A DNA stretch of 64,000 nt, from IMG/VR virus record IMGVR_UViG_2667527664_000002, positions 15,911-79,910 of that record; one strand, given 5' to 3'. Below, piece by piece: positions 1 to 64,000 of this stretch. The stretch comes from a virus (lineage: Duplodnaviria > Caudoviricetes). The notes beneath the pieces were generated by a model. The model did not search any database, was not told where the DNA came from, and worked only from the letters and a program-made list of their open reading frames with translations. Made by a program: the position numbers and the translations under genes. Every line of letters begins with the position of its first letter. The stretch's first letter is position 1.

Positions 1-9
1 TTTCTCTTT

Positions 10-231
10 CTATAGGAAAGGTACTTCATCTATGCTAACAACTTTTTCAACATAACCATCATATGAAGCTTGTTGAGTTTGCTCTTCATATGTTTTATTG
101 AGTTCTCCGATTAACATAACAATTTCTTTGAATGTGCTATCGAAGAACTCTTGTCTTGTGAAATTTAGTTGTGTTTTTGCAATAAAAAAAAGCCTATTTA
201 TATCGAATGGCTTCTCATTTAAATCTATTTT
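10..231 (-). CDS. gpT-like extension of the tail assembly chaperone, reached by -1 frameshift
   Basis: Open -1 frame (IDLNEKPFDINRLFFIAKTQLNFTRQEFF...VPFL*) with no own start, overlapping the A9 run AAA AAA AAA TAG at the end of 225..584. Confidence 0.75.
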   Translation of the reverse strand, partial: KIDLNEKPFDINRLFFIAKTQLNFTRQEFFDSTFKEIVMLIGELNKTYEEQTQQASYDGYVEKVVSIDEVPFL

Positions 232-584
232 TTTTTATTATTTTCTGATTTATTTTCATCAGTGGTATCAGATGTTTTAACTCCTCTATAATCAAAATAT
301 AAATCTGTTGCAAAAGCTACTATTTCATTTACAACTTGATCTGGAGTTAATTTTTCTTTTAATTCATCTATAGTTAATGGGGTTTCATTTTGTTCTTCAT
401 CAAGTCTTTTTGATATACAAGAACATACCATAACTTTTAAAGCATTGTTATATAAGTTTTTACCATACATAACCCCGTTTATGACATCTCCAAAGTTATC
501 AAATCTTTCATCTATATCAAATATAGTCTTATTTGTCATTTCAAAAGCTAAGTTTTCATTACCTACTTTAAATTTTATTTTCAT
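225..584 (-). CDS. Tail assembly chaperone (gpG-like)
   Basis: Follows the major tail gene; ends in slippery poly-A. Confidence 0.75.
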   Translation of the reverse strand: MKIKFKVGNENLAFEMTNKTIFDIDERFDNFGDVINGVMYGKNLYNNALKVMVCSCISKRLDEEQNETPLTIDELKEKLTPDQVVNEIVAFATDLYFDYRGVKTSDTTDENKSENNKKK

Positions 585-609
585 TTAACTTCACTCCCTA
601 TTATTTATA

Positions 610-1218
610 TTAATGTTCAGAACTAACTTCATCTGTTTTTTCTTCAGGTATAGTAACTTTTTCAAAGAATTTACTTAAAAACTCTTTAGTTACATTAGGA
701 GAATCACTACATACATTGTATTGCCATAATCCATTTATTAAAGGTCTAAAACTTGCTTCTATTTTCTTAGCTTGGAAGTTTGCTTTACCTTCCTTAGCTT
801 TTAGATCTTCATCTGATAACCCAAATGTTCCAGCATATAATATCCCATATTTATCTATTCCTTGAGCCTTTTCTGCTTTATATAAAATAGCAAGTGTTGG
901 AGCTATATCATTATCATTTTTTATTACTCCGCCTGTTTTAGCTAACTTGTGCCCCATAACGTAACAGTCATCTTCATCTTGTAAATCTGTTACATTTAAA
1001 GTTACTTTTACATCTTGTAAAGTTTGTTCCTCTAAAACTTTTCTTCCTTCATGGTAGTATGGATCACTATTTTGTTTTGGTTTTATTCCTATTTGTTTAA
1101 CCCCTTCTAAGTATCTAGGAGTATCAAAAGTTATATTCCCATCAGTTTCAGTTTTTAAGTGAGCTACATATAACTTACTTACGTTTACAACTGGTAATAT
1201 TTTTTGTGGTGCTGACAT
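610..1218 (-). CDS. Major tail protein (phi13 family)
   Basis: N-terminal 'VSKLYVA' segment, size and position. Confidence 0.85.
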   Translation of the reverse strand: MSAPQKILPVVNVSKLYVAHLKTETDGNITFDTPRYLEGVKQIGIKPKQNSDPYYHEGRKVLEEQTLQDVKVTLNVTDLQDEDDCYVMGHKLAKTGGVIKNDNDIAPTLAILYKAEKAQGIDKYGILYAGTFGLSDEDLKAKEGKANFQAKKIEASFRPLINGLWQYNVCSDSPNVTKEFLSKFFEKVTIPEEKTDEVSSEH

Positions 1219-1262
1219 TCTGCATCATTCCTTTCTTTTATAAATAAAGAAACTAGCTTAGA

Positions 1263-1646
1263 TTAGCTAGTTGGTAAATCAATATTAAACCTTAAAGGTT
1301 TATGTTTTAATCCTGTTTTTTCTTCAAATAAATCTGGACTCCCTGGATTATATTCAAATCCAGCTTTAATAAATTTATTAATTATAATTGTTTCTAAGTT
1401 TGTATAATCTCCTAAACTAAAAATATCAATTTGGACTAAGTGATTTAAATAATCTATATTACCCTCACTATATTCACTTCCTCTAGATCTAATAACTTGA
1501 TACTCTATATATGGAGGTTTAGGATTATTAGCATGAATAAAATATACTTTTTTATCACTTGTTAAATCTAATATATCTTTATCATTTAAAACTTCTTTTA
1601 ATTTCTTTTTTATAATCGAGGCATCTATTTTTATATTACTTTCCAA
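1263..1646 (-). CDS. Tail completion/terminator protein
   Basis: PYIEY...VQIDIFS...DLFEEKTGLKHK pattern; position. Confidence 0.7.
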   Translation of the reverse strand: MESNIKIDASIIKKKLKEVLNDKDILDLTSDKKVYFIHANNPKPPYIEYQVIRSRGSEYSEGNIDYLNHLVQIDIFSLGDYTNLETIIINKFIKAGFEYNPGSPDLFEEKTGLKHKPLRFNIDLPTS

Positions 1647-1650
1647 AATA

Positions 1651-2013
1651 TCACCCCATCTTTCTAAATATCGTTTGAGCTACCTTTGAAATAGCTTCCT
1701 CAGTATTTTCTTCAACACTTCTTTCAAAGTATCCTACATGAGCCTTTTGTTCACTTGTCCCATATTCTTGAAATATATCATAGAAGGCTTTACTTTTTGC
1801 AGTTCCTTCTGTTGCTAAAGCATTTTCTTTAACAGATACTTTAATCTCAGCAAGTTCTCCTGTTGGTCCTACTGGAGTATCATTTTCTAACCCTTCTCCA
1901 ATTATTTTTATACCTGACCTTACTGCTTGCCTTTTTATAACTGTATCTAAAGCCATATTTTTAACATATTCCTCAAACTCTTCAAATCCCTCAAGTTCTA
2001 TAGTGCTTGACAT
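1651..2013 (-). CDS. HK97 gp10-like neck protein
   Basis: TPV..TGEL and FQEYGTS motifs. Confidence 0.8.
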   Translation of the reverse strand: MSSTIELEGFEEFEEYVKNMALDTVIKRQAVRSGIKIIGEGLENDTPVGPTGELAEIKVSVKENALATEGTAKSKAFYDIFQEYGTSEQKAHVGYFERSVEENTEEAISKVAQTIFRKMG

Positions 2014-2067
2014 ATAAAACCTCCAAATAAAAAAAGAAAGCGAGATAGCTTCCTTTTTTATCTTTTA

Positions 2068-2877
2068 TTATTTTATTAAATTACCACTTATTCTAGGCAT
2101 TCCAGAATCATTTCTATCCATTACCTTCCCATACACCGTTATCGTTTTACCTTCTTCAATATCTTTTAACATTCCCTTATCTACTAATGAAATTTCATAT
2201 ACTCCATATCCATCGTCTTCTGCTACTTTTAAAGTAAATGTAGGGAAAACTGCATCTGGAATTATATTTGAAACTTCTCCAGTAGCAAAAACAGATTTAC
2301 CATACATTTGATTATCATTGATTTTAATAAAATCAGCTTTAACTGCTTCTTTCGCAATTTTTTTATTTAATTCATCTTGAGAAATTGAATCTTCTTTAAT
2401 TGGAATTTCAAATTCTACTTTTTGACCATATTGATCACTCTCAAATAGTATTTTAACTTCATCACTTTTATTTTTTAATCCATAATAAGCATCTACTGTG
2501 CAATTTGCCCCCTTAGGTAGTTCTTTTGGTTTACCTTTTGGAAACATAGAGCTTCCATCAGCTGCTGAATTTTTTGAATCTAATACAGTTAAGTCTTGTC
2601 CATGTATATATAAATTTTTATCTTCTTTATTTAAATTATCATATGTATATGTAACTTCAATAATTTCTTGTGGATTATTAAACTCTTCTTTGTATTCAAA
2701 GTCATTAACTCTTTTTACTGAATCAATTGTTAATGAATACATATCTGTACCATTTTTATCCTTAACTATTACCTTTTCTCCTTGCTTGTATACTTTAGTT
2801 TCTTCTTTCTTGTTTGAACATCCTACTAAAGCTATAATTGATATAATTATTAATGCTGAAATAAATATTTTTTTCAT
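2068..2877 (-). CDS. Lipoprotein moron (possible superinfection exclusion)
   Basis: Lipobox LVG-C; own TATAAT upstream and terminator at ~2027-2060; inserted among neck genes. Confidence 0.7.
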   Translation of the reverse strand: MKKIFISALIIISIIALVGCSNKKEETKVYKQGEKVIVKDKNGTDMYSLTIDSVKRVNDFEYKEEFNNPQEIIEVTYTYDNLNKEDKNLYIHGQDLTVLDSKNSAADGSSMFPKGKPKELPKGANCTVDAYYGLKNKSDEVKILFESDQYGQKVEFEIPIKEDSISQDELNKKIAKEAVKADFIKINDNQMYGKSVFATGEVSNIIPDAVFPTFTLKVAEDDGYGVYEISLVDKGMLKDIEEGKTITVYGKVMDRNDSGMPRISGNLIK

Positions 2878-2928
2878 GTCATAGCACCTCCAGTTTATAT
2901 TATAACCTAAAAGGTAATATTTGGAAAT

Positions 2929-3276
2929 CTAACAATTTATTTTAGATTTAATATCTACAAATTCATGCCTATTTTCAAAGTCTAAAACATCTAAAATATC
3001 ATAATAAAAACCTTTATATTCTATTCTAAATATTTTACTTGCTCCTGGATCTAGTAACTCTTTTACCTTATTACAGTATCTAACTGTAAATGTAACTATA
3101 TTTTCACTATTATTTGCTTTAGCGGCTATATATTCTTTTCCAGATACGCTTTTATAGCCACTCCAACATTTATAATGTTCTTTCCAAACTTCTTCATCAA
3201 ATCCATTTTCATTAGTTTCCTTTGAATCTGATAATTTTTCTATTTTTATTCTTTCTGTTAATCTACATTCAGCCAT
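2929..3276 (-). CDS. Head closure protein (SPP1 gp16-like)
   Basis: RIKI...W...SGKEY...FTVRY pattern. Confidence 0.85.
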   Translation of the reverse strand: MAECRLTERIKIEKLSDSKETNENGFDEEVWKEHYKCWSGYKSVSGKEYIAAKANNSENIVTFTVRYCNKVKELLDPGASKIFRIEYKGFYYDILDVLDFENRHEFVDIKSKINC

Positions 3277-3552
3277 TTAATCACCATACTTTAACTGAGT
3301 CATAATAGTTTGTAGTGAAAATCTCACTCTTTTTTTCCTTTTTTCTTCTTCCATTAATCCTTTATCTTTGTACCATTCATTGACTAATATTTTACAATAT
3401 CTTTTAGCTCTTTTATTTTCGCTAGTAAATTCTTTTCCAGTAGCATCTTTTAGATATTCCTCAGCTGCATCTATACAGTCTTGAATTTCTTCATCGTCAT
3501 CGTCAAAATCTACTTTTAAGAACTTTTTAGCCTCTTCTAAATTTAGAATCAT
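3277..3552 (-). CDS. Head-tail connector (HK97 gp6-like)
   Basis: LEEAKKFLKVD.DDDD..I...I.AAEEYL motif. Confidence 0.9.
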   Translation of the reverse strand: MILNLEEAKKFLKVDFDDDDEEIQDCIDAAEEYLKDATGKEFTSENKRAKRYCKILVNEWYKDKGLMEEEKRKKRVRFSLQTIMTQLKYGD

Positions 3553-3630
3553 TTAATCCCTCATTTCTTAAAAAATAGCTAAAAAAACGACCTTTTTAAA
3601 TCGATTCTAAGGTGTTTCAAAAACTTTAAT

Positions 3631-3670
3631 AGACTAATAATACCTTGTAATTTCAACGTATTATTAGTCT
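3631..3670. repeat. 13-bp perfect inverted repeat downstream of the major capsid gene
   Basis: AGACTAATAATAC-N14-GTATTATTAGTCT. Confidence 0.8.
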
Positions 3671-3696
3671 GAAATATTTTTTACTTTAATTTTTTA

Positions 3697-4851
3697 TTAA
3701 TGCTCTGAACTTACTACACTTGTATCTATATATCCATTAACAATTGCAGCTTTATCTTTTATTGTTACATCTTCTCTTTCTATAGCTCTAAATAAAGTTA
3801 AATCTTCTTCAAATGCATTTAATTCTCCTATAGCTGCTGTATCAGACATTTTTATATTCATTAAAGCTCTATCCCAGAAAACTATACCTTCTTTTAAATC
3901 TCCTATTATAAAAGGTATTTTATTTCCTGTAGTAGATAAATCACTATTTGGACAAACTTCAACTGGTATAGTTAATGATCCAGCACATAATTTAAGTGCC
4001 ATAGGTTCTTTTGGATCTGGTTGTAAAATATATTTTCCATCTGAATCTTTTAGTGTATCTAAATATTGTAATCCATCATCATTTGTAATTATTTTACTAG
4101 TTGGCTTAAAAGTAGCCCCTAAAGTAACATTTAAAGCCTTCTTAATATCATCTAATCCATTTAATTTTGTCTCATCTATTGTTTTTATTTGTTCTAATAT
4201 TAATTTATTTTGAGTTACTCTTGATTCATCACCTATCCATTCTATTAAAGTATTAACTATATTTTGGTCTGAATCTGCAAGTAATTCATTCGTTACAGTA
4301 AAATATCCTGCATATTTTTCAATTTCATATTTTAATCTCTCAAATTGAGGTGTATTTTTTTCACCTATTTTACCTCCTTCACCTACTTTAACAAATCCAG
4401 TTTGTTGAGATCTCTTTTTGAAAGTTCTTTGTCCTTTATCAGTAGTAACTTTTTCAACTGTTACTAAATCCTTTAAAGACTTTTTAGATTCTTTATATGT
4501 ATTTATTTTAGTTAATATATCTTCTGGAACAGTATATCCACCCTCTGCTGGAGTTCCAACTGACATTTTATTATCTATTTTAAATCCATTTCTTGCAGCA
4601 TTAGCAAATTCAACAATTGAATCTTTGTTTTCTGGAGTAACTTTTATCCCTTCTCCATCTTTAATTTTATTTTTTGCTTCTTCATTTTCTCCAGCTTCTA
4701 AATCATAAAGAAGGTCAAATTTATCACTTAAATTTTTCAATTCTTCTTTAGCCGCTTTCGCTTCCTCTAGTTTATTTTCATTAGCTAAATTCTTTACTAA
4801 TTCTTTTTGAGCTTTTATCTTATTCATTAATTCTAATAATTCTTTTGACAT
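3697..4851 (-). CDS. Major capsid protein, HK97 family
   Basis: N-terminal coiled-coil delta domain; GGYTVPEDI and LKDSDGKYI motifs. Confidence 0.95.
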   Translation of the reverse strand: MSKELLELMNKIKAQKELVKNLANENKLEEAKAAKEELKNLSDKFDLLYDLEAGENEEAKNKIKDGEGIKVTPENKDSIVEFANAARNGFKIDNKMSVGTPAEGGYTVPEDILTKINTYKESKKSLKDLVTVEKVTTDKGQRTFKKRSQQTGFVKVGEGGKIGEKNTPQFERLKYEIEKYAGYFTVTNELLADSDQNIVNTLIEWIGDESRVTQNKLILEQIKTIDETKLNGLDDIKKALNVTLGATFKPTSKIITNDDGLQYLDTLKDSDGKYILQPDPKEPMALKLCAGSLTIPVEVCPNSDLSTTGNKIPFIIGDLKEGIVFWDRALMNIKMSDTAAIGELNAFEEDLTLFRAIEREDVTIKDKAAIVNGYIDTSVVSSEH

Positions 4852-4903
4852 TTTTATTCCTCACTTTTTTATATATTTTTGGATTTTGGCAATAAAAAAA
4901 GAT

Positions 4904-5749
4904 TTAGTATAAATCTAAATCATTTAATAAATCTTCCTTTTCTTTTTCAATTGTATTTTCTACTTTTTTATCATCTTCTTTTTGATTCTGTAGATGTAAA
5001 AGTACTTTATTTGCAATTTCTTCTATATCTAGGCTTTGATTTTCATCACTTTTTTTATTTTCTTTAAATAAGTTTTTAGGAGTATTTTTATATTTATCTA
5101 AAAACTCTGATGAACAAGCTACTAATTCAAATTCATCCTCAACTTTTATATTAAATAGTTCCGCTGCACTTTCTCCAGTAAACCACTTTTCTTCATCCAT
5201 TAAGGCCGACAATTCTTCTTTAGTAACTCCTTCTTTTGCATTTTCCATATAAATATTTAGTATGCTTTCTTTGCAACTATCCAATGTACTAGCAATTTTC
5301 CTTAGGTCTGATGCATTATATGAGTTCCATAGCATACATAAAGGATTATGAATCATAAAGCTAGCATATTTAGGTACTATAACTTCATCTCCTGCAAGTG
5401 CTATTACACTAGCTATACTTGCTGCTAATCCATCAACATGAACAGTCTTTTTACCTTTATGTCTCTTTAGCATACTATAAATTGCTATTCCACCAAATAC
5501 AGATCCACCGCCAGAATTGATATATATATCTACATTTTGTGAATTCTCTAGTTCTTTTAGGAAGTCACTTACATCTTGAGGGCATTTATCTTCGTCTGCC
5601 CACCAGCTACTCCAACTGTCTGAAACTATATCTCCATAGAAATAAAGCTCTGCTTTTTCTTCTGTTTGATTTTTTATTTCTATCTTACCAACATTTTTTA
5701 ATTCTCCAGTTTTAGTATCTTTATTTTGTAAATTTAATATTTTATTCAC
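4904..5749 (-). CDS. ClpP-like prohead protease
   Basis: INSGGGSV, DGLAASIASVI and MIHNP motifs. Confidence 0.95.
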   Translation of the reverse strand: MNKILNLQNKDTKTGELKNVGKIEIKNQTEEKAELYFYGDIVSDSWSSWWADEDKCPQDVSDFLKELENSQNVDIYINSGGGSVFGGIAIYSMLKRHKGKKTVHVDGLAASIASVIALAGDEVIVPKYASFMIHNPLCMLWNSYNASDLRKIASTLDSCKESILNIYMENAKEGVTKEELSALMDEEKWFTGESAAELFNIKVEDEFELVACSSEFLDKYKNTPKNLFKENKKSDENQSLDIEEIANKVLLHLQNQKEDDKKVENTIEKEKEDLLNDLDLY

Positions 5750-7004
5750 TGTTTTCGCCTCCTTTCGAATATTGCTTTCCTACATCTGTGATAGGTATAT
5801 AGTTACCATTACAAATTAATATGTCTCCACCTTCTATTGCTGGCATATCTAAAATATCTCTAGCATTATTTGGAGTGTATATAGCATTATTTACAAAGGA
5901 TGTTAAGCACTCTGCCTGTGTCTTTGCATCTGTTCGTAAAATAGCTTTTTCATTGAATTTATAATACTTATTTTCATTTTTCTCTTCATCACTTAATAAT
6001 TTGTAGCAAATTTCCTCTTCATATTGTTTCAATATAAATTGTTCTGTATCTACATAAAAGCTAAGTTGTTGCATCTCTCCACTTGAATAACTAGATTTTT
6101 CATAGTTATTTATTTGGTTTGGCTTTATTCCAAATGCTCCTGCTATTTGAAGTGATGAAAATTTCTTTAATTCATAAAATTGGCTATCTGTTAGCTTTAT
6201 ATTTAAAGGTGTTATTTTCATACCTAATGGTATAGGAATTATTTTACCTGCATTGTCTGAACCATTAGCAAACCTTGAAATACCTTCTATTAATTTATCT
6301 TCTTTTGACTTATCTAAATCACCTGTATATTCCAATGTAGCCTTTGCAGTAAGTCCTGTTTTGTAAAGGTTATTAATGAAGTTTTGACTTTCAACTCCAC
6401 CCTCAAGTGTATATTTTAAAATTTTACTAACTGGCTCACCTAATATACCATCAAATGTAAATGAGGTTTTAAAGTGTAGCACTTCTTCATTTTTAAATAC
6501 AAATTGTTCTCCTGTGTATCTATCAGTATAGATATACCAAAGTGCATCCTTAATTCCAAAGATTCCTTTATTGTCCATAATAACTTGTACATCATTACTT
6601 GGCATAATCCATAAATCTTTTATTTCATATGTAGCTCCATATTTTTCACGCTTAAATTCTTTTCGTATATAAACATAAGCATTTCCAAAGTGATTTCTAT
6701 TGTTCTCTACAGTTGCCCAAAATATGGAGGGTGTCATATAAGGGTTAGGTCTAACCTTTAATAAATTATATGCTTTATTTGGTGCTGCTCTTATTACACC
6801 TTTTTCTGTTTCTTGATACATTTTAATAGGCATTTTACCTAATGTCTCAGATAACATTTTTAAGCAAGTAAAATAAGTAACTTCACTTAATATATTTTTA
6901 TTTCTAGTTGTTATACCTAGCCACTCTAATAACTTTTCACTTCTCATATCAACAGTTTGTGGTTTAGGCATTATTAGATTTTTTAAACTTTTTATAAGGT
7001 TCAT
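5742..7004 (-). CDS. Portal protein, HK97 family
   Basis: RPNPYMT, GNAYVYI, DSQFYE and IAGAFGI motifs. Confidence 0.95.
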   Translation of the reverse strand: MNLIKSLKNLIMPKPQTVDMRSEKLLEWLGITTRNKNILSEVTYFTCLKMLSETLGKMPIKMYQETEKGVIRAAPNKAYNLLKVRPNPYMTPSIFWATVENNRNHFGNAYVYIRKEFKREKYGATYEIKDLWIMPSNDVQVIMDNKGIFGIKDALWYIYTDRYTGEQFVFKNEEVLHFKTSFTFDGILGEPVSKILKYTLEGGVESQNFINNLYKTGLTAKATLEYTGDLDKSKEDKLIEGISRFANGSDNAGKIIPIPLGMKITPLNIKLTDSQFYELKKFSSLQIAGAFGIKPNQINNYEKSSYSSGEMQQLSFYVDTEQFILKQYEEEICYKLLSDEEKNENKYYKFNEKAILRTDAKTQAECLTSFVNNAIYTPNNARDILDMPAIEGGDILICNGNYIPITDVGKQYSKGGENSE

Positions 7005-7019
7005 TTTTACACCTCCCTT

Positions 7020-8741
7020 CTAATTCCATCCCATCATATCTAGATACTTATCAACTGATTCATTTACATTTACTAATCTTTCTTCTTTAAATGCTAACTT
7101 ATATGCATCTATAATAGAATCTATTGGGTCTATTCTTTTATTTCTTCTATCTTTATCTATCTTAATTTCTCCATTTGGATTAGATACAGTTTTTGCATTT
7201 AAGGCTGACCATGAAAGTAACTCATTTTCTTTGTTATACTCAATATTTTTCGCTCTAACCTCAAGTTCAAAGTCCTCAGTAGGATCATTAAGCCATTTGT
7301 GAGTTTGATAAATTTCTATACAATCAAATCCTAATTCTGATAAATCACTTAAAAAAGCATCTGCATTGTGGGGATCATAGCCTAACTGTTCAATTTTAAG
7401 GTCGTATTTTTCAATAAGATCATTTAAATATTTAATTATATATTTATAGTCAGTTTTAATACCTCCTAAAGTTTCTGTAACTGTCAATAATTCATCTTTA
7501 ATCCATAAATTATATGGTGCATCGTCACTTTTGATATGTTCCTCTACTTTCATTTTTGGTATAAAACTATGAGAATGAATATAATACTTCTTAACCCCAT
7601 CAACATAATATACAAACACCAATGCTATTGAAGTTAAGTCTCCTCCGGAACTTAAGTCTAATCCTGCATAACATTTTTGACCCCTAAAATCTTCTAGAGT
7701 TCTTTCACTTTCGCATTCCTTCCAAAACTTAGGCTTTATATATTGGTCATCTGTAAATTGAATCCATATATTTAACGCCTTTGTTAGAAAATCTCTTAAA
7801 TCATCTCCACCCATATCTCTTGCAGAATCTCCTACTCTTTTTAAATTTTCAAGATCTTCTGCATCTTTACATACTAGTGGATTAGCTTTTATCCAATTTT
7901 TAGAGTTCCAAATATCATCTTCTTCATCCATTTCAGCTATATACACAAATTGAGCATCATTAGTAAATACATTTTCTAAAATGTTTTTACAGTATTCATA
8001 CAGCTTAAAACAAGGACAGTTTAATTCAAATCCAGCAGTAGTTATTACTGAAATTAAACACTGTTTCATTTTTCTTGTACCACCCTCAAGCAACTTATAC
8101 ATTTGATTGTTCTTATGGGCGTGATATTCATCGACTATACCCAGCAACGGTCTAAAACCATCTATTGATTTTGTATCTCTTCCTAATGCTCTTATTATAG
8201 AATTAGTATTTAAAGCTATTATTGTATTATCATGTTCCTTAACCTTAAAAAACTCTGATAGATCTTCATCAGAGTTAATAAACTTAATCATTTCATTTAA
8301 TACTATTTTAGCTTGATCTGATTTAGTAGCCGTACAATATAGTTGTCCATATTTATAACCACTAAAAGCCCCATAATATGTACCTAAAATACCATTTAAA
8401 AATGATTTTCCATTTTGTCTACCAAGCTGAACATACGATGTTCTAAATCTCCTATAGCTAGTATCTTTTGTAACCCATCCATTTAGGCATCCTAATATGA
8501 ATACTTGAAATCCTTCTAAATTTACAGGAATTTCTTCCTCTCCCTCTGCTATTATAAGTGTTTCTGCAAAATCTAAAATATCATTTGCCTTTTCTATATC
8601 AAACTCATACTTATATGAATCTAATTTAGACTTCTCTAAATCCTCTAAATGTCTTTTACATGCTAGGATTGCGGGTCTTCCAGCTATAATTTTTCCTTCT
8701 ACTACATCTACCGCATATTGAGTAACCCTATCTAAATTCAC
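7020..8741 (-). CDS. terL: Terminase large subunit
   Basis: GRQNGKS Walker A, VDEYHAH Walker B, GLDLS nuclease motif, RIDP. Confidence 0.95.
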   Translation of the reverse strand: MNLDRVTQYAVDVVEGKIIAGRPAILACKRHLEDLEKSKLDSYKYEFDIEKANDILDFAETLIIAEGEEEIPVNLEGFQVFILGCLNGWVTKDTSYRRFRTSYVQLGRQNGKSFLNGILGTYYGAFSGYKYGQLYCTATKSDQAKIVLNEMIKFINSDEDLSEFFKVKEHDNTIIALNTNSIIRALGRDTKSIDGFRPLLGIVDEYHAHKNNQMYKLLEGGTRKMKQCLISVITTAGFELNCPCFKLYEYCKNILENVFTNDAQFVYIAEMDEEDDIWNSKNWIKANPLVCKDAEDLENLKRVGDSARDMGGDDLRDFLTKALNIWIQFTDDQYIKPKFWKECESERTLEDFRGQKCYAGLDLSSGGDLTSIALVFVYYVDGVKKYYIHSHSFIPKMKVEEHIKSDDAPYNLWIKDELLTVTETLGGIKTDYKYIIKYLNDLIEKYDLKIEQLGYDPHNADAFLSDLSELGFDCIEIYQTHKWLNDPTEDFELEVRAKNIEYNKENELLSWSALNAKTVSNPNGEIKIDKDRRNKRIDPIDSIIDAYKLAFKEERLVNVNESVDKYLDMMGWN

Positions 8742-8754
8742 ATAAAATCACCCC

Positions 8755-9216
8755 CTATTTTGCAAACTTAGAAAACTTGTTTTTCTTTTCATCTGTACTT
8801 GGTTTAGGTATAACCAATCTGCATCTGCTAGATATAGTTAACCCCATATCTGAAGCAAAGCTTCTGCATTGTTTAATATGTCTATCTTCAATTATTGATA
8901 GTTTATTATATTCTTCAAAATCTTCCTGTGGATCTAATGAGTCTAATTTAAGAGCTACCTTTACATATCTACTATAAGCTTTTATATATGTAGCTAATGA
9001 GTTGCAATCTACATTACCCATTATGCCTATATCTTTTAGCTCTTTTGATATCTTTTTAAACTGTTTTTTCTCTTCTTTTGTTAAGTGATTAGGAGGTTTT
9101 ATTTTATCTGAATTTGCTTTCACTTCTGTACTTTTTCTTTGCTCAATCTCAGCTTTTGTAAGGTGTTTCTTACCATTTGCTACTACTAATTCAATTGGTT
9201 GTTTTTTGCCTGCCAC
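8755..9216 (-). CDS. terS: Terminase small subunit, P27 family
   Basis: KPPNHL and MGLTISSRCRL motifs. Confidence 0.9.
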   Translation of the reverse strand: MAGKKQPIELVVANGKKHLTKAEIEQRKSTEVKANSDKIKPPNHLTKEEKKQFKKISKELKDIGIMGNVDCNSLATYIKAYSRYVKVALKLDSLDPQEDFEEYNKLSIIEDRHIKQCRSFASDMGLTISSRCRLVIPKPSTDEKKNKFSKFAK

Positions 9217-9249
9217 CTTATTTTCCCTCCTATCCTGTTCAAATTTTTC

Positions 9250-9330
9250 AGTGGGGAGTTTCCGCGGAAAAAAACTGCAACCGTGGACTTAGGGCAAAAG
9301 CCAAAAACTTTTTGACTACCCCCCTACCCT
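9250..9330. other. Probable cos region
   Basis: GC-rich intergenic segment (GGGGGTAG...CCACGGTTGCAG...CCGCGG) between HNH and terS, the usual position in HK97-like phages. Confidence 0.5.
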
Positions 9331-9744
9331 TTAGTAATTTTCTTTTATCAATTCTTTTAGTTCATTTTGCATCTTAACTTTAGATGCTTCTCCTTTATCG
9401 TACATTCTATGTACCTTGTTATGACACCTGTCTCATAAGCATATAAGGTTATTCATATTTAATCTCTTGCTCCAGCAATCTTTTAAAGTCTCTATATGAT
9501 GTACTACATCACTTAAGTTATCATCACATAACTTACATATACCATCATCTCTTTGCCTTACAGAATCTCTAGTAAACTTCCATTCTTTACTACAATAAAA
9601 TTTCTGTTCTTTAAAATCTACTCTTCGCTTTCTATAATCCTTGTATACTTTCTGTTGTCTATTATTAAATTTAGCTTCACATTCAGAACACATAGAAATT
9701 TCTTGGGGAATAATTTTCCCACATCTACAAAACTTCTTTAGCAT
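9331..9744 (-). pseudogene. Terminase-associated HNH endonuclease with in-frame TGA at 9433-9435
   Basis: Reads ...VHHI...NLICL*DRCHNKVH...KENY. The stop sits where the first Cys of the second CxxC is expected, and the frame continues to TAA at 9331. Confidence 0.85.
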
Positions 9745-9863
9745 ATCTAATTCCTCATTTATCAATTTTCAATTTAAACAATACTTTGTTTCATATCATC
9801 ATCTAAATCATTTACTCCTACAAAATAAAAAAGAACCCTTTTAAAGAGTTCTTTTTTTGTTTA

Positions 9864-10544
9864 CTATTTTTTTATTGGTTCATTGAAAGAAGGTGGGTTA
9901 ATATCCATCTTTGTATTATGATTGTTAGGTCCCGGACTAGATAAGTCAAAGTATAGTTTAGAATCTTCAGTAACTCCAAAGTCTCTATTTGAACCTGTAT
10001 CTTTAATCTTATTTAATGCATCTCTAAATAAAGCATTATGAGCTTCTTCTCTGTTAAGTAAGAAGTCTATTGTTTCTCTTACGTATTTATCTTCAATTTG
10101 TCTATATAAGTATTCATATACAACTTTTGCTCTTTGCTCTGATGCTATATTTGATAATAGATCTGCAACTAAGTCTCCTGTTACAGTAACATAATCAGCA
10201 GTCCAAGGTGCTCCTGAAGAGTTTATTAAAAATGGTGATAATCCACTTAATACATGAGTTTCTATTTCTCCAGAATCAACTGCTTGGTAGTCAACATCAT
10301 GTCCATTTAATAAATTTATTGTTTGAGCAACCATTTCCATATGGCTAAGTTCTTCCGCTGCTATATCTAGAAATAAGTCTTTTATCTCTTTATCTTTTAT
10401 TCTAAAACTTTGAGATAAATATTGCATTGCTGCTTTTAGCTCTCCATTTGCCCCTCCTAATTGTTCTTGCATTAAAACTGCATATTGAGGGTTTGGTCTT
10501 TCTACTTTTACTTCTCTAAACAATTTTTTATCGTGTTTAAACAT
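9864..10544 (-). CDS. Manganese catalase (CotJC/YdbD-like family)
   Basis: EQLGG..GEL.AAMQY, EELSH and REEAH motifs. Confidence 0.95.
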   Translation of the reverse strand: MFKHDKKLFREVKVERPNPQYAVLMQEQLGGANGELKAAMQYLSQSFRIKDKEIKDLFLDIAAEELSHMEMVAQTINLLNGHDVDYQAVDSGEIETHVLSGLSPFLINSSGAPWTADYVTVTGDLVADLLSNIASEQRAKVVYEYLYRQIEDKYVRETIDFLLNREEAHNALFRDALNKIKDTGSNRDFGVTEDSKLYFDLSSPGPNNHNTKMDINPPSFNEPIKK

Positions 10545-10575
10545 CAGCTATACCTCCAAAATTATAATTAGTAAT

Positions 10576-10605
10576 TATAATTTCCCTTAAGCTTTAGTAA
10601 TATAC
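10576..10605 (-). promoter_or_regulatory. Putative sigF (forespore) promoter of the Mn-catalase
   Basis: GTATA-N15-GGAAATTATA matches GYATA-N15-GGNNANNNTW. Confidence 0.5.
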
Positions 10606-10656
10606 AAATTTTTCTATAATTTATCATACTTTCAAGTTATTTATAAACCCTACCTT

Positions 10657-10800
10657 ATGAACATAACATATCTAATAGTGTGTTATATTCATTTTATCAA
10701 CTTATATACCCACTGTAGACTTAGTATTTACAATGATTTCAACCTTTATTTTTTCTAAGTAAAATAAACCAATATAACATTCTCTTTTTATGTTATATTC
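10657..10800. repeat. Two related inverted-repeat sites next to the tyrosine recombinase
   Basis: ATGAACATAACAT-N10-GTGTTATATTCAT (10657-10692) and AATATAACAT-N9-ATGTTATATT (10771-10799). Confidence 0.75.
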
Positions 10801-10814
10801 TAGATAAAATTAAA

Positions 10815-11363
10815 TTAAAAATATCTAAAGCTCTTATAAGCTTTATTCATTCTGTCTTGGTCTATACCTATATAATGCAAGGTTACAGCTGGAGATGAAT
10901 GATTAAATATCTTCTGAAGTAATGCTATATCTTTGGTTTGCTTATAGTAATGATATCCCCATGTTTTTCTCATACTATGAGTTCCTAAACAAGGAACATC
11001 AAATAGTTCTCCCAACTCTTTTAAAATCACATATGCCCTTTCTCTAGAGATAGGCCTATTATAGTTTTTACGTGATTTAATTAAAAAATCATCAGGATCC
11101 TTGTCCTCTACATAATCTTTAATTGCTCTTTTCAGTATTGGGTTTATCTCTATGAATTTTTGTTTCCCTGTTTTCTTTTCTCTTAAGACTATTTGCCTTT
11201 TATCTTTTACATCATATATTCTAAACTTTAATATATCGGATACTCTAAGACCTGTATATATACCCATCATAAATAGAAGGTAGTCTCTTTCATTTGTCTT
11301 TTTTAAATATGAACACATATTTTCTAATGTATCTAAATTTCTAATAGGTTCTACATAGTTCAT
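10815..11363 (-). CDS. Small tyrosine recombinase (catalytic domain only)
   Basis: TGLRVSD, K, HSMRKT, FNH and T..Y catalytic residues. Confidence 0.95.
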   Translation of the reverse strand: MNYVEPIRNLDTLENMCSYLKKTNERDYLLFMMGIYTGLRVSDILKFRIYDVKDKRQIVLREKKTGKQKFIEINPILKRAIKDYVEDKDPDDFLIKSRKNYNRPISRERAYVILKELGELFDVPCLGTHSMRKTWGYHYYKQTKDIALLQKIFNHSSPAVTLHYIGIDQDRMNKAYKSFRYF

Positions 11364-11410
11364 ATCTCACCACCCTAGATTTTATTTACCTAAAATACTA
11401 TAAATAAAAT

Positions 11411-11443
11411 AAAAAAGCCAGGTGAGAAAGTCCTGACTTTTTT
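11411..11443. terminator. Intrinsic terminator (identical copy at 52793-52825)
   Basis: AAAAAAGCCAGG-TGAGAAAGT-CCTGACTTTTTT. Confidence 0.7.
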
Positions 11444-11537
11444 GAACGTAATAAGTTGTTGCTAATAAATCTAATAAATGTAACTAGTTTATACTCCATA
11501 CCGCTACAGAGTGCTCTTAAGAGCCGTAAAGTTATAT

Positions 11538-11610
11538 TGGTGAGGGTTAAAAGGAATCGAACCTCTTATCTTCTAAATAAATAGCTATTTTGCCATTAAA
11601 CTATATCCTC
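11538..11610 (-). ncRNA. tRNA-like element with degenerate anticodon arm (copy 1)
   Basis: GAGGATA TA GTTTAATGGCAAAAT A GCTATTTATTTAGAAGAT AAGAGG TTCGATT CCTTTT AACCCTC A CCA: D-arm, T-loop and CCA intact; acceptor stem 5/7 paired. Confidence 0.75.
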
Positions 11611-11746
11611 ACGTTGCTAGGGTAAGTTTATACCCTAGCTATTATATAAAGAGGGGGTTATTAGGAAATAAGCAATTGGGTTATTTTAAATTTCCTATAC
11701 TACTATATTACCACCTCTGAATGTATAAAAAATCTTTACTTTGTCG

Positions 11747-12250
11747 CTAAAATGTAGCCAAAGTGTTGGCTTTGCTATTATTTTCATTAAATAATGGTAG
11801 TTCTTCATAATTTGGATACAACATACCCATAATTTTATAAACTAATCGCTCTCTTACTGTGTAGCAATGACTGCGATCCATGTGTAGCTTAAGGCTTATA
11901 TATTTCATATTATTTTTATTTTTGCTATTATAAAATAATTCAAAGAAATTAGTTTCATTAACATCTAAGCAACTTAATGAGTTTTCTATTTTCGCTTTCT
12001 CTATTTCTTTTTCTAATTTACTTTGCATCAATTTATCTATTTTCTTCTCTTTATCTATAACCTCTTTTTCAACAATTCTAGAAATATTATAAGTTTCACT
12101 TGTTCTTTCATCATAATTTATAGCTCCACAACCTCTATATCTCATTTTCTCTTTCTTTATATCTAATTCTATATTATTTATTTGAGCTTCTAGAAACTTA
12201 TAATTATGCAATCTTAATTCTACTTTTTTAAATAATTCTTTTTTATCCAT
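11747..12250 (-). CDS. Late transcriptional activator (ArpU/RinA-like)
   Basis: Typical N-terminus, C-terminal sigma4-like HTH, position upstream of late genes. Confidence 0.75.
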   Translation of the reverse strand: MDKKELFKKVELRLHNYKFLEAQINNIELDIKKEKMRYRGCGAINYDERTSETYNISRIVEKEVIDKEKKIDKLMQSKLEKEIEKAKIENSLSCLDVNETNFFELFYNSKNKNNMKYISLKLHMDRSHCYTVRERLVYKIMGMLYPNYEELPLFNENNSKANTLATF

Positions 12251-12274
12251 AGGCAGTCACTTCCCGTTTTTCTT

Positions 12275-12532
12275 TTAATCAATAATATCTTTCATTTCCT
12301 CTAGACATTTTTCACATATAAAAATATTTTTGATGTTTTTTAAATTCTCTTTTGATCCACATAAAATACACGAGTTATTATGTTTTTTAAGCTTAATAAT
12401 TCCATTTTCACATAATATTTCAACCGGATCATTTTCATTTATATTTAACATTTTTCTAAATTCCTTTGGTATTACGATTCTTCCTAGTGAATCGATATTT
12501 CTTACAATGCCTTTATTATTTTTGCCATTCAT
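12275..12532 (-). CDS. AbrB/SpoVT-family regulator with C-terminal CxxC...CxxC
   Basis: GIVRNIDSLGRIVIPKEFR; CILCG...ICEKC. Confidence 0.9.
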   Translation of the reverse strand: MNGKNNKGIVRNIDSLGRIVIPKEFRKMLNINENDPVEILCENGIIKLKKHNNSCILCGSKENLKNIKNIFICEKCLEEMKDIID

Positions 12533-12913
12533 ACTATCACTCCTAACATATTTCTAACAATTTCTATCAATAAAACTACCTATATAAATATATTTATCAT
12601 ATAAGGTAACCCTTGTATATCTATATGATTAATTATTATATACCCTTATTCTTAATTTTTACTTAATTAAAATAAATTTTATATAAACTTTCATAATAAA
12701 TTTAAATTTTATATTTAAATTTACTGAGTTTTTGAATATTTTTTAATAAATAGACAAATAATAAAATTGACATTTGAAGATATCAATAGATTTTACCCTT
12801 TAACAGTTTAAATGCAGTTTATTTAGACCATTTTCAAAATTTAACTCTCAATATCCAATTTCCAAAAGGACTAGTTAACTCTAGTCCTTTTTAACTCTAA
12901 ATAAAAAATATTT

Positions 12914-13012
12914 TCAACTTATACCTATACTAGCAAATAGCTTAAAACAAATTAAAATTGTAATAGCTATAACTATAGCAATTAATATAAATAGTTTGTC
13001 TCTATTTTTCAT
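12914..13012 (-). CDS. 32-aa single-TM peptide
   Basis: MKNRDKLFILIAIVIAITILICFKLFASIGIS; GGTGG RBS; terminator hairpin at ~12863-12892. Confidence 0.45.
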   Translation of the reverse strand: MKNRDKLFILIAIVIAITILICFKLFASIGIS

Positions 13013-13055
13013 ATTTTCCACCACCTATAACTTATCTTTCTTTTAATCTATAAAT

Positions 13056-13286
13056 TTATTCATCCTTATTTCCACCTCTGATCCCCCAAGCACTCATTAT
13101 TTTATCTGCACTTTCTGGAAACCTTAGCTTTCCATTGATCTCTTTACCACATATACATTGTGCCAGTGCCATATAATTTGGATATGTTTTATAGTCACTT
13201 GCTTTAAAGAATGTTTCTTTTACACTGGGTATACTAAGTCCTATTTCAACATACTTTAACTCTGTTGATTTACTCATTTTTATCAC
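13056..13286 (-). CDS. Hypothetical phage protein (homolog at 55121..55315)
   Basis: Shared KETFFK.SDYKTYPNYMALAQCICG. Confidence 0.7.
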   Translation of the reverse strand: MIKMSKSTELKYVEIGLSIPSVKETFFKASDYKTYPNYMALAQCICGKEINGKLRFPESADKIMSAWGIRGGNKDE

Positions 13287-13815
13287 CCCTTATTTTATAC
13301 TCAAGTTTATATCTCTTTCTAAAAAGTCTTTTAGCTTCTATTGCTTGATTTAAATTACCTCTGCTAGCATTTAAGTAATCACATGCTTTATTAACACTAT
13401 CAAACTCTATAGTCTCATTTTTCAATTTATCTATAACTATCAACGGCTTTCTTTCAACTTCTCTTATAGTTTCTAAAGCTTGTATCCTAAATCTTTTTCT
13501 AAATAATCTATTGTGCTTTATATAAGTTGTTATATCTGCCCTTCTCATATCTAGAAATTTACAACAATCATCTAATCCATCAAACTCCATTTCTTTCTCT
13601 TCTACTTCATCTACTACCTTAACTTTATAATTATAATTCTGTTTAGGTTTAATATTTCTATAATGTCCTCCCTTATCATCTTTAGGATCATCAAGTACTA
13701 TATGTTTAATAGCTTTTCCTATACTTAAACTTGGATTTAATATACAAGCTAATAAAGCAAGATAGTTATCTGTAAAATCAAAATCACAAGAATTAGAATA
13801 TTTCACTCTAATCAC
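13270..13815 (-). CDS. DNA-binding protein with two NUMOD1-like repeats
   Basis: EFD....C.FL repeats; N-terminus shared with 55838..56203. Confidence 0.6.
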   Translation of the reverse strand: MIRVKYSNSCDFDFTDNYLALLACILNPSLSIGKAIKHIVLDDPKDDKGGHYRNIKPKQNYNYKVKVVDEVEEKEMEFDGLDDCCKFLDMRRADITTYIKHNRLFRKRFRIQALETIREVERKPLIVIDKLKNETIEFDSVNKACDYLNASRGNLNQAIEAKRLFRKRYKLEYKIRGDKNE

Positions 13816-13977
13816 CCCTATTTAGTTTTTTTTGTTTTATATTTAAATCTATAAATAATAATCTAATTTCTTTCTTATTATTTAAAATATGACATATTCT
13901 TAGTAATCCATTTTTTTATTTTAGATAAACTTTTATAATATATTCTGAATTTATAGTTTTTCCTCTACACATAATAA

Positions 13978-14454
13978 TTGTATAAAGGAGGTGAATATAT
14001 GTTTATAAAGAAATTAAGCATTATATTTTCAATTGTATTAATTCTATTTACAATAAATATAAATACAACATATGCATTTAATTCTCTAGCTCCACATCCA
14101 ATTCAAAACGAATATATTAAAGAATTAGAAATAATAGATAATTATATGTATTTATTGGTACAATCTGTTGCTACAAAAAAGATTGATCCTACTAAAGCCA
14201 ATAAAGATATTACATTTATAGAAACATTAATCGATAGTCTAACTAATAAAACTTCAATGCTTTCTAAAAAAGATAATGATGTTATCCTATCTATGCAAGT
14301 CATATTAAACTATTACAAAATTTCTATAATAAATATAAAGGTTTATATAGATAAAAATGATGCTGATAGATTAATAGATTCTATAACTTCTTTTTCTTTA
14401 GGTTATAACTCTTCATCAACCTTAAGAGGTATTATAGGAAAAGCGAAACAATAA
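13978..14454 (+). CDS. Secreted moron protein (likely start 13999)
   Basis: Signal peptide ending TYA; opposite strand to neighbours; AAGGAGG RBS. Confidence 0.7.
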   Translation: MYKGGEYMFIKKLSIIFSIVLILFTININTTYAFNSLAPHPIQNEYIKELEIIDNYMYLLVQSVATKKIDPTKANKDITFIETLIDSLTNKTSMLSKKDNDVILSMQVILNYYKISIINIKVYIDKNDADRLIDSITSFSLGYNSSSTLRGIIGKAKQ

Positions 14455-14527
14455 GTTCTCGCTTTTCTTATATAAATTACAAACTCATCTCTACTAGGTA
14501 TTTTTTATCCTAACCTTAAAGATAAAC

Positions 14528-14710
14528 TTACCAAACTCTATATTCTCTTTTGAATACCTCTAAAGCTTCTAACCATGCTTCTTGTTCTGTTATACCTCTA
14601 TCTTTTGCTATCTGCTTTGCTATGTCTCTAAGAATCTTAGCTGCTTCTATTATTCCCATAGTTTCTATCACTCCTAATTTCCTTTTTTTGAACTTAACTT
14701 GTCTTTGCAT
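14528..14710 (-). CDS. Small hypothetical phage protein
   Basis: ORF in early operon. Confidence 0.5.
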   Translation of the reverse strand: MQRQVKFKKRKLGVIETMGIIEAAKILRDIAKQIAKDRGITEQEAWLEALEVFKREYRVW

Positions 14711-15357
14711 ATTTTATGTATATACTTCCAATATCCCTCGCTGCCTTTTGGTGATTTAATTGTTCCATCTTCAACAGATATATCTACTGCTAAAACTATA
14801 CTTTTTAGTTCACTATCAGATAATTTATACATACCTTTTATACTATTCAAATCTGTGGATAAATTTACACTATTTACTCTATCAATAGATATAGTATTAG
14901 GATATGGTAATAGGGTCTTTTGTTCGGGATTTAAATCCGTACCGTAAGGATTTATATCCGTACCCTCGGGATTTATTTCCGATAGCTTCGGATTTAAATC
15001 CGATGTCCTATAGTTAGTATCTATTAATAATTTATAGTTTCTACCTAGAGCATAATAAGAATATGTCCCTCCTATTTTTACTGTTTTATGTTTTAATATT
15101 CCTATCTTACACATTTTCTTTAGTCTTCTATAAACTGTATCTTTTTTCATCTTTGTAATAGGTATATCCTCTGTTACACCATCATACTTAATCCAATAAT
15201 ACTTATCATCTGAAATGATCTTTGATATCATTCTTTCACTATCTTTAAATTTTACAAACCATTTTAGTATCAACAGATCTCTATCATCTAATTCAAGTTC
15301 TATTGCTTTTTCTTGGCTAAATCCATGTATGCTATACTCCAAGAAACTCACCCCCAC
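14674..15357 (-). CDS. Replication initiator (wHTH)
   Basis: N-terminal wHTH; internal DNA iterons. Confidence 0.8.
   Translation of the reverse strand: MGVSFLEYSIHGFSQEKAIELELDDRDLLILKWFVKFKDSERMISKIISDDKYYWIKYDGVTEDIPITKMKKDTVYRRLKKMCKIGILKHKTVKIGGTYSYYALGRNYKLLIDTNYRTSDLNPKLSEINPEGTDINPYGTDLNPEQKTLLPYPNTISIDRVNSVNLSTDLNSIKGMYKLSDSELKSIVLAVDISVEDGTIKSPKGSEGYWKYIHKICKDKLSSKKGN
14925..15002. repeat. Replication origin iterons (4 x 21 bp)
   Basis: GGATTTA(A/T)(A/T)TCCG at 14927, 14948, 14969 and 14990. Confidence 0.8.
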
Positions 15358-15658
15358 TTTATTTAAATCTATTAATTTATAAGTTTTTACTTGTAGTTAT
15401 ATCTATCTACATATATAATTAAATTGGAATTTTTTATTTGGGTCCTCCTGGACTCTTTTTTTATTTTTATTAAATTAATGTTATGAAATACTGTGTTTAA
15501 CAATCTTGCTTGTCCTCTTTTTGCTTATTATATGCTTTTAATTCATCAAATTTATTATCTAGTTCTTGTCCTAAATAACTATATTTTTTCATAAAACTTT
15601 GAAGTATTTTTATACTCATTTAACTCACTCCTTGTACAAATTTTCATTGCCAAAGAGC

Positions 15659-15925
15659 CTAAGCTCCTTGTTTATCGTTATATTCTTTAATCGCTATTTC
15701 TTTAGCTTCTTCATAACTCAAACCAGTTTCTTCTAACTCCTTTGTTCTAATCCATATTGGGTAAGCTATACTCAATGCTTCATCCCCATATTTTTCTCTT
15801 TGTCTATCAAGTATCCATTTAGCTTTTCTTCTTTCTATTTCCTCAATCCAATATGGATCTTCTGGGTAAACTACCTCAACTTTTATTTCTCTGCTTTTTC
15901 TTGGTGCCATTGCAACCACCCCCAC
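15659..15925 (-). CDS. Hypothetical early protein
   Basis: ORF with RBS downstream of the antirepressor. Confidence 0.6.
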   Translation of the reverse strand: MGVVAMAPRKSREIKVEVVYPEDPYWIEEIERRKAKWILDRQREKYGDEALSIAYPIWIRTKELEETGLSYEEAKEIAIKEYNDKQGA

Positions 15926-15961
15926 TAAATTTTATGTTTATTAAAAATTGTCCTATGCAAT

Positions 15962-16573
15962 TTATCTTGATTTACTAACTTCCAAATCCACTTTTACAGT
16001 AACTTTTGATTTTTCAAGTTCTTCTCTTTGTTCTGCTATTACAATTGTTTTGATATAATTTCTCAATCTTAAAACCTCTAACTCTTCTTCTTTTTGCTTT
16101 AAAAGAATTTCTTTGCTTTCTAGAGTTTTATTTAAAATTTTTACAGCTTTTTCTAAGATTATTTTTTCATCGTCTTCGTTGGATATTGGAATATATCCAC
16201 CAGTAAGTCGTATCTGTTTTAATATTTTCTTAATTTCCTTTTTTAACTTCTTAGCGATAGGTTTTCTACTTTGCATTAAAACTTCATAAAGTCCATCTTC
16301 TGTTAAAAACCAACTTACCCTATTATTAATTGGGTTAGCTTTTTTAACTTTTTCTTCATCATCTACAACTCTTAACATAGCACTTACATCTCTGTTTCCT
16401 TTACTATCAAATCCATACTCTATCCAATTCGCTACATCCTTTGCTAAAAATAGTGGTGTTTCTATCTCACCAAAAGTTATTATATTTTTTTCTAAAACTT
16501 TTCTTTTATCTAAAATTTTTAGATTATTCATATGCTCCACCTTTCCTAAATGTACTATTAGTACATTAGTCAT
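15962..16573 (-). CDS. BRO-N antirepressor (likely start ~16531)
   Basis: PLFLAKDVA and FLTEDGLYEVLMQSRKP motifs. Confidence 0.9.
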   Translation of the reverse strand: MTNVLIVHLGKVEHMNNLKILDKRKVLEKNIITFGEIETPLFLAKDVANWIEYGFDSKGNRDVSAMLRVVDDEEKVKKANPINNRVSWFLTEDGLYEVLMQSRKPIAKKLKKEIKKILKQIRLTGGYIPISNEDDEKIILEKAVKILNKTLESKEILLKQKEEELEVLRLRNYIKTIVIAEQREELEKSKVTVKVDLEVSKSR

Positions 16574-16873
16574 TTAAAAAAATATCCTCTATTGTAGTAT
16601 CAAAAATTTTAGCTATTTTAAATGCTATATCTAATGATGGAGTTCTCTCTCCTTTCTCTAAGAACGCTATATACCTTGGTGTTACACCTAATAATTCTCC
16701 TAATTGAGTCTGAGTCATCTTATTTATATTCCTCAAATATTTTATTTTATTCAATCTCCCTTCTCCTTTTTAATAATTGTTTATGTACTAATAGTACAGT
16801 ACTTTTAGTACATAGTCAATAGATTTTATAGATTTTATACGATATAATTTATATTGTTAGAACTTTTAGTTCA
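16551..16873. promoter_or_regulatory. Four repressor operators WGWACT-N3-AGTWCA
   Basis: At 16551-16565, 16784-16798, 16798-16812 and 16859-16873. Confidence 0.75.
16566..16754 (-). CDS. Cro-like HTH regulator
   Basis: XRE HTH, divergent from the repressor. Confidence 0.9.
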   Translation of the reverse strand: MNKIKYLRNINKMTQTQLGELLGVTPRYIAFLEKGERTPSLDIAFKIAKIFDTTIEDIFLND

Positions 16874-16920
16874 TACTTAATGTCATTACCAATTTTAGAA
16901 TAGAGAGTAGGTCGTTTTAT

Positions 16921-17331
16921 ATGATAGGTAAAAGAATAAAAGAGCTTAGAGCTCAAAAAGATGTAACTCAGAAAGAGTTAGCTGACTTTATTGGACTAAC
17001 TCCTAAAATGATATCATTTTATGAAAAGGAAGAAAGATTTCCTCCTCATGATATAATATTGAAATTATCTGATTTCTTCGATGTATCAACAGATTATTTA
17101 CTTGGAAAATCCAATGTACGTGATATTAAATCTAATGATAATTTAATTGTTATAAAAGAAAATGAAAAAGATGTAGAAGAATTATTAGAAGAAACTATGT
17201 CTCAAATTTTGGATCAAAAAGGTCTTATGCTTAATGGTCAAATAGTTGATGATAACGATCTTGTTCTTTTAAGAAATGCAATTAGAAATGGAATTGAATT
17301 AGCTAAAACTATGCAAAAGTCTAAGAAATAA
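16921..17331 (+). CDS. CI/ImmR-like repressor
   Basis: XRE HTH ending VSTDYLLG. Confidence 0.9.
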   Translation: MIGKRIKELRAQKDVTQKELADFIGLTPKMISFYEKEERFPPHDIILKLSDFFDVSTDYLLGKSNVRDIKSNDNLIVIKENEKDVEELLEETMSQILDQKGLMLNGQIVDDNDLVLLRNAIRNGIELAKTMQKSKK

Positions 17332-17334
17332 GGG

Positions 17335-17793
17335 GTGTTAAATTTGAGTAGTATTAAAAATACAGTAAATAATTTAGTAACTAAGTTTAAAACAAGAAAT
17401 CCATTTGAGTTATGTGACTACTTAAACATCCCTATTCTTCATGAGCCTTTAGGCAATATTAAAGGCTTCTTTCAAAATACACTTAATACTCCTATAATTC
17501 ATTTAAATTCTAATTTAGATGAACATGAGATTAAGTGTGTTATTTCTCATGAGCTTGGTCATGCAATTTTACATAAAGATCTTAATGTTTGCTTTTTAAA
17601 GCACTATACATTTTCAGTTACAGATAGATATGAAAATGAGGCAAATAAATTCACAGCGGAGTTATTGATAGATGATAATATGCTTATCGATTTTATGGAG
17701 GTAAATAATATAATTACAATTGATGAATTAAGTAAATACTTTTGTGTTCCTAAGGAATTTATCATATATAAATTTAAAACATTTTCTATATAA
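17335..17793 (+). CDS. ImmA/IrrE metallopeptidase
   Basis: HELGH motif; E.EAN.F motif. Confidence 0.9.
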   Translation: MLNLSSIKNTVNNLVTKFKTRNPFELCDYLNIPILHEPLGNIKGFFQNTLNTPIIHLNSNLDEHEIKCVISHELGHAILHKDLNVCFLKHYTFSVTDRYENEANKFTAELLIDDNMLIDFMEVNNIITIDELSKYFCVPKEFIIYKFKTFSI

Positions 17794-17842
17794 AATAAAG
17801 AAGTATTAATTTTTTTAATTAATACTTCTTTATTTTATATAG
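17786..17842. terminator. Bidirectional terminator, 26-bp perfect inverted repeat
   Basis: Between convergent immA and GNAT genes. Confidence 0.75.
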
Positions 17843-17862
17843 ATATAGTTTATATTGATAAC

Positions 17863-18915
17863 TTATCTAACATATCCTAAGTTAGTATTTGTCTCTCTAA
17901 TTACATGTTCTAATTGTTGATTACTAATTTGTAAAAATCCTGGATATGCATCTCTATCTAATCCAATCTTATTTATTAAATCATGTCTAGTCATTCTTTT
18001 AGTTAGAGCTATATTATATGTCATTTTTATAGTAAAAAATTCATATCTACTATCATATAAGTTTTTTAACTCTGAATCCGTAAATATACTATAATTTTTA
18101 CAATATCTTTTATAATCTTCAAATGATGCAAAACTCCTGTTAGCTCTCACCTCATCAACTACACAAACACTAGTAGCTACAGATCTATACTCTGCTTGAC
18201 CTTCAATATCTGTAGATCTGTATATTAAGATATTATCTCCTTTCTTTAAACGATTCACACCTTTCATTCTGCATATATATATTTTTTCAATACTATTAGT
18301 ATGTGATACATCTTCTACTATATCAATTGATTCTGTATTTAATCTAGAATCTGGAAATAATCTAGTGTGATATTTAGGATATATAGATAATAAATAAGCA
18401 TCTGAATTTTTATCTATAATAGGGTAATTTTTTCTACAATCACTATTTTTTTCGCTTAAGTCTTTTAATAAAACCAACTCACATCCATCACTAGTCTTCT
18501 TTTTACCATATTTCTTAAATCCATATTTCTCATAAAGTTTAATCAACCCTTCATGTTTACTAAATACAGTTACATATATATTTTTTATGTTATTCTTAAT
18601 AGCAAAGTCTAAAGCCTTCTTTATGAAACGTTCTCCTAGTCTAGTTCCATGAGCATCAATCTTCATGGTACCTATCTTTACTACTCTATCATAATTTATA
18701 ATAGGTTCAACATCTGTTATAGGTTCTTCCTCTATTTTAAGATATAAAAAACCTTCTATTTTTCCATTTATAGTCTGTATATATGCCTTTTCATTTTTTT
18801 CTGATTTTCCATTAAACCATCCTTCAAATTTTGTATAATCAGTTTTAAGAGAATCGAAGAATGGGTCATTTAAGTTTATATCTTTAAAACTCTCATATAA
18901 AAATCTATATTTCAT
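17863..18915 (-). CDS. GNAT acetyltransferase fused to an EVE/ASCH(PUA)-like domain
   Basis: KIGTMKI..HGTRLGERF and LYEKYGF (GNAT); SIYPKYHTRLFP and LKKGD.ILIYRS (PUA-like). Confidence 0.8.
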   Translation of the reverse strand: MKYRFLYESFKDINLNDPFFDSLKTDYTKFEGWFNGKSEKNEKAYIQTINGKIEGFLYLKIEEEPITDVEPIINYDRVVKIGTMKIDAHGTRLGERFIKKALDFAIKNNIKNIYVTVFSKHEGLIKLYEKYGFKKYGKKKTSDGCELVLLKDLSEKNSDCRKNYPIIDKNSDAYLLSIYPKYHTRLFPDSRLNTESIDIVEDVSHTNSIEKIYICRMKGVNRLKKGDNILIYRSTDIEGQAEYRSVATSVCVVDEVRANRSFASFEDYKRYCKNYSIFTDSELKNLYDSRYEFFTIKMTYNIALTKRMTRHDLINKIGLDRDAYPGFLQISNQQLEHVIRETNTNLGYVR

Positions 18916-19438
18916 TTATTATCCCCTCTATTTCTGTATTTTTTTTATCTGAAGTAATATTTATAAATTTTATAGGAATCTTTAGTTCCATTGCCACTTT
19001 TTTAGCATACTCTGTTTCTTCTTTTTGAAAAGACTCTATAAGTTCAATATTATATTCTATATCGTCTCTTTCCTTTAACCTATCAAAAATATTAGTTTCT
19101 TTATCAACAAGCACTATTATGTAATCTATTCCTATACCTTTATAGGTTTCTATAGGTATCCTTGATATTTGCTCATTATTATTTAATAAACAAAAATGAC
19201 CATCAAGCATATAAACTTTCTTTTCAATAAACGTTTTCTTTATAGATTCTATAAGTAATTCTTGATTTGAACTTATATTAGTGGTCCTCTTGTTCGTAAA
19301 TATTTCACCTTTTAATTTAGATATCAGCTCACTAGATGAATAGAATGGAATATTATTTTTTGAAGATATTTCTCTTGCAAATGTAGACTTGCCTACACCA
19401 TGAATTCCACCTATAAAAATGATTTTTCTTTCTTCCAC
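18905..19438 (-). CDS. P-loop nucleotide kinase-like protein (AAA_17 type)
   Basis: GGIHGVGKST; LDGH. Confidence 0.85.
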   Translation of the reverse strand: MEERKIIFIGGIHGVGKSTFAREISSKNNIPFYSSSELISKLKGEIFTNKRTTNISSNQELLIESIKKTFIEKKVYMLDGHFCLLNNNEQISRIPIETYKGIGIDYIIVLVDKETNIFDRLKERDDIEYNIELIESFQKEETEYAKKVAMELKIPIKFINITSDKKNTEIEGIINEI

Positions 19439-19579
19439 AAATTTCGCCCCCTTTCTCGCATTAATTATAACATCGATAATATATTTTATTCAATATGTTA
19501 TAATTTTTTATTATAAATTCTAAAAGTTGAGTTATAATATATATTTAACTTGTATTTAATTATATAGGAGGATTTTTTT

Positions 19580-19927
19580 ATGAAACATATTATGCATTTA
19601 AAAAATGATTATTTTAATTTGATAGATAAAAACCTTAAATCTATAGAGTTGAGAATTTATGATCAAAAAAGAAGATTAATATCCGTAGGAGATAATATAG
19701 AATTTGTAAACTCACTTGATGCAAAAACTTCTATATTAGTTGAAGTTACAAATATAGAAATTTTTAGATCATTTAAAGATCTTATTGAACATACAGATAA
19801 AAAACTTCTCGGATGGGCCCATCTATCCGAAGATACTATATTGGATAAATTGAGAGAGATATATTCTATCGATGATGAAAATAAATTTGGAGTGGTTAAA
19901 ATAACATTTAAAAAAATAGAAAGATAA
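19580..19927 (+). CDS. ASCH-domain protein (second subfamily)
   Basis: K.IELRIYD.KRR.I.VGD.IEF. Confidence 0.8.
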   Translation: MKHIMHLKNDYFNLIDKNLKSIELRIYDQKRRLISVGDNIEFVNSLDAKTSILVEVTNIEIFRSFKDLIEHTDKKLLGWAHLSEDTILDKLREIYSIDDENKFGVVKITFKKIER

Positions 19928-19940
19928 CTATAATATCTTT

Positions 19941-20351
19941 CTATTTTTTTAAACCATTTATTTTATTTACTTTCTCAAAATCTCTTAGATAGCAAAACGA
20001 TTGTGGAGCTTTAAAATTTTCAATAATAATACTAGGTTCAACTGGTTTATCATAAACAATTAAATCTTTTATTTCTAAAGCATATGCCTTGTCATGATTA
20101 GAAAAATACTTGTTAAAATATTTTTGTGATATTCCCGATTCTCTATATGTTTTTTCCCAGACATTTTCTAAATCTCCATGCACAACATCTTTAACTTTAA
20201 ACTCACCTATAAACATACCTACAGGTTTTGTTGCGTATATAATAACCGATTCAATATTTTGTTTAAATATTTTCTTTCTATACTCATATTTTTTTTCACC
20301 CGAAACAATTTTTTCAACAAACTCAGGTTTTATAGATAATATAGCTTTCAT
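19941..20351 (-). CDS. ASCH-domain protein
   Basis: LSIKPEF...I.SGEKKYEYRK and APQSFCYL. Confidence 0.9.
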   Translation of the reverse strand: MKAILSIKPEFVEKIVSGEKKYEYRKKIFKQNIESVIIYATKPVGMFIGEFKVKDVVHGDLENVWEKTYRESGISQKYFNKYFSNHDKAYALEIKDLIVYDKPVEPSIIIENFKAPQSFCYLRDFEKVNKINGLKK

Positions 20352-20398
20352 TAATGCACCTCTATCACTGAATTTTAATTTATTTATCTTACTTAAAT

Positions 20399-20427
20399 AG
20401 TATAGAACATATTTTCGGTTTTTTCAA
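20399..20427 (-). promoter_or_regulatory. sigA promoter with LexA-like box in the spacer
   Basis: TTGAAA-N17-TATACT; spacer contains GAAAATATGTTC (1 mismatch to GAAC-N4-GTTC). Confidence 0.6.
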
Positions 20428-20473
20428 TATATGCTATATTTTAAATTAGAAGTTAATATATTTTTATTGAGAG

Positions 20474-22075
20474 GTGATAATATTGATTGCTGCAATATAT
20501 TCAAGAAAATCAAAATTTACTGGAAAAGGTGAATCTATAGAAAATCAAATACAACTTTGCATGGACTATGCTAAGAACCTAGGAATAAATGAATTTTTAG
20601 TATACGAAGATGAAGGTTTTTCTGGTAAATCTATGGATAGACCAAAGTTTAAAGAAATGCTTAAAGATGCTAAAGATAAAAAGTTTGATTATTTAATATG
20701 TTATAGGCTAGATAGAATATCCCGTAATGTTTCTGACTTCTCTACTCTTATAGAAGATCTAAATAAGCTTAATATATCTTTCGTATCAATTAAAGAACAA
20801 TTTGATACTAGTACTCCTATGGGACGTGCTATGATGTATATATCATCTGTATTCGCTCAGTTAGAACGAGAAACTATAGCTGAACGTGTTAGAGATAATA
20901 TGTATGAGTTAGCTAGAACTGGAAGATGGCTAGGAGGTATGCCTCCATATGGTTTTATTAGTACTCAAATTAACTACTATGATGAAAATATGAACCAAAG
21001 AAAAATGTATAAACTTAAAGTTGATGAGGATACAATAGAAATTGTTAAATTGATATTTGATAAATATTTAGAGCTTAGATCACTTTCAAAGCTTTATAAA
21101 TATATGTATGAGAATGGGATTAAAGGAAGTCGTGGAGGTAACCTTGATCCTAGTGCCTTATCTTTAATCCTAAAAAATCCAGCATATGTTAAAGCTGATA
21201 AAAGTGTAGTTGATTATCTAAGAAAGTTTAATATAGATGTTATGGGAGATATAGACAATATACATGGTATCCTAACTTATGCTAAAAATACAGATAGTCC
21301 TATAGCTGCTGTTGCTAAACATAAAGGTGTTATAGACTCGAATAAATGGATTGAAGCACAAAGGCTACTTAATGCAAATAAGGCTAAAGCTCCTAGAGCT
21401 GGAACTGGAAGTAAGGCATTATTATCAGGTCTTTTAAAATGTTCTAAGTGTGGCTCTAATATGAGAATTACTTATAAAAACTCTAAAAGCGGCACTATTT
21501 ATTATTACATATGTGGAACAAAGAAATCTTTAGGAGTATCAGCTTGCGATTGTAGAAATATCAGATCTGATAAGGCTGAATCTAAAGTTATAGATGAATT
21601 AAAAAATAAAAGTATTAAATCTATAATGTCAAGTTATAAAGATAGCAAGTTAGAAAACTCTAAGAATAGTAAAAATATAAAAACTGAGATAAACTCAATA
21701 AATAATCAAATTAAAGAAAAGGAAACATACATTGATAATTTAGTTATGCAATTAGCCAAGGTTACCGAAAGCTCTGCATCTACTTTTATAATCAATAAAT
21801 TAGAATCTTTAAATAATGACTTATCTAATTTAAAATCACAATTAGAATCTTTAAATACTATGTCTATGGAAAATAAGCAAGTTGATATTAATATAAATAT
21901 GCTTATAGATAATTTAAATAAATTCAATAAAGAAATTGATACCTCTGACATCAATAAGAAGAGACTGTTACTATCTACAGTAGTAGATTACATGACATGG
22001 GACTCTGATACAGACACAATAAAAGTAAACCTAATAGGTATCAATCCAAGCAATACTATAACTTCAGATAAATAG
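20474..22075 (+). CDS. Large serine recombinase (integrase of prophage 1)
   Basis: YSRKS catalytic Ser, DRISR, recombinase domain, C..CG zinc ribbon, coiled coil. Confidence 0.95.
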   Translation: MIILIAAIYSRKSKFTGKGESIENQIQLCMDYAKNLGINEFLVYEDEGFSGKSMDRPKFKEMLKDAKDKKFDYLICYRLDRISRNVSDFSTLIEDLNKLNISFVSIKEQFDTSTPMGRAMMYISSVFAQLERETIAERVRDNMYELARTGRWLGGMPPYGFISTQINYYDENMNQRKMYKLKVDEDTIEIVKLIFDKYLELRSLSKLYKYMYENGIKGSRGGNLDPSALSLILKNPAYVKADKSVVDYLRKFNIDVMGDIDNIHGILTYAKNTDSPIAAVAKHKGVIDSNKWIEAQRLLNANKAKAPRAGTGSKALLSGLLKCSKCGSNMRITYKNSKSGTIYYYICGTKKSLGVSACDCRNIRSDKAESKVIDELKNKSIKSIMSSYKDSKLENSKNSKNIKTEINSINNQIKEKETYIDNLVMQLAKVTESSASTFIINKLESLNNDLSNLKSQLESLNTMSMENKQVDININMLIDNLNKFNKEIDTSDINKKRLLLSTVVDYMTWDSDTDTIKVNLIGINPSNTITSDK

Positions 22076-22099
22076 GAACTTTAATACATTTATCTGAAG
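22062..22099. other. att junction of prophage 1
   Basis: Switch to host ATPase frame near 22088; inverted repeat CTTCAGATAAAT-N14-ATTTATCTGAAG. Confidence 0.7.
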
Positions 22100-22281
22100 C
22101 TATTTCTATGTCAGATAAGGTCGCAGTTTTATCCAAACGTCCTGCATCTATAAAAAGTATCTATAATATAGATTTAAAAATATCAGAAACTAGAACTCCT
22201 ATAATATCAAGAAGTGCTGAAAATTTTAAAGACTATTTTAATATCTTGTGGAAGGAGATTGATTCTAGTGAAACAAAATAA
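22088..22281 (+). pseudogene. ytlC: 3' part of interrupted NitT/TauT ABC ATPase
   Basis: LSEAISMSDKVAVLSKRPASIK...YFNILWKEIDSSETK* is the post-H-loop segment (THD-L-SEA); overlaps the permease start. Confidence 0.85.
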
Positions 22282-23071
22282 TGTATCACAAGGTCATAAA
22301 CAATATTTAAAATTGCTAAAAAAAGAAAAGAATCTAATCTTTTTTTATCAAATATTTATATTGGTTGGATTTATAGCTCTTTGGGAATTACTTGCTAGAC
22401 TTAATATAATAGATGTATTTCTATTTAGCAAACCTAGTGATATTTACAATCTTTTTATAAAATATATTCAAAATGGAGAATTATTTAAGCATATATTAAT
22501 ATCTAGCTATGAGACAATAGTTGGATTAGCAGTTGGTACAATTCTTGGAATATTAGTAGCTATAATGCTTTGGTGGTCAGAAAGATTGTCTAAAATACTT
22601 GATCCATTTTTGGTTGTACTAAATGCACTTCCTAAAACAGCATTAGCACCAATTTTAATAGTTTGGGCTGGAGCTGGTGTAAATGGAATAATAGTTATAG
22701 CTATTACTATATCTGTTGTTGTTACTATATTATCCGCCTATAATTATTTTATAAGTGTTGATGAGGAAAAAGTCAAAATGCTTAAAAGTTTTGGAGCATC
22801 AAAACTTCAAATTCTTACAAAATTAATATTTCCTTCTAACATAGGAAATTTAATAAATTTAACTAAAATTAATATAGGTATGGCTTGGGTTGGCGTAATA
22901 GTAGGTGAATTCTTAGTATCTAGATATGGTCTTGGGTACTTAATAGTTTATGGTGGCCAAGTTTTCAAATTAGATTTAGTAATGATGGGAGTAATAGTAT
23001 TAGCCCTTTGTGCTTTAATTATGTATCAAGTTTTAAATATAGCAGAAAAAATTTATAAAAGTAAAAGATAA
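22268..23071 (+). CDS. ytlD: NitT/TauT ABC transporter permease
   Basis: LNALPKTALAP and AWVGVIVGEFLVS..GLGY motifs; GTG start after AAGGAG. Confidence 0.9.
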   Translation: MKQNNVSQGHKQYLKLLKKEKNLIFFYQIFILVGFIALWELLARLNIIDVFLFSKPSDIYNLFIKYIQNGELFKHILISSYETIVGLAVGTILGILVAIMLWWSERLSKILDPFLVVLNALPKTALAPILIVWAGAGVNGIIVIAITISVVVTILSAYNYFISVDEEKVKMLKSFGASKLQILTKLIFPSNIGNLINLTKINIGMAWVGVIVGEFLVSRYGLGYLIVYGGQVFKLDLVMMGVIVLALCALIMYQVLNIAEKIYKSKR

Positions 23072-23086
23072 AATTTAATATAAAAA

Positions 23087-23138
23087 CAAAATAACTGAGT
23101 TCAAGTTTGTTATAAACAGGCTTGAGCTCAGTTATTTT
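23087..23138. terminator. Bidirectional terminator
   Basis: AAAATAACTGAG...CTCAGTTATTTT between convergent genes. Confidence 0.75.
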
Positions 23139-23951
23139 TTATATATTACAATATCCTATTATTTCATAATCTGTTGGTATGTCATAATTTCTATTACCGT
23201 TTTCTAAAATCCATTTTAAATCAAACATAGTTGTATCAATTATTAATGAAAAGTATAGCATAACTATCCCTACATCAACTTTACCTTCATACTCACTTGC
23301 AAATTCATCTTTTCTTACTGCAAGAATCACTTTGCCTCCATCAATTATAAATCTCCAAGGTTGTCTATTTAATGTAGATGGTGCCATTCTAGCAAAACTA
23401 AATGCATCTAATAATCCTCTTTCTTCTAATAATTCTATGGTTGCATTTTCTCCCCATTTATCTAGATAAACTATCTTTTCTACTCCTAATCTAGATGAAT
23501 CACCAGTAGCTGATTTAGTTTTTACAGTATCTCCATAACCTAGTGCAATAATTGCTGTAACTTCCTTATCTGATAAAATTTCAAGCTTTTCTTTTATAAG
23601 TGAACTCTCTTTAAAGGTAACCCAACATGAGTCGATTCCTAAGTCCATGGCCTTTAGAGTTAAGTTTTCTCCTATATATCCTGAATTTTCTATGTATCCT
23701 TTATATGTATCAGATAAAATGATTACATAGTTTGGTGCTTCTATCATATGTCCATTATATCCTGCTATTTTATCAAGTTTTGGATATAATTTATCTTTAT
23801 TAAAAACTTTAACTTCAGTACTTATTTCTGGTACAAGTTTTTTAGACATATTTATATATTCTTCTATTATTCTGAAATCTGATTTTTTTATTTCTTGATT
23901 TTTAAATTTCCTTACTGACCTTTTATTGGATATAAGATATTTGTAATTCAT
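23139..23951 (-). CDS. Nitroreductase family protein
   Basis: RSVRKF, LGIDSCWV and APSTLNRQPWRF motifs. Confidence 0.9.
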   Translation of the reverse strand: MNYKYLISNKRSVRKFKNQEIKKSDFRIIEEYINMSKKLVPEISTEVKVFNKDKLYPKLDKIAGYNGHMIEAPNYVIILSDTYKGYIENSGYIGENLTLKAMDLGIDSCWVTFKESSLIKEKLEILSDKEVTAIIALGYGDTVKTKSATGDSSRLGVEKIVYLDKWGENATIELLEERGLLDAFSFARMAPSTLNRQPWRFIIDGGKVILAVRKDEFASEYEGKVDVGIVMLYFSLIIDTTMFDLKWILENGNRNYDIPTDYEIIGYCNI

Positions 23952-24122
23952 AATTTCCCCTCCCTAAAGTTATATTAAATTTTATTTTATATTTTTTATA
24001 CCCAAAACCAACATAAAGCAAACATTTTCCCGGTAAATATAGTATTTTTACAAATATCTAAAATAGTTTTATCACCAATCAATTTATTTTTTAATAATAT
24101 ACATTATCTTTAATTTCAAGGG

Positions 24123-24680
24123 GTGATTTTTTTGCTAAAAAAATTAATAATATTAATAACTTTAATTACTAGCCTATCTTTGCTTCTCATTGGATGTACT
24201 CCTAAATCTAAAAGTATTAAATCTAAAAATTTAACTAAGCTAACTGTTGCAGAGGTAACCCATTCGGTATTTTATGCTCCACAATATGCAGCTATAACTC
24301 AAGGTTTTTTTGAGGAAGAAGGTATTGAGTTAGACCTTATAAATACTCAGGGAGCAGATAAAACAATGGCTGCACTTCTTTCTGGAGAAGCAGATATAGG
24401 ACTTATGGGACCAGAAGCATCTATTTATGTGTATAATAAAGGGAATTCAAATTATGCAGTAAATTTTGCGCAATTAACTCAAAAAGATGGAAGCTTTTTA
24501 GTTACTCGTGAAAATACTGATAGTTTTTCTTTTGAGGATTTAAAAGGTAAAGAGGTTTTAGGTGGTAGAAAAGGTGGGGTTCCTGAAATGACATTAGAGT
24601 ATGTTATGAAAAAAAATGGTCTAACTATAGGAACTGATACTCAAAACGATAAAGTAAACGTTAGAACCGATATTCAATAA
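24123..24680 (+). pseudogene. ytlA: 5' part of interrupted ABC substrate-binding lipoprotein
   Basis: Lipobox; VAEVTHSVFYAPQY, NFAQLTQKDG and GGRKGG motifs. Stops at 185 aa (VRTDIQ*), whereas the family is ~330 aa. Confidence 0.85.
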
Positions 24681-24686
24681 TCAGTT
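24665..24686. other. att junction of prophage 2
   Basis: Imperfect dyad AACCGAT...ATCAGTT centred on CA at 24675-24676, exactly at the truncation point. Confidence 0.7.
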
Positions 24687-24790
24687 TTATGATAGCAGTT
24701 AATATTTTTAATACATAAAAAATAAAAAGTAAGATAGTGTAAACAACTACCTTACTTTTTATTTTATCATAACATTTAATCAATATTAAA

Positions 24791-25315
24791 TTAAAGAAAT
24801 ATTTTATCTTCTTTAATAATTTCTTTTTCGTCTTCTTTAGGTAGTATTATTCTATTTAATTCTTCAACAAATGAAGTCCAATGTAAACTAGCTCCTACAA
24901 TTTCAAAACTAAGTATTTTCAACTCATTATCTAAAGATTTATAGTTTATAATAATGTAATTTTTAGATTTAGTTTTAGACTTAGTTTTAGTCCCTATACC
25001 TGACATACCACCAACAATAGCACCTAAAGGACCTAATAGTACTCCCCCAATGGCAGCTCTTCCAATTACGCTTTTATCCTTTTCTTTTTCTAAAATTTCT
25101 TTCTCGCTAGCAACCGTAACCCCAACTAGTCGATCCATATCTATACTTACTTCTGGTAAATGTTTATGTACCCTAGGCCTAATTGTTAAATAATTTGTAT
25201 CGAGTTCTATGCTTAATGCAATAGCTGTTCCTTTAACATATCCAGGAATACCATCTATAAATGTTAAATTTACAGATCTATCTCCATTTTTATTCTTTTT
25301 TGTAAATATGCCCAT
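24791..25315 (-). CDS. Membrane-associated moron protein (glycine-zipper segment)
   Basis: SVIGRAAIGGVLLGPLGAIVGG. Confidence 0.7.
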   Translation of the reverse strand: MGIFTKKNKNGDRSVNLTFIDGIPGYVKGTAIALSIELDTNYLTIRPRVHKHLPEVSIDMDRLVGVTVASEKEILEKEKDKSVIGRAAIGGVLLGPLGAIVGGMSGIGTKTKSKTKSKNYIIINYKSLDNELKILSFEIVGASLHWTSFVEELNRIILPKEDEKEIIKEDKIFL

Positions 25316-25479
25316 AGTATTCTCCTTAAGTATATTTTTTACTAAAATTATACATTATATCCCATATTTTTACAAATAACAGTATTAAATTTGAATAATG
25401 AATAAAACAAATGAAATTCAATTGTATTTAATCCTATACATACAATCTATAAAACTCTTATTTACCTCAATTTAACATA

Positions 25480-26121
25480 TTGGTATTTTTTGTAATAAAA
25501 ATTTATGTTATTATAAATATAGAATTATATAGGAGGGATATTATGAAAAAAGGGTTAATCGGTATATTAAGTAGTATTGTCATTTTAGGCTCTGGATTTT
25601 TTATAAGTAATATGAATACATCAAATAAAGATGTACATAAAAATGGAAAACCTAAACATGAAAAAGTATTAAAAGAAGAAAAGAATAAAAAAGAAGTTAA
25701 GAAAGACGATTCTAAAAAAATAGAAAAAGATAAAGATATTGTTGAAAAGACAACAGAAAATAATAAAAAAGATAATAAGTCCAACTCTAAAAATATAGAA
25801 AAAGACAAAGATATTGTTGAAAAGACAACAACAAATAGTAGAAATACAAATTCTGTAGAAATCAAAACAGAAACTTCTAAAAATAAAAAACCTGTAGAAA
25901 CACCACAAGCTGAAGTAAAACATAAAGTTATAGAAAGTACAAATATAGAAAAAAATATAAACCAATCGGATGATAAAAACATTCAAAAACATGCTGAAAC
26001 ATCACTAGAAAAAACAATTCCTCAAGAAGAAAACATCCCTTGTGATAATTTTGATACACCTGAATTTGATAATCATGTCGTAGACGTAAGTAATGATATA
26101 GGAACACACCCATCACACTAA
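25480..26121 (+). CDS. Membrane-anchored/secreted low-complexity protein (likely start 25543)
   Basis: N-terminal TM; duplicated IEKDKDIVEKTT; terminator downstream. Confidence 0.65.
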   Translation: MVFFVIKIYVIINIELYRRDIMKKGLIGILSSIVILGSGFFISNMNTSNKDVHKNGKPKHEKVLKEEKNKKEVKKDDSKKIEKDKDIVEKTTENNKKDNKSNSKNIEKDKDIVEKTTTNSRNTNSVEIKTETSKNKKPVETPQAEVKHKVIESTNIEKNINQSDDKNIQKHAETSLEKTIPQEENIPCDNFDTPEFDNHVVDVSNDIGTHPSH

Positions 26122-26410
26122 GGACCTAGATTTCAATTAAAAAATAAAAGCAACAATACAAATAATTGTAGTATAGTTGCTTTTTATTAATACGAGTCGT
26201 AGGTAAATTAAATCACATACAACGAGATTAATATTATTATATCAATAATTTTACTTACAAATAATTAGTATACGAACTCTATAAATATAATCATTTTTTC
26301 TTACTATTTTTATTTTTCAAAAACTTCCATATATTACAAAAAATTTACACAAAAATAGTTTATTTTAATGTAATATTAAAATACATATTAAAACTAAAGG
26401 GGTGTTTTGA

Positions 26411-26887
26411 ATGAGTATTATGAAAAACGTTAGAAAAACTTTTGTTTTAGCATTGGTAGGTATCACGATATCTACACCTATTCTAGGAACTGTATATGCA
26501 GCAGAAGAATCAATTAATAGTTCAAATATAGTTCAAAAACAATCAACTACAGATTTAGATGAAATTTCGAATTACTTTGGTTTGACGTATAAAGAAAAAA
26601 GACAATTAAGTCAAGCTATAAATGATTACAAATTAGAAACTGAAAATACGATACAACCTAGAGGTAAAATAAGTTGGATATCAAAAGCAGTTAGAAAAAT
26701 CTGGAGAAAATTACCCTTTAAAGTAAGACAAACTATAACTGCATATGTAGGATTAGAATCGTTTTTAAATGCTATAGACCACTATACAGGTACAGTAGAA
26801 AATGTAATATATAAAGCTTGTAAAAAAGTAGGGATGAACAATGATGTTGCTTGGTGGGTAACAAAAACAATTACTTTGTTTATATAG
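26411..26887 (+). CDS. Putative Sec-exported pre-pro-bacteriocin
   Basis: Signal peptide (VYA|A), acidic pro-region ending IQPR, cationic amphipathic Trp-rich C-terminus. Confidence 0.55.
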   Translation: MSIMKNVRKTFVLALVGITISTPILGTVYAAEESINSSNIVQKQSTTDLDEISNYFGLTYKEKRQLSQAINDYKLETENTIQPRGKISWISKAVRKIWRKLPFKVRQTITAYVGLESFLNAIDHYTGTVENVIYKACKKVGMNNDVAWWVTKTITLFI

Positions 26888-26896
26888 GGTAACAAT

Positions 26897-27124
26897 ATGA
26901 TAATAAATATTATTTTAATAATAGTTAGTATAATAAATATAGTTTTAAATTTTGAAGAAAAAAAAGATAATAATACATATGTTGCATATGGATCATTATT
27001 AATAATAAATACCTTACTTTTATTTAAAGTAAAAAATATTATATTAAATATAATACTTTTAATATTTATTATAGTGTTTTTAATTACAATAATTAAAGCT
27101 TTGATAAATAGAAGAAAGAAATAA
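26897..27124 (+). CDS. Small multi-TM protein, putative immunity
   Basis: 75 aa, three hydrophobic segments, basic tail, co-transcribed; terminator ~27135-27202. Confidence 0.55.
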   Translation: MIINIILIIVSIINIVLNFEEKKDNNTYVAYGSLLIINTLLLFKVKNIILNIILLIFIIVFLITIIKALINRRKK

Positions 27125-27482
27125 GGATAAACATTAAAAAATAAAAGGCAAAATTCCTATTCATCATCGTATGATCTATAGGAATTTTGCCTTTTATTTT
27201 TAATAAGCTAAAGAATTTAAAAATTTAGTAAATATATTGATATATAAGCATAAAAGATGGAGTTTCATGCCGTTTTTTATAAACCCTTGTATTTCCAATG
27301 ATTTTCAATGATATATATACTCTATGTCAGTCATTTGACAGTACACAAAAGTTATCAACAGAAATTACATGACTTATCAACATATTTTTTAAAGTTATTA
27401 ACAATTATATAGATAGTAAAAGTATGCTCCTAAGGAGTGTATTTTTTTGGAAAAAATAAGAAAAAGTTTATGAAAAGTATCG

Positions 27483-27508
27483 ATTATATCACGTATACGT
27501 GATATAAT
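27483..27508. promoter_or_regulatory. 26-bp perfect palindrome overlapping a -10 box
   Basis: ATTATATCACGTATACGTGATATAAT; TATAAT at 27503-27508. Confidence 0.8.
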
Positions 27509-27533
27509 ATAAATATAGAAAGGAGGTAAGGAA

Positions 27534-27644
27534 ATGGTCAAAAAAATAAAAGAGTTCACGAAAGTGATTAAAGCACTTACGGAACTCGCACTTGAAATAG
27601 GAACTCTAGTAGCAATCATCAAAATGATACTAGAAAGCCTATAA
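27534..27644 (+). CDS. 36-aa amphipathic peptide
   Basis: AGGAGGT RBS; MVKKIKEFTKVIKALTELALEIGTLVAIIKMILESL; GC hairpin follows. Confidence 0.7.
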   Translation: MVKKIKEFTKVIKALTELALEIGTLVAIIKMILESL

Positions 27645-27710
27645 AACATAAGGGTGGTGTTCCTACCACCACCCTTACTTTTATAATAATACATGACCAT
27701 TTTAATTACA

Positions 27711-27827
27711 ATGAAAAATAATAAAAAAGAATTAGTAAAAAGTGTAATTGGTTTAACTTTAGCTTTAATTAAATTTATAGGAGCTATAGCTCTTGTAGTA
27801 TTAGCATTAAAATATTTATTTTCATAG
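27711..27827 (+). CDS. 38-aa hydrophobic peptide
   Basis: MKNNKKELVKSVIGLTLALIKFIGAIALVVLALKYLFS; stop overlaps the next RBS. Confidence 0.55.
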   Translation: MKNNKKELVKSVIGLTLALIKFIGAIALVVLALKYLFS

Positions 27828-27838
27828 GAGGGAAAACT

Positions 27839-28027
27839 ATGTGTAGCTTTAAAGGATTATATTCATTTGCAGAGGCAACTAAATTATGGGGGTTAAAAGA
27901 TTCTACACTAAGAAAGGCAGTTGAAACTGGAAAATTAATAGCTGATGAAGATTGTAAAAAGTTTGGTAGAGATTGGGTTGTAAAAGAAAGTGCAATGGTT
28001 AGAGAATATGGAGAAAAAAAGGAATAA
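27839..28027 (+). CDS. Small HTH protein
   Basis: SFAEATKLWGLKDSTLRKA...KFGRDW (excisionase/MerR-like wHTH). Confidence 0.8.
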   Translation: MCSFKGLYSFAEATKLWGLKDSTLRKAVETGKLIADEDCKKFGRDWVVKESAMVREYGEKKE

Positions 28028-28344
28028 AGTAAGCAATAAAAAAAGGAGTACCAGTTGGTTTTGGTACTCCCTAATGGAAATTGTATGCCATATTTTTTAT
28101 TTTTTAATAACTTTTATTGTATTCTATTCATAGAGGTATCATATATACCAGTATACTATTGAAAATCTGTAATCCAAGTAAGCCTTCTATCTTCTATGTG
28201 GAGAGCACACTTTAAGGGATAATAATTAAAAAGGACTATAACCCATTTAGTTCCTTATATATTAACCGAAATTTCTGCTCATTCATTAATTATTATCCCT
28301 ACATTATATATATGAATGTTTTACAACTTTGTTATATATTTTTA

Positions 28345-29223
28345 TTATTTTTTTATAACTTGTACTTGTATTCCTTCCATAGGTTTACCATATATACCTG
28401 CATAATCATTTAAATCTATAACCCAAGGAAGCCATCTACTTCCAACGTATGCTCTATATTGAATACTATAGTTATCTAATCCAATTAATTGCATTTCTAA
28501 AGCATCTATATTTTTACTTAATATACCAGCATAATCCTGTCTATCAGTAACCCAAGGAAGCCATTTACCATCTATTGTATGAACTCTGTATCTTATAGAA
28601 CCTTTACTTAAATTAGCATACACCCCTTGCATGGGTTTACCATATATACCAGCATAATCTTCTAAATTAACTACATTAGGAAGCCATTTACCTTTTGCAT
28701 AGACTTGATAAGTTACATCAATATCTGTATTTATAGTGACACTTTCAGAGCTTCCAACTAATCTATTTTTAAAATTCCACCATCTAGCCCAATTATTATC
28801 ATGAAAAGCAGATGGACAATCTTTTCTAGATGCATCATAGTGTCTTACAACATGATCTGAATCTATACCATATTTATTCATAAGATGTTTTGTTAACACT
28901 AAAGTATTTTCTACTGTTTTTTCTGAGATTCTTCCGTTATCAGTCCCACACATTTCTATAGCTATAGAATTTCTATTATTTATACCATATCTATTATTAC
29001 CATCTCCACAATGCCAAGCACCGTTATATTCTTCTACCACTTGATATATTTCATTATCATCTACAAAATAATGTGCTGATGCATTTCTATTACCTCCATA
29101 GAAATAATCAGCATTATTCTTTGCAGTGTCGTTTATGTTGCCAGTATAATGTATTACAATATACTCTACGTTATTTCCTTCATAGTGATTATATGGACTT
29201 ATTTTTCTTTTTATATTTAACAT
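28345..29223 (-). CDS. Endolysin, N-acetylmuramoyl-L-alanine amidase (Amidase_2) with repeated cell-wall-binding domains
   Basis: IVIHYTG, SAHYFVD, AWHCG, HYD...K.CP; WLPWV...DYAG repeats. Confidence 0.95.
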   Translation of the reverse strand: MLNIKRKISPYNHYEGNNVEYIVIHYTGNINDTAKNNADYFYGGNRNASAHYFVDDNEIYQVVEEYNGAWHCGDGNNRYGINNRNSIAIEMCGTDNGRISEKTVENTLVLTKHLMNKYGIDSDHVVRHYDASRKDCPSAFHDNNWARWWNFKNRLVGSSESVTINTDIDVTYQVYAKGKWLPNVVNLEDYAGIYGKPMQGVYANLSKGSIRYRVHTIDGKWLPWVTDRQDYAGILSKNIDALEMQLIGLDNYSIQYRAYVGSRWLPWVIDLNDYAGIYGKPMEGIQVQVIKK

Positions 29224-29399
29224 CTTGATACCTCCAAAATTTATATTTGTATATTTTAAAAGGCAATAAAAAAAGACTTCAAAGAGTCTAATTAACCGCC
29301 TTTTGTTTAACTTGATTTAAAATTATTATTAATTTATATATAATTTACAAATAATTTATATATAAATTTTGTAAACTTTATTATTAAATTTTTTATAAA

Positions 29400-29618
29400 T
29401 TATTTATTATCTTTTAAGCCTTTTGTTGAAGGGTCTACAACTACACCAACTAATGCTGCTATAACAGCTACAACAGCAACTGGATTAGCTAATATACTCA
29501 ACAAAGCTTCTCCTAATAAGTTCCAACTTGTTAAAGTTTTAAAATCAATTCCAGCTGATGAAAATATAACTCCACCTAAACCTAACCAAAAATATGGATT
29601 TTTTAATCTACTTTTCAT
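29400..29618 (-). CDS. Holin (phiLC3-like)
   Basis: RLKNPYFW...GVVVDPSTKGL.D. Confidence 0.85.
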   Translation of the reverse strand: MKSRLKNPYFWLGLGGVIFSSAGIDFKTLTSWNLLGEALLSILANPVAVVAVIAALVGVVVDPSTKGLKDNK

Positions 29619-29928
29619 ATATAATCTCTCCTTTTGTTTTTTCTATTGTATCTATTCTGTGATGTGCTGATTTAGTGCTTTCTTCAACTTTTATAAGCCT
29701 TTCTATGACATTACTTATTTTTGTATCTTGAGCTTTTATATCAAGCCTTATATCATCAACTCCTTTACTTATGTAATCTAACTTTGTAGCAACTACTGTT
29801 TTTTGTGATGCATCATCTTCTATATCTTTTTCATTCTTCTTTTTATAACTCATATAGCCTAGCATGGCACCAGCTATAGTACAGAGCAAAGTAATCTCTA
29901 TGTTCATATATCCTCCTAAAAATTGCAT
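29608..29928 (-). CDS. Lysis-associated membrane protein (TM plus coiled coil)
   Basis: KLDYI.KGVDDI...VEESTKSAHHRID. Confidence 0.75.
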   Translation of the reverse strand: MQFLGGYMNIEITLLCTIAGAMLGYMSYKKKNEKDIEDDASQKTVVATKLDYISKGVDDIRLDIKAQDTKISNVIERLIKVEESTKSAHHRIDTIEKTKGEIIYEK

Positions 29929-29962
29929 AAAAATAGAACTATCTTTTATAGTCCTTCATTAT

Positions 29963-30148
29963 TTATTGTCTATCTTCAGTTATCTTTATCGGTAAATTAC
30001 TAGTAGGCTTGTCATAATCTTCGCCAGTTATTTCTTTAAACTGTTCTTTTGATATTCTTTCAGCTTCAACAAATAACCTAACATCATCAACCTTATATAT
30101 TTTTAAATCAAAATATTTCTTTGCCATTTCAAAATACCATTTATCCAT
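29963..30148 (-). CDS. xkdX: XkdX family protein
   Basis: K.YFDL.IY...V..FV...IS.EQF.EITGEDY. Confidence 0.85.
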   Translation of the reverse strand: MDKWYFEMAKKYFDLKIYKVDDVRLFVEAERISKEQFKEITGEDYDKPTSNLPIKITEDRQ

Positions 30149-30677
30149 TTAAATTACCTCCTAATGATTTTAATATTAGATTAGCAACATCTTTTTCTAT
30201 GCCTTTAACTTGTATATCTTTATTAACTAAATTTAAAGTTGTTTGAGCCATATTAGTATTTAAATTATTTATTTCAATATCTTTGTTAATTGATTTTAAA
30301 GTTGCTTGTGCTAAGTTTATATTTAATTCTTTAATTTGAATATCTTTTTCTAGACTTTCTTTTATTAAAAATGCATTTTGTTTTTCTAATAAATCAGTTC
30401 TAGTTTGTTTTGGCTTCTTATATTCAAAAGGAATTATTTCAAATATATCTTTATCTTCAATTGTATAAAGTTCTTTTAGTTCGAAGTTTTCTTTTAATTT
30501 AAAATCATTTGTTAAAGACCTTAGATATTCCCATAATTGTTGATTAATCATTATATTAGGGCTATGAACAATTTCATTATATTCATCTAAATAGAATCCA
30601 TTAAAAGTAAAACTATCTTCTTTATAATGTAAATAAATTTTCACTTTAGAACCTCCTATCTTCCAATTGCAATCCAT
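30141..30677 (-). CDS. Tail fibre-associated protein
   Basis: Between the receptor-binding protein and xkdX; C-terminal coiled-coil repeats. Confidence 0.55.
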   Translation of the reverse strand: MDCNWKIGGSKVKIYLHYKEDSFTFNGFYLDEYNEIVHSPNIMINQQLWEYLRSLTNDFKLKENFELKELYTIEDKDIFEIIPFEYKKPKQTRTDLLEKQNAFLIKESLEKDIQIKELNINLAQATLKSINKDIEINNLNTNMAQTTLNLVNKDIQVKGIEKDVANLILKSLGGNLNG

Positions 30678-33331
30678 TGAATTCTTACATCTTTACCATT
30701 TTCATTTTTACTCTCAAAGTCTAAAGCTTCTGCATATGCACGTGTTAAGTTATCACCTACTACACTTCCTGTTGCTTCACAATATCCTCCGTAATTATTT
30801 GATGCTACATTACCTGTACAGTGTGCATATTCAGAAAATGCTATAGGATAGTATAAATACCCCTTAGCCCTATAACCGTCAAATCTTATTAATGTGCTTC
30901 CCCATTGTATTATTGTTCCATTAGGGAATTTTTGATAACCATTAGACTGACCATTCTTACCTTCAAAATCTGCATTAGTTGGTGTTTTTTTCCAATCCCA
31001 CCAATTACCTGAATAGTTTTTCAATCTAGTATAAACTTCCCCATTAACATTAGTAAATCTTTGCATTAGTTCAGTATCATTAGTATGAAATACTTCTAAT
31101 GCTCCATATATATTTCCACTGTACGGAGCATTTGGAATAGAACTTCCTTCTTTAAAAACATAATATCGACCTTCTTCTAAAGATGTATTAAAATCTGTAA
31201 CACTTCCTACATTTTTTAAATCATATCTTTCATCGTGATTATGAGATATAAAATCAAACATAAGCTTTAATAAAGTATCATCAACATTTTCAATTTTTTC
31301 AGTTATTGAGTTATCTGAAGATACAAAAGAAGAAGGAATATAATATTCTACTCCTGGATCTATTGCACCACTATTTATTGACAGTAAAGTTTGAGGATTA
31401 AAAGATATAGTCGATATATCTAAGCATTCATAAATTTCCTCTTGTTGTAATTGATAAACAACTGTAATCGGATTATTATGGAGCCAATTTTTCAATGTAG
31501 ATATATCTGAACACTTATCTTTTTTTAATCTTATATAAATTCTAGAATTAGTTATTGAACCACTAATACTTTCTTTATTGTTAGAATCTCCCCAGGCATC
31601 TCCAATATAACTTAAATTATTTGCTAAAAGATTTGTTAATCCAATTTTTTTGCCAGGAACATCTATATTAGCTCTTATATATCCAACAGGTCTATCAACT
31701 TCAATAGACCAATTCTCATCACTTGAGCCATCAAAGGTTATTACTGATATTAATTTATGTAATAAATATTTATTACAATACTTTTCTACTACTGAATCTT
31801 TTACACTTCCTAAACTTCTTAAAATAGGTTTTTTCCATATCTTAGATTTAGAATCATAATATAAAAGGTTTCTTTTACTTTCTTCGTGACGTAGATAGCT
31901 AGGAGTTTTTTTATTAATACTAAGTTCTATATTTCTAACCTTGATATGATTATTATCAACCTTTACGAATTCGCATCCTTTGAAAAAGGTAGTATTTAAA
32001 TAACCTATTTGTTCAACAGGAATTAAAACCTTATCGTCTTTAACATCTCCATTTATTCCTATCAAAAATTTCCAATTGCTTAAATCAAATTTAGATAAGT
32101 CTAAAACCATATTCGGAGTCATATCTGTTATTTGCTGATAGTTATCGTTAACAAATCCCATATATAAACTACAATTATTATTACCTGTTGTCCTGAAATG
32201 GTAATATCCATCAGCTTCAAGTTTAGAACTTAATAATTTTTCATCAAATAAATTTAAATTACTACTCTTTAATGATATATTGTCTACTCCATCTCCAACC
32301 GATTTAAGGCCTTCAAAATAATCATTTATTTTCTCATTTCCTTCAACTAGAACAATCTTTACATTTTTTACATCATCCAAAGTAAACTTTTGATCTCCGT
32401 TTGGATATAGATGAAGAAATGAATTTCCTATCTCCGATAGAGATGTAAAAGTACCTTCTGGACTTTTAGTTATTTTTGGAGCTGTTAAATGAAACCAATG
32501 AGAATTACATTTTTGAGGTAATCCAAATAATTTATAACTATAATTTGTATTAGGATTTATTGGTAAATCACTTAAGTAAATTGAATAATAAGCATTTACC
32601 CCTAAGTTTTCTCCACTTCCTCCTAACACCCATTTAGAAGGATTCAAAGGTATTATATTAAATAATGTTTTACCAGTTAACTTTAAATTTTGTATATATC
32701 CATTTGAACTATCTGTTATAACATTATTTCCAGTTACCTTTTTACCACCGTTAGAAACTATATTATTGGCTTGCTCTAAAACTCTTTCTAGTTCTTTTAC
32801 ATTAATTTTAGCTTCTGTATTTTGGCCTTCTAATTTATCTTTATTTGCTACTAAATCCTCTAACGGAGCAAGTTCTTTCTTAAATTTATCTAGTTCTTTT
32901 TTAGCTTGGCCAACATATCTATCAAGCTTTTCTAAAGTACATATATCTGTAATAGATTCTATAGCCTTATCAGACCCTACTTTTTCTCTTACTTCAAATA
33001 AAAATGTAGCTGTTGTTACTTGTCCAGTAGATGATTTTAATTCTAATTCAGCATAAGTTAATCCACTTGCTGTTAATGCTTGATTTTTTACATTTATTTT
33101 AACTTCATCATCTTGAATAGTTATATTATCTTCTTGATATACTATAGTTCCATCTGATTTCTTTACGAACATTTTAATTTTTTCGCCCTCAAAATGATAA
33201 GGAAGTCCATTTTTATATAAAGATGCATAAAAAATAGCAGTGTCATACTGCTTTAATCTAAATTTAGGTATATGGTCTTCTCTTTCTATATCTAACTTAA
33301 AATGAAAGTTATTTACTGCCAATACTATCAC
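30656..33331 (-). CDS. BppU-type baseplate/receptor-binding tail fibre
   Basis: N-terminal BppU-like segment; C-terminal GYQKFPNGTIIQWG...WIAIG. Confidence 0.8.
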   Translation of the reverse strand: MIVLAVNNFHFKLDIEREDHIPKFRLKQYDTAIFYASLYKNGLPYHFEGEKIKMFVKKSDGTIVYQEDNITIQDDEVKINVKNQALTASGLTYAELELKSSTGQVTTATFLFEVREKVGSDKAIESITDICTLEKLDRYVGQAKKELDKFKKELAPLEDLVANKDKLEGQNTEAKINVKELERVLEQANNIVSNGGKKVTGNNVITDSSNGYIQNLKLTGKTLFNIIPLNPSKWVLGGSGENLGVNAYYSIYLSDLPINPNTNYSYKLFGLPQKCNSHWFHLTAPKITKSPEGTFTSLSEIGNSFLHLYPNGDQKFTLDDVKNVKIVLVEGNEKINDYFEGLKSVGDGVDNISLKSSNLNLFDEKLLSSKLEADGYYHFRTTGNNNCSLYMGFVNDNYQQITDMTPNMVLDLSKFDLSNWKFLIGINGDVKDDKVLIPVEQIGYLNTTFFKGCEFVKVDNNHIKVRNIELSINKKTPSYLRHEESKRNLLYYDSKSKIWKKPILRSLGSVKDSVVEKYCNKYLLHKLISVITFDGSSDENWSIEVDRPVGYIRANIDVPGKKIGLTNLLANNLSYIGDAWGDSNNKESISGSITNSRIYIRLKKDKCSDISTLKNWLHNNPITVVYQLQQEEIYECLDISTISFNPQTLLSINSGAIDPGVEYYIPSSFVSSDNSITEKIENVDDTLLKLMFDFISHNHDERYDLKNVGSVTDFNTSLEEGRYYVFKEGSSIPNAPYSGNIYGALEVFHTNDTELMQRFTNVNGEVYTRLKNYSGNWWDWKKTPTNADFEGKNGQSNGYQKFPNGTIIQWGSTLIRFDGYRAKGYLYYPIAFSEYAHCTGNVASNNYGGYCEATGSVVGDNLTRAYAEALDFESKNENGKDVRIQWIAIGR

Positions 33332-36008
33332 CTTCTTTTTCTGTATATAATCTCCAATACTCTTTATTTTCGATAATATTATTATTTAAATCATTTTCTT
33401 TTAAAGCATCTAGAAATACTTCTTTATTTCTTTCTTCTTCAAATCCTTGTCTTTTAGCTGTTACAACATATTTAAAGGTAAAATCTTTTCTATCTGATTC
33501 AACTATAAAATAATCTTTTGTTTGTTCTTTTATTCTGTAATCTCCCCAGCCTTGCTTTATTATTTCAACTGTATAATCTAAATCAAGATTAACACTATCT
33601 TTAAATATATTATCTAATAGAACTACTCTTTCATATGTAACTTTATTATTATTATGTTTAACTTCATCTACAGTTAATAAATGCATACCTCTATCTGTTA
33701 AATAACTTTCGCAATCCTCTACACTATAGAATAATCTTTCTCCATAATGTTTAGTTTTTTGAACACAGTTTTTATTTCCATTTACAGTAAAGTCTCCATT
33801 AACATGTATTCCATTATCTGCATAAAACTTCAATTTAGAAACTAGATTATTAGTTGTTGAAGTAAATAAGGCATCATTACCATTTTTCCAAAAACTAAAT
33901 CCATTTTCTGTAGAAAATGATGCATATATTTGAGAACCATCCCATAATTTACAATGACCACTTTTAAAAGATGCATATTTATAATCACGTCCAGCAAAAT
34001 AAGTTTCATAAGGACTTGAATTAAAATATGCGGCATCAGTATTTAAATCATATAGCCAAAAACTTTCATTTCCTAATTTCATTTTCCATTTAAGATTACT
34101 TCCAATAACTCCCCAGTAATTAGTTGCTTTATTTATAAAATTATTACCATCAGTAGATCTATATATTTCATTTAAACCATCTTTATCTAAAACTAACCCC
34201 CATCCATTCATACACATTTTTTCATAAACCATAATAGGATAGGGAGCATTTCCTGTTAAATTATATTTATCGAATTTTATATAAAAAGGATATGAATTAG
34301 AAGTATTTTTATCTTCGTAAGCTATTCCAGAATAACCATCTGTTGAATTCGATAAAATTATTCCTGGAATTTCAGTACCTGTTATTCTTCCTGAAAAAAT
34401 TTCTCCTATATGTTTACCTATTCCATCCCAATCATAAAACTTAAGCATATTGCCTGCTAATTCCACAGCTTTAATTCCATTTTTTAAAAACTTAACTCCA
34501 TTTGTACCAGATAAATCAATTTGTAAGCTTCCATCCCTATTTTGAATCATTATTGTACTAAGTATACCAGTTGCTATTAAACTAGCGTTTATAACTCCAT
34601 TGATTGTAAATCCATAACTATATTTTCCGTAATATCCAGTTTGGCTAAATGCAAGGCCATTTTTATTAAGTTTTACAACATTTTGAGCTAAATTTAAATC
34701 CTTATTATCAGCTACTATAATTTCATTTTGTCTAGGAATCACATAACTGTCTTTAATTCCTGAGTTTATCATACTTTGGATAATATCTTGTACGTTATTA
34801 TTTTTAGTATCTTTTATTATAGAGTTTAGCTCTGCTAATATATCCGAAGTAGTTATAGACTTTTGACTTATATCTGTATTTGATAATTCAATTTCTATAG
34901 TTCTTTGTCTTAAAACATCATATTTCTTTCTAATACATCTAACATTAACATGTACTTTATGTTTTTCTTCATAAACATTGACTGTATCACCTAAATAGAC
35001 TCTTTCAGCTTGAACATAGTTTTTATATTCCTCTGTATATTCAAGTTGTACAAAATTAATTTTATACGATGCCCTTAATTCATCTATATGCTTTTGTGTA
35101 AACTCTAACTTTGCTAGTCTCTTAAGTTCTTCTTGTGCTTCTTTAAGTGTTTTAAATCCTTCATCAGGATTTTTTTCGTCTCTTACTTTCACAGATTCAT
35201 ATTTAATTTCTTTTGTCTTAACAGCACTATATTTCTTTATAAGAGGACTATCTATATATCCATCTATAGTTATACCATCAAATCCAGTTGGCTTAATTCT
35301 AGTACATACATTATCTATATCTGTTTTAGCTTCAAATCCAGTTAGATTTTTTCTAGAACGTATTTGAACACCTCTATCTGCTCCTATTCTTTTATTTAAA
35401 GAAACAGTATAACCTCTTCTTAACGTTTCTCCACCCCATCTATTTATAAAAGATTGATCACAATCATATATAGCTTGATATACATTCATTTTCATATAAT
35501 AAGCTGTATTAATCTTTTCTATATCTGAAAAGAGTTGTATATCTTTCTTACCTATTGATTTTTGTCTTAATATTGATAATGCACCTTGCCCACTAGTATC
35601 TGTTGGTCTAGTATCCTCAATCCACATATCAAGCATTTCAGATATTGTAATTTGTCTAGCAAATACTTTTACGTCTCTACTACTTCTATTTACTTTAGCT
35701 ATTCTAAAATATTCATTTCCATAGTCTAACTGTACCTTAATAATAGCTTCCTCAATTAAAGATTCATGAAGTCCTTCTTTATCTATCAAAGAAACTAAAT
35801 CTAAATAATACTCACCAGTTAAAAGATGTTCATCTGTTTTAGCCTCTATTATTATATTATCAAGTATCTTATCCCCATTTGAATAAATAACTTCATCTGG
35901 ATTTGCATTTTGATTAAAGATACATACTTTTACTATTTTTCTATTACTCATAATATATATACTCCTATTTAAATGCTGTCCTTGGTAGTATCTCAATTTT
36001 AGATACAT
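33309..36008 (-). CDS. Tail spike/Tal-like minor structural protein
   Basis: FINRWGGE, KNLTG, VYLGDTV motifs; follows Dit. Confidence 0.85.
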   Translation of the reverse strand: MYLKLRYYQGQHLNRSIYIMSNRKIVKVCIFNQNANPDEVIYSNGDKILDNIIIEAKTDEHLLTGEYYLDLVSLIDKEGLHESLIEEAIIKVQLDYGNEYFRIAKVNRSSRDVKVFARQITISEMLDMWIEDTRPTDTSGQGALSILRQKSIGKKDIQLFSDIEKINTAYYMKMNVYQAIYDCDQSFINRWGGETLRRGYTVSLNKRIGADRGVQIRSRKNLTGFEAKTDIDNVCTRIKPTGFDGITIDGYIDSPLIKKYSAVKTKEIKYESVKVRDEKNPDEGFKTLKEAQEELKRLAKLEFTQKHIDELRASYKINFVQLEYTEEYKNYVQAERVYLGDTVNVYEEKHKVHVNVRCIRKKYDVLRQRTIEIELSNTDISQKSITTSDILAELNSIIKDTKNNNVQDIIQSMINSGIKDSYVIPRQNEIIVADNKDLNLAQNVVKLNKNGLAFSQTGYYGKYSYGFTINGVINASLIATGILSTIMIQNRDGSLQIDLSGTNGVKFLKNGIKAVELAGNMLKFYDWDGIGKHIGEIFSGRITGTEIPGIILSNSTDGYSGIAYEDKNTSNSYPFYIKFDKYNLTGNAPYPIMVYEKMCMNGWGLVLDKDGLNEIYRSTDGNNFINKATNYWGVIGSNLKWKMKLGNESFWLYDLNTDAAYFNSSPYETYFAGRDYKYASFKSGHCKLWDGSQIYASFSTENGFSFWKNGNDALFTSTTNNLVSKLKFYADNGIHVNGDFTVNGNKNCVQKTKHYGERLFYSVEDCESYLTDRGMHLLTVDEVKHNNNKVTYERVVLLDNIFKDSVNLDLDYTVEIIKQGWGDYRIKEQTKDYFIVESDRKDFTFKYVVTAKRQGFEEERNKEVFLDALKENDLNNNIIENKEYWRLYTEKEGDSIGSK

Positions 36009-36693
36009 TACCTACCCAACTAATTTTATTATTACCTCTTGTTAATACAAGGAAATGTCCTATCATATCTCTATTTTTACTTAATCTATCTTTATCTGTG
36101 CATTCTAAAAGCTTACTATCTAACTCCACATAATCATTAATATTATTGATTATAATAGTATTTGAGTTTATAGTAAGTTGTACATTACCTTGACCGAATA
36201 TTTTTATATTGCATTCTCCTGGTACTGTTCCTAAGTAGAATATATTAGCTCCTGAATTTAAAACTATAGTGGTTTCATTTGCTAAATATCTAAACGGATC
36301 ACATATAAATTCTATTTCTATTGAACACATATGCATTGTAGGCTCTGTCTTTTTAGAAAGACTTTTTATTAGATATTTAAAGTTACAGTTTGTAAAACAA
36401 ATTAGTTCTTTACCTATAGAATTATCAATCCATTCTTCAACATCAAATATTCTACTATAAAAGCTTTCAAGAGATTCCTTGGATCTACGTTTTAAATCAA
36501 ATCCAAAACGTAACTTTCTATCTTGATAAGTACCTTTTCTTTCTGTTAGTGTTCCACTTCTACCTTCTACTGGAGTATGTTCTACATCTTCATTTATACT
36601 TTCTATATCCATTAAATACATATTTAACCCTAAGCTATAGAAAGAGTTTATACCATCTATTTGAATATATGCTTTAATAAGTATCACCCCCAT
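35965..36693 (-). CDS. Distal tail protein (Dit)
   Basis: VEGRSG.L and F.CDPFRY motifs; follows tape measure. Confidence 0.85.
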   Translation of the reverse strand: MGVILIKAYIQIDGINSFYSLGLNMYLMDIESINEDVEHTPVEGRSGTLTERKGTYQDRKLRFGFDLKRRSKESLESFYSRIFDVEEWIDNSIGKELICFTNCNFKYLIKSLSKKTEPTMHMCSIEIEFICDPFRYLANETTIVLNSGANIFYLGTVPGECNIKIFGQGNVQLTINSNTIIINNINDYVELDSKLLECTDKDRLSKNRDMIGHFLVLTRGNNKISWVGNVSKIEILPRTAFK

Positions 36694-36710
36694 AATATAA
36701 AAAGGATTCC

Positions 36711-39602
36711 TTAATATGCAAATTTAGGATTCCTTTGTTCATTCCTATCTAAAGAATTTTTTATTAATTCAGCTTTAGAGTAAAGAAGTTCTTCACTATC
36801 TAAATAAATCTTTGGATCAAGAGATTTTAAAGTTTTATTCAAAGATGAAATTACTCCTGAAACATCTGATTGATTATTTTTATCATTATTTTTTTCTATA
36901 ATGTCAAAATTACTCTTTGATAAAATGGAACTTCCTAAAGAAATAGATTCATATTGTACTTTAGCTTTCATATCAGAAACAAGTCCATGTACTTTACCTT
37001 TAAACTTTTCTTGCATCTTAGGGAATTGTTTAGACATACCAACTTCAGTACCCTCTACAGTATATTTACCTATAGGAATCATTTTTCTAGCTGGAGAATG
37101 GATTCCTAAAGCCGATTTTGCACCATCAACTATTCCACCAAAAAAATCATGAATTTTACTTTTAAACCATCCTGCTGCTCCTGTTATTCCATTCCATACA
37201 CCATGTACTATATTTCTACCAATAGAAATCATCTTTCCAGGTATAGATTTAACAGTATCAACAACAGCATGTACTAATCTTAAAGCTGCATTTTTTCCAG
37301 TATTCCAGAGGTTGCTTCCCCAAGCTGCTACTTTAGATATAGCATTACAAAGCCAAGTCCATATTTTACCTGGTAGCTGACATATATAGTTTATGCAATC
37401 TGAAACAAATTGACTAGCTATAGCTTTAACCCTAGCCCACATTTGAGACCCCCAAGCAGAAACTTTATTTATTGTTATACATAGCCAAGTCCATATTTTA
37501 CCTGGTAATTGACATATATAATTTATACAATCTGAAATAAATTGACTAGCTATAGTTGTAGCTTTGTTCCACATCTCAGAACCCCAAGCAGCAACTTTAT
37601 TTATTGAATCACACAACCAAGTCCATATTTTACCTGGAAGTTCTGAGAACCATGTTCCTACATTGTTAATCCAAATTGGTACATTAGTCATTAAATAATT
37701 CCAGACTCCAACTCCCCACATAATAATTTTAGTTACTACAAAACCTAAAGCAAAACCTATTTTATATGGTAACTCATTAAACCAATTAAAAATATTAGTA
37801 ATCCATGAAGGAATCGTTACTACAAAAAAATTCCATACATTAGTACCCCATGTTTGTATTGTAAGTAATGCATTAGTTGCAAAGTTAATTACAGAAGTTT
37901 TCATATTATTAAAACCATTTACAAAAAACATCTTTATATTGTTTACTAAGTTATTTATAAAATTTCTAAAACCATCACAGTGCTTATAAGCTAACATAAA
38001 AGCCCCAGCAAATGGATTAACTATAAATAATAATATTTCTTTCCAATCAGATTTAAAAAAATTAATTATGCTATTAAATGCATTTGGTATTGTATCAGTA
38101 AAAAATGTACATATTGAATTCCAGGCTGTAATACAAGCATTCTTTACAGCATCCCATAATCCAATCCAAAAGTTTCTAAAGCTTTCAGATGTATTCCAAA
38201 AATAAATAAAAGCTGCTACTAAAGCTCCTATTGCCATAACTAATAAACCTATAGGGTTCATTGCCATTACAGCATTCCAAGCCTCTTGTGCTAAAGCAGC
38301 TAAAGTAACTTTTCCAGTAAGTAAAGCAACAACTGTTTCTCCTAGAGTCAACATTCCATTAAATGCTCCTTGTGCTATAGTAGCTCCTTCAGCATTCATT
38401 GAAAATAAAGCTATTGCTAATTGAGCTTCTTGAAATGCAGAAACAATACCTTTTACGATCATAAAACCTTTAAATGCTAATACAGCTCCACCAATGGTTG
38501 TTGCTAAAAATAAAATAGGTCCAATGTTAGATGCTATCCATCCACCAAAATTTAAAAGAGCTGGTATAACGACAGTAGTTAATACATTAGCTATACTTGT
38601 AAAAAAATCTACTAAAGGTTTTAACTGTGGGAACATAGTGCTTATTGCATTTCCTATACCTTCTTTACCAACTAATGTAGTAAACTCTTCTAGTTTAGGC
38701 ATTAATCCTTGTAAATTATCTTTCATTTTATCAAATATAGGCTTAGCTAATGCTCCAGCTAACATTGTCAAGTTATCCTCTAATGTTGACATCATACCTG
38801 AAAAAGTTTTTGATTGATTCTCCATAGCTCCAGTTGTATGACTTGCAATACTATCTATTGCTTTATTATAAACTTCAGATGTGACTTTACCCTCACTGGC
38901 TAGTTTTTTAACCTGTGAAACAGGAACTCCCATAACTTCACCTAATGCCTTAAATATTGGAATACCTCTATCTTGAAGTATATTTAAATCTTCAGTATAT
39001 GCAACTTGTGCTTGTTGAACTTGAGAATACTGTCTAACCATTTCTTTTAAACTATCTTCCTGTATACCAAAAGCTGAACCCATATTGCCAAACTTAGTTA
39101 ATTGATCAAACAGTGCTTTCCCATGAAATCCAGCATTGGTTAATTGTTTGGCCATTGCATCGACTCCCATTTTACTAAAAGGAGTTTCAGCTGCATATTT
39201 TTCAATATCTTTCATCATCTGAGATGCTTTTGATTGACTTCCTAAAATAGTAGCCCATGCAACTTGTGCTTGTTCTGACATAGCATTATAACTAATTCCA
39301 GTTTTAACAACTTCAGTAGCATAATCTTTAACTTTATCTAATATAAATAAGCCACCTAGAGCAGTTGCACATTTTTTTGCAATAGATGATATAGAATTTA
39401 TATTTCCTCTTACTTCATTTGTTCCTCGTCTACTACTACCTTCTATTTCACTCCAAGCTCTTTTCCAAGCTTGAGAAGAACTCATTCCAGCTCTTTTATA
39501 TTCATTAGCTAATCTATTAGCTTCTTGATATAGTTCTCTAGTTCCTCTTCTTGCTCCAGAACTATCTATCCTGGTATCAATTACAATAGTTCCATCTGAC
39601 AT
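36711..39602 (-). CDS. Tape measure protein
   Basis: DGTIVIDT, A.ETPF, Trp-rich repeats, LGIHSPAR. Confidence 0.95.
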   Translation of the reverse strand: MSDGTIVIDTRIDSSGARRGTRELYQEANRLANEYKRAGMSSSQAWKRAWSEIEGSSRRGTNEVRGNINSISSIAKKCATALGGLFILDKVKDYATEVVKTGISYNAMSEQAQVAWATILGSQSKASQMMKDIEKYAAETPFSKMGVDAMAKQLTNAGFHGKALFDQLTKFGNMGSAFGIQEDSLKEMVRQYSQVQQAQVAYTEDLNILQDRGIPIFKALGEVMGVPVSQVKKLASEGKVTSEVYNKAIDSIASHTTGAMENQSKTFSGMMSTLEDNLTMLAGALAKPIFDKMKDNLQGLMPKLEEFTTLVGKEGIGNAISTMFPQLKPLVDFFTSIANVLTTVVIPALLNFGGWIASNIGPILFLATTIGGAVLAFKGFMIVKGIVSAFQEAQLAIALFSMNAEGATIAQGAFNGMLTLGETVVALLTGKVTLAALAQEAWNAVMAMNPIGLLVMAIGALVAAFIYFWNTSESFRNFWIGLWDAVKNACITAWNSICTFFTDTIPNAFNSIINFFKSDWKEILLFIVNPFAGAFMLAYKHCDGFRNFINNLVNNIKMFFVNGFNNMKTSVINFATNALLTIQTWGTNVWNFFVVTIPSWITNIFNWFNELPYKIGFALGFVVTKIIMWGVGVWNYLMTNVPIWINNVGTWFSELPGKIWTWLCDSINKVAAWGSEMWNKATTIASQFISDCINYICQLPGKIWTWLCITINKVSAWGSQMWARVKAIASQFVSDCINYICQLPGKIWTWLCNAISKVAAWGSNLWNTGKNAALRLVHAVVDTVKSIPGKMISIGRNIVHGVWNGITGAAGWFKSKIHDFFGGIVDGAKSALGIHSPARKMIPIGKYTVEGTEVGMSKQFPKMQEKFKGKVHGLVSDMKAKVQYESISLGSSILSKSNFDIIEKNNDKNNQSDVSGVISSLNKTLKSLDPKIYLDSEELLYSKAELIKNSLDRNEQRNPKFAY
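37300..37640. repeat. ~120-bp (40-aa) tandem repeats in the tape measure gene
   Basis: LPGKIWTWLC..I.KV.AWGS three times. Confidence 0.8.
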
Positions 39603-39653
39603 ATATCACCCTCCTTTCATTTGAATTTAGGTATAAAAAAGTACCTACTATTT

Positions 39654-40274
39654 TTAAGTAAGTACATCAAGATCTAATACTCCATCCCCCATTAATATTT
39701 TAGCAATTTCATCTTCTTTTTCTTTTTGCTCTTTATCTATATACTCAGGAAGTTTATATATTTGTTTCATCTTTTTATAAAATGCTTTTTCTTCTTTATC
39801 CTTTATTTTAGATAAATCAGATGCTCTATATTTCATTATTTCACAAATCTTATTATCTTCTTTTAAAGATTCAAACATTGCTTTAAATTTCCACCAATGT
39901 AAATCGTTTATATCTTGTAAATCTATATTATACTGGCTTAAAAAAGCACTATAGATATAACTATCATCATATTCATAAGAGTATACTCTCTCTACCTTAG
40001 AATGGCTATTTTCAGCATTTTCATCTTTATTCTCAGTTTCTTTGCCGCAACTATAAAACCATAATATTTTATGTATAGCGTCTTCAAAGTATCTTTCTGG
40101 TGGTATTGAAGGATAATACAATTCTAAAGCTTGAATACATTTAAATTCATCAGAAATAGAATCATCATACATCAATAATTCAAATAAAATAGATGTACGA
40201 AAATCTGAATTAATTTTGTACATCTTCTTTCCTATTTCTACTTTTGTAGGTAGTAAATCAATAAGTATATTCAT
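39654..40274 (-). CDS. A118 gp15-like tail protein
   Basis: INSDFR, IYSAF.QY.IDL and LHWWKFKAMF motifs. Confidence 0.9.
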   Translation of the reverse strand: MNILIDLLPTKVEIGKKMYKINSDFRTSILFELLMYDDSISDEFKCIQALELYYPSIPPERYFEDAIHKILWFYSCGKETENKDENAENSHSKVERVYSYEYDDSYIYSAFLSQYNIDLQDINDLHWWKFKAMFESLKEDNKICEIMKYRASDLSKIKDKEEKAFYKKMKQIYKLPEYIDKEQKEKEDEIAKILMGDGVLDLDVLT

Positions 40275-40684
40275 TATTTTTTATTATACTTTTTATTATA
40301 AATTTTCTTATTTTGATGATTTTGATGTCTTTTAGCAACTCTATTTGAAGAATATTTATTTATAGATTGTTGAAATTCTTTTTCTACATTTTCATCTTCT
40401 TTACTTATACCTATGGCTAACTCTTCAAATGCTTTCATAGCTAATTTAAGATTTCTTTTACCCTTAAATATCCTTTCACTTGCACTTTTACCTAAAATAT
40501 TATCCATACATTCCGAAACTATAATTATAGTTTCTCTTATAGCCTCTATCCTAGTTACATTATTGCTTAATTTGTTAAGTTTTTCAGGAACTTTTTTCAT
40601 TTCCTTTTCTATAGTTTCAGATACATCTAAATCCATTGTATCTAATTCAAACTCTTCACCTAAAATCTTTATCATTACATACAC
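40274..40684 (-). CDS. Tail assembly chaperone
   Basis: Position after the major tail gene. Confidence 0.7.
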   Translation of the reverse strand: MYVMIKILGEEFELDTMDLDVSETIEKEMKKVPEKLNKLSNNVTRIEAIRETIIIVSECMDNILGKSASERIFKGKRNLKLAMKAFEELAIGISKEDENVEKEFQQSINKYSSNRVAKRHQNHQNKKIYNKKYNKK

Positions 40685-40692
40685 CCCTTTAA

Positions 40693-41178
40693 TTATTCTG
40701 TTTTAGCTTCAAACCCTTCTGTAAAGGTCTTAGTAGATGTATCAAAAGTTCCTACTACTAAGTCTCCCATACCTAGTAATTTCCCTTTAGCACTCATTTC
40801 ATTGTCTTTAGCTTCAAAATCGTCTATAGATACAGCTACCTTAAACTTTCTTGCTCTAAATCCATTCTCGGCTTTTGCAGGCTTATCTAAATCTACCTTT
40901 ATATATTCTGTTTCAGCATCTGCTCCAATTTTTTGAAGTTCTCCAATGTTACATATAAAATCTATGGCTTTTTCATCTCTTATCTGGTCTGTTTCAAAAC
41001 CAAATTCAGTTTCATATCCTGTTATACTTGTTGTTACTGATTGTTCATTTATATATTGTTTGCTTTTTGTTTTAGCACTTGGACTTTCATTTAACTCCGT
41101 AAATCCTACACCCATAAAAACAAACTCCTTACCAACCTTTAAATAGTCAGCTACTGTTTTTCTCTTTCTTACAGCCAT
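40693..41178 (-). CDS. Major tail protein
   Basis: MG.GFTEL.E.P...YIN and GTFD...KTF. Confidence 0.8.
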   Translation of the reverse strand: MAVRKRKTVADYLKVGKEFVFMGVGFTELNESPSAKTKSKQYINEQSVTTSITGYETEFGFETDQIRDEKAIDFICNIGELQKIGADAETEYIKVDLDKPAKAENGFRARKFKVAVSIDDFEAKDNEMSAKGKLLGMGDLVVGTFDTSTKTFTEGFEAKTE

Positions 41179-41183
41179 TTTAT

Positions 41184-41612
41184 CTACTTCCCTTCCATAT
41201 AAATTAATTTCATTTGTATTTGATATTGAGCTTTGTCAATATCTGTTTGAAAGGCATATCCATTGCTTGTTAGTTCTATTGATAAAGCCTCTTTATTATC
41301 TAAAATAGGTAAATTACCTTCATCGTTGTTTTGTTCAATCCACTCTGCAAATTTTTCATAAAAATTAATATTTTCCAAGTTATTAAATATATCTTCACCA
41401 TAACTTTCCCTACTTGCAAATATAAATTGTTCTTGTCTTTTACTAGATCCATCAACATACTTTTTTATAATAGGGTTACACGGAACTTTTTCTATAGAAT
41501 ATGTAGTTGCTTCTGAATCTAAATAGTCAACTCCTATTCTTACAGCTCCATTAAACTCTTCTAAAAAAGGACATTTTTTTATAAATTTTCTTATGCTCTC
41601 TATAATAGTCAT
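41184..41612 (-). CDS. Tail terminator/minor capsid protein
   Basis: KYVDGS..RQ and A.YQIQ motifs. Confidence 0.7.
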   Translation of the reverse strand: MTIIESIRKFIKKCPFLEEFNGAVRIGVDYLDSEATTYSIEKVPCNPIIKKYVDGSSKRQEQFIFASRESYGEDIFNNLENINFYEKFAEWIEQNNDEGNLPILDNKEALSIELTSNGYAFQTDIDKAQYQIQMKLIYMEGK

Positions 41613-41972
41613 TTATTTAGCTTTACCTCCTACAAATGAAGCAACAGACTTTACAATTTCCGGACCTTTATCTGCCCACATTCTTTCAATCCATCTCTTA
41701 CCTCTCATACCACCTTTATTCGTACCTTGTTTTCCATTTCCTGAGTTGTTGTAGTACTGTTTACGAGCATAAGGAGCTTTATATTTAATTTTTCCATTTG
41801 AAATTTCTACCTGGATATCTTTTAATGCCCCTGTTTTAAATGGTACGTAAGGATTAGCCATTCTAGCTACTTCATTAGTTAAAAATCCCTGGGCCTTTCC
41901 TCTTTCCTCAAGGTTTCGTTTAGCTAAAATCTTTTCTATTCCATCCATCTTAAAAATAACATTAAGTGGCAT
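41613..41972 (-). CDS. Neck/minor capsid protein
   Basis: YVPFKTGAL, PYARKQYY and RGKRW.ERM. Confidence 0.8.
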   Translation of the reverse strand: MPLNVIFKMDGIEKILAKRNLEERGKAQGFLTNEVARMANPYVPFKTGALKDIQVEISNGKIKYKAPYARKQYYNNSGNGKQGTNKGGMRGKRWIERMWADKGPEIVKSVASFVGGKAK

Positions 41973-42397
41973 TACTTAGCACCTACTTCCCAATGTTGTA
42001 AATATTCACTTCCAAAATCATTTTTTATCACACTTACTATAGTTCCAACTGTATAAAGACGTTCTAAATCTTTAAATTGCTTATCTCTTTCATATGAAGA
42101 AAGTTTAAAATCAACTATATCTTTTACTATAAAATCACCTTTTTTTAATGTGTAAAATTTATTAGCTTCTTTAATATCCAATTTAATAAATTCTCCAGGA
42201 GAGATATATTTTTTATCTTCTGTATTAACTGTAAATGGTATGAAACAAGTTATTTTATCAGCGCTTAATAAACCTTTATCACCTACTGTAACAGCTTGCT
42301 CCCCTTGCCATTCAATATCATATAAATAAGTTCGTATATACTCTGTACGCTCCGTTTCCGGATTATATATACTATTAAATAAAGTCATATTAGCCAT
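41972..42397 (-). CDS. Head closure protein
   Basis: Position; D.GS...QHWEV. Confidence 0.65.
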   Translation of the reverse strand: MANMTLFNSIYNPETERTEYIRTYLYDIEWQGEQAVTVGDKGLLSADKITCFIPFTVNTEDKKYISPGEFIKLDIKEANKFYTLKKGDFIVKDIVDFKLSSYERDKQFKDLERLYTVGTIVSVIKNDFGSEYLQHWEVGAK

Positions 42398-42399
42398 AT

Positions 42400-42741
42400 T
42401 TACACACCTCTATAAAGTAAATCATTTGGTAAATATATGCTTATTTCTTTATAAAGATTTTCTTTGAAATTCTTTACCAATTCTTCAGAGTAAGAAACAC
42501 TATGTTTACCTACACTTTCACTTGATTTAAAGCTTATTTCATCATCATATTTTTTAAATTTATCTAGAGATATACATATAGCCATTTTTATATCATCATT
42601 TAAGTTATTTTCATTGATTCTGTTAAAGGTTATAGTATCTATAAATTTTCTAGCTTTAAATTCATATAAAGAAAAGTCCTTGGAAGATAATTTTCCTCCA
42701 AAGACTTCACTATAAAACTTATAATCTATATATTTATCCAT
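42400..42741 (-). CDS. Head-tail connector
   Basis: Y.DY.FY...A...ID.IT..RI, SESVG.HSVSY, LLYRGV. Confidence 0.8.
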   Translation of the reverse strand: MDKYIDYKFYSEVFGGKLSSKDFSLYEFKARKFIDTITFNRINENNLNDDIKMAICISLDKFKKYDDEISFKSSESVGKHSVSYSEELVKNFKENLYKEISIYLPNDLLYRGV

Positions 42742-42745
42742 ACTA

Positions 42746-43834
42746 CTATCCTCTAGTTATTACTCTAGCTATAGGAACTAATCTATGATCTATATATTCC
42801 TTTGTCTTTCCTTGATTATTACATAATTCCCAGTTTGCTCCCATTTCTAATTCTTCATCTGTTGGTGATAAACTAGCCATAGATGCTTTAGTAAATGATA
42901 TTCCAAAAGGAGATAATACTTTTCTTTGTCTACTGTATAAAGTAGTCTCTCCACCATTTGTTTTAGGATCTCTTGCCATTTCATTAGGTACTTTAGCTCC
43001 ACAGTCTGTAAATTCAAATGCACCATCACCTAATACATAAGTAGTATACTTATTATAAGCTGGTACATAGTCTGACTGTCCTTCAGTTCCTTTAGCTTCT
43101 ACATGTTCCACTGGCATATTATCGTCTATAAGAACAACTCTACCATTTAAAGTACCTAAAGTTAAATCTCTTTCTATACCTTGTCCATCAGTATACTTCA
43201 TATATGATATTAATTTTAAATTCTCTAAATTAGTTGATACGGCTGAATGCATTATTGATATAGAGAACTTAGCTTTATTGTCTCCTAAAGCCTTTTGGAT
43301 TGCTGTATTTAAAGTAGTTGCAGTAAATACTTGCTCTTCTTTATTTTTAGATGCTGTTATATCATAAGTATGTTCATTTACAAACTTTAAGTTTTCCTTA
43401 CCTGTCATACTAAAGATACCTTTTAATATTGATAATAATGTAGCTTGATCTACATCATCCCAGTATTCAGCAACTTGATCTCCTACTTGCTCCATAAAAT
43501 CTTTACCTCCAGTTATATCATAACTAAAGTCAGTTTCTACCCAAGCAGCCTGTCTGCCTACTACAACTCTACTATGACTAAAAGTTTTTAACTTTTGTGC
43601 TTCTGCTGATGTTTTTCCATCATAGTTTTGTGCTTTTCCTCCTATTCTTCCAGTTATAGGTATAGTTGCATAGTTTCCACCTACTTGTGCACTAAATAAA
43701 TTAGCTATATCTTGTCTTTGTCTTATAGCTTTACTCTTTATAAGCTCATTTCTATTTAGGTTAGGTACGGTACCCATGTATTGGCCAAATACCTCACCGT
43801 TAAATATTTTTTCATCAAAACTTGGCATTGTCAT
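42746..43834 (-). CDS. Major capsid protein
   Basis: FNGEVFG.Y, NYDG.T, RDP...GG...LY.R; follows the scaffold gene. Confidence 0.9.
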   Translation of the reverse strand: MTMPSFDEKIFNGEVFGQYMGTVPNLNRNELIKSKAIRQRQDIANLFSAQVGGNYATIPITGRIGGKAQNYDGKTSAEAQKLKTFSHSRVVVGRQAAWVETDFSYDITGGKDFMEQVGDQVAEYWDDVDQATLLSILKGIFSMTGKENLKFVNEHTYDITASKNKEEQVFTATTLNTAIQKALGDNKAKFSISIMHSAVSTNLENLKLISYMKYTDGQGIERDLTLGTLNGRVVLIDDNMPVEHVEAKGTEGQSDYVPAYNKYTTYVLGDGAFEFTDCGAKVPNEMARDPKTNGGETTLYSRQRKVLSPFGISFTKASMASLSPTDEELEMGANWELCNNQGKTKEYIDHRLVPIARVITRG

Positions 43835-43866
43835 TCCTTCTTTCTTTTATTATTTTTTATTTATAT

Positions 43867-44475
43867 TTATTTAAAGCTAATTTCCATATTTGGATTAGCA
43901 TTTTTAGCTTGCATTAACTCAGATAAACTTTGTTTACCATTTCCACTACCATTACCATTTATTTTCTTAGTGAATTGAATTTGATTACCTGGATCATTAT
44001 TTTCTTCCGCCTTAAATAAAAAGCTTTTATTTTCTTTTAATCCACTTATTTGTTCATCTAAGCCTGTAACCTTTCCATCCTCAGATAAAATAAGCTTAGA
44101 TTTATCTATTAATCCAGCTACTAAATCAATATCTTGTGCTGAATCAGTTATAGCTAATTTAATAGCGTTAGTTAATTTTAAATCTTTAAGCTCTGCTTGA
44201 TATTCTTCATCTTTCTTTTTATTATCATTTTGTAATTGTTCAATTTGCTGCTTTAAAGTAGCATTATCTCCAGCTGATTTCTTTAAAGTTTCTAATTGTG
44301 TATCTCTATCTTTAACATCTGTTTCAAGTTGTTTTTTAGCTTGCTTAACTTCATCAAATTTAGTCTTTTCAACATATTTAGAACTATCAACTAAATCTAT
44401 ATCCTTATATTTACTTTTTATATCTTCAGATAACGTATTGTAGTTATCTCCTAATATTTCACTTAACTTTGCCAT
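43867..44475 (-). CDS. Scaffolding protein (SPP1 gp11/GP20-like)
   Basis: Coiled coil; GLDEQI..LKE....LF. Confidence 0.9.
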   Translation of the reverse strand: MAKLSEILGDNYNTLSEDIKSKYKDIDLVDSSKYVEKTKFDEVKQAKKQLETDVKDRDTQLETLKKSAGDNATLKQQIEQLQNDNKKKDEEYQAELKDLKLTNAIKLAITDSAQDIDLVAGLIDKSKLILSEDGKVTGLDEQISGLKENKSFLFKAEENNDPGNQIQFTKKINGNGSGNGKQSLSELMQAKNANPNMEISFK

Positions 44476-44531
44476 CTATAGTCATTCCTTTCTTAATTAA
44501 TTTTTTGCATAATAAAAGCACCTACTATTTT

Positions 44532-44891
44532 TTAATTAGTAAGTGCTTCTATATTATCTTTTATAAGTTGAATGTCTTTCTCTATCTGATTTTTATCTTC
44601 TGTGTTTAAAAATAAATTATCGTATTTATTACTTTCTATGTCTTTAATCGCATTTTCAACATCTTTTAATATCTTATGTTTGTACTTATTTTCTGTTAAA
44701 AATATTCCTACTGGAATTAATGTCACAGTTTTTTCAAATTCATTTTCTTCAAATATTCCTTCTGATTCATGCATAAAATAAGCAACAGCTTGATTTATAG
44801 GTAAATTATATCTATCTTTATTCCTATTTAATGTATCTAGGGTTGCCCCTTTTATGTCTTCATATGAATCTTCTAATTGTATATAACCCAA
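44532..44891 (-). CDS. Putative immunity protein (Imm3-like)
   Basis: Small acidic helical ORF immediately after the toxin domain. Confidence 0.6.
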   Translation of the reverse strand: MGYIQLEDSYEDIKGATLDTLNRNKDRYNLPINQAVAYFMHESEGIFEENEFEKTVTLIPVGIFLTENKYKHKILKDVENAIKDIESNKYDNLFLNTEDKNQIEKDIQLIKDNIEALTN

Positions 44892-44896
44892 TTAAA

Positions 44897-46750
44897 TCAC
44901 TTCCTTTTTCTCCAGTTAAAACCTTCTTTTCCTGAAATAATGTTTACTTTTGTATTAGGATATTTTTCTTTAAATTGTTTTAATACACCCCTACAACTTT
45001 CGCACATATCAAGTTCGGATAATATTGTTATCTCACCATCAAAATCTTTTGACACCTTAGAGTTAATGTATTCAAACATTTTTGCTTCAGTACAATACTC
45101 TCTAGGAATTTCATTTATAACTAATGTTTTAAATGCTCTATTTTCCATATGTAAAATAAAATCATCTTTATTACCTTTTATAGAGTCGTACTCTATATCT
45201 AGAGTATCATTTACTGAACTATGTGCAAAATATTGTTTATTTTCAAATTCCATAATAGCAAAATTTCCACCAGAACTTAATTTTTTAATGTTCTTTCTAT
45301 TTTTACCGGTAAAATTACTATAGTCAAATCTTGTTTTCTTAGCTGTAAAAGCCTTTTTATCTAACTCATAAATTTTTTCTGGTGATATATATCCATAATC
45401 TATTTTATATGAACTAACAAGTTCTAGTTTCTCCTTAAGAGAGTTAAACTCTGTATGCTTATTATACATTATATCCTTAAATTCTTCTAATGTTTTTGGT
45501 GCTAAAGATCCTAATCCATCTTTAAATTTATTAAATTCTTGTTGATCATATTTTTTCTTAGCCCAAACAGCCTTTTGAGATATACTTTTATTGAATTTAT
45601 ATACTTGAAGTCTATCCTTTTCTATAGGTATATTAGCAGCCTTACTAAATTCTCTATAATACTTTTCCTGTTGCTTAAGTTTAATACTAGTATTAGTAAA
45701 CTCCTCTGTAAGTCCAGCAGCCTTATATCCTATTAATTGAGTTTTAGTTTTTCTTATATTTCTTTCAATAAGTCTTTGATGCTGACTTGCTTCATAATAA
45801 GTATATTCTGTACCATTATAAGTAAATGGCGGTGGATCTATATTCTCTAAATCTTCATCTGTATAGGCTCTTTTACTTATTCCTGGAATAAAAGGGTAGA
45901 AACTATGTCTACAGTTCCATCCTCCAAGTCCTGGACCTGTACCATAGCCTGTACTTTCTATAAAAGGAGGATATTCTTTACTTTTTCCACTATAACAAAA
46001 TACTTTACCTTGCCATAGTGCATGACTTGGTCTTGCTCCAATGTGTGCTGTAGTTTCTACAAAGTCATTTCCAGTCTCTTTCATTCCTTCTAAAGTTAAC
46101 TTTTGTGACATTTGATTAGACCCAGTTAAAACAGCCCTTCTAACAGCAACATCTATTCTATTTGCAACTCCACCTTCATAATCAACACTTCTTATACCAC
46201 TTTCACATAATCTATTTACAGCTTGTTTAATAGCTGTATTATAATTTGTTGATCCTGATTTAATTTGCATAACAGATAAATCCATTGCATCATGATAGTA
46301 TTTAGCTATAGGTTTATATACTACTTTTCCATTAACTTTCTGTGCAAATCCCATAGATTGAGTTAAGTTATATAGATCTCCGGAAGTTTGTTTGATAGCA
46401 GATTCTATTATATTGGCCAATGCTACATTTTCAGTTACTTTAACAGTATTTAATCCAGCAGCACTATATAATTCATTTTCTTTTGCAATAGAATATATAC
46501 TAATATCATTAAAGATTTCATTTACCTTTTCTTCAGTCATATCTGATATTTCTTTAATCTTTTCTTTTATAAGATTAAGCGATATACCTATCTCATTTGC
46601 TCTTATAGTCTCTAGTTTAGCACTATCTGTTAAATTACCAACCTTAGCAATCCTTCTAGCTATATCAGCGATTATAAAATCTTCTAACTCTTGGTATAAG
46701 TTAATAAAACTTTCAGGTATAGACTTTAATTCTTCTGGAGTTAATGCCAT
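44897..46750 (-). CDS. MuF/minor capsid protein with C-terminal deaminase toxin domain
   Basis: H.GARPSH..WQG and NCRH (MuF); CTEAK...SEL.MCESC..V..QF...YP (toxin deaminase). Confidence 0.85.
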   Translation of the reverse strand: MALTPEELKSIPESFINLYQELEDFIIADIARRIAKVGNLTDSAKLETIRANEIGISLNLIKEKIKEISDMTEEKVNEIFNDISIYSIAKENELYSAAGLNTVKVTENVALANIIESAIKQTSGDLYNLTQSMGFAQKVNGKVVYKPIAKYYHDAMDLSVMQIKSGSTNYNTAIKQAVNRLCESGIRSVDYEGGVANRIDVAVRRAVLTGSNQMSQKLTLEGMKETGNDFVETTAHIGARPSHALWQGKVFCYSGKSKEYPPFIESTGYGTGPGLGGWNCRHSFYPFIPGISKRAYTDEDLENIDPPPFTYNGTEYTYYEASQHQRLIERNIRKTKTQLIGYKAAGLTEEFTNTSIKLKQQEKYYREFSKAANIPIEKDRLQVYKFNKSISQKAVWAKKKYDQQEFNKFKDGLGSLAPKTLEEFKDIMYNKHTEFNSLKEKLELVSSYKIDYGYISPEKIYELDKKAFTAKKTRFDYSNFTGKNRKNIKKLSSGGNFAIMEFENKQYFAHSSVNDTLDIEYDSIKGNKDDFILHMENRAFKTLVINEIPREYCTEAKMFEYINSKVSKDFDGEITILSELDMCESCRGVLKQFKEKYPNTKVNIISGKEGFNWRKRK

Positions 46751-46751
46751 A

Positions 46752-48173
46752 CTATTCCTCTAGATCATCGAAAGGAGATTTAGTCTTTATGCTATCTTCA
46801 ACATTAGGCATCATTTTTAGTGCTTCTTCTTCAGATACTCCATATTTCTTAGCTAAATATATCTCAGGTCTTAATATACCAGCTGCAACATCATTTCGCA
46901 TTGATTCTAATTCACTATCTTTATCAAGTACAAGTGAATCATCCCAATCAAAACTAACATCTTTATCTATATCTATAGGACTTACATTTAACTTATATAA
47001 AGTTGCTAAATCATTCATACTCACTATTAAGTCTTTAAGAGCTTTTTCTAGAGATTTCTGTATATCTTTAACAGTTGAATAACTTCTTTGCCTAGATGTC
47101 TTTATCTCTGTTGCTGTCTTAGATACATCATTAATATCACTTAAAGTCCCATAAGCAAGTCCACAGTTAAACTCAACTTTTCTTAATATATTATTAAGTC
47201 CATTAAATAAATTACTATCCCTTATATCGGGGCTAAATGTATCTAAATTTCTTTTTCCTTCTCTGTCTTCCCAAGGAAATATTCTATATAATCTTTCTTT
47301 ACCTTTTGGGAGTTCATATGTACCATCTTCTTTTCTTACAAATAAGCTTTCAGATGCATTTATAGCTATTTCTGTTGCTTCATATTCCCATAATATCCGA
47401 GAATATTGTTTATCTGCTTCCTTTATTAAATCACTGGCTTTAGCATAACATGATACACCTAAAGGACTATTAACATCTATAGCATTAGCCTGTGGTATCT
47501 TAAAATAACTAAATAAAGGTCTTGTGATATTATTTATTGTTATCTCTTCTTGTAATTGACTCCATTCTGGAACACTTGCTAATATAGTTCTTTTCCCTAG
47601 ACTATTGTCTTTTACAAGGTTACTTTTTACATATGCTATGTTCTTTATAGTGTAATTACCTTCTTTAAAATCATGATACTCTAATCTAGTATACTTTTTA
47701 TCACCAATAATTTTATACTCTAAAAAAACTGCTGCTGTAATTTCTCCTATAGCATTATATGAAATAGGTAAAAAGTTATCTTGGTGAATAAGATCTATCT
47801 CTATATTTTTTCCATTAAAATAGGGCTTAAATATTAATCCACCTTTAGCACATGCATATTCTGTATTAATCCTTAATACATCTATTAGCTCTTGATAGAT
47901 TTCATTTAAACCCTCATTATTATTTATTTTACTTTTAAATTCTATAGTAGCCAGTCTTGCTAACTCATTAGCTATAGCTCCAGGAATACCTAATGGAACT
48001 ACTTCATTATTAATCCAAGGGGGACTATTATTATACATATTGCTCCATAAGTTAATCGCATTGGCCATATTATCATTCATTGCAATTTCTATATTTAATT
48101 CTTTAGCAATATCAATTCTATTTAACATGTTATAAACCACCCCCTTAATCGCTTTTTTTAATCTTGAGAACAT
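46752..48173 (-). CDS. Portal protein (SPP1/A118-like)
   Basis: SPLGVS.Y, KTATEI and F.WDDS motifs. Confidence 0.9.
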   Translation of the reverse strand: MFSRLKKAIKGVVYNMLNRIDIAKELNIEIAMNDNMANAINLWSNMYNNSPPWINNEVVPLGIPGAIANELARLATIEFKSKINNNEGLNEIYQELIDVLRINTEYACAKGGLIFKPYFNGKNIEIDLIHQDNFLPISYNAIGEITAAVFLEYKIIGDKKYTRLEYHDFKEGNYTIKNIAYVKSNLVKDNSLGKRTILASVPEWSQLQEEITINNITRPLFSYFKIPQANAIDVNSPLGVSCYAKASDLIKEADKQYSRILWEYEATEIAINASESLFVRKEDGTYELPKGKERLYRIFPWEDREGKRNLDTFSPDIRDSNLFNGLNNILRKVEFNCGLAYGTLSDINDVSKTATEIKTSRQRSYSTVKDIQKSLEKALKDLIVSMNDLATLYKLNVSPIDIDKDVSFDWDDSLVLDKDSELESMRNDVAAGILRPEIYLAKKYGVSEEEALKMMPNVEDSIKTKSPFDDLEE

Positions 48174-48450
48174 AAATAAATACCTCTTTTAAATTTTCAT
48201 TAGAAAAATAATAAATTAAAGTTTTATATTAAATAAATTGTACTTTAATTTATTTATTTAAGTAAAATATAAATCTCAATTTATTTATATTAATTTTAAC
48301 TAACTTTATTTATTTAATTTTTATATTTAGCTTAGAATTAATAAATTTAAAACCTTAATAAAAGCACTAACAAACGTTGAAATTTAAACATTTTACTTAA
48401 ATATACTTTTCAACTATACCTAAAATACATATTTAGTGGATAGTTAAATT

Positions 48451-49797
48451 TTACCTTTGTATAAATACATCTAATAAACGTCTTATATCTCTTTCAAAAC
48501 TATATTCAAAAGCATCTAGAGTATCTATATCAGATGTACCATCGTCTAGCCTTTCATTTTTAAGTTCCTTTGGATTCCATATAGCTGAACATAAAGCATC
48601 TTTAAGTGTTTCACAATCTTCAGTATACTTAAACCTACCTTGAGCTATTAATTTTGAAGTAGCATTTATCCTGTCATTAACACTAGTTTTCCATGCATCA
48701 GCAACTCTTATATTTAATCCTTCTTTTATAGCTGCATTCCTTAAACCTCTTATTAACACTTGCTCTGCACTATCACAATAAGCAACTTCTGCAAAACCAT
48801 ATTTGTGATTTATTTTCTTTACAAAGTTAGTGAATAGTTCCCCTAGTTTTTCAGGATCTATATCATCACCAAAATGTCGTTCACTTGCTAATGTTATTAA
48901 TTCTTTATATCCAGCAGTAATACCAGTCGCTACAAATGCATGCCCTGACTTATTACCTCCAAAGTCTACAGCTATTGTAATCTTAATTAAATTGGCAATT
49001 TCTCTATTAGAGATAATATATTTCTTTGTATCATTAGCAAACTGTCTATATATAAGACCTTCTGCAATACATCTTTTGCCTAATATGTCTCTTTGATACC
49101 ATATAGATGTTTTATCATACTGACTTTTAATCTCTTCTTTTCTTTCATCTGGAATATTAATATTATCATCTATAGTAAAATGTTGATAATTATATCCAAC
49201 TTTTAAAGTTCCTTCTTCATACTTTTTCTTATAGTTATCTATATACTCTTTATATATAGGTGCATTTGGATTATCAGGGTTAAGGTCCCAAAATATCTTT
49301 CTTTTCTTAGCAGCTATAGTTCTGTTGAATACTTCTTTAATAGTATTATCATGATGTAAATTTATTTCAGTTGCTATCCACATTCCATAAGAGTTACCTC
49401 TTATCTTTTTATAACTATCAGCCTTTGCCCCACCAGCAAATATAACTATTCTTTGTTTATTATTTGTTGCTGGACCTTTAATATAAAGACATTCATTACC
49501 TTTAAACTTTCCCCAATGACTTTGACCTCTAAATATATACTCTAATCCAAATCCATTAGCATCACCTATATTTAACTTAGCATTAGCACTTGTTGAACCA
49601 CTTGCTAAATGTATTCTATCCTGTGTATTCTTTAACTCATGTGCAAAGGCAAATACATTGTCTACTGTTTTACCAGCTCTTACGGCTCCTTCTGCAAAAT
49701 TATATGTATTATTCGCACAAGCTCTTATATAGTCTTTATGCTTTTCTGAGAAATTAAAATTAATAGTTTTCTTTTTCTTAATTGCCATATATTTCAC
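48451..49797 (-). CDS. terL: Terminase large subunit (PBSX-like)
   Basis: EGAVRAGKT, DLNPD.P, VDFGG and DTLDAFEY motifs. Confidence 0.95.
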   Translation of the reverse strand: MKYMAIKKKKTINFNFSEKHKDYIRACANNTYNFAEGAVRAGKTVDNVFAFAHELKNTQDRIHLASGSTSANAKLNIGDANGFGLEYIFRGQSHWGKFKGNECLYIKGPATNNKQRIVIFAGGAKADSYKKIRGNSYGMWIATEINLHHDNTIKEVFNRTIAAKKRKIFWDLNPDNPNAPIYKEYIDNYKKKYEEGTLKVGYNYQHFTIDDNINIPDERKEEIKSQYDKTSIWYQRDILGKRCIAEGLIYRQFANDTKKYIISNREIANLIKITIAVDFGGNKSGHAFVATGITAGYKELITLASERHFGDDIDPEKLGELFTNFVKKINHKYGFAEVAYCDSAEQVLIRGLRNAAIKEGLNIRVADAWKTSVNDRINATSKLIAQGRFKYTEDCETLKDALCSAIWNPKELKNERLDDGTSDIDTLDAFEYSFERDIRRLLDVFIQR

Positions 49798-50503
49798 TCT
49801 CTATGTCACTAGTATCTTCTATTTCTTGATTATCACCAGTAAGTTTATTTGTTTGAGCTTTTATAAGATCTAGTCTAGCTTTTTGTTCTTCTGTAATTAA
49901 ATTCCAATTAGCATTAACCATAGACTCATATTGTTTAATTAAACTCCTTAATTCTCCCATAGCTCTACTTTGAGCATTTAAGAATGTTGCTTGTCTATCC
50001 CAAGCAAATTGGAACTCGTATTCTATCTTTTGGCCATATTCACTAGTTTCTTCCTTCTTAAGTTCCTTTATCATTTCTTCTTTATTTTTAACATACATAA
50101 TACGTTGAGCTCTTATTATTGCTGCATATTGAATTGTTATTTGCTCCCAAAGTATATCTAATTGATTTTTCTCTGATATTTCTTTCATCAAATCCAATGT
50201 TTCATCTGGCAGGTACTTAGAGAAAAATCCAAACTTTTCAGCATTTTTATTTCTAGGAGGTCCAGTAGCATTTTTATTTCCTGGCTGGCCACCTTTGTTA
50301 CGCTTTTCTTTCAGAGTACTCCTTTTAGCTATTTGGAGTACTCCATTTAAATGTTCTTTCCATTTATCTTTAGCTTTCCACCCAGATATAGTTTTTTCAG
50401 ATATACCCATAATTTTAGCAATTTCTCTATTTGCAATATTTCCGTTGTGCTCTTTATATATTTTAAAAGCTTTATCTCTATTAGGACTTCTTACTCGAGC
50501 CAC
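49778..50503 (-). CDS. terS: Terminase small subunit
   Basis: MAR.RSP.RD HTH; GGQPGNKNA. Confidence 0.9.
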   Translation of the reverse strand: MARVRSPNRDKAFKIYKEHNGNIANREIAKIMGISEKTISGWKAKDKWKEHLNGVLQIAKRSTLKEKRNKGGQPGNKNATGPPRNKNAEKFGFFSKYLPDETLDLMKEISEKNQLDILWEQITIQYAAIIRAQRIMYVKNKEEMIKELKKEETSEYGQKIEYEFQFAWDRQATFLNAQSRAMGELRSLIKQYESMVNANWNLITEEQKARLDLIKAQTNKLTGDNQEIEDTSDIESEIYGN

Positions 50504-50560
50504 ATCACCACCTCACTTATTCGTCGTTTTGGAAAATAAAAAAGAACCCTTAAAGAGCTC

Positions 50561-52585
50561 TTATAAAAAATCAAAATCACAGTCGGTATTGCTAATTTCT
50601 CTTTCTATTTCTTTTTTCAAATCAATGCACTTTTGATAATTTAAAATAGGTATTGTATTTAAGTCTTTAGCATATAGACAATTTGAATGTTTATAATAAT
50701 TATTAACTTCACTAAATAATTCCAATCTATTTAACCCATTTTTCGGATCATCGTATGTATTTTTATCTATAATATAAAGACCTTCTTCTAATTTATTATG
50801 TAAATCAAATATCGGCATTAAATCATATTCATTTATTATAATCTCTGATTTTTTATGATTCAATAATCTAATTAATGTTGATATTTTAGACTCTTCAGAA
50901 ACTCTAATTCCAATTCCATCACTCATATTTATATATGTTCTATTATATACTTTAGAATTTTCTTTAAAAAAATATCTAAATCTATTTCTCGAATCTTTTT
51001 CATTTCTTAAATCATTTATTTTTTCTTTTTCTAAAATTTTAATTTCAATCAATTTATTTACAAACATCATATTCTTCCTAAATAAAATTTCTTCTTCATC
51101 ATAATTTGTATATATCTCAGAGGTATAAGTAGTATTAATAAATTTTTCAAAATCCTGTAAAATTGGAAGTATTATATATTGCGTAAAACTTGTGTAATCC
51201 ATATCATAATAAAAATCTAATACATTATAATATTTATCTATTTTCCCCTCATTAGATATTATATTTAATATTTTTTCTAAATTTGATTTTGAGTCTAACC
51301 AAATATAGCTAGCTGCAAAATAATCTTGAAAAGATTTATGTACCCATCTATATTGATTTCCTTCTTTTATAAATATAGGTACTGAATGAGTTAAATCATA
51401 TATAAGATCAGATGGTTTAAATTCTATTCCTATTATATTTTCTTTTGCATTGTCTATAATACTTATTAACGTTTCTCTTTGATAGTTAACTCCTTTTGAT
51501 ACTGTATTAAATGCAATATATCTAACTATCTTATGAAAATCTTCTATATCTAGCTTACTTTTCTTATAGTGTACATATGCTCCACCTTTAGACATATCAT
51601 GATCTTCAAATAATGCATCATATACTTGTCTATAGAATATATGTTTTTTATATGGAATTGTCTTTTTATATTCAAATGCTTTATACAATAGCGATACCAT
51701 TAAAGGATTATCTAAAAATTCATTTATTAGTCTAAGATTATCTTCTGTCTTTAACTTATCTACTAATTCTTTAGATAAATCCCCATTATTGTCATATTTA
51801 TAAATTAACTTATACACTTCTTCTTCTTCTAATCTTTTTACATCAAATCTTTGAAAATCACCAAAAGAATTTAATTCATTCTCGTCTCTTGAAGATATTA
51901 TAAATGAATTATTTCCTGATTTAGATATAAATTCTTGTATGTTATCTGTTACAACACTCTTCGACTCATTACTTATTTCATCATAACCATCAAAGAAAAA
52001 TATAAAATCACCTCTTTCAACTAATTCTCTTATTTCGTCTTCATTAAAGTTTACTCTTATTCCATTAATTTCATTCATTATAAATTTAACTATAGATGTA
52101 TCTCCACTTAATTTGCGCAGCTCTATCAATATAGGTATTCCTTTGTTTTGCCTTATCGCACTTAAATACAAATATTTCATTATGGTAGATTTGCCCATAC
52201 CAGCACTATCTACTAATAATATTTTTTTGTAAGCTGGAATAAACTCATCTTTATATTTATCTATGTATACCTCTATAAATTTATCATTACACCCATCTAT
52301 CGACTCTGACTTTTTAACAGTTAATGGTATATACAAATCATCAATTGTTTTTTGTTGATTTTTAAATACAATTGTATTTATATATAAATTCTTCTTATAG
52401 CTTCTTTCTATATATTCAGTAAAATCATGCGTTATAAAATCTATTTCAGTTTTATTTAATTTACCTTTAATATCTTCTAATTTAGGCTTTACATATACGT
52501 TTACCATTGCTTTTGAAAGTTCTGTAATCCCAGCACTAACCCCTAAACTTATTCCTGCCTTAATTGCTTCTAACTGTAAATTCAT
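50561..52585 (-). CDS. NACHT (STAND) NTPase, candidate anti-phage protein
   Basis: AGMGKST Walker A, FFFDGYDE Walker B, SSR, NPLM, W.HKSFQDYFAA. Confidence 0.9.
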   Translation of the reverse strand: MNLQLEAIKAGISLGVSAGITELSKAMVNVYVKPKLEDIKGKLNKTEIDFITHDFTEYIERSYKKNLYINTIVFKNQQKTIDDLYIPLTVKKSESIDGCNDKFIEVYIDKYKDEFIPAYKKILLVDSAGMGKSTIMKYLYLSAIRQNKGIPILIELRKLSGDTSIVKFIMNEINGIRVNFNEDEIRELVERGDFIFFFDGYDEISNESKSVVTDNIQEFISKSGNNSFIISSRDENELNSFGDFQRFDVKRLEEEEVYKLIYKYDNNGDLSKELVDKLKTEDNLRLINEFLDNPLMVSLLYKAFEYKKTIPYKKHIFYRQVYDALFEDHDMSKGGAYVHYKKSKLDIEDFHKIVRYIAFNTVSKGVNYQRETLISIIDNAKENIIGIEFKPSDLIYDLTHSVPIFIKEGNQYRWVHKSFQDYFAASYIWLDSKSNLEKILNIISNEGKIDKYYNVLDFYYDMDYTSFTQYIILPILQDFEKFINTTYTSEIYTNYDEEEILFRKNMMFVNKLIEIKILEKEKINDLRNEKDSRNRFRYFFKENSKVYNRTYINMSDGIGIRVSEESKISTLIRLLNHKKSEIIINEYDLMPIFDLHNKLEEGLYIIDKNTYDDPKNGLNRLELFSEVNNYYKHSNCLYAKDLNTIPILNYQKCIDLKKEIEREISNTDCDFDFL

Positions 52586-52916
52586 TAATTACCTCCATAA
52601 AATAATCTTTAACTATCATTTCATTTCGACATATTATTATTTTTTCCTTCTTTTTTCTTGAATTTATCAAAATTAGTCTTCTTACTCATTTCTCTATCAA
52701 AATCCCTTAACGCACTTGGCAGCTCATAGATCATCTTAATTACTTCATCAACATCTTTTCACTTTTTCATATATTCACCCTTTTACACAAATAAAAAAGC
52801 CAGGTGAGAAAGTCCTGACTTTTTTAAATGGATAAGTTGTTGTTACTAACTAATAAATGTAAGTAGTTTATACTCCATACCTCTATAGAGTGCTCTTAAT
52901 AGCCGTAAAGTTATAT

Positions 52917-52985
52917 TGGTGAGAATTAAAGGAATCGAACCTTCTATCATCTAAATTAGATATTTTACCATTAAACTATATTCTC
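52917..52985 (-). ncRNA. tRNA-like element lacking an anticodon loop (copy 2)
   Basis: GAGAATA TA GTTTAATGGTAAAAT ATCTA-ATT-TAGAT GATA GAAGG TTCGATT CCTTT AATTCTC A CCA. Confidence 0.75.
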
Positions 52986-53120
52986 ACGTTGCTAGGATAA
53001 TTATTATACCCTAGCAATTATATAAAAAGGGGTATTGGGGAATAAGAAATTATGTTATCTTCAATTTCCTATACTACTATATTACCACCTTTTTATTTGT
53101 AAAAAATCTTCACTTTGTAG

Positions 53121-53624
53121 TTAAAATGTAGTCAAAGTGTTGGGTTGCATATCATATTCATTGAATAATGGTAATTCTTCATAATTAGGATATAGCATCC
53201 CCATAACTTTATAAACTAATCTTTCTCTAATCTTATAGCAATGACTGCGATCCATATGTAATTTTATACTTATATACTTCATGTTATTTTTGCTTTTACT
53301 GTTATAGAATAATTTAAAGAAATTAGTTTCATTGTGGTCTAAGCAGCTTAATGAGTTTTCTATCTTCTCTTTCTCTATTTCTTTTTCTAATTTACTTTGC
53401 ATCAACTTGGCTATTTTCTTTTCTTTAGCTATAACCTCTTTTTCAACACTCCTAGAAATATTATAGGTTACACCTGTTCTTTCATCATAACTTATGGCCC
53501 CACAACCTCTATATTCCAGTTTCTCTTTCTTTATATCTAATTCTATATTACTTATTTGAGCTTCTAAAAACTTATAATTATGTAATCTTCCTTCTACCTT
53601 TTTAAATAGTTCTTTTTTTTCCAT
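53121..53624 (-). CDS. Late transcriptional activator (ArpU/RinA-like)
   Basis: Close homolog of 11747..12250. Confidence 0.75.
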   Translation of the reverse strand: MEKKELFKKVEGRLHNYKFLEAQISNIELDIKKEKLEYRGCGAISYDERTGVTYNISRSVEKEVIAKEKKIAKLMQSKLEKEIEKEKIENSLSCLDHNETNFFKLFYNSKSKNNMKYISIKLHMDRSHCYKIRERLVYKVMGMLYPNYEELPLFNEYDMQPNTLTTF

Positions 53625-53647
53625 AAGCAGTCACTTCCTATTTCCTT

Positions 53648-53920
53648 TTAACTTATAATATCTTTCATTTCCTCTAGACATTTTTCACATATTAAAATAT
53701 TTTTTACATTTTTTAAATCTTCTTTTGATCCACATAAAATACATGAATCATTATGTTTTTTTACTGTAATAGCTCCATTTTCACATACTATTTCAACAGG
53801 CTCATTTTCCTTTATATTTAACATTTTTCTAAATTCTTTTGGTATTACAACTCTTCCTAATGAGTCTATATTTCTTATAATTCCTTTATTTGTTTTGCCA
53901 TTCATACTATCACCCTCCAC
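53648..53920 (-). CDS. AbrB/SpoVT-family regulator
   Basis: Close homolog of 12275..12532. Confidence 0.9.
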   Translation of the reverse strand: MEGDSMNGKTNKGIIRNIDSLGRVVIPKEFRKMLNIKENEPVEIVCENGAITVKKHNDSCILCGSKEDLKNVKNILICEKCLEEMKDIIS

Positions 53921-53998
53921 ATATTTCTAATGCTTAAAATTGTATAAATAATAATTATACATACATTTCCTTAAATTTTGCTTAAGTTAAAATAAGCT

Positions 53999-54400
53999 TT
54001 AAATTTCTTGTATTGTGACCTCTACCCTAGGCTTATCTGAAAAATACTTAGTTGCTATTAATTCAACTATTTGAGTATCATCTTTATAAGCAACTTCATT
54101 TAAAGAATCACATATTACCTTTATAACATTGTCTGCATCGGGCTTTATATTGTGAGGTCTAATTTCTCCTTTTAGCTTAGCCTGTTTTTTCTTTTTGCTA
54201 TCACTTTTAGCTATTGGATAAAAACAATTTATAGCTATCTTTATAGGCCCTTCAAAATATGTTTTGACCTGTGCTCTATACAATAACTTAATATAATTTT
54301 CATACATAACAGTTTGCTCTGGTGTTTTTATCCTTCCATAACTTAATCTTGGTCTTCCTTTACCCTGTGGTTTCCCATATATTGTAAAATTAACTTCCAT
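53999..54400 (-). CDS. rusA: RusA Holliday junction resolvase
   Basis: P.GKGRPR and KPDADN..K...D.LN...YKDD. Confidence 0.95.
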   Translation of the reverse strand: MEVNFTIYGKPQGKGRPRLSYGRIKTPEQTVMYENYIKLLYRAQVKTYFEGPIKIAINCFYPIAKSDSKKKKQAKLKGEIRPHNIKPDADNVIKVICDSLNEVAYKDDTQIVELIATKYFSDKPRVEVTIQEI

Positions 54401-54643
54401 ATCAACCTCCTAAATCTTTTATATTTTTTTGAATAACTGATTTATAACTTCATATAATAGAATTATCTTCTGTGTATGATCATCGTGTACAAACGCATTT
54501 ATCATTAAAGGCTAGATTAATTTCTAGTCTTTTTTCTATATAAAATGTAAAATTTACTTTTTCATTCAGTCAATTATTTCTCTTTAGGTTAACGAATATT
54601 TATCTTTTTAAGAGTCAAACTATTCTAGAAAGGTGGTTTTAAT

Positions 54644-54961
54644 GTGAAAAAGAAAATAATTGTACTTTTATTATCTTCATGCTTTTTATTAAGCCTATCT
54701 AGTAGTGTTTATGCAGTTAACCTATTTAAAGAAGGTGTCTATAAGGTTGCTGATTTAAACTTTTCTGAGGATAACAAATATATAGTTCAAAATGTTTCAA
54801 AAACTGAAGGAGCTTATCTTCAAGTATTTGACGAGAATCAAGTTTTAGTTCAGTCTATTAGATTTTCTCCTGATTCTGAAAAGTTTAATTTAGTTAAAAT
54901 TAGTCCTGAGTATAGAATAGTAATACTTGGTGGTGGAAATATTTATATCTATCCATCTTAA
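54644..54961 (+). CDS. Small secreted moron protein
   Basis: Signal peptide ending VYA; opposite strand to neighbours. Confidence 0.7.
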   Translation: MKKKIIVLLLSSCFLLSLSSSVYAVNLFKEGVYKVADLNFSEDNKYIVQNVSKTEGAYLQVFDENQVLVQSIRFSPDSEKFNLVKISPEYRIVILGGGNIYIYPS

Positions 54962-55120
54962 TAGTTTTATTTATTGAAACTACCTAATTAAATAATCTAC
55001 TAAATTAAAGGTGCTCCAATTGGGCATCTTTTCTCTTAATTTAATATCTCCACCTCATAAACTTTAGATTTTATTTTTCTTCTTCAACTGAATTAGATTT
55101 AATCTTATTAAAATTTATAA

Positions 55121-55315
55121 CTATTCCTCCTTATTACCACCTTTAATCCCCCAAGCACTCATTATTTTATCTGCACTTTCTGGAAACTTTACTTTTCCAT
55201 TGATTTCTAATCCACATATGCACTGTGCCAATGCCATATAATTTGGATATGTTTTATAGTCGCTTGGTTTAAAGAATGTTTCTTTTACATTTGGTATACT
55301 AGCTTCTTTTTTCAT
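55121..55315 (-). CDS. Hypothetical phage protein (homolog at 13056..13286)
   Basis: Near-identical core. Confidence 0.7.
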   Translation of the reverse strand: MKKEASIPNVKETFFKPSDYKTYPNYMALAQCICGLEINGKVKFPESADKIMSAWGIKGGNKEE

Positions 55316-55319
55316 AGTA

Positions 55320-55835
55320 TCAACTCTCCATAAACTTAGGATTTAGATAGTTCTCTTTCATCTTATTAAAATATGCTTCTCTTATTTCTTCCATATCAAA
55401 TCCTAGTGAATATACAAGCTCTACATATTTAGTTATTAAAGTGTCTAGCTTATGCTTACCAAACATCTTTCTCCATGGTAATGTAGTTATTTTATAAGCT
55501 ATATAAATAAACTGGTTCTCTAAACTTGTTGTTTGTGTTTCTTCAACTGAAGCAATTAAATCTACATCTAATTCATTCGCTAAATTTCCTAAATGACTTA
55601 GTAAATCTGCTAATTCCTCTTTTAATCTATCTTGGTTAACTTGTGATCTATCCCACCACTTATGTATCTTAGTTTCATTTAATACTTCTACTAGCTCACT
55701 TAATAAAGCTAATGTAAGCCACATAGGAACTTCAAATTTGCTTTCTTGATACTTTATCCCTTCAACATTTCTCAAGTAGTCTAAAAACTTTTCTTGCTCT
55801 TTTTTCATATAGTTTAAATTTATAATTTTAGTCAT
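55320..55835 (-). CDS. Dimeric dUTPase (all-alpha)
   Basis: AL..EL.E..NE...KWW, EE.AD, AY..K...N. Confidence 0.85.
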   Translation of the reverse strand: MTKIINLNYMKKEQEKFLDYLRNVEGIKYQESKFEVPMWLTLALLSELVEVLNETKIHKWWDRSQVNQDRLKEELADLLSHLGNLANELDVDLIASVEETQTTSLENQFIYIAYKITTLPWRKMFGKHKLDTLITKYVELVYSLGFDMEEIREAYFNKMKENYLNPKFMES

Positions 55836-55837
55836 TT

Positions 55838-56203
55838 CTATTTCCCCTTAAATTTAAAATCTTTATTTCGTGTAAAAATATATCTATGTTTATATTTATA
55901 TTTATGTTGTATATAAAATCCAACTCCAGCAGGATTAAGTCCAAAGTTTTGTGCTGCTTCTTTCCCACTTTGAAACTTATGTAGTTCACCTGTTTCTATA
56001 TCAAATACATAAGTTTCTTTACATCCATTTTTATTTCCAGTTCTTTTTTTATTAGATTTTTTCTTTTGATCTCTTCTATTTTGTAATGCAATCTTTCTAA
56101 CACACTCATCTACTGATAATCCTGTTACTATACAAGCTAGTAATGCCATATAATTATCAGTAAAATCAAAATCACACATATTGGAGTATTTCACTCTACT
56201 CAC
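55838..56203 (-). CDS. NUMOD1-like DNA-binding protein
   Basis: F.S.KEAA...G; N-terminus shared with 13270..13815. Confidence 0.6.
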   Translation of the reverse strand: MSRVKYSNMCDFDFTDNYMALLACIVTGLSVDECVRKIALQNRRDQKKKSNKKRTGNKNGCKETYVFDIETGELHKFQSGKEAAQNFGLNPAGVGFYIQHKYKYKHRYIFTRNKDFKFKGK

Positions 56204-56205
56204 CT

Positions 56206-57090
56206 CTATTTAAATTTTCCTATTTGGCTTTCTATAAGCATTTGTTCTAATTCATCTGATCCATATTTATCAAAGTGTTGATTTATATTATGAAATCGAG
56301 TTTTTACACCAGGTATAGAATTCTTATTTTTGTCAATAATAGGTTTGTAATCCTCTTGGATAGCTTTTAGTAAATAACCTACAATGTTCTTAACGTTTGG
56401 GGTATTGTTTACTAAATCAAGCTTTTCAATTAAATACTCAATATCTCTCCCAGTAGCTAAGTAAACATTAGCTACTTTTTTTATGTCTTCATCTTCTAAA
56501 CTAAATCTTTTATTAATTTCTTCAACAACATTAACCAAACTTACTTTTTTATTATTGTGTTTGTTATTATTATTGTTATTGTTATTATGTTTGTTATTGT
56601 TATTCCCCTCGTCACGTTCTCCGTCACGTAACTCGTCACGTACATCCTCTAGAAAACTTATAAATATCTCCTTAATTTTCTTATTTTCAATTCTCTCACC
56701 AACTATTTTTATAAGAGACTTATCTTTAACTGATGCAAGTTCTTTCTTTACACAATTTTCAATCGGAGTTCCTGCTCTTGGGAAGTTATATCTACCCCAG
56801 TTTATAATTGCAAGCTCTCTAGTTTCTTTATTATATATAATAGTTTTATGATGATTTTCAAATCTATCCATAAGTGCATTTATACTTTCTATTGAATATC
56901 CAAGTTCAAATGCCATTTGTTTTTTAGTTATCTGATATATACCTATTTGCGTTGTTTTTGGATTGGTTATTAAATATAAAAAAAATAATTTATCTTCTGG
57001 AGTCATTTCTTCTATAACTTTTGGATCTTGCCAAAACGTAACATGTACAGGTCTGTATATAGCCATCCATATCACCCACTTTGCTATCAT
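56206..57090 (-). CDS. Replication initiator (likely start 57066)
   Basis: MA.YR....FW.D......TPEDK.F.LYL.TN..T..IG.Y. Confidence 0.85.
   Translation of the reverse strand: MIAKWVIWMAIYRPVHVTFWQDPKVIEEMTPEDKLFFLYLITNPKTTQIGIYQITKKQMAFELGYSIESINALMDRFENHHKTIIYNKETRELAIINWGRYNFPRAGTPIENCVKKELASVKDKSLIKIVGERIENKKIKEIFISFLEDVRDELRDGERDEGNNNNKHNNNNNNNNKHNNKKVSLVNVVEEINKRFSLEDEDIKKVANVYLATGRDIEYLIEKLDLVNNTPNVKNIVGYLLKAIQEDYKPIIDKNKNSIPGVKTRFHNINQHFDKYGSDELEQMLIESQIGKFK
56550..56641. repeat. Probable origin: CGTCACGT x3 at 12-bp period plus AT-rich (poly-Asn) tract
   Basis: Iterons at 56610, 56622 and 56634. Confidence 0.65.
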
Positions 57091-57141
57091 TTTAATGTTA
57101 GAAGTAAGAGCTTATAATAATTCTCTTACTCCTTTTTATTA

Positions 57142-57972
57142 TTAGTTTGTTTCTATAGATGTTTGTCCATCTTCATCTTCCTTTATCTCAAAGTTAGCTT
57201 CTATAGATTCCGTTTCATCAAATACTAAACTCATATCTTCATCTATTTTTGTCTTAACTGTTTCATCTGAACTGACTGCTCTTTGCATTTCTATGCTTAA
57301 TGGAGCATATTTTAAAAGTTGTTTTATAACTGTTTTCTTTGCCATTGCATCAAAGTCAGTTTGCCAAGGTCCATTATTAAATGTTTTACTCTTGCTCTTT
57401 GCATGAGTTAATATTTCATCCTTTGTCATGAATATAAAGCTATGGCCTTCAGTGTCTAAATGGTAAACTGCATAGTATCCTATGACTTCGCCCCTGTCAC
57501 CTTTTAGTACTGGTTCATGTATTAAATCTTGATGTAGTCCATACTTAACTTCAAACTTGTCATTTTCTCTTACTTCATGTGCATATAAAGTTTTTATCTT
57601 ACCACTTCTTAGTGCTAATTCTAGTAACCCTTTGTATCCAACTTGAAATTGAACCTTATTTCCATATGGTATTAAGTAAGCTTGTCCTAAAGGTGTATTT
57701 GGCTCTAATCCTAATTGTGCTGAGTCCATCATTGCAGCTAAGAAACTCATAGGCTCACAATTTAAGAATTTAGGATTACTCCCAAAAGCAGTTAATGCTA
57801 CCCTTTGGAATCTCTCACTTGACATATGTTCTGGTAAAGCTTTCTTTATTTGGCCTGCCATTTGTGTCATTAACTGTTCCATTGCTTTATTTGGACTAAC
57901 CTTCTTTACTGTTGTTGATCCTGTCGCTTTATTTGCTAATTTATTTTTTAAATCACTCATTTCATCTACCAT
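57142..57972 (-). CDS. recT: RecT single-strand annealing protein
   Basis: AQLGLEP...GQAYLIPY, GYKG and MAKKTV. Confidence 0.95.
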   Translation of the reverse strand: MVDEMSDLKNKLANKATGSTTVKKVSPNKAMEQLMTQMAGQIKKALPEHMSSERFQRVALTAFGSNPKFLNCEPMSFLAAMMDSAQLGLEPNTPLGQAYLIPYGNKVQFQVGYKGLLELALRSGKIKTLYAHEVRENDKFEVKYGLHQDLIHEPVLKGDRGEVIGYYAVYHLDTEGHSFIFMTKDEILTHAKSKSKTFNNGPWQTDFDAMAKKTVIKQLLKYAPLSIEMQRAVSSDETVKTKIDEDMSLVFDETESIEANFEIKEDEDGQTSIETN

Positions 57973-57983
57973 CCTTTTCTAAT

Positions 57984-58967
57984 TTATTTTCCTATTCTAA
58001 AAGCTCTTGAAGTACTTGTTTTAGTATATTGTGCTGCTATATCTGGCATTTCAGATTTAAGCTTTTTACTATCTATTGAATTCCTACTTGAAGTTTTCCA
58101 AGTTATTTTTCTATCACCTATTTTTGCAACTTCAAAATCTTCCATATGAAGTTGTATTTCCTGTTCTATCAGTTTCTTTTCAGTTTCTAAGGCTTTTATA
58201 TCTGTGACTATCTCATCATATCTTAAAAGCTTTTGAGGACCATCTTTTAATAAATGAAGTTCTATTTCTTGTCCATTTGACTTTTTATACTTTTCTTTTA
58301 AATATTCTGAATACGCATCTGATCCATCTGGTAAAGGAACTATATCTTTTAATATGTTCTCTTCCCAAAACTCTTTTTCTATTTTCATAAGATAGTCTAT
58401 TGTTTCTTGATCTCTTTCTATCTTGTGCCATATAAAATCACTATTTCCTATTAAAGCTGCTATATAGCAATGTGTTGCTCCTGTTATGGCCATATAGTGT
58501 AGGCATTGTATTTCATAATGTGGTGGTACTCCATCTTTCCATTCTTTAAGTGCAAATGAATTAGTTGTCTTACATTCCAAGAATGCTTTTTCTCCTACTA
58601 TAGCTCTATCTATGTTAGCTAGTGCAAATGGATATTTTTCATTTTTAAGTATTCCATTTACATTTCTTAATTTTAATCCAGTTTCTTCTGTAAATAATTC
58701 AGCAACTAATCCTTCTAACCTGTTACCTAACTCCATTCTTAATGACTTAATCTCGTGTGGATTTTCTTCTTTCTTATCCATATACAGTTGAATTGAACTT
58801 TTCCAAGGATTTAATCCTGCTATTGCAGATACATCACTTCCACCTATTCCTGCTTGTCTATTTTTAAGCCATTCCTCTTTTGACATAGCTTTTGTATCTG
58901 CTATAACCTTTGCATCTAGGTATTTTCTAAACTTTTTATTTTGAGATAGTATTGCAACTTCGCTCAT
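57984..58967 (-). CDS. YqaJ-like exonuclease
   Basis: WL..R..GIGGSD, ANID, LECKT, Y.IQ..HY. Confidence 0.95.
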   Translation of the reverse strand: MSEVAILSQNKKFRKYLDAKVIADTKAMSKEEWLKNRQAGIGGSDVSAIAGLNPWKSSIQLYMDKKEENPHEIKSLRMELGNRLEGLVAELFTEETGLKLRNVNGILKNEKYPFALANIDRAIVGEKAFLECKTTNSFALKEWKDGVPPHYEIQCLHYMAITGATHCYIAALIGNSDFIWHKIERDQETIDYLMKIEKEFWEENILKDIVPLPDGSDAYSEYLKEKYKKSNGQEIELHLLKDGPQKLLRYDEIVTDIKALETEKKLIEQEIQLHMEDFEVAKIGDRKITWKTSSRNSIDSKKLKSEMPDIAAQYTKTSTSRAFRIGK

Positions 58968-59046
58968 AATATGTTATCCTCCTATTAGTTTTTGTTTGGA
59001 TTTAAGAACTCATTTTAAGTTTGGTCGCTTATGAGTTCTTATTTTT

Positions 59047-59373
59047 TTATACAATTTGCTTATTCTCAATATCTCTTTTTTCAAGCATTTCACTTGACCA
59101 CGAAATTTTTCTTTTAAGTATCTCTATCTCTGCATCTTTATAATTTAATAAATCATCTAATGCCCTAATTACACTGTTATTTTCTTTAATTGTATTTTCT
59201 AATTTAAATTTTTTATCTTCTAGCATTTTTATATCAATTAAAAGACCCTCTTGATATCTGTTGTATCTCTTTCTTGATACCGGTATTAAATTCCTTAAAA
59301 ATTTAAACATGCTCATTTCCTCCTGTGCTTGTCCTAATTTATTTAAACTCAAGAGCTTAAGCCCTTTGAGCAT
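59047..59373 (-). CDS. Hypothetical coiled-coil protein
   Basis: ORF in early operon. Confidence 0.55.
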   Translation of the reverse strand: MLKGLKLLSLNKLGQAQEEMSMFKFLRNLIPVSRKRYNRYQEGLLIDIKMLEDKKFKLENTIKENNSVIRALDDLLNYKDAEIEILKRKISWSSEMLEKRDIENKQIV

Positions 59374-59377
59374 AATA

Positions 59378-59581
59378 TTATTTCTTAATCTCTAGCTTGC
59401 CTTCTTTGTATAATCTTTTAGCTATTTTGTAGTTAACTCTTGCAATTCTATCAAGTATATATTGAATTTCTTCTTCTGTTTGTTTTCTCCCAAGTCTTAC
59501 TTCTGGAGAGATCATTTCAATAGTTCCATGCTCTGTTTCTGCAATAGTTCCATATTCTGTTTCTCTTCTTTTAGTAGCCAT
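59378..59581 (-). CDS. Hypothetical early protein
   Basis: GGAGG RBS; ORF. Confidence 0.6.
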   Translation of the reverse strand: MATKRRETEYGTIAETEHGTIEMISPEVRLGRKQTEEEIQYILDRIARVNYKIAKRLYKEGKLEIKK

Positions 59582-59628
59582 AATTTCAACCTCCCTATAT
59601 ATAAATCATATGAATTTCTAAAATTGTC

Positions 59629-59823
59629 CTATTCTAGAATTATGTTTTTAACATCTACCCCTAAAGCCTTGGCTATCTTGCCTGCTGTAGATGGTCTCAC
59701 TGCTATTTCATTGTTCAATGCTTTTGATATTGTTTGTCTTGCTAATCCTGTTCTTTCTGCAATTTCATTAATTGAATGTCCACTTCTAATTACTTCTATT
59801 TTTAATGATTTTAAATCTAATTT
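59629..59823 (-). pseudogene. Cro-like HTH gene lacking a start codon
   Basis: KLDLKSLKIEVIRSGHSINEIAERTGLARQTISKAL...KIAKALGVDVKNIILE*; in-frame stop just upstream and no ATG/RBS. Confidence 0.7.
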
Positions 59824-59934
59824 ATCTTGTTTTTAGTATTTTTCAAAAATTCTAATTTTTTCTACTTTTTTCTACAAATTTTTGTTATAATTTAATTAGG
59901 TTAACACCTAAATAAATCGAAAGGTTGTGGTTTT

Positions 59935-60207
59935 ATGAATCATTCTACTGAAAGTTTTTTTAATACTTCAAATATTAAAACTATACTACATCTTCATTCA
60001 GGTAAATCTATAGAAATCCCTAGTTTAGAAAGCATAAGCTACGCTGCAAAAGATAGCACTTTAGATGAACCTATTATTTATTCTTTAGAAAATTTAGATA
60101 CGTTCTCTTTAAATAATAAAACTTTTATTAATTTTTCAGGTAGAAGTAAATCTATATCAATTAATGCTTCTGAAATAAAATACATTGAATTTTGCAAAAC
60201 ATTTTGA
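59935..60207 (+). CDS. Inserted hypothetical moron
   Basis: Opposite strand; extended -10 TGTTATAAT upstream. Confidence 0.6.
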   Translation: MNHSTESFFNTSNIKTILHLHSGKSIEIPSLESISYAAKDSTLDEPIIYSLENLDTFSLNNKTFINFSGRSKSISINASEIKYIEFCKTF

Positions 60208-60302
60208 TTTTATTATTAATCTAACTATTACCTGCTCTTTAATTTACTATTTCAGAGCAGTTTTCTATTTAAATTCTATTGTTATTTTTATACTATTAAC
60301 TC

Positions 60303-61043
60303 CTAAGTCCACTGGCTCTTTAATTTATTTATAAAATATACTTGCCCTTTTCCAGTAACCTTTGGTGTCTTACTTATACTTATATGTCCATCTGAGTGAT
60401 TTATTGTAGTTTCTTTTATCTCAAATAATCCTTGTTCCATTGATTTTTGAGTTGGCATATTGTAATCTGCACCTTTTCTCTTTATTAAATATCCATTATT
60501 TCTTAACCACTCAAAAAATCTCTTTTGACCTGTATCTATTCCATTTTGCTTTAATATCTTTGCTAGTTCTCCTACTAATATAGATGTATGACTGGCACTT
60601 ACAGCATCTGCAAATATTGCTTTTGGCTTTAGTTCTTCATTCTCTATTTGCAATTTATCTATTTTTTTATTTGCTAATATCAAAGCTCTTGCCATTACCT
60701 TTTCTGGACTATTCCACTCTTTCTCTACTTGCAAAAAATATCGTCTTGCTTGCTTTCCTTTATCACTTCTTTGTATCATTGCTATTTCTTTTGCCATATC
60801 AATTGTCAGTTCGTAGTCTTGTAATTCTTGTTTTGCTAGGGTGTTAAAAACTTTACGCCCTCTATAATCTTGATTTTCTTCAAATCCATATTGTAATTGT
60901 CTATTAAACCAATTATTAAATCTTTCTGAAACTTCTAAAAAACTATGTAACCCTCTAGCGCTTAAAATTGGTTCTTGATTTTCGTTAATTTCAATTCTTA
61001 TTGGCATTATATTCTTATTCATTGTTTGTTCTAAATTGTTCAT
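60303..61043 (-). CDS. AntA/AntB-KilAC antirepressor
   Basis: SAR.LH.FLEV, DMAKEIAM, KVTGKGQ.YF. Confidence 0.95.
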   Translation of the reverse strand: MNNLEQTMNKNIMPIRIEINENQEPILSARGLHSFLEVSERFNNWFNRQLQYGFEENQDYRGRKVFNTLAKQELQDYELTIDMAKEIAMIQRSDKGKQARRYFLQVEKEWNSPEKVMARALILANKKIDKLQIENEELKPKAIFADAVSASHTSILVGELAKILKQNGIDTGQKRFFEWLRNNGYLIKRKGADYNMPTQKSMEQGLFEIKETTINHSDGHISISKTPKVTGKGQVYFINKLKSQWT

Positions 61044-61062
61044 TATCTCACCCTCTCTATTC

Positions 61063-61315
61063 CTTGCATCATATGCAAGTTTTAATTTAAAAAAATATCT
61101 ATTTTTTCTTCGTCTGTAAAGTTTAATATTTTTGATATTTTTTTTATTTCATCAATATAGAACCTATTCTTACCATTTATTTTATTATTAAATGTTGTTA
61201 CACTCATTCCAATCATAGAGGAAAATTCATCATATGTTATATTATTTTCTCTAAGCTTGCCTTTAACTTTATCTAGCTTCATATATTCGCCTCCTTTTCT
61301 TGCATCACATGCAAG
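61063..61315. promoter_or_regulatory. Operators CTTGCAT-N3-ATGCAAG
   Basis: At 61063-61079 and 61299-61315, flanking cro. Confidence 0.75.
61082..61282 (-). CDS. Cro-like HTH regulator
   Basis: XRE HTH divergent from the repressor. Confidence 0.85.
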   Translation of the reverse strand: MKLDKVKGKLRENNITYDEFSSMIGMSVTTFNNKINGKNRFYIDEIKKISKILNFTDEEKIDIFLN

Positions 61316-61457
61316 TTATGCTTTAATAGTAATCTCATTTTTATCAATTGTCAATACTTTTGTGCAAGTTTTTTTTATTTTTGATTAATTTTTCTTGCAT
61401 CCTATTAAAGTTTACTATAATATATAATTAAAATTACTATTTTAAGGAGTTGTTGAA

Positions 61458-61937
61458 ATGACTGATTTCAATACAGATGTAGGTCTCAAAATTTTCAATG
61501 CTAGAAAAAATTTAAAAATGTCTAGGGCTGATTTAGGAAAAAAAGTAAACTTGCACGAAAGTACTATAAAGAGATATGAGGATGGGCATATAAAAAGTTT
61601 AGATATTGAAAAACTTAAAGAGTTCGCAAATGCTTTAGATATATCACCCGTATATTTAATGGGTTGGGAAGATGTTAATAATAAAAATGTACATATAAAA
61701 AATAAAGATACTATATCTATTAAAGAACGTAAATTACTAAATAGTTTTAATAATCTTAATGAAACTGGAAAAGATGAAGCAATTAAAAGAGTTTCTGAAT
61801 TAACTCTTATTCCTTCTTACATAAAAGAACAACCAGCCTCTGAAATAAAAACAATCGCTGCTCACAATGACCATTTAACTGAGCATGGTGAAATGGATAA
61901 AATTATGCAAGACATAGAAGATATGGATAATTGGTAA
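61458..61937 (+). CDS. CI/ImmR-like repressor
   Basis: XRE HTH, YLMGW; C-terminal TIAAH motif. Confidence 0.9.
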   Translation: MTDFNTDVGLKIFNARKNLKMSRADLGKKVNLHESTIKRYEDGHIKSLDIEKLKEFANALDISPVYLMGWEDVNNKNVHIKNKDTISIKERKLLNSFNNLNETGKDEAIKRVSELTLIPSYIKEQPASEIKTIAAHNDHLTEHGEMDKIMQDIEDMDNW

Positions 61938-61944
61938 AAGCTAG

Positions 61945-62430
61945 GTGAATTATGTGAATATATATGAGGAATTACAACAAGAGGCATATGAGAATAATAT
62001 AATTTTAAAAGAGGTTGCTCTTAAATCTAATTCTGATGGGTTATATTATGATGGGAAAATTGCTATTAATAAAAATAGATTAACTTCAAATAAAGAAAAA
62101 GCTTGTGTACTAGCTGAAGAACTAGCTCATCATTATACAAGCTATGGAAATATATTAGATTTAGACGATATATCAAATTGTAAACAGGAATATAAAGCTA
62201 GATTGGTTTCTTATGACAAACTAATTGGATTGAATGGACTTATTGATGCATGGAAAAACCGTTGCAGATCTAAAGAAGAAATAGCTGAGTTTTTAGATAT
62301 TACTATTCCGTTTTTAGATGAAGCTCTTGAATGTTATAAAAATAAATATGGTATATCAGTTAAAATTGATAATTATACTATTTATTTTATTCCTAGCTTT
62401 ATTATAAGTGAGTTTGTAGACATATTTTAA
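61945..62430 (+). CDS. ImmA/IrrE-like metallopeptidase
   Basis: LAEELAHHYTS.G and KQE..AR. Confidence 0.85.
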   Translation: MNYVNIYEELQQEAYENNIILKEVALKSNSDGLYYDGKIAINKNRLTSNKEKACVLAEELAHHYTSYGNILDLDDISNCKQEYKARLVSYDKLIGLNGLIDAWKNRCRSKEEIAEFLDITIPFLDEALECYKNKYGISVKIDNYTIYFIPSFIISEFVDIF

Positions 62431-62470
62431 TATAATATTATATTTACTTAGTTAAAGGCGGCGATAAAAT

Positions 62471-64000
62471 ATGAAAACTTGTATTTACTTAAGAAAGTCA
62501 CGTTCAGATGAAGAAGCTGAAAAACAATGTGAATTTGAAACTTTAAGTAGACATAGATCTACTCTACTAAAAGTAGCAAAAGAACAAAATTTAAATATAG
62601 TAGAAATAAAAGAAGAACTAGTATCTGGTGAAAGCATTGCTTATAGACCTAAAATGTTAGAACTTTTAGAGGAAGTAAAAAATGGTTTCTATGATTCTGT
62701 ATTAGTTATGGATATAGATAGACTTGGTAGAGGTAACATGCAGGACCAAGGCCTTATACTTGAAACTTTTAAAAAGTCAGCTACTAAAATTATAACGCCT
62801 AGAAAAACATATGATTTAAATAATGAGTGGGATGAAGAATACTCTGAATTTGAAGCATTTATGGCTCGTAAAGAACTTAAACTTATAACTAGACGTATGC
62901 AAAGAGGTAGAGTTAAAAGTGTTGAAGAAGGAAAATTTATAGCTAGTAAGCCCCCTTATGGATATAAATTTGTATTTGATGAGTCTGGAAATAAATCTAT
63001 GGTTATAGATGAAGATAAAGCAGAAGTTGTTAGAATGATATTTGATTTATATGTTAATAAACATTATGGTGGCGTTAAAATAGCAACTCACTTAAACTCT
63101 TTAGGTCTAAAAACAACTACAGGTAGAACTTGGTATGATAAAGGTGTTAGAGATATATTAAAAAATAAAACTTATGCAGGGTATGTTGTATGGAATAAAG
63201 TTGAGAGAGGAAAAAACAGCTCTAAAACTAGACCTATAGATGAGCGTATTGAAGCCAAAGGAATTCATGAACCTATAATAGATGAATCTATATTTTTAGA
63301 AGCTCAAAGTTTATTTAAATCAAATTTCATACCTTCTACTAAACAACATTCAACTATAACTAATCCCCTAGCCGGCCTAATAGTTTGCTCTGAATGTGGT
63401 CATAGAATGATAGCTCAACAGTCAACTTATAAAAATAAAGAAATAGTTAAATTTGTTAAGTGCTTAAACTGTGGTAAAAATAGAGGTATCCGACTTGATA
63501 TTTTAGAAAAAGATATAATCAATGAGCTTGCAGACTGGGTGGATTCTTATAATGTTTCAATTAAAGATTTAGATTCTAACAAAAACAAAAATCCAAATTT
63601 AGAATCTTACTACTCTATTATAAAATCACTCGAATCTGAATATCAAACCTTAATGAAACAAAAGGAAAATTTACATAACTTATTAGAGCAAGGAATTTAT
63701 GATGTAGATACATATTTAGATAGATCCAAGATTCTAACAGATAAAATTGATTTAAATAGATCTAGTTTATCTCAGGCTAAGAAAGATTTAGAAAATGAAA
63801 AAGAATCAGTGTTCTCTATAGCAGATATAATACCTCAAATTAAAAAAGTATTAGAATTATATTATCAAAGCAATGATATGCAAGAAAGAAATGAGTTGCT
63901 AAAAGAAGTTATTGATTACATAGACTATAGTAGAGAGCCTAAAAAAAGAACTTCAAGATTTAATATAAAAATATACCCAAGGTTAATAAAAAATAAGTAA
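62471..64000 (+). CDS. Large serine recombinase (integrase of prophage 2)
   Basis: YLRKSR, DRLGRG, C..CG zinc ribbon, coiled coil. Confidence 0.95.
   Translation: MKTCIYLRKSRSDEEAEKQCEFETLSRHRSTLLKVAKEQNLNIVEIKEELVSGESIAYRPKMLELLEEVKNGFYDSVLVMDIDRLGRGNMQDQGLILETFKKSATKIITPRKTYDLNNEWDEEYSEFEAFMARKELKLITRRMQRGRVKSVEEGKFIASKPPYGYKFVFDESGNKSMVIDEDKAEVVRMIFDLYVNKHYGGVKIATHLNSLGLKTTTGRTWYDKGVRDILKNKTYAGYVVWNKVERGKNSSKTRPIDERIEAKGIHEPIIDESIFLEAQSLFKSNFIPSTKQHSTITNPLAGLIVCSECGHRMIAQQSTYKNKEIVKFVKCLNCGKNRGIRLDILEKDIINELADWVDSYNVSIKDLDSNKNKNPNLESYYSIIKSLESEYQTLMKQKENLHNLLEQGIYDVDTYLDRSKILTDKIDLNRSSLSQAKKDLENEKESVFSIADIIPQIKKVLELYYQSNDMQERNELLKEVIDYIDYSREPKKRTSRFNIKIYPRLIKNK

What the first reader, a model, noticed from the sequence alone, without database searches (positions are those of the whole stretch)
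11411..11745. Conserved late-leader RNA containing an anticodon-defective tRNA mimic, present in both prophages
Seen: downstream of each late activator the same order occurs (11411-11745 and 52793-53120). It runs: 5' hairpin (GCTAGGGTA..TACCCTAGC), tRNA-like unit, two small hairpins, identical terminator. The unit keeps the D-arm (TAGTTTAATGG.AAAA), T-loop GGTTCGATTCC and 3' ACCA. Acceptor pair 4 covaries (G-C vs A-T) and a downstream stem changes G-U to A-U. The anticodon arm is collapsed differently in each copy (copy 2 has a 5-bp stem and 3-nt loop). Inference: selection acts on the elbow and acceptor end, not on decoding. Possible roles are an RNase P/Z processing signal, a decoy for tRNA-targeting defences or toxins, or an element controlling read-through into late genes.
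Basis: partly seen in the sequence, partly recalled or inferred. Interest (0 to 1): 0.8.

Follow-up and report, generated by a model that had tools for sequence, protein, structure and literature searches.

The report
Worn tRNA inside phage late leader
Both prophages carry, in the control region ahead of their packaging genes, a leftover phage tRNA-Glu gene that can no longer read codons, and related phages show this tRNA-shaped piece with many different or missing anticodon arms, so it is either a slowly decaying passenger or an RNA-processing signal rather than a working tRNA.

Summary
It lies on the minus strand at 11411-11745 and 52793-53120. Each copy follows a RinA-like regulator gene and has the same order: repeats, promoter, hairpin 1, hairpin 2, tRNA-like unit, two hairpins, terminator.

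Rfam's tRNA model scores both units above its gathering score (48.1 and 31.6 bits). ARAGORN finds no tRNA, because the anticodon loop is deleted.

I collected 70 unique related leaders from Peptostreptococcaceae-type prophages. Sixty carry a cloverleaf unit, 7 carry only an acceptor/T-arm minihelix, and 3 carry nothing there. Of 35 unique cloverleaf units, 14 have a normal 7-nt anticodon loop (11 Glu-UUC). The other 21 have shrunken loops or a 58-83-nt insert. The elbow nucleotides never vary, and the T and acceptor stems show compensatory changes.

So the unit derives from a phage tRNA-Glu gene and does not decode here. Whether its body is still under selection is suggestive, not shown. Copy 1 also has acceptor mismatches and a T-stem bulge.

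The part every leader keeps is an 8-bp hairpin with a GNGG loop followed by AUAAAC, then a terminator just ahead of the first late gene. That part, not the tRNA, is the likely read-through device. This is a new variant of a known kind.

The parts
11747..12250 (-). RinA/ArpU-like late regulator gene of prophage 1 (167 aa)
   Evidence: ORF. PHROG 36 'transcriptional regulator', E 1.1e-24. RinA TIGR01636 at E 0.0023, which is below its cut-off. No Pfam match.
11741..11770 (-). Direct repeats (CAACAC / GCTACA / GCGACA, about 11-nt spacing) overlapping the 3' end of the regulator gene. Putative regulator boxes.
   Evidence: Read. Each regulator type has its own repeat set in relatives, in phiCD418 and in phiCT453B. 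Binding was not tested.
11702..11729 (-). Promoter-like site: TTTATA, 16 nt, TATAGT, overlapping TGGTAATAT (extended -10 type)
   Evidence: The number of sites is not above shuffles. A TGnTAWTAT-like box is kept in most of the relatives' leaders shown; the L034/L054 and L052 types have TATAAT or TAAAAT instead.
11663..11696 (-). Hairpin 1 (AGGAAAU..AUUUCCU)
   Evidence: MFE fold. Relatives have different sequences that also form a hairpin at this place.
11616..11639 (-). Hairpin 2, 9 bp, ending 5 nt before the tRNA-like unit
   Evidence: A hairpin of at least 6 bp ends within 9 nt of the unit in 63 of 67 unique leaders that have a unit.
11538..11610 (-). tRNA-Glu-derived, non-decoding tRNA-like unit, copy 1. 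It has a collapsed anticodon arm, two acceptor mismatches, an extra U at the T/acceptor junction, and an encoded ACCA.
   Evidence: Rfam tRNA 31.6 bits. No ARAGORN call. Arm table, alignment.
11513..11524 (-). Hairpin 3 (GCUC UUAA GAGC)
   Evidence: MFE fold. The loop and stem length vary in relatives.
11487..11512 (-). Near-invariant 3' motif: 8-bp hairpin ACUCUGUA-GCGG-UAUGGAGU followed by AUAAAC
   Evidence: It is present in all 26 loci found through the regulator protein. The positions left free in the search pattern stay paired in 42 of 44 and 43 of 44 unique cores.
11411..11445 (-). Intrinsic terminator (12-bp stem, 9-nt loop, U6). The next ORF starts 47 nt downstream.
   Evidence: MFE fold. 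Identical in copy 2. ORF.
53121..53624 (-). RinA/ArpU-like late regulator gene of prophage 2 (167 aa)
   Evidence: ORF. PHROG 36, E 6.5e-28.
53076..53103 (-). Promoter-like site of copy 2: TTTACA, 16 nt, TATAGT (10 of 12 matches)
52991..53015 (-). Hairpin 2 of copy 2
52917..52985 (-). tRNA-like unit, copy 2. Acceptor 6 of 7 pairs, D arm and T arm intact, anticodon loop reduced to 1-3 nt, encoded ACCA.
   Evidence: Rfam tRNA 48.1 bits, with 6 of 7 loop positions deleted. Arm table.
52866..52891 (-). 3' motif of copy 2 (ACUCUAUA-GAGG-UAUGGAGU plus AUAAAC)
52793..52826 (-). Intrinsic terminator of copy 2

Best explanation
Shown: each element is the leader of a prophage late operon. A RinA/ArpU-type regulator gene is followed by regulator-box repeats, a promoter, two hairpins and a unit derived from a phage tRNA-Glu(UUC) gene. 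Then come hairpin 3, a near-invariant 8-bp hairpin with a GNGG loop plus AUAAAC, and an intrinsic terminator that transcription must cross to reach the packaging genes. In this window both tRNA units have lost the anticodon loop and cannot decode.

Inferred: the unit persists as a tRNA-shaped module. Its acceptor/T-arm helix and D/T elbow are what RNase P, and the 3' tRNA-end enzymes, recognise. It would therefore punctuate the leader transcript. Cleavage at AACGU|G would leave an upstream fragment capped by hairpin 2 and a downstream RNA that starts near hairpin 3. The module is useful but dispensable.

Also inferred: control of read-through lies in the invariant hairpin motif and the terminator, not in the tRNA unit.
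For: Layout:
- The regulator matches PHROG 36 in both window copies, L025, L054 and phiCT453B. The phiCD418 homologue is annotated RinA.
- terS and terL lie downstream.
- The first late ORF starts about 22 nt after the U-tract in L025, and similarly close in L054, so transcription must read through the terminator.

tRNA origin:
- ARAGORN calls a tRNA in 23 of 59 unique relatives (13 Glu-ttc, 6 Lys-ttt, 1 Ser-tga, 1 Pro-tgg, 2 with a 6-nt loop).
- Intact units score 55-63 bits with RF00005.
- The cloverleaf is 93.2% paired against 84.1% in shuffles (0 of 500 shuffles reach it). Four of 5 T-stem pairs and 3 of 5 anticodon-stem pairs change on both sides.
- No host tRNA in 4 genomes resembles it.

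Free anticodon domain on a kept body:
- 21 of 35 unique units lack a canonical loop.
- The three insertion-type units keep 7 of 7 acceptor and 5 of 5 T pairs, although their inserts are only 66 of 82 identical.
- The 6-nt-loop units (L026, L028) and the L042/L075 units also keep perfect stems.
- The T-loop T54, T55, C56 and A58 and one D-loop G are identical in all 32 aligned units, and the D-loop GG pair is present in every row.
- Pair-keeping changes occur inside the defective lineage: acceptor pair 4 goes G-C to G-U to A-U, and T-stem pair 50-64 goes A-U to U-A in L132.
- Seven unique leaders carry, at the same AACGU|G junction, a 12-bp acceptor/T-like minihelix with a 7-nt loop and nothing else.

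Motif:
- It is present in 26 of 26 protein-anchored loci.
- Its free stem positions stay paired (G-U 18, G-C 13, A-U 11, unpaired 2, of 44).
Against: - No cleavage or RNA-end data exist. The RNA libraries available are contigs only.
- Three of 70 unique leaders have no unit at all. Any role is therefore dispensable.
- Copy 1 and its clade have 4-5 of 7 acceptor pairs and a bulged T stem. L140, L071 and L014 have further disruptive changes. RF00005 scores run from 63 bits down to below threshold. This looks like ordinary decay.
- The unit is less variable than the unstructured flanks in the copy-1 clade (13.7% against 33-35%). But it is the most variable segment but one in the L025 clade (14.7% against 2.7% and 6.5%). 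Phage mosaicism confounds both figures.
- The encoded CCA is lost in L042/L075 and in 2 of 3 insertion-type units.
- All but 26 loci were collected through the motif, so leaders without the motif were not sampled.
Confidence: 0.45

Rival explanations
1. Neutral decay. A dispensable passenger tRNA-Glu gene sits in the late leader and is being lost step by step: an anticodon lesion first, then stem mismatches, then a minihelix remnant, then deletion. The remains have no function of their own.
For: - There is a graded series of RF00005 scores: 55-63 bits for intact units, 42-48 for the copy-2 type, 31.6 for the copy-1 type, and below threshold for L071, L026, L042 and L019.
- Disruptive acceptor changes and a T-run insertion occur in the copy-1 clade, and L140 has 4 of 7 acceptor pairs.
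- Three leaders have no unit.
- L130 keeps only the ..ACCA tail before the 3' region.
- The tRNA is among the most variable segments in the L025 clade.
- Earlier scan notes report worn tRNAs in late leaders of other phages (leads only).
Against: - Lesions cluster in the anticodon arm. Several independent events hit it on four different T-arm backbones, while the elbow nucleotides never change.
- Old, diverged insertion-type units keep perfect acceptor and T stems.
- Compensatory changes occur inside defective lineages.
- The minihelix keeps a 12-bp stack at the same junction.
Confidence: 0.33
2. Decoy or sponge. The non-decoding tRNA-shaped RNA, made in quantity from the late promoter, soaks up a host defence or toxin that recognises the tRNA body, tail or elbow rather than the anticodon.
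For: - The body, elbow and ACCA are kept without an anticodon in both window copies.
- The anticodon arm changes fast, and the anticodons seen are UUC and UUU.
- tRNA-targeting defences, and phage tRNAs that escape them, are described in PMC10264068, PMC11555353, PMC12851939 and PMC13056530 (search listing and start of abstracts only).
Against: - No such defence was identified next to these prophages.
- Three leaders lack the unit and several units lack CCA.
- Nothing links the unit to any nuclease.
Confidence: 0.08
3. The tRNA-like unit is itself part of the device that lets RNA polymerase read through the leader terminator.
For: The unit lies between the late promoter and the terminator in 67 of 70 unique leaders, counting the minihelix forms.
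Against: - L064, L130 and L137 keep promoter, motif and terminator without the unit.
- The unit's sequence varies while the terminator types change independently.
- phiCT453B has the same promoter-leader-terminator layout with no tRNA.
Confidence: 0.05
4. DNA-level role: the tRNA-like sequence is an attachment or recombination site, for instance for the small tyrosine recombinase encoded just downstream in prophage 1.
For: - tRNA genes are common integration targets (established knowledge).
- A 182-aa Phage_integrase-domain ORF follows the terminator of copy 1.
- The region after the terminator is a variable cargo slot.
Against: - Only some of the related leaders shown (L003, L004, L008, L010, L071), and not copy 2, have that ORF after the terminator.
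- Cargo variation starts after the terminator, about 130 nt (about 95 nt to the terminator stem) from the unit.
- Stem covariation points to RNA-level constraint.
Confidence: 0.03

Closest known systems
Ltr-type (RinA, ArpU) late-operon control regions of temperate phages of Gram-positive bacteria (RinA: PMC3152322, abstract seen in a search listing)
   Same: A small regulator gene lies directly upstream of the packaging genes. Its target promoter sits in the gap between them, with repeats ahead of the -10 box. phiCD418 (annotated RinA) and phiCT453B show the same repeats plus extended -10, and phiCT453B also shows the leader and terminator.
   Different: Here the leader is about 290 nt and holds a tRNA-derived unit, an invariant hairpin motif and a strong terminator directly before the first late ORF. 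The window's regulator reaches only a sub-threshold RinA score.
tRNA genes in the late leader of lambdoid Stx phages (ileZ-argN-argO between pR'/tR' and stx in 933W; recalled, no call), and the short RNA terminated at tR' (StxS, PMC7547250, abstract in a listing)
   Same: tRNA genes sit between a late promoter with its leader terminator and the late genes. Late expression needs read-through.
   Different: Those tRNAs are intact decoders, and the antiterminator (Q) is known. Here the tRNA is degraded, and no antiterminator is identified.
t-elements of plant mitochondria and other tRNA-like RNase P/Z processing signals (PMC1920247, abstract in a listing). RNase P processing of phage P1/P7 C4 RNA is recalled, no call.
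   Same: A tRNA-shaped structure without decoding function lies inside a longer transcript. The acceptor/T-arm helix and elbow are kept and the anticodon domain is free.
   Different: Cleavage has not been shown here. The unit is clearly derived from a recent real tRNA gene and is absent from some relatives.
Cis-acting processive antitermination RNAs: put of HK022, EAR of B. subtilis, canT of Tn916 (PMC11658703, abstract and sections 16 and 21 read)
   Same: This concerns the invariant hairpin motif, not the tRNA unit. It is a conserved leader RNA upstream of a terminator that must be crossed, in a mobile element of Firmicutes.
   Different: No Rfam family other than tRNA matched the leader convincingly at E up to 10. 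No functional test was done. The motif is only about 26 nt.

Membership tests
tRNA (Rfam RF00005) | Cloverleaf scoring at or above the family's gathering score (29 bits) | tested here: met
   Copy 2 scores 48.1 bits and copy 1 scores 31.6 bits.
tRNA (Rfam RF00005) | 7-nt anticodon loop with U33 and an anticodon | tested here: not met
   Six of 7 loop positions are deleted in copy 2. Copy 1 has a different irregular remnant. ARAGORN makes no call in the window.
tRNA (Rfam RF00005) | Seven-pair acceptor stem stacked directly on a five-pair T stem | tested here: inconclusive
   Copy 2 has 6 of 7 and 5 of 5 pairs, the same as its intact relatives. Copy 1 has 5 of 7 pairs plus one extra U at the junction.
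tRNA (Rfam RF00005) | Aminoacylation and decoding | not testable with these tools
   This needs a charging assay. The loop deletions make decoding implausible.
Ltr (RinA/ArpU) late control region | Ltr-family regulator encoded directly upstream | tested here: inconclusive
   PHROG 36 at E 1e-24 and 6.5e-28. RinA TIGR01636 scores 18.1 bits against a cut-off of 31.9, and ArpU TIGR01637 scores 12.1 against 43.1. No Pfam match.
Ltr (RinA/ArpU) late control region | Lies upstream of terS/terL, with the promoter in the gap | tested here: met
   terS (Pfam Terminase_4) and a terL-type ORF lie downstream in prophage 1. Prophage 2 has the same order by ORF listing only. The same order occurs in L054 and L025.
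Ltr (RinA/ArpU) late control region | Regulator binds the repeats and activates the promoter | not testable with these tools
   Regulator-type-specific repeats were seen. No binding data.
tRNA-like RNase P/Z processing element (t-element type) | 12-bp acceptor/T-arm helix with a T-loop/D-loop elbow, no decoding | tested here: met
   The minihelix relatives have a 5+7-bp stack with a 7-nt loop.
tRNA-like RNase P/Z processing element (t-element type) | Endonucleolytic cleavage at the unit's borders in vivo or in vitro | not testable with these tools
   Only assembled contigs of RNA runs were available.
Cis-acting antitermination RNA (put, EAR, canT) | Similarity to a described family | tested here: not met
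   The only credible Rfam match in either leader at E up to 10 (copy 1) or 1 (copy 2) was tRNA; the other listed matches scored far below their gathering scores and look like chance.
Cis-acting antitermination RNA (put, EAR, canT) | Confers read-through of downstream terminators in cis | not testable with these tools
   Only the layout is shown: a terminator lies about 22-47 nt before the first downstream ORF.
tmRNA or bacterial Y-RNA-like tRNA-like domains | Match to the family model | tested here: not met
   No tmRNA by ARAGORN. No Rfam match.

The most novel reading that the evidence does not exclude
The tRNA-shaped body is kept by selection for a job that has nothing to do with decoding, and its anticodon domain is free to shrink, grow or vanish. 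One possibility is that late-phase mass production of an acceptor/elbow/CCA decoy blunts host defences that attack tRNA bodies or tails. Another is that RNase P cleavage at the unit is a timed step that frees the invariant GNGG-hairpin RNA to make RNA polymerase terminator-resistant. Together with earlier scan notes of worn tRNAs in late leaders of unrelated phages, this would make 'anticodon-less tRNA modules in late leaders' a general phage device.
Probability: 0.12. Interest if true: 0.8.

Novelty: new variant of a known kind. Interest (0 to 1): 0.55.

Why it matters
Phage tRNA genes are usually discussed as codon helpers or, more recently, as replacements for tRNAs cut by host defences. 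This family gives a natural series in which one phage tRNA gene, fixed in one slot of a late-operon leader, appears in several forms. It is intact, point-mutated in the anticodon, loop-deleted, expanded by a 58-83-nt arm, reduced to a minihelix, or absent.

If the body is under selection, this is a bacterial and phage counterpart of the organellar t-elements. It would also be a handle on how late transcripts are processed.

Separately, the leader shows an invariant small hairpin plus a terminator in front of the packaging genes. That makes read-through control of late genes in RinA-type phages directly testable. My searches found no paper on either point.

Tried and rejected
- blastn of the copy-1 leader against the phage collection gave no match. 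Leaders of L054 and L025 matched only short pieces, within or beside the regulator genes of Clostridioides phages. phiCD418 has the repeats, promoter and two hairpins but no tRNA or motif.
- A relaxed motif pattern (15 fixed bases) added only chance hits in coding regions: 0 true members among the 40 new loci shown.
- RNA evidence: 13 rows on record as RNA hold part of the stretch. I laid 4 runs from 4 studies. All were assembled contigs that cover the leader but give no ends, strand or level. One run has adapter-flanked contig ends at 11457 and 12218, which I do not interpret.
- Variable-site density as a test of constraint gave opposite answers in different clades, so I rejected it as decisive.
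- Host-tRNA origin or gene conversion: no similar tRNA in 4 host genomes.
- Classical attenuation (motif pairing with the terminator arm) is rejected. The motif is invariant while the terminator stems belong to several unrelated sequence types.
- A small ORF starting at the AUG inside the motif is rejected. The AUG is not conserved.
- cos or pac site is rejected. The two window prophages have unlike large terminases (573 aa with an HNH-like ORF nearby, against 448 aa) but the same motif.
- Family-wide spread: 7 of 112 species genomes of the family of G001 hold the 3' core.
Full report
**What is there**

The finding lies on the minus strand. The two copies, 11411-11745 and 52793-53120, align over about 340 nt. 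Identity is 87% by BLAST and 91% by mean column identity. The terminators are identical.

Each copy starts right after a 167-aa ORF (11747-12250 and 53121-53624). That ORF matches PHROG 36 'transcriptional regulator' (E 1e-24 and 6.5e-28). It reaches RinA and ArpU models only below their cut-offs and has no Pfam match.

Downstream lie cargo genes and then the terminase genes:
- Prophage 1 has a 182-aa integrase-domain ORF, a Mn-catalase and a possible HNH-type zinc-ribbon ORF, then terS and terL.
- Prophage 2 has a 674-aa NACHT-type NTPase, then terS- and terL-sized ORFs (named from the ORF listing only).

The window is part of a 79.9-kb provirus record.

**Anatomy of the leader**

Read 5' to 3' on the minus strand, copy 1 has the following parts:
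- direct repeats overlapping the end of the regulator gene
- a promoter-like site (TTTATA, 16 nt, TATAGT, overlapping TGGTAATAT)
- hairpin 1
- a C-rich linker
- hairpin 2 (11616-11639)
- the tRNA-like unit (11610-11538)
- hairpin 3
- an 8-bp hairpin ACUCUGUA-GCGG-UAUGGAGU followed by AUAAAC (11512-11487)
- a spacer
- a 12-bp terminator with U6 (11445-11411)

Copy 2 has the same order. Both leaders fold better than all 200 shuffles (z -4.28 and -3.96). The count of promoter-like sites is not above chance. My support for the promoter is that a TGnTAWTAT-like box is kept in most of the relatives shown.

**The tRNA-like unit in the window**

ARAGORN finds no tRNA in the window. Rfam's tRNA model gives the only two gathering-level matches in the window: 48.1 bits for copy 2 and 31.6 bits for copy 1, against a threshold of 29.

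In copy 2 the acceptor (6 of 7 pairs), D and T arms and the encoded ACCA are in place. Six of the 7 anticodon-loop positions are missing.

Copy 1 has a different remnant that is 3 nt longer. It also has two acceptor mismatches and an extra U where the T stem meets the acceptor stem.

**Relatives**

Searching with the regulator protein gave 26 viral loci. All 26 hold the leader.

The near-invariant motif was then used as a pattern:
- It found 58 stretches in viral contigs.
- It found 5 in species genomes: Paraclostridium tenue, P. dentum, a Paraclostridium MAG, a Romboutsia MAG and an Anaerovoracaceae MAG.
- It found 10 in metagenome contigs.
- Seven of 112 species genomes of that family hold the 3' core.

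After removing duplicates there are 70 unique full-length leaders. Sixty have a cloverleaf unit, 7 have a minihelix and 3 have no unit. The family is narrow. Apart from the 26 protein-anchored loci, it was collected through the motif, so leaders without the motif were not sampled.

**The unit is a degraded phage tRNA-Glu gene**

ARAGORN calls a tRNA in 23 of 59 unique relatives: 13 Glu(ttc), 6 Lys(ttt), 1 Ser(tga), 1 Pro(tgg) and 2 with a 6-nt loop.

RF00005 scores form a series:

| Unit type | RF00005 score |
|---|---|
| Intact | 55-63 bits |
| Copy-2 type | 42-48 bits |
| Insertion type | 42-43.5 bits |
| L034 | 37.8 bits |
| Copy-1 type | 31.6 bits |
| L071, L026, L042, L019 | no match listed at gathering level |

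On 32 unique units the cloverleaf is 93.2% paired, against 84.1% in shuffles (0 of 500 reach it). Changes on both sides occur in 4 of 5 T-stem pairs and 3 of 5 anticodon-stem pairs. No host tRNA in four host genomes resembles the unit. It is therefore a phage-lineage tRNA, not a recent copy of a host gene.

**A free anticodon domain on a kept body**

Of 35 unique units, 14 have a 7-nt loop with U33: 11 UUC, 1 UUU, 1 UGA and 1 UGG. The other 21 are as follows:
- 2 have a 6-nt loop.
- 2 have a short irregular arm.
- 14 are collapsed (5 of copy-2 type, 9 of copy-1 type).
- 3 carry 58-83 nt in place of the arm.

These lesions sit on different T-arm backbones, so they arose several times. The inserts are 66 of 82 identical between L131 and L074 and fold into a long irregular hairpin. 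Even so, these units keep 7 of 7 acceptor and 5 of 5 T pairs.

The T-loop T54, T55, C56 and A58 and one D-loop G are identical in all 32 units, and the D-loop GG pair is present in every row.

Two pair-keeping paths lie inside the defective lineage. Acceptor pair 4 goes G-C to G-U to A-U, ending in copy 2. T-stem pair 50-64 goes A-U to U-A in L132.

Seven leaders carry no cloverleaf at the same AACGU|G junction. Instead they have GCAAG, a 9-nt bulge, UUGUUGG, a 7-nt loop, CCAACAA and CUUGC. This is a 12-bp stack with the topology of a tRNA lacking nucleotides 8-48.

**Evidence for plain decay**

- The copy-1 clade has 4-5 of 7 acceptor pairs and a variable U-run at the T/acceptor junction. L140, L071 and L014 have further disruptive changes. 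CCA is lost in L042/L075 and in 2 of 3 insertion units.
- Three leaders (L064, L130, L137) have no unit but keep promoter, motif and terminator. L130 keeps only ..ACCA before the 3' region.
- Variable-site density gives mixed answers. In the copy-1 clade (23 leaders) the unit has 13.7% variable sites, against 33% and 35% in hairpin 1/linker and spacer. In the copy-2 clade (9 leaders) the figures are 7.2% against 11% and 33%.
- In the L025 clade (6 leaders) the unit has 14.7%, against 2.7% and 6.5% for the 5' segments.
- Phage mosaicism confounds these counts, so I do not treat them as a test.

**The invariant core and the terminator**

The 8-bp hairpin with a GNGG loop plus AUAAAC is in every leader collected, including the three without a tRNA.

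At the stem positions that my search pattern left free, pair 6-15 is G-U 18, G-C 13, A-U 11 and unpaired 2, of 44 unique cores. Pair 5-16 is U-G 39, U-A 4 and U-U 1. This argues for an RNA hairpin rather than a DNA site.

Terminator stems belong to several unrelated sequence types while the motif stays the same. Motif-terminator alternative pairing is therefore unlikely.

The first late ORF begins about 22 nt after the U-tract in L025, and similarly close in L054. Late genes therefore need read-through.

The C. tetani phage phiCT453B has the same general layout with no tRNA and no motif. It has a PHROG 36 regulator, three GGGACAAAGTT repeats, an extended -10, a leader of about 120 nt and a terminator. 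The terminator-bearing leader is thus a wider theme, and the tRNA is cargo of this family.

**Mechanism**

I rank the readings as follows:
- First (0.45): the unit is a non-decoding relic kept as a tRNA-shaped processing or folding module. The hairpin motif and terminator carry the read-through control. Origin, loss of decoding and layout are shown. Cleavage by RNase P and any benefit are inferred.
- Second (0.33): neutral decay.
- Decoy for tRNA-targeting defences (0.08). The relevant defences were seen only in a listing and abstract starts.
- A direct role of the unit in read-through (0.05). The tRNA-less leaders contradict this.
- A DNA attachment site (0.03).

**Literature and earlier notes**

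Five paper searches found nothing on a tRNA-derived unit in such leaders.

I read the abstract and sections 16 and 21 of PMC11658703 (canT of Tn916). It gives a precedent for cis-acting antitermination RNA in Firmicute mobile elements. All other papers were seen as listings or abstract starts only. Supplements were closed.

Earlier notes of this scan describe worn tRNAs or tRNA-derived hairpins in late leaders of other phages. They are unchecked leads that agree with the layout found here.

**Verdict**

This is a new variant of a known kind: tRNA-derived, non-decoding elements in transcripts, and tRNA genes in phage late leaders. Interest is 0.55.

Noticed in passing
window 50561-52585 (-): A 674-aa NACHT-type STAND NTPase (Pfam SNaCT5 E 1.8e-18, NACHT E 3.2e-06) sits as cargo between the copy-2 leader terminator and terS. 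It looks like an anti-phage defence gene carried in the late-leader cargo slot.
   Followed up: partly
window 10815-11363 (-) and 9864-10544 (-): In prophage 1 the cargo after the copy-1 terminator is a 182-aa tyrosine-recombinase catalytic-domain-only ORF (Phage_integrase, PHROG 216) and a Mn-catalase ORF. Both lie ahead of a possible HNH-type zinc-ribbon ORF, terS and terL.
   Followed up: partly
window about 52750-52780 (-): The small ORF that follows the terminator in many relatives (MKKWKDADEV...) has TGA at codon 4 in copy 2 where relatives have TGG. It appears to be broken in this prophage.
   Followed up: no
L054:3119-3543 (-): In the L054-type leaders, hairpin 2 (GGCTAGATTAATCCCAGCTCTAGCC) is nearly the same sequence as the leader's own terminator stem-loop (GGCTAGATTAATTTCTAGCC), without the U-tract. 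In L034, hairpin 2 resembles the window's terminator. Hairpin 2 and the terminators seem to be drawn from one pool of hairpins.
   Followed up: no
L127:1430-1854 (-), L021 and L131: Some leaders carry a second, shortened copy of the invariant hairpin (ACTCGTGTTGAGTATAAAG) directly before the full motif. This is a tandem duplication of the hairpin plus AUAAA.
   Followed up: no
L164 (phiCT453B) 2100-2330: This C. tetani phage shows three GGGACAAAGTT repeats, TGTGGTAGAAT, a leader of about 120 nt and a terminator right before the first late ORF. It is the same promoter-leader-terminator logic with unrelated sequence.
   Followed up: partly
window 12275-12532 (-) and 53648-53920 (-): An 85-90-aa AbrB/MazE-like protein with a C-terminal zinc-ribbon-like CxxC pair is encoded directly upstream of the regulator in both prophages. 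It is absent from that position in L025 and L054.
   Followed up: no

Follow-up and report, generated by a model that had tools for sequence, protein, structure and literature searches.

The window analysed here is a 64,000-base stretch of a 79,910-base virus record, and it contains two different temperate prophages inside two genes of one transporter operon. The host is Paraclostridium-like (Clostridium-like). The operon product is a NitT/TauT-type ABC importer constituted of an ATPase, a permease and an SsuA/NMT1-type binding protein (ytlC, ytlD and ytlA type, respectively), and the permease gene between both insertions is unbroken. Siphovirus gene sets are full in both prophages. Their large serine recombinases, Int1 and Int2, show the same domains (Resolvase, Recombinase and Zn_ribbon_recom) and are 23.8% identical over 526 residues; they are thus distant paralogues, not strictly unrelated. 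The initial annotation had described two unrelated serine-integrase prophages splitting two subunits of the same transporter. Locating the gene fragments, the integrase domains and the crossover cores confirmed the double split by two different elements, but "unrelated" does not hold for the integrases.

PHROGs matches assign the right-hand 22 kb of prophage 1 to positions 1..22095. This prophage extends to the left across the 15,910 record bases preceding the window, which hold tape measure, tail and amidase ORFs, and its left end lies outside the record. In the window it encodes a major tail protein, connector, major head protein, protease, portal and both terminase subunits (large and small), together with an HNH protein, an anti-repressor, a CI-like repressor and an ImmA-like metalloprotease. 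Int1 (533 aa, 20474..22075, plus strand; Pfam Resolvase 1e-40) has its stop 20 bases ahead of the crossover core, and orthologues 58-67% identical occupy the equivalent position in C. difficile and Romboutsia loci. Comparison of the junction with attB, attL and attR sequences placed the attR core, GAAGCTAT, at 22096..22103, in the E-A-I codons of ..THDISEAIS... The sequence GAAGCAATA, between inverted arms, is common to the window junction, to attB of the loci L006 and L010, and to attL and attR of C. difficile.

To delimit the split genes, the intact ATPase and binding-protein genes of L006 were used as tblastn queries against the whole record. The ATPase matched only at residues 194-256 of 256 (22090..22281, plus strand; 84%, E 6e-31). 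The remnant is therefore the last 63 codons, and the break falls directly after the VTHD motif of the H-loop. Similarity to uninterrupted operons begins at 22088, where the initial annotation had ended prophage 1; the crossover core lies about 8 bases further to the right. The ATPase 5' part and the binding-protein 3' part are both absent from the record, and the former is also absent from all 10 sister provirus records searched. An assembly artefact at the Int1/ATPase junction was considered and rejected, as the same junction is present in 17 of 18 viral-contig loci (96-99%). It was found again in one metagenome contig (98.3%) and in contigs from three of the four sequencing runs aligned to the window.

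The ytlD-type permease (285 aa, 22214..23071, plus strand; BPD_transp_1 5e-23) is 89% identical to that of a Paraclostridium MAG and 73% to that of C. difficile. Prophage 1 separates it from the operon promoter. The permease and the binding-protein gene are separated by a minus-strand gene of the nitroreductase family (23139..23951; TM1586_NiRdase 2e-36), which the initial annotation did not mention. It is missing in two other loci (L003 and L007), where the binding-protein gene directly follows the permease, and it is a lineage-specific insertion outside the transporter.

The 5' fragment of the ytlA-type binding lipoprotein (residues 1-188 of about 345; 24132..24680, plus strand; NMT1 3e-15, tblastn 84%) starts with TTG at 24132 and ends at a stop created at the junction, after VRTDIQ. 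Residues 25-191 of the 349 of the L006 protein match up to position 24680. A T-run of variable length in this fragment is harmless. The attL core of prophage 2, CAAT (24675..24678), is flanked by inverted phage arms and was located through the break and the related arms shared with L002, L003, L005, L016 and L017; mirror-image arms are found at attR in four relatives. The dyad centre previously placed at 24675-76 is thus correct to within one base. Prophage 2 (24679..64000, 39.3 kb) is apparently complete, with its attR just past the window end. By PHROGs matches it encodes amidase, holin, tail fibre, Dit, tape measure, head, scaffold, portal and terminase proteins, RecT/RecE, a DnaD-like protein, an anti-repressor, a repressor and a metalloprotease. 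Int2 (509 aa, 62471..64000, plus strand) is complete, because window and record end on its TAA stop (63998-64000). In four other species its orthologues (79, 77, 70 and 56% identity) adjoin the 3' half of the binding-protein gene. Paralogues 49-52% identical in C. difficile-group genomes lie immediately ahead of a sigma-70 region-4 gene fragment, as in skinCd.

In order to determine whether these insertions recur, we retrieved 80 loci via the permease. Their ATPase gene is broken at residues 185-194 in 7 cases, complete in 68 and truncated by the end of the contig in 5; of the 50 loci that include the binding-protein gene, 6 have it broken at residue 190/191. In one relative (L133) the permease matches in two frames, which may reflect a frameshift. 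Of 112 family genomes, at least 11 have an Int1-type recombinase immediately upstream of the ATPase 3' fragment, and in at least 12 an Int2-type recombinase adjoins the split binding-protein gene. The survey of relatives proposed in the initial annotation showed that double occupancy recurs: both sites are occupied in 6 of these genomes, and an Int2-type integrase accompanies Int1 (96-99%) in 11 of the 17 sister provirus records of the host species that contain Int1. Both binding-protein halves and the ATPase 5' half were found in all five relatives searched, the latter stop-free in four, and the pieces join in frame at the shared cores of both sites. The annotation of C. difficile 630 labels these pieces as fragments, CD1927 ("ytlC") and CD1891, and the element inside ytlC carries a whole eut operon and no phage genes. 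The two sites are occupied in C. difficile by non-phage islands of 8.8 and 18.5 kb, which at E<=1e-4 have only the recombinase in common with the two window prophages. Across Peptostreptococcaceae, both pairings of integrase and site are old and recur, and they are used by prophages, decayed prophages and non-phage islands.

The link of this transporter with sporulation, assumed from the outset, is strengthened by published data. Table 2 of PMC3416734 counts ytlA, ytlC and ytlD among the "core sporulation genes" of the sigma-K regulon. Two transcriptome studies found sigma-K dependence for their C. difficile 630 orthologues, namely CD1927 (fragment), the permease CD1904 and the binding-protein fragment CD1891, with mutant/parent ratios of 0.08-0.13 in one supplementary table. 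All three appear in the regulon table for sigma-K in PMC3789822, the text of which names CD1891 among the targets, and CD1927 and CD1891 have mapped sigma-K transcription starts (Saujet supplement). CD1904 is classed as sigma-K dependent with a log2 fold change of -3.9 (PMC3738446); it has no assigned promoter in PMC3789822, and about 20 kb, including the inserted island, separates it from the CD1927 promoter upstream. The Int1 orthologue CD1905 gave no match in the sigma-factor regulon tables of 12 of the 16 files of each of these two papers, and CD1906 gave none in 16 of 16 files of one and 12 of 16 of the other. In the window, positional homology points to a sigma-K-type promoter for the binding-protein gene at 24070..24108 on the plus strand (ATCACC, 16 bases, AATAATATA). 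It aligns with the mapped CD1891 promoter and start in a 23-sequence alignment, with equal spacing to the ribosome-binding site. An ATPase promoter of the form GGTACAAA, 14-15 bases, TTAATAnTATAA is present in all 19 Peptostreptococcaceae-type upstream regions examined. Transcription of the operon from late mother-cell promoters is thus shown in relatives, and we infer the same for this host.

These data suggest a two-prophage lock, opened when both elements are excised in the sporulating mother cell to rebuild the transporter; we consider that the case for it and the case against it weigh about the same. Each prophage occupies a dedicated attB site of the operon: Int1 recombines in the codons right after the ATPase H-loop and Int2 in the middle of the binding-protein gene. 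The lysogen would be unable to make the transporter, since it would have only truncated forms of ATPase and binding protein, and at least 38 kb of phage would stand between the permease and the operon promoter. Precise excision by each recombinase, aided by a putative directionality factor, would rejoin each gene in frame, and the transporter would require both excisions (AND logic). The timing would most likely be that of the terminal mother cell, like the excision of skin from sigK and of SPbeta from spsM, so that both prophages would stay in the spore's own chromosome.

Selection on the split halves was analysed on the ATPase side in divergent C. difficile-group genomes, all of which carry the ATPase insertion. 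For the ATPase 5' half, dN/dS came to 0.03, from 2 non-synonymous and 16 synonymous changes. The 3' fragment gave 0-0.13, the permease 0.02-0.03 and the Int1-type recombinase 0.10-0.16. The binding-protein 3' half gave 0.015-0.048 at dS 0.27-0.79 in 10 of 10 pairs. Within the host species, all 13 copies of the ATPase fragment and of the binding-protein 5' fragment are stop-free, so that both visible halves are open as first reported; pN/pS is 0.14 for the former, against 0.13 for the permease, and 0.34 for the latter, above the permease. Strong purifying selection on the split halves (dN/dS 0.02-0.05) argues for gene rebuilding. If the insertions were recent and independent, these ratios would reflect pre-insertion history, more so at the binding-protein site than at the ATPase site.

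Such selection across insertion carriers speaks against ordinary lysogeny, in which the two phages would use conserved intragenic sites, as is common for serine-integrase phages, a dispensable transporter would be inactivated and the prophages would leave only on induction or curing, outside any developmental programme. Purifying selection on the recombinase of the phage-gene-free eut island, and the sigma-K dependence of CD1904 with its mapped promoter beyond that island, also weigh against this explanation. Nevertheless, it is a serious possibility, if one that we do not favour. Both prophages have complete lytic and lysogeny modules, with a CI-like repressor and ImmA-like protease switch, and induction outside sporulation would thus account for their excision. 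Vegetatively silent genes are safe landing sites even if nothing is ever excised, and for B. subtilis the transporter's function is given as unknown (PMC11466899). We saw no excision product of this host, and neither a directionality factor nor a sporulation promoter was found on either element. One gene labelled "excisionase", encoding a small HTH_59 protein (27839..28027, plus strand; phrog_2655 4e-23, HTH_59 6e-12), may be considered a weak, unproven candidate: homologues are found both in the P. dentum remnant (82%) and in an Int1-type Romboutsia prophage (56%), and its distribution thus does not follow that of Int2. The Mn-catalase, AbrB/MazE-like and HNH genes, previously taken as signs of a sporulation link, are ordinary phage cargo and provide no evidence for it. 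The initial interpretation is thus partly supported.

Prophage 2 is variable. It is absent from all three same-species runs holding the Int1 island, as expected of an ordinary lysogen, and one run without it reads straight through an intact binding-protein gene. A single developmental lock could therefore be envisaged, with a skin-like Int1-type element and a recent ordinary lysogen inactivating the binding protein. The Int1-type element is indeed widespread in the host species, with its junction in those three runs and 17 provirus records, and it is fixed in the C. difficile group, where no empty ATPase site was found among 8 genomes examined. We nevertheless judge this improbable: the Int2-type site is equally recurrent, the binding-protein 3' half has the lowest dN/dS of all pieces tested, and the nearest Int2 paralogues are skinCd-type recombinases. 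That the halves function unjoined, the ATPase 5' part (about 195 aa) acting alone or with a separately translated 3' piece and each piece being a target of selection in its own right, is very improbable: this part keeps the H-loop histidine (VTHD), and was read as holding all nucleotide-binding motifs, and the pieces have no stops, but at the junction the 3' fragments lack both a start codon and a ribosome-binding site of their own, and the binding protein is cut mid-fold (residue 188 of 345), its 3' half lacking promoter and signal peptide.

Our literature search found no paper describing a two-prophage split of one transporter, and we compared the two-prophage lock with related systems. In Listeria, reversible excision of phage A118/phi10403S from comK ("active lysogeny") switches a host gene; this system involves a single element in a non-terminal cell and has no sporulation link. 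The skin elements in sigK (SpoIVCA in B. subtilis; skinCd in C. difficile, with recombinase CD1231 and directionality factor CD1234) are excised in the mother cell, according to PMC4191935, PMC4430133 and PMC5025042. As in the window, a serine recombinase element splits a mother-cell sporulation gene and the recombinase gene abuts one piece. In contrast to skin, the target here is a transporter operon instead of a sigma factor, and two elements with two recombinases, both full prophages, share one operon, with excision only inferred.

SPbeta in spsM of B. subtilis (recombinase SprA, directionality factor SprB), also the subject of PMC5499854, is described in PMC4191935 as excising both for the lytic cycle and for gene reconstitution. 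Like the window elements, it is a complete prophage with a large serine recombinase that splits a sigma-K-stage mother-cell gene, and it is active. It is, however, one element in one gene, and sprB has a sporulation promoter, of which no equivalent was found here. The C. perfringens phage PhiS63, a functional siphovirus, inserts in sigK and excises precisely, as PMC3442830 reports. It resembles our case as a siphovirus in a sporulation gene, with a serine integrase 42.6% identical to Int2, and differs as a single element in another target gene; that study did not tie excision to sporulation timing. Finally, gin in gerE of B. cereus ATCC 10987 (GirC/GirX) is a non-phage serine-recombinase element, and this sigma-K-stage gene is rebuilt during sporulation (PMC5595907). 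The window elements are prophages, unlike gin, and differ from it in cargo and target, while gin resembles the non-phage C. difficile islands found at both sites.

Host genes occupy just about 2.6 kb of the window (22096-24678), which has a GC content of 22-33% and lies in a 79,910-base record classed as virus (provirus). They include the 3' fragment of an ATPase gene, an intact permease gene and the 5' fragment of a binding-protein gene. The permease is 89% identical to that of a Paraclostridium MAG, 88% to that of P. bifermentans and 73% to that of C. difficile, which places the host in the Peptostreptococcaceae as a Paraclostridium/Paeniclostridium-like member. The uninterrupted locus of Paeniclostridium hominis (L006) consists of the ATPase gene, an overlapping permease gene, an opposite-strand nitroreductase-family gene and the binding-protein gene; in two other loci (L003 and L007) the binding-protein gene directly follows the permease gene. 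The L006 ATPase frame (256 residues; 250-aa protein) matches the record at residues 194-256 only, and the binding-protein frame (349 residues; 345-aa protein) at residues 25-191 only. Both breaks fall within coding sequence, within about 8 bases of where the initial annotation had put them. Int1 (20474-22075; 533 aa), the large serine recombinase that ends prophage 1, has its stop at 22075, and host-like sequence sets in from the codons of ..SEAISMSD.., the core common with attB being GAAGCTAT (22096-22103). Prophage 2 starts within the binding-protein gene, whose frame ends in ..VRTDIQ-stop, with the core CAAT at 24675-24678. The true start of this gene is a TTG at 24132; a length change in a T-run upstream of it accounts for the seeming frameshift of the fragment in 4 of 12 sister records.

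Pfam assigns the permease to BPD_transp_1 and the binding protein to NMT1, and the NCBIfam matches (SaoA, SsuC and SsuA-family) all score under the equivalog cut-off. With an ATPase, a BPD_transp_1 permease and an NMT1/SsuA-type lipoprotein, the operon encodes a NitT/TauT-type ABC importer. Riboswitch control of the operon was rejected, as no Rfam family was found near it in L006 or L007; the sole matches, one to a glycine riboswitch and one to a group II intron, both lie away from it. The names YtlC, YtlD and YtlA rest on the 'ytlC' annotation of the C. difficile 630 ATPase fragment CD1927 and on the conserved-gene list in PMC3416734. That paper also bears out the earlier assignment of ytlA, ytlC and ytlD to the sigK regulon: it lists the three genes as sigma-K regulon members and among 147 'core sporulation genes' that the spore formers of the Bacilli and Clostridia have in common. 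The main table of PMC3789822 contains three genes of C. difficile 630, the permease gene CD1904, CD1927 and the binding-protein fragment CD1891, with sigma-K promoters for CD1927 and CD1891, and the text of that study names CD1891 among the sigma-K targets. Independent RNA-seq data showed that CD1904 is sigma-K dependent (log2 fold change of -3.9 in the sigK mutant, -5.8 in the sigE mutant and -0.3 in the sigG mutant; PMC3738446).

The mapped CD1927 promoter (GGTACAAA, 14-15 bases, TTAATAnTATAA) is conserved 5' of the ATPase gene in each of the 19 Peptostreptococcaceae-type regions examined, 6 of which come from Paraclostridium/Paeniclostridium loci. For the CD1891 promoter, likewise mapped, the positional homologue of the window lies at 24070-24108. 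The sigma-K consensus is AC, 16-17 bases, CATAnnnTA, which we take the motifs of both promoter types to fit. By homology, both elements would thus interrupt genes that are expressed in the mother cell.

Int1 and Int2 (62471-64000), the recombinase of prophage 2, each have Resolvase, Recombinase and zinc beta-ribbon domains (Pfam, above cut-off); Int2 is complete, since the record ends on its stop codon. The catalytic serine motif of large serine recombinases, N-terminal Y-x-R-x-S, is present as IYSRKSK in Int1 and IYLRKSR in Int2, and the two proteins are 23.8% identical. In a comparison of att sites to which the window contributes one junction per site, the binding-protein site shows CAAT between the imperfect inverted arms AACTGTTATCATgAAACTGAT and ATCAGTtTTATGATAgCAGTT, with similar phage-side arms in every occupied locus, and the ATPase site of C. 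difficile shows GAAGCAATA between the arms GTTGCACTTTT and AAAAGTGCAAC. The two elements supply two recombinase families, just 24% identical, each with a defined natural att site. The best phage-database matches reach 48% for Int1 and 51% for Int2 (Terrisporobacter phages), and the family genomes searched contain no Int1 above 67% identity. A second Int2-type recombinase (49-52%) lies directly 5' of a promoterless sigma-70 region-4 fragment in C. difficile-group genomes, which is the skinCd arrangement. In three Terrisporobacter-like genomes (L168, L160 and L162), Int2-type recombinases (50-52%) are directly followed by a GH18 (chitinase-like) reading frame, which may likewise be split; the GH18 proteins of spore formers include sporulation proteins. 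Int2 is also 42.6% identical to the integrase of PhiS63, described in PMC3442830 as a functional phage inserted in sigK.

The partner halves (ATPase 5', binding-protein 3') are absent from the 79,910-base record, and the ATPase 5' half is absent from all 10 sister provirus records searched. In relatives, the ATPase 5' half was found in 5/5 genomes (one match contains TAA) and both binding-protein halves in 5/5, at spacings of about 8.8, 8.8, 19.4, 39 and 41.5 kb. Together, the paired halves account for the entire protein, and their joins at the common cores are in frame. Orthologues of Int1 (58-67%) lie directly 5' of the ATPase 3' fragment, and those of Int2 (79, 77, 70 and 56%) adjoin the binding-protein 3' half.

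We retrieved 80 loci with the permease as query. In 68 of them the ATPase gene is complete; in 5 it is truncated at a contig end, twice exactly at residue 196, and in 7 it is cut internally at residues 185-194 (four C. difficile, one Romboutsia, two Tepidibacter). Of the 50 loci with a binding-protein gene, 43 have it complete, one has it truncated where the locus ends, and six have it cut at residue 190/191, namely P. bifermentans, P. dentum, P. tenue, two C. difficile and Terrisporobacter mayombei. Both sites are insertion hot spots. The inserted elements include a prophage at the Romboutsia ATPase site and a 19-kb remnant related to prophage 2 in P. dentum. The two Tepidibacter species, with the ATPase gene cut at residues 185-192 (L093 9835-15718, L057/L059), carry several different serine recombinases and no Int1 orthologue adjoining the 3' fragment. 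Contigs of two unrelated assemblies (L014 1-183 and L031 1-183) start exactly at ATPase residue 196, which hints that assembly broke off there because the att site was occupied or mixed. The permease gene is perhaps frameshifted in one relative (L133).

Of 112 family genomes, at least 11 have an Int1-type recombinase ahead of the ATPase 3' fragment and permease gene, a count made up of 7 of 20 newly fetched matches (one in an already counted genome) and five earlier loci, with nine more matches left aside. An Int2-type recombinase lies beside a split binding-protein gene in at least 12, once in reverse orientation. Full-length, singly split and doubly split loci, the states for which the initial annotation proposed a survey, were all found among relatives, with both sites occupied in six genomes. 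In a viral-contig collection, Int1 is present at 96-99% in 17 records, the Int2 type at 84-99% in 14 and both in 11, so that the double arrangement is common among isolates of the host species.

In the window (64000) and in the 14 close Int2-type loci among 18 sister loci (L095-L112), the provirus record ends no more than 3 bases from the end of the Int2 frame. Provirus borders therefore follow gene calls, and host stubs (ATPase fragment, permease, binding-protein fragment) are consequently filed as 'viral'. Such stubs may explain the presence of ytlC among the phage-borne sporulation genes of PMC10294663, and caution is warranted, as 'sporulation genes in phages' of this kind may partly be host stubs at provirus borders.

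C. difficile 630 has both splits, CD1927/CD1905-eut and CD1891, CD1905 being its Int1 orthologue. The binding-protein gene of C. difficile is interrupted by an 8.8-kb island without phage genes, which encodes a recombinase, AraC-like and PadR-like regulators, a sigma/anti-sigma pair and an ABC exporter. The ATPase gene holds an 18.5-kb island whose cargo is the ethanolamine-utilisation (eut) operon and whose only other gene is an Int1-type recombinase (L090 1-19901, from the C. difficile-group genome G006; also L015, L012, L016 and L017; in 630, CD1905, CD1907-26 and CD1927). None of the 8 genomes of the C. difficile group that were examined showed an empty ATPase site. The eut operon of C. 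difficile is thereby recast as the cargo of a recombinase island. We found no published description of this operon on a ytlC-inserted island among open-access papers and bioRxiv, and the accessible part of a 2015 review of C. difficile mobile elements contains no mention of ethanolamine.

We examined selection on the split halves in four C. difficile loci that differ by 6-10% at the DNA level and all carry the ATPase insertion. The ATPase 5' half had a dN/dS of 0.03 and the 63-codon 3' fragment one of 0-0.13; the permease stood at 0.02-0.03 and the recombinase at 0.10-0.16. For the binding-protein 3' half, which cannot be expressed on its own, it was 0.015-0.048 at dS 0.27-0.79 in 10/10 pairs of five genomes, values that may partly predate the splits, as elements may have entered this site after the lineages compared had separated. 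The host species (window and 12 records) shows no stops. Its pN/pS, a weak measure here, was 0.14 in the ATPase fragment and 0.13 in the permease gene, stood at 0.17 in the nitroreductase-family gene and reached 0.34 in the binding-protein fragment. The simplest reading of these sequence comparisons is that the split genes are rebuilt and used.

In runs X1, X4 and X15, the last an RNA run, contigs carry Int1, the junction and the host genes between the prophages at about 98-99%, without prophage 2. A contig of X15 crosses 24678 into QFNVMSGAFAG, showing that a strain of this species has the binding-protein gene unbroken, and a 9,407-base contig of X4 stops exactly at 24678. Beside the X15 contig with Int1 and the junction, a 524-base contig of the same run matches the window by its last 35 bases alone (22091-22125). 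This match begins at the position expected for a rejoined ATPase gene, which is no more than a hint. Run X2 (share 0.51) was discarded as a carrier of the locus, as it matches just 22-32-base fragments, and stretches of the window that the runs left uncovered were given no weight as evidence.

Prophage 2 has PHROGs matches to all of the packaging, head, tail, lysis, replication and lysogeny modules; prophage 1 has module matches in its window part, with tail and lysis ORFs upstream in the record. In both prophages the late genes are headed by a phrog_36 regulator, with an AbrB/MazE-type small protein encoded immediately before it (12278-12532 (-) and 53651-53920 (-)). These AbrB homologs, which had been cited as a link to sporulation, are a phage module common to the two and no evidence of host sporulation control. 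At 9867-10544 (-) and 10818-11363 (-), prophage 1 encodes a manganese catalase (Pfam Mn_catalase, 1.5e-58; phrog_7573), of the family of the spore-coat protein CotJC, and a short (182 aa) tyrosine-recombinase-like ORF, which stands beside the HNH and terminase genes of this prophage. The cargo region adjoining the left end of each prophage encodes a similar secreted/membrane protein (window 26411-26884 (+) and record bases 2618-3163) with the common C-terminus ..YKACKK.GMNN...WWVTKTITLF... Prophage 2 also encodes a 674-aa NACHT/SNaCT5 protein (50564-52585 (-)), probably an anti-phage NLR-like defence cargo.

We consider the chances even that at least one of the two elements is excised developmentally, during sporulation. 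The host operon would be under sigma-K control, and Int1 and Int2, each with a putative directionality factor, would rebuild the split genes in frame, so that the transporter would need both excisions. Plain insertional inactivation, with excision on induction only, appears somewhat improbable to us. It would fit the ordinary repressor/protease switches of both prophages, the variable presence of prophage 2 in runs of the same species, and the position of CD1905 and CD1906, absent from the sigma-factor regulon tables of the C. difficile studies searched. It would also fit the outcome of our search for a directionality factor. The C. difficile islands and the prophages have no small protein in common and share the recombinase alone; an HTH_59 'excisionase' considered for Int2 is also present in an Int1-type prophage and does not track Int2. 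According to PMC12286644, directionality factors are conserved neither in sequence nor in synteny. Indirect support for an excision timed to the mother cell comes from two sides: the halves are under purifying selection, and CD1904 depends on sigma-K.

Developmental excision in its fullest form, which we put forward tentatively as rather improbable, would be a switch of the Peptostreptococcaceae, C. difficile 630 included, in which two independent excisions, confined to the mother cell, would restore a YtlCDA-type importer under sigma-K control. Two recombinase lineages, one of them sister to the skin recombinases, would have co-evolved with two fixed sites of one operon. In C. difficile, one excised element would be the entire eut operon, and the mother cell would delete eut while turning the transporter on; in the present host, the two keys would be two live phages. 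If this is true, the transporter joins the short list of genes rebuilt during sporulation (sigK, spsM, spoVFB, spoVR and gerE) and provides the first case of two different elements that must both leave to restore one protein complex. C. difficile 630, with both splits, makes the question testable in a tractable model.

No published description of the ytlC/eut or binding-protein splits was found among open-access papers and bioRxiv, including the accessible part of the 2015 review, in which skinCd is the only sporulation-linked element mentioned. The likeness to skin, SPbeta, PhiS63 and gin lies in the way of working. Unlike in these systems, the target here is a transporter operon, two different recombinase/site pairs act on one operon, and the cargo ranges from live phages in this host to a metabolic operon in C. 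difficile.
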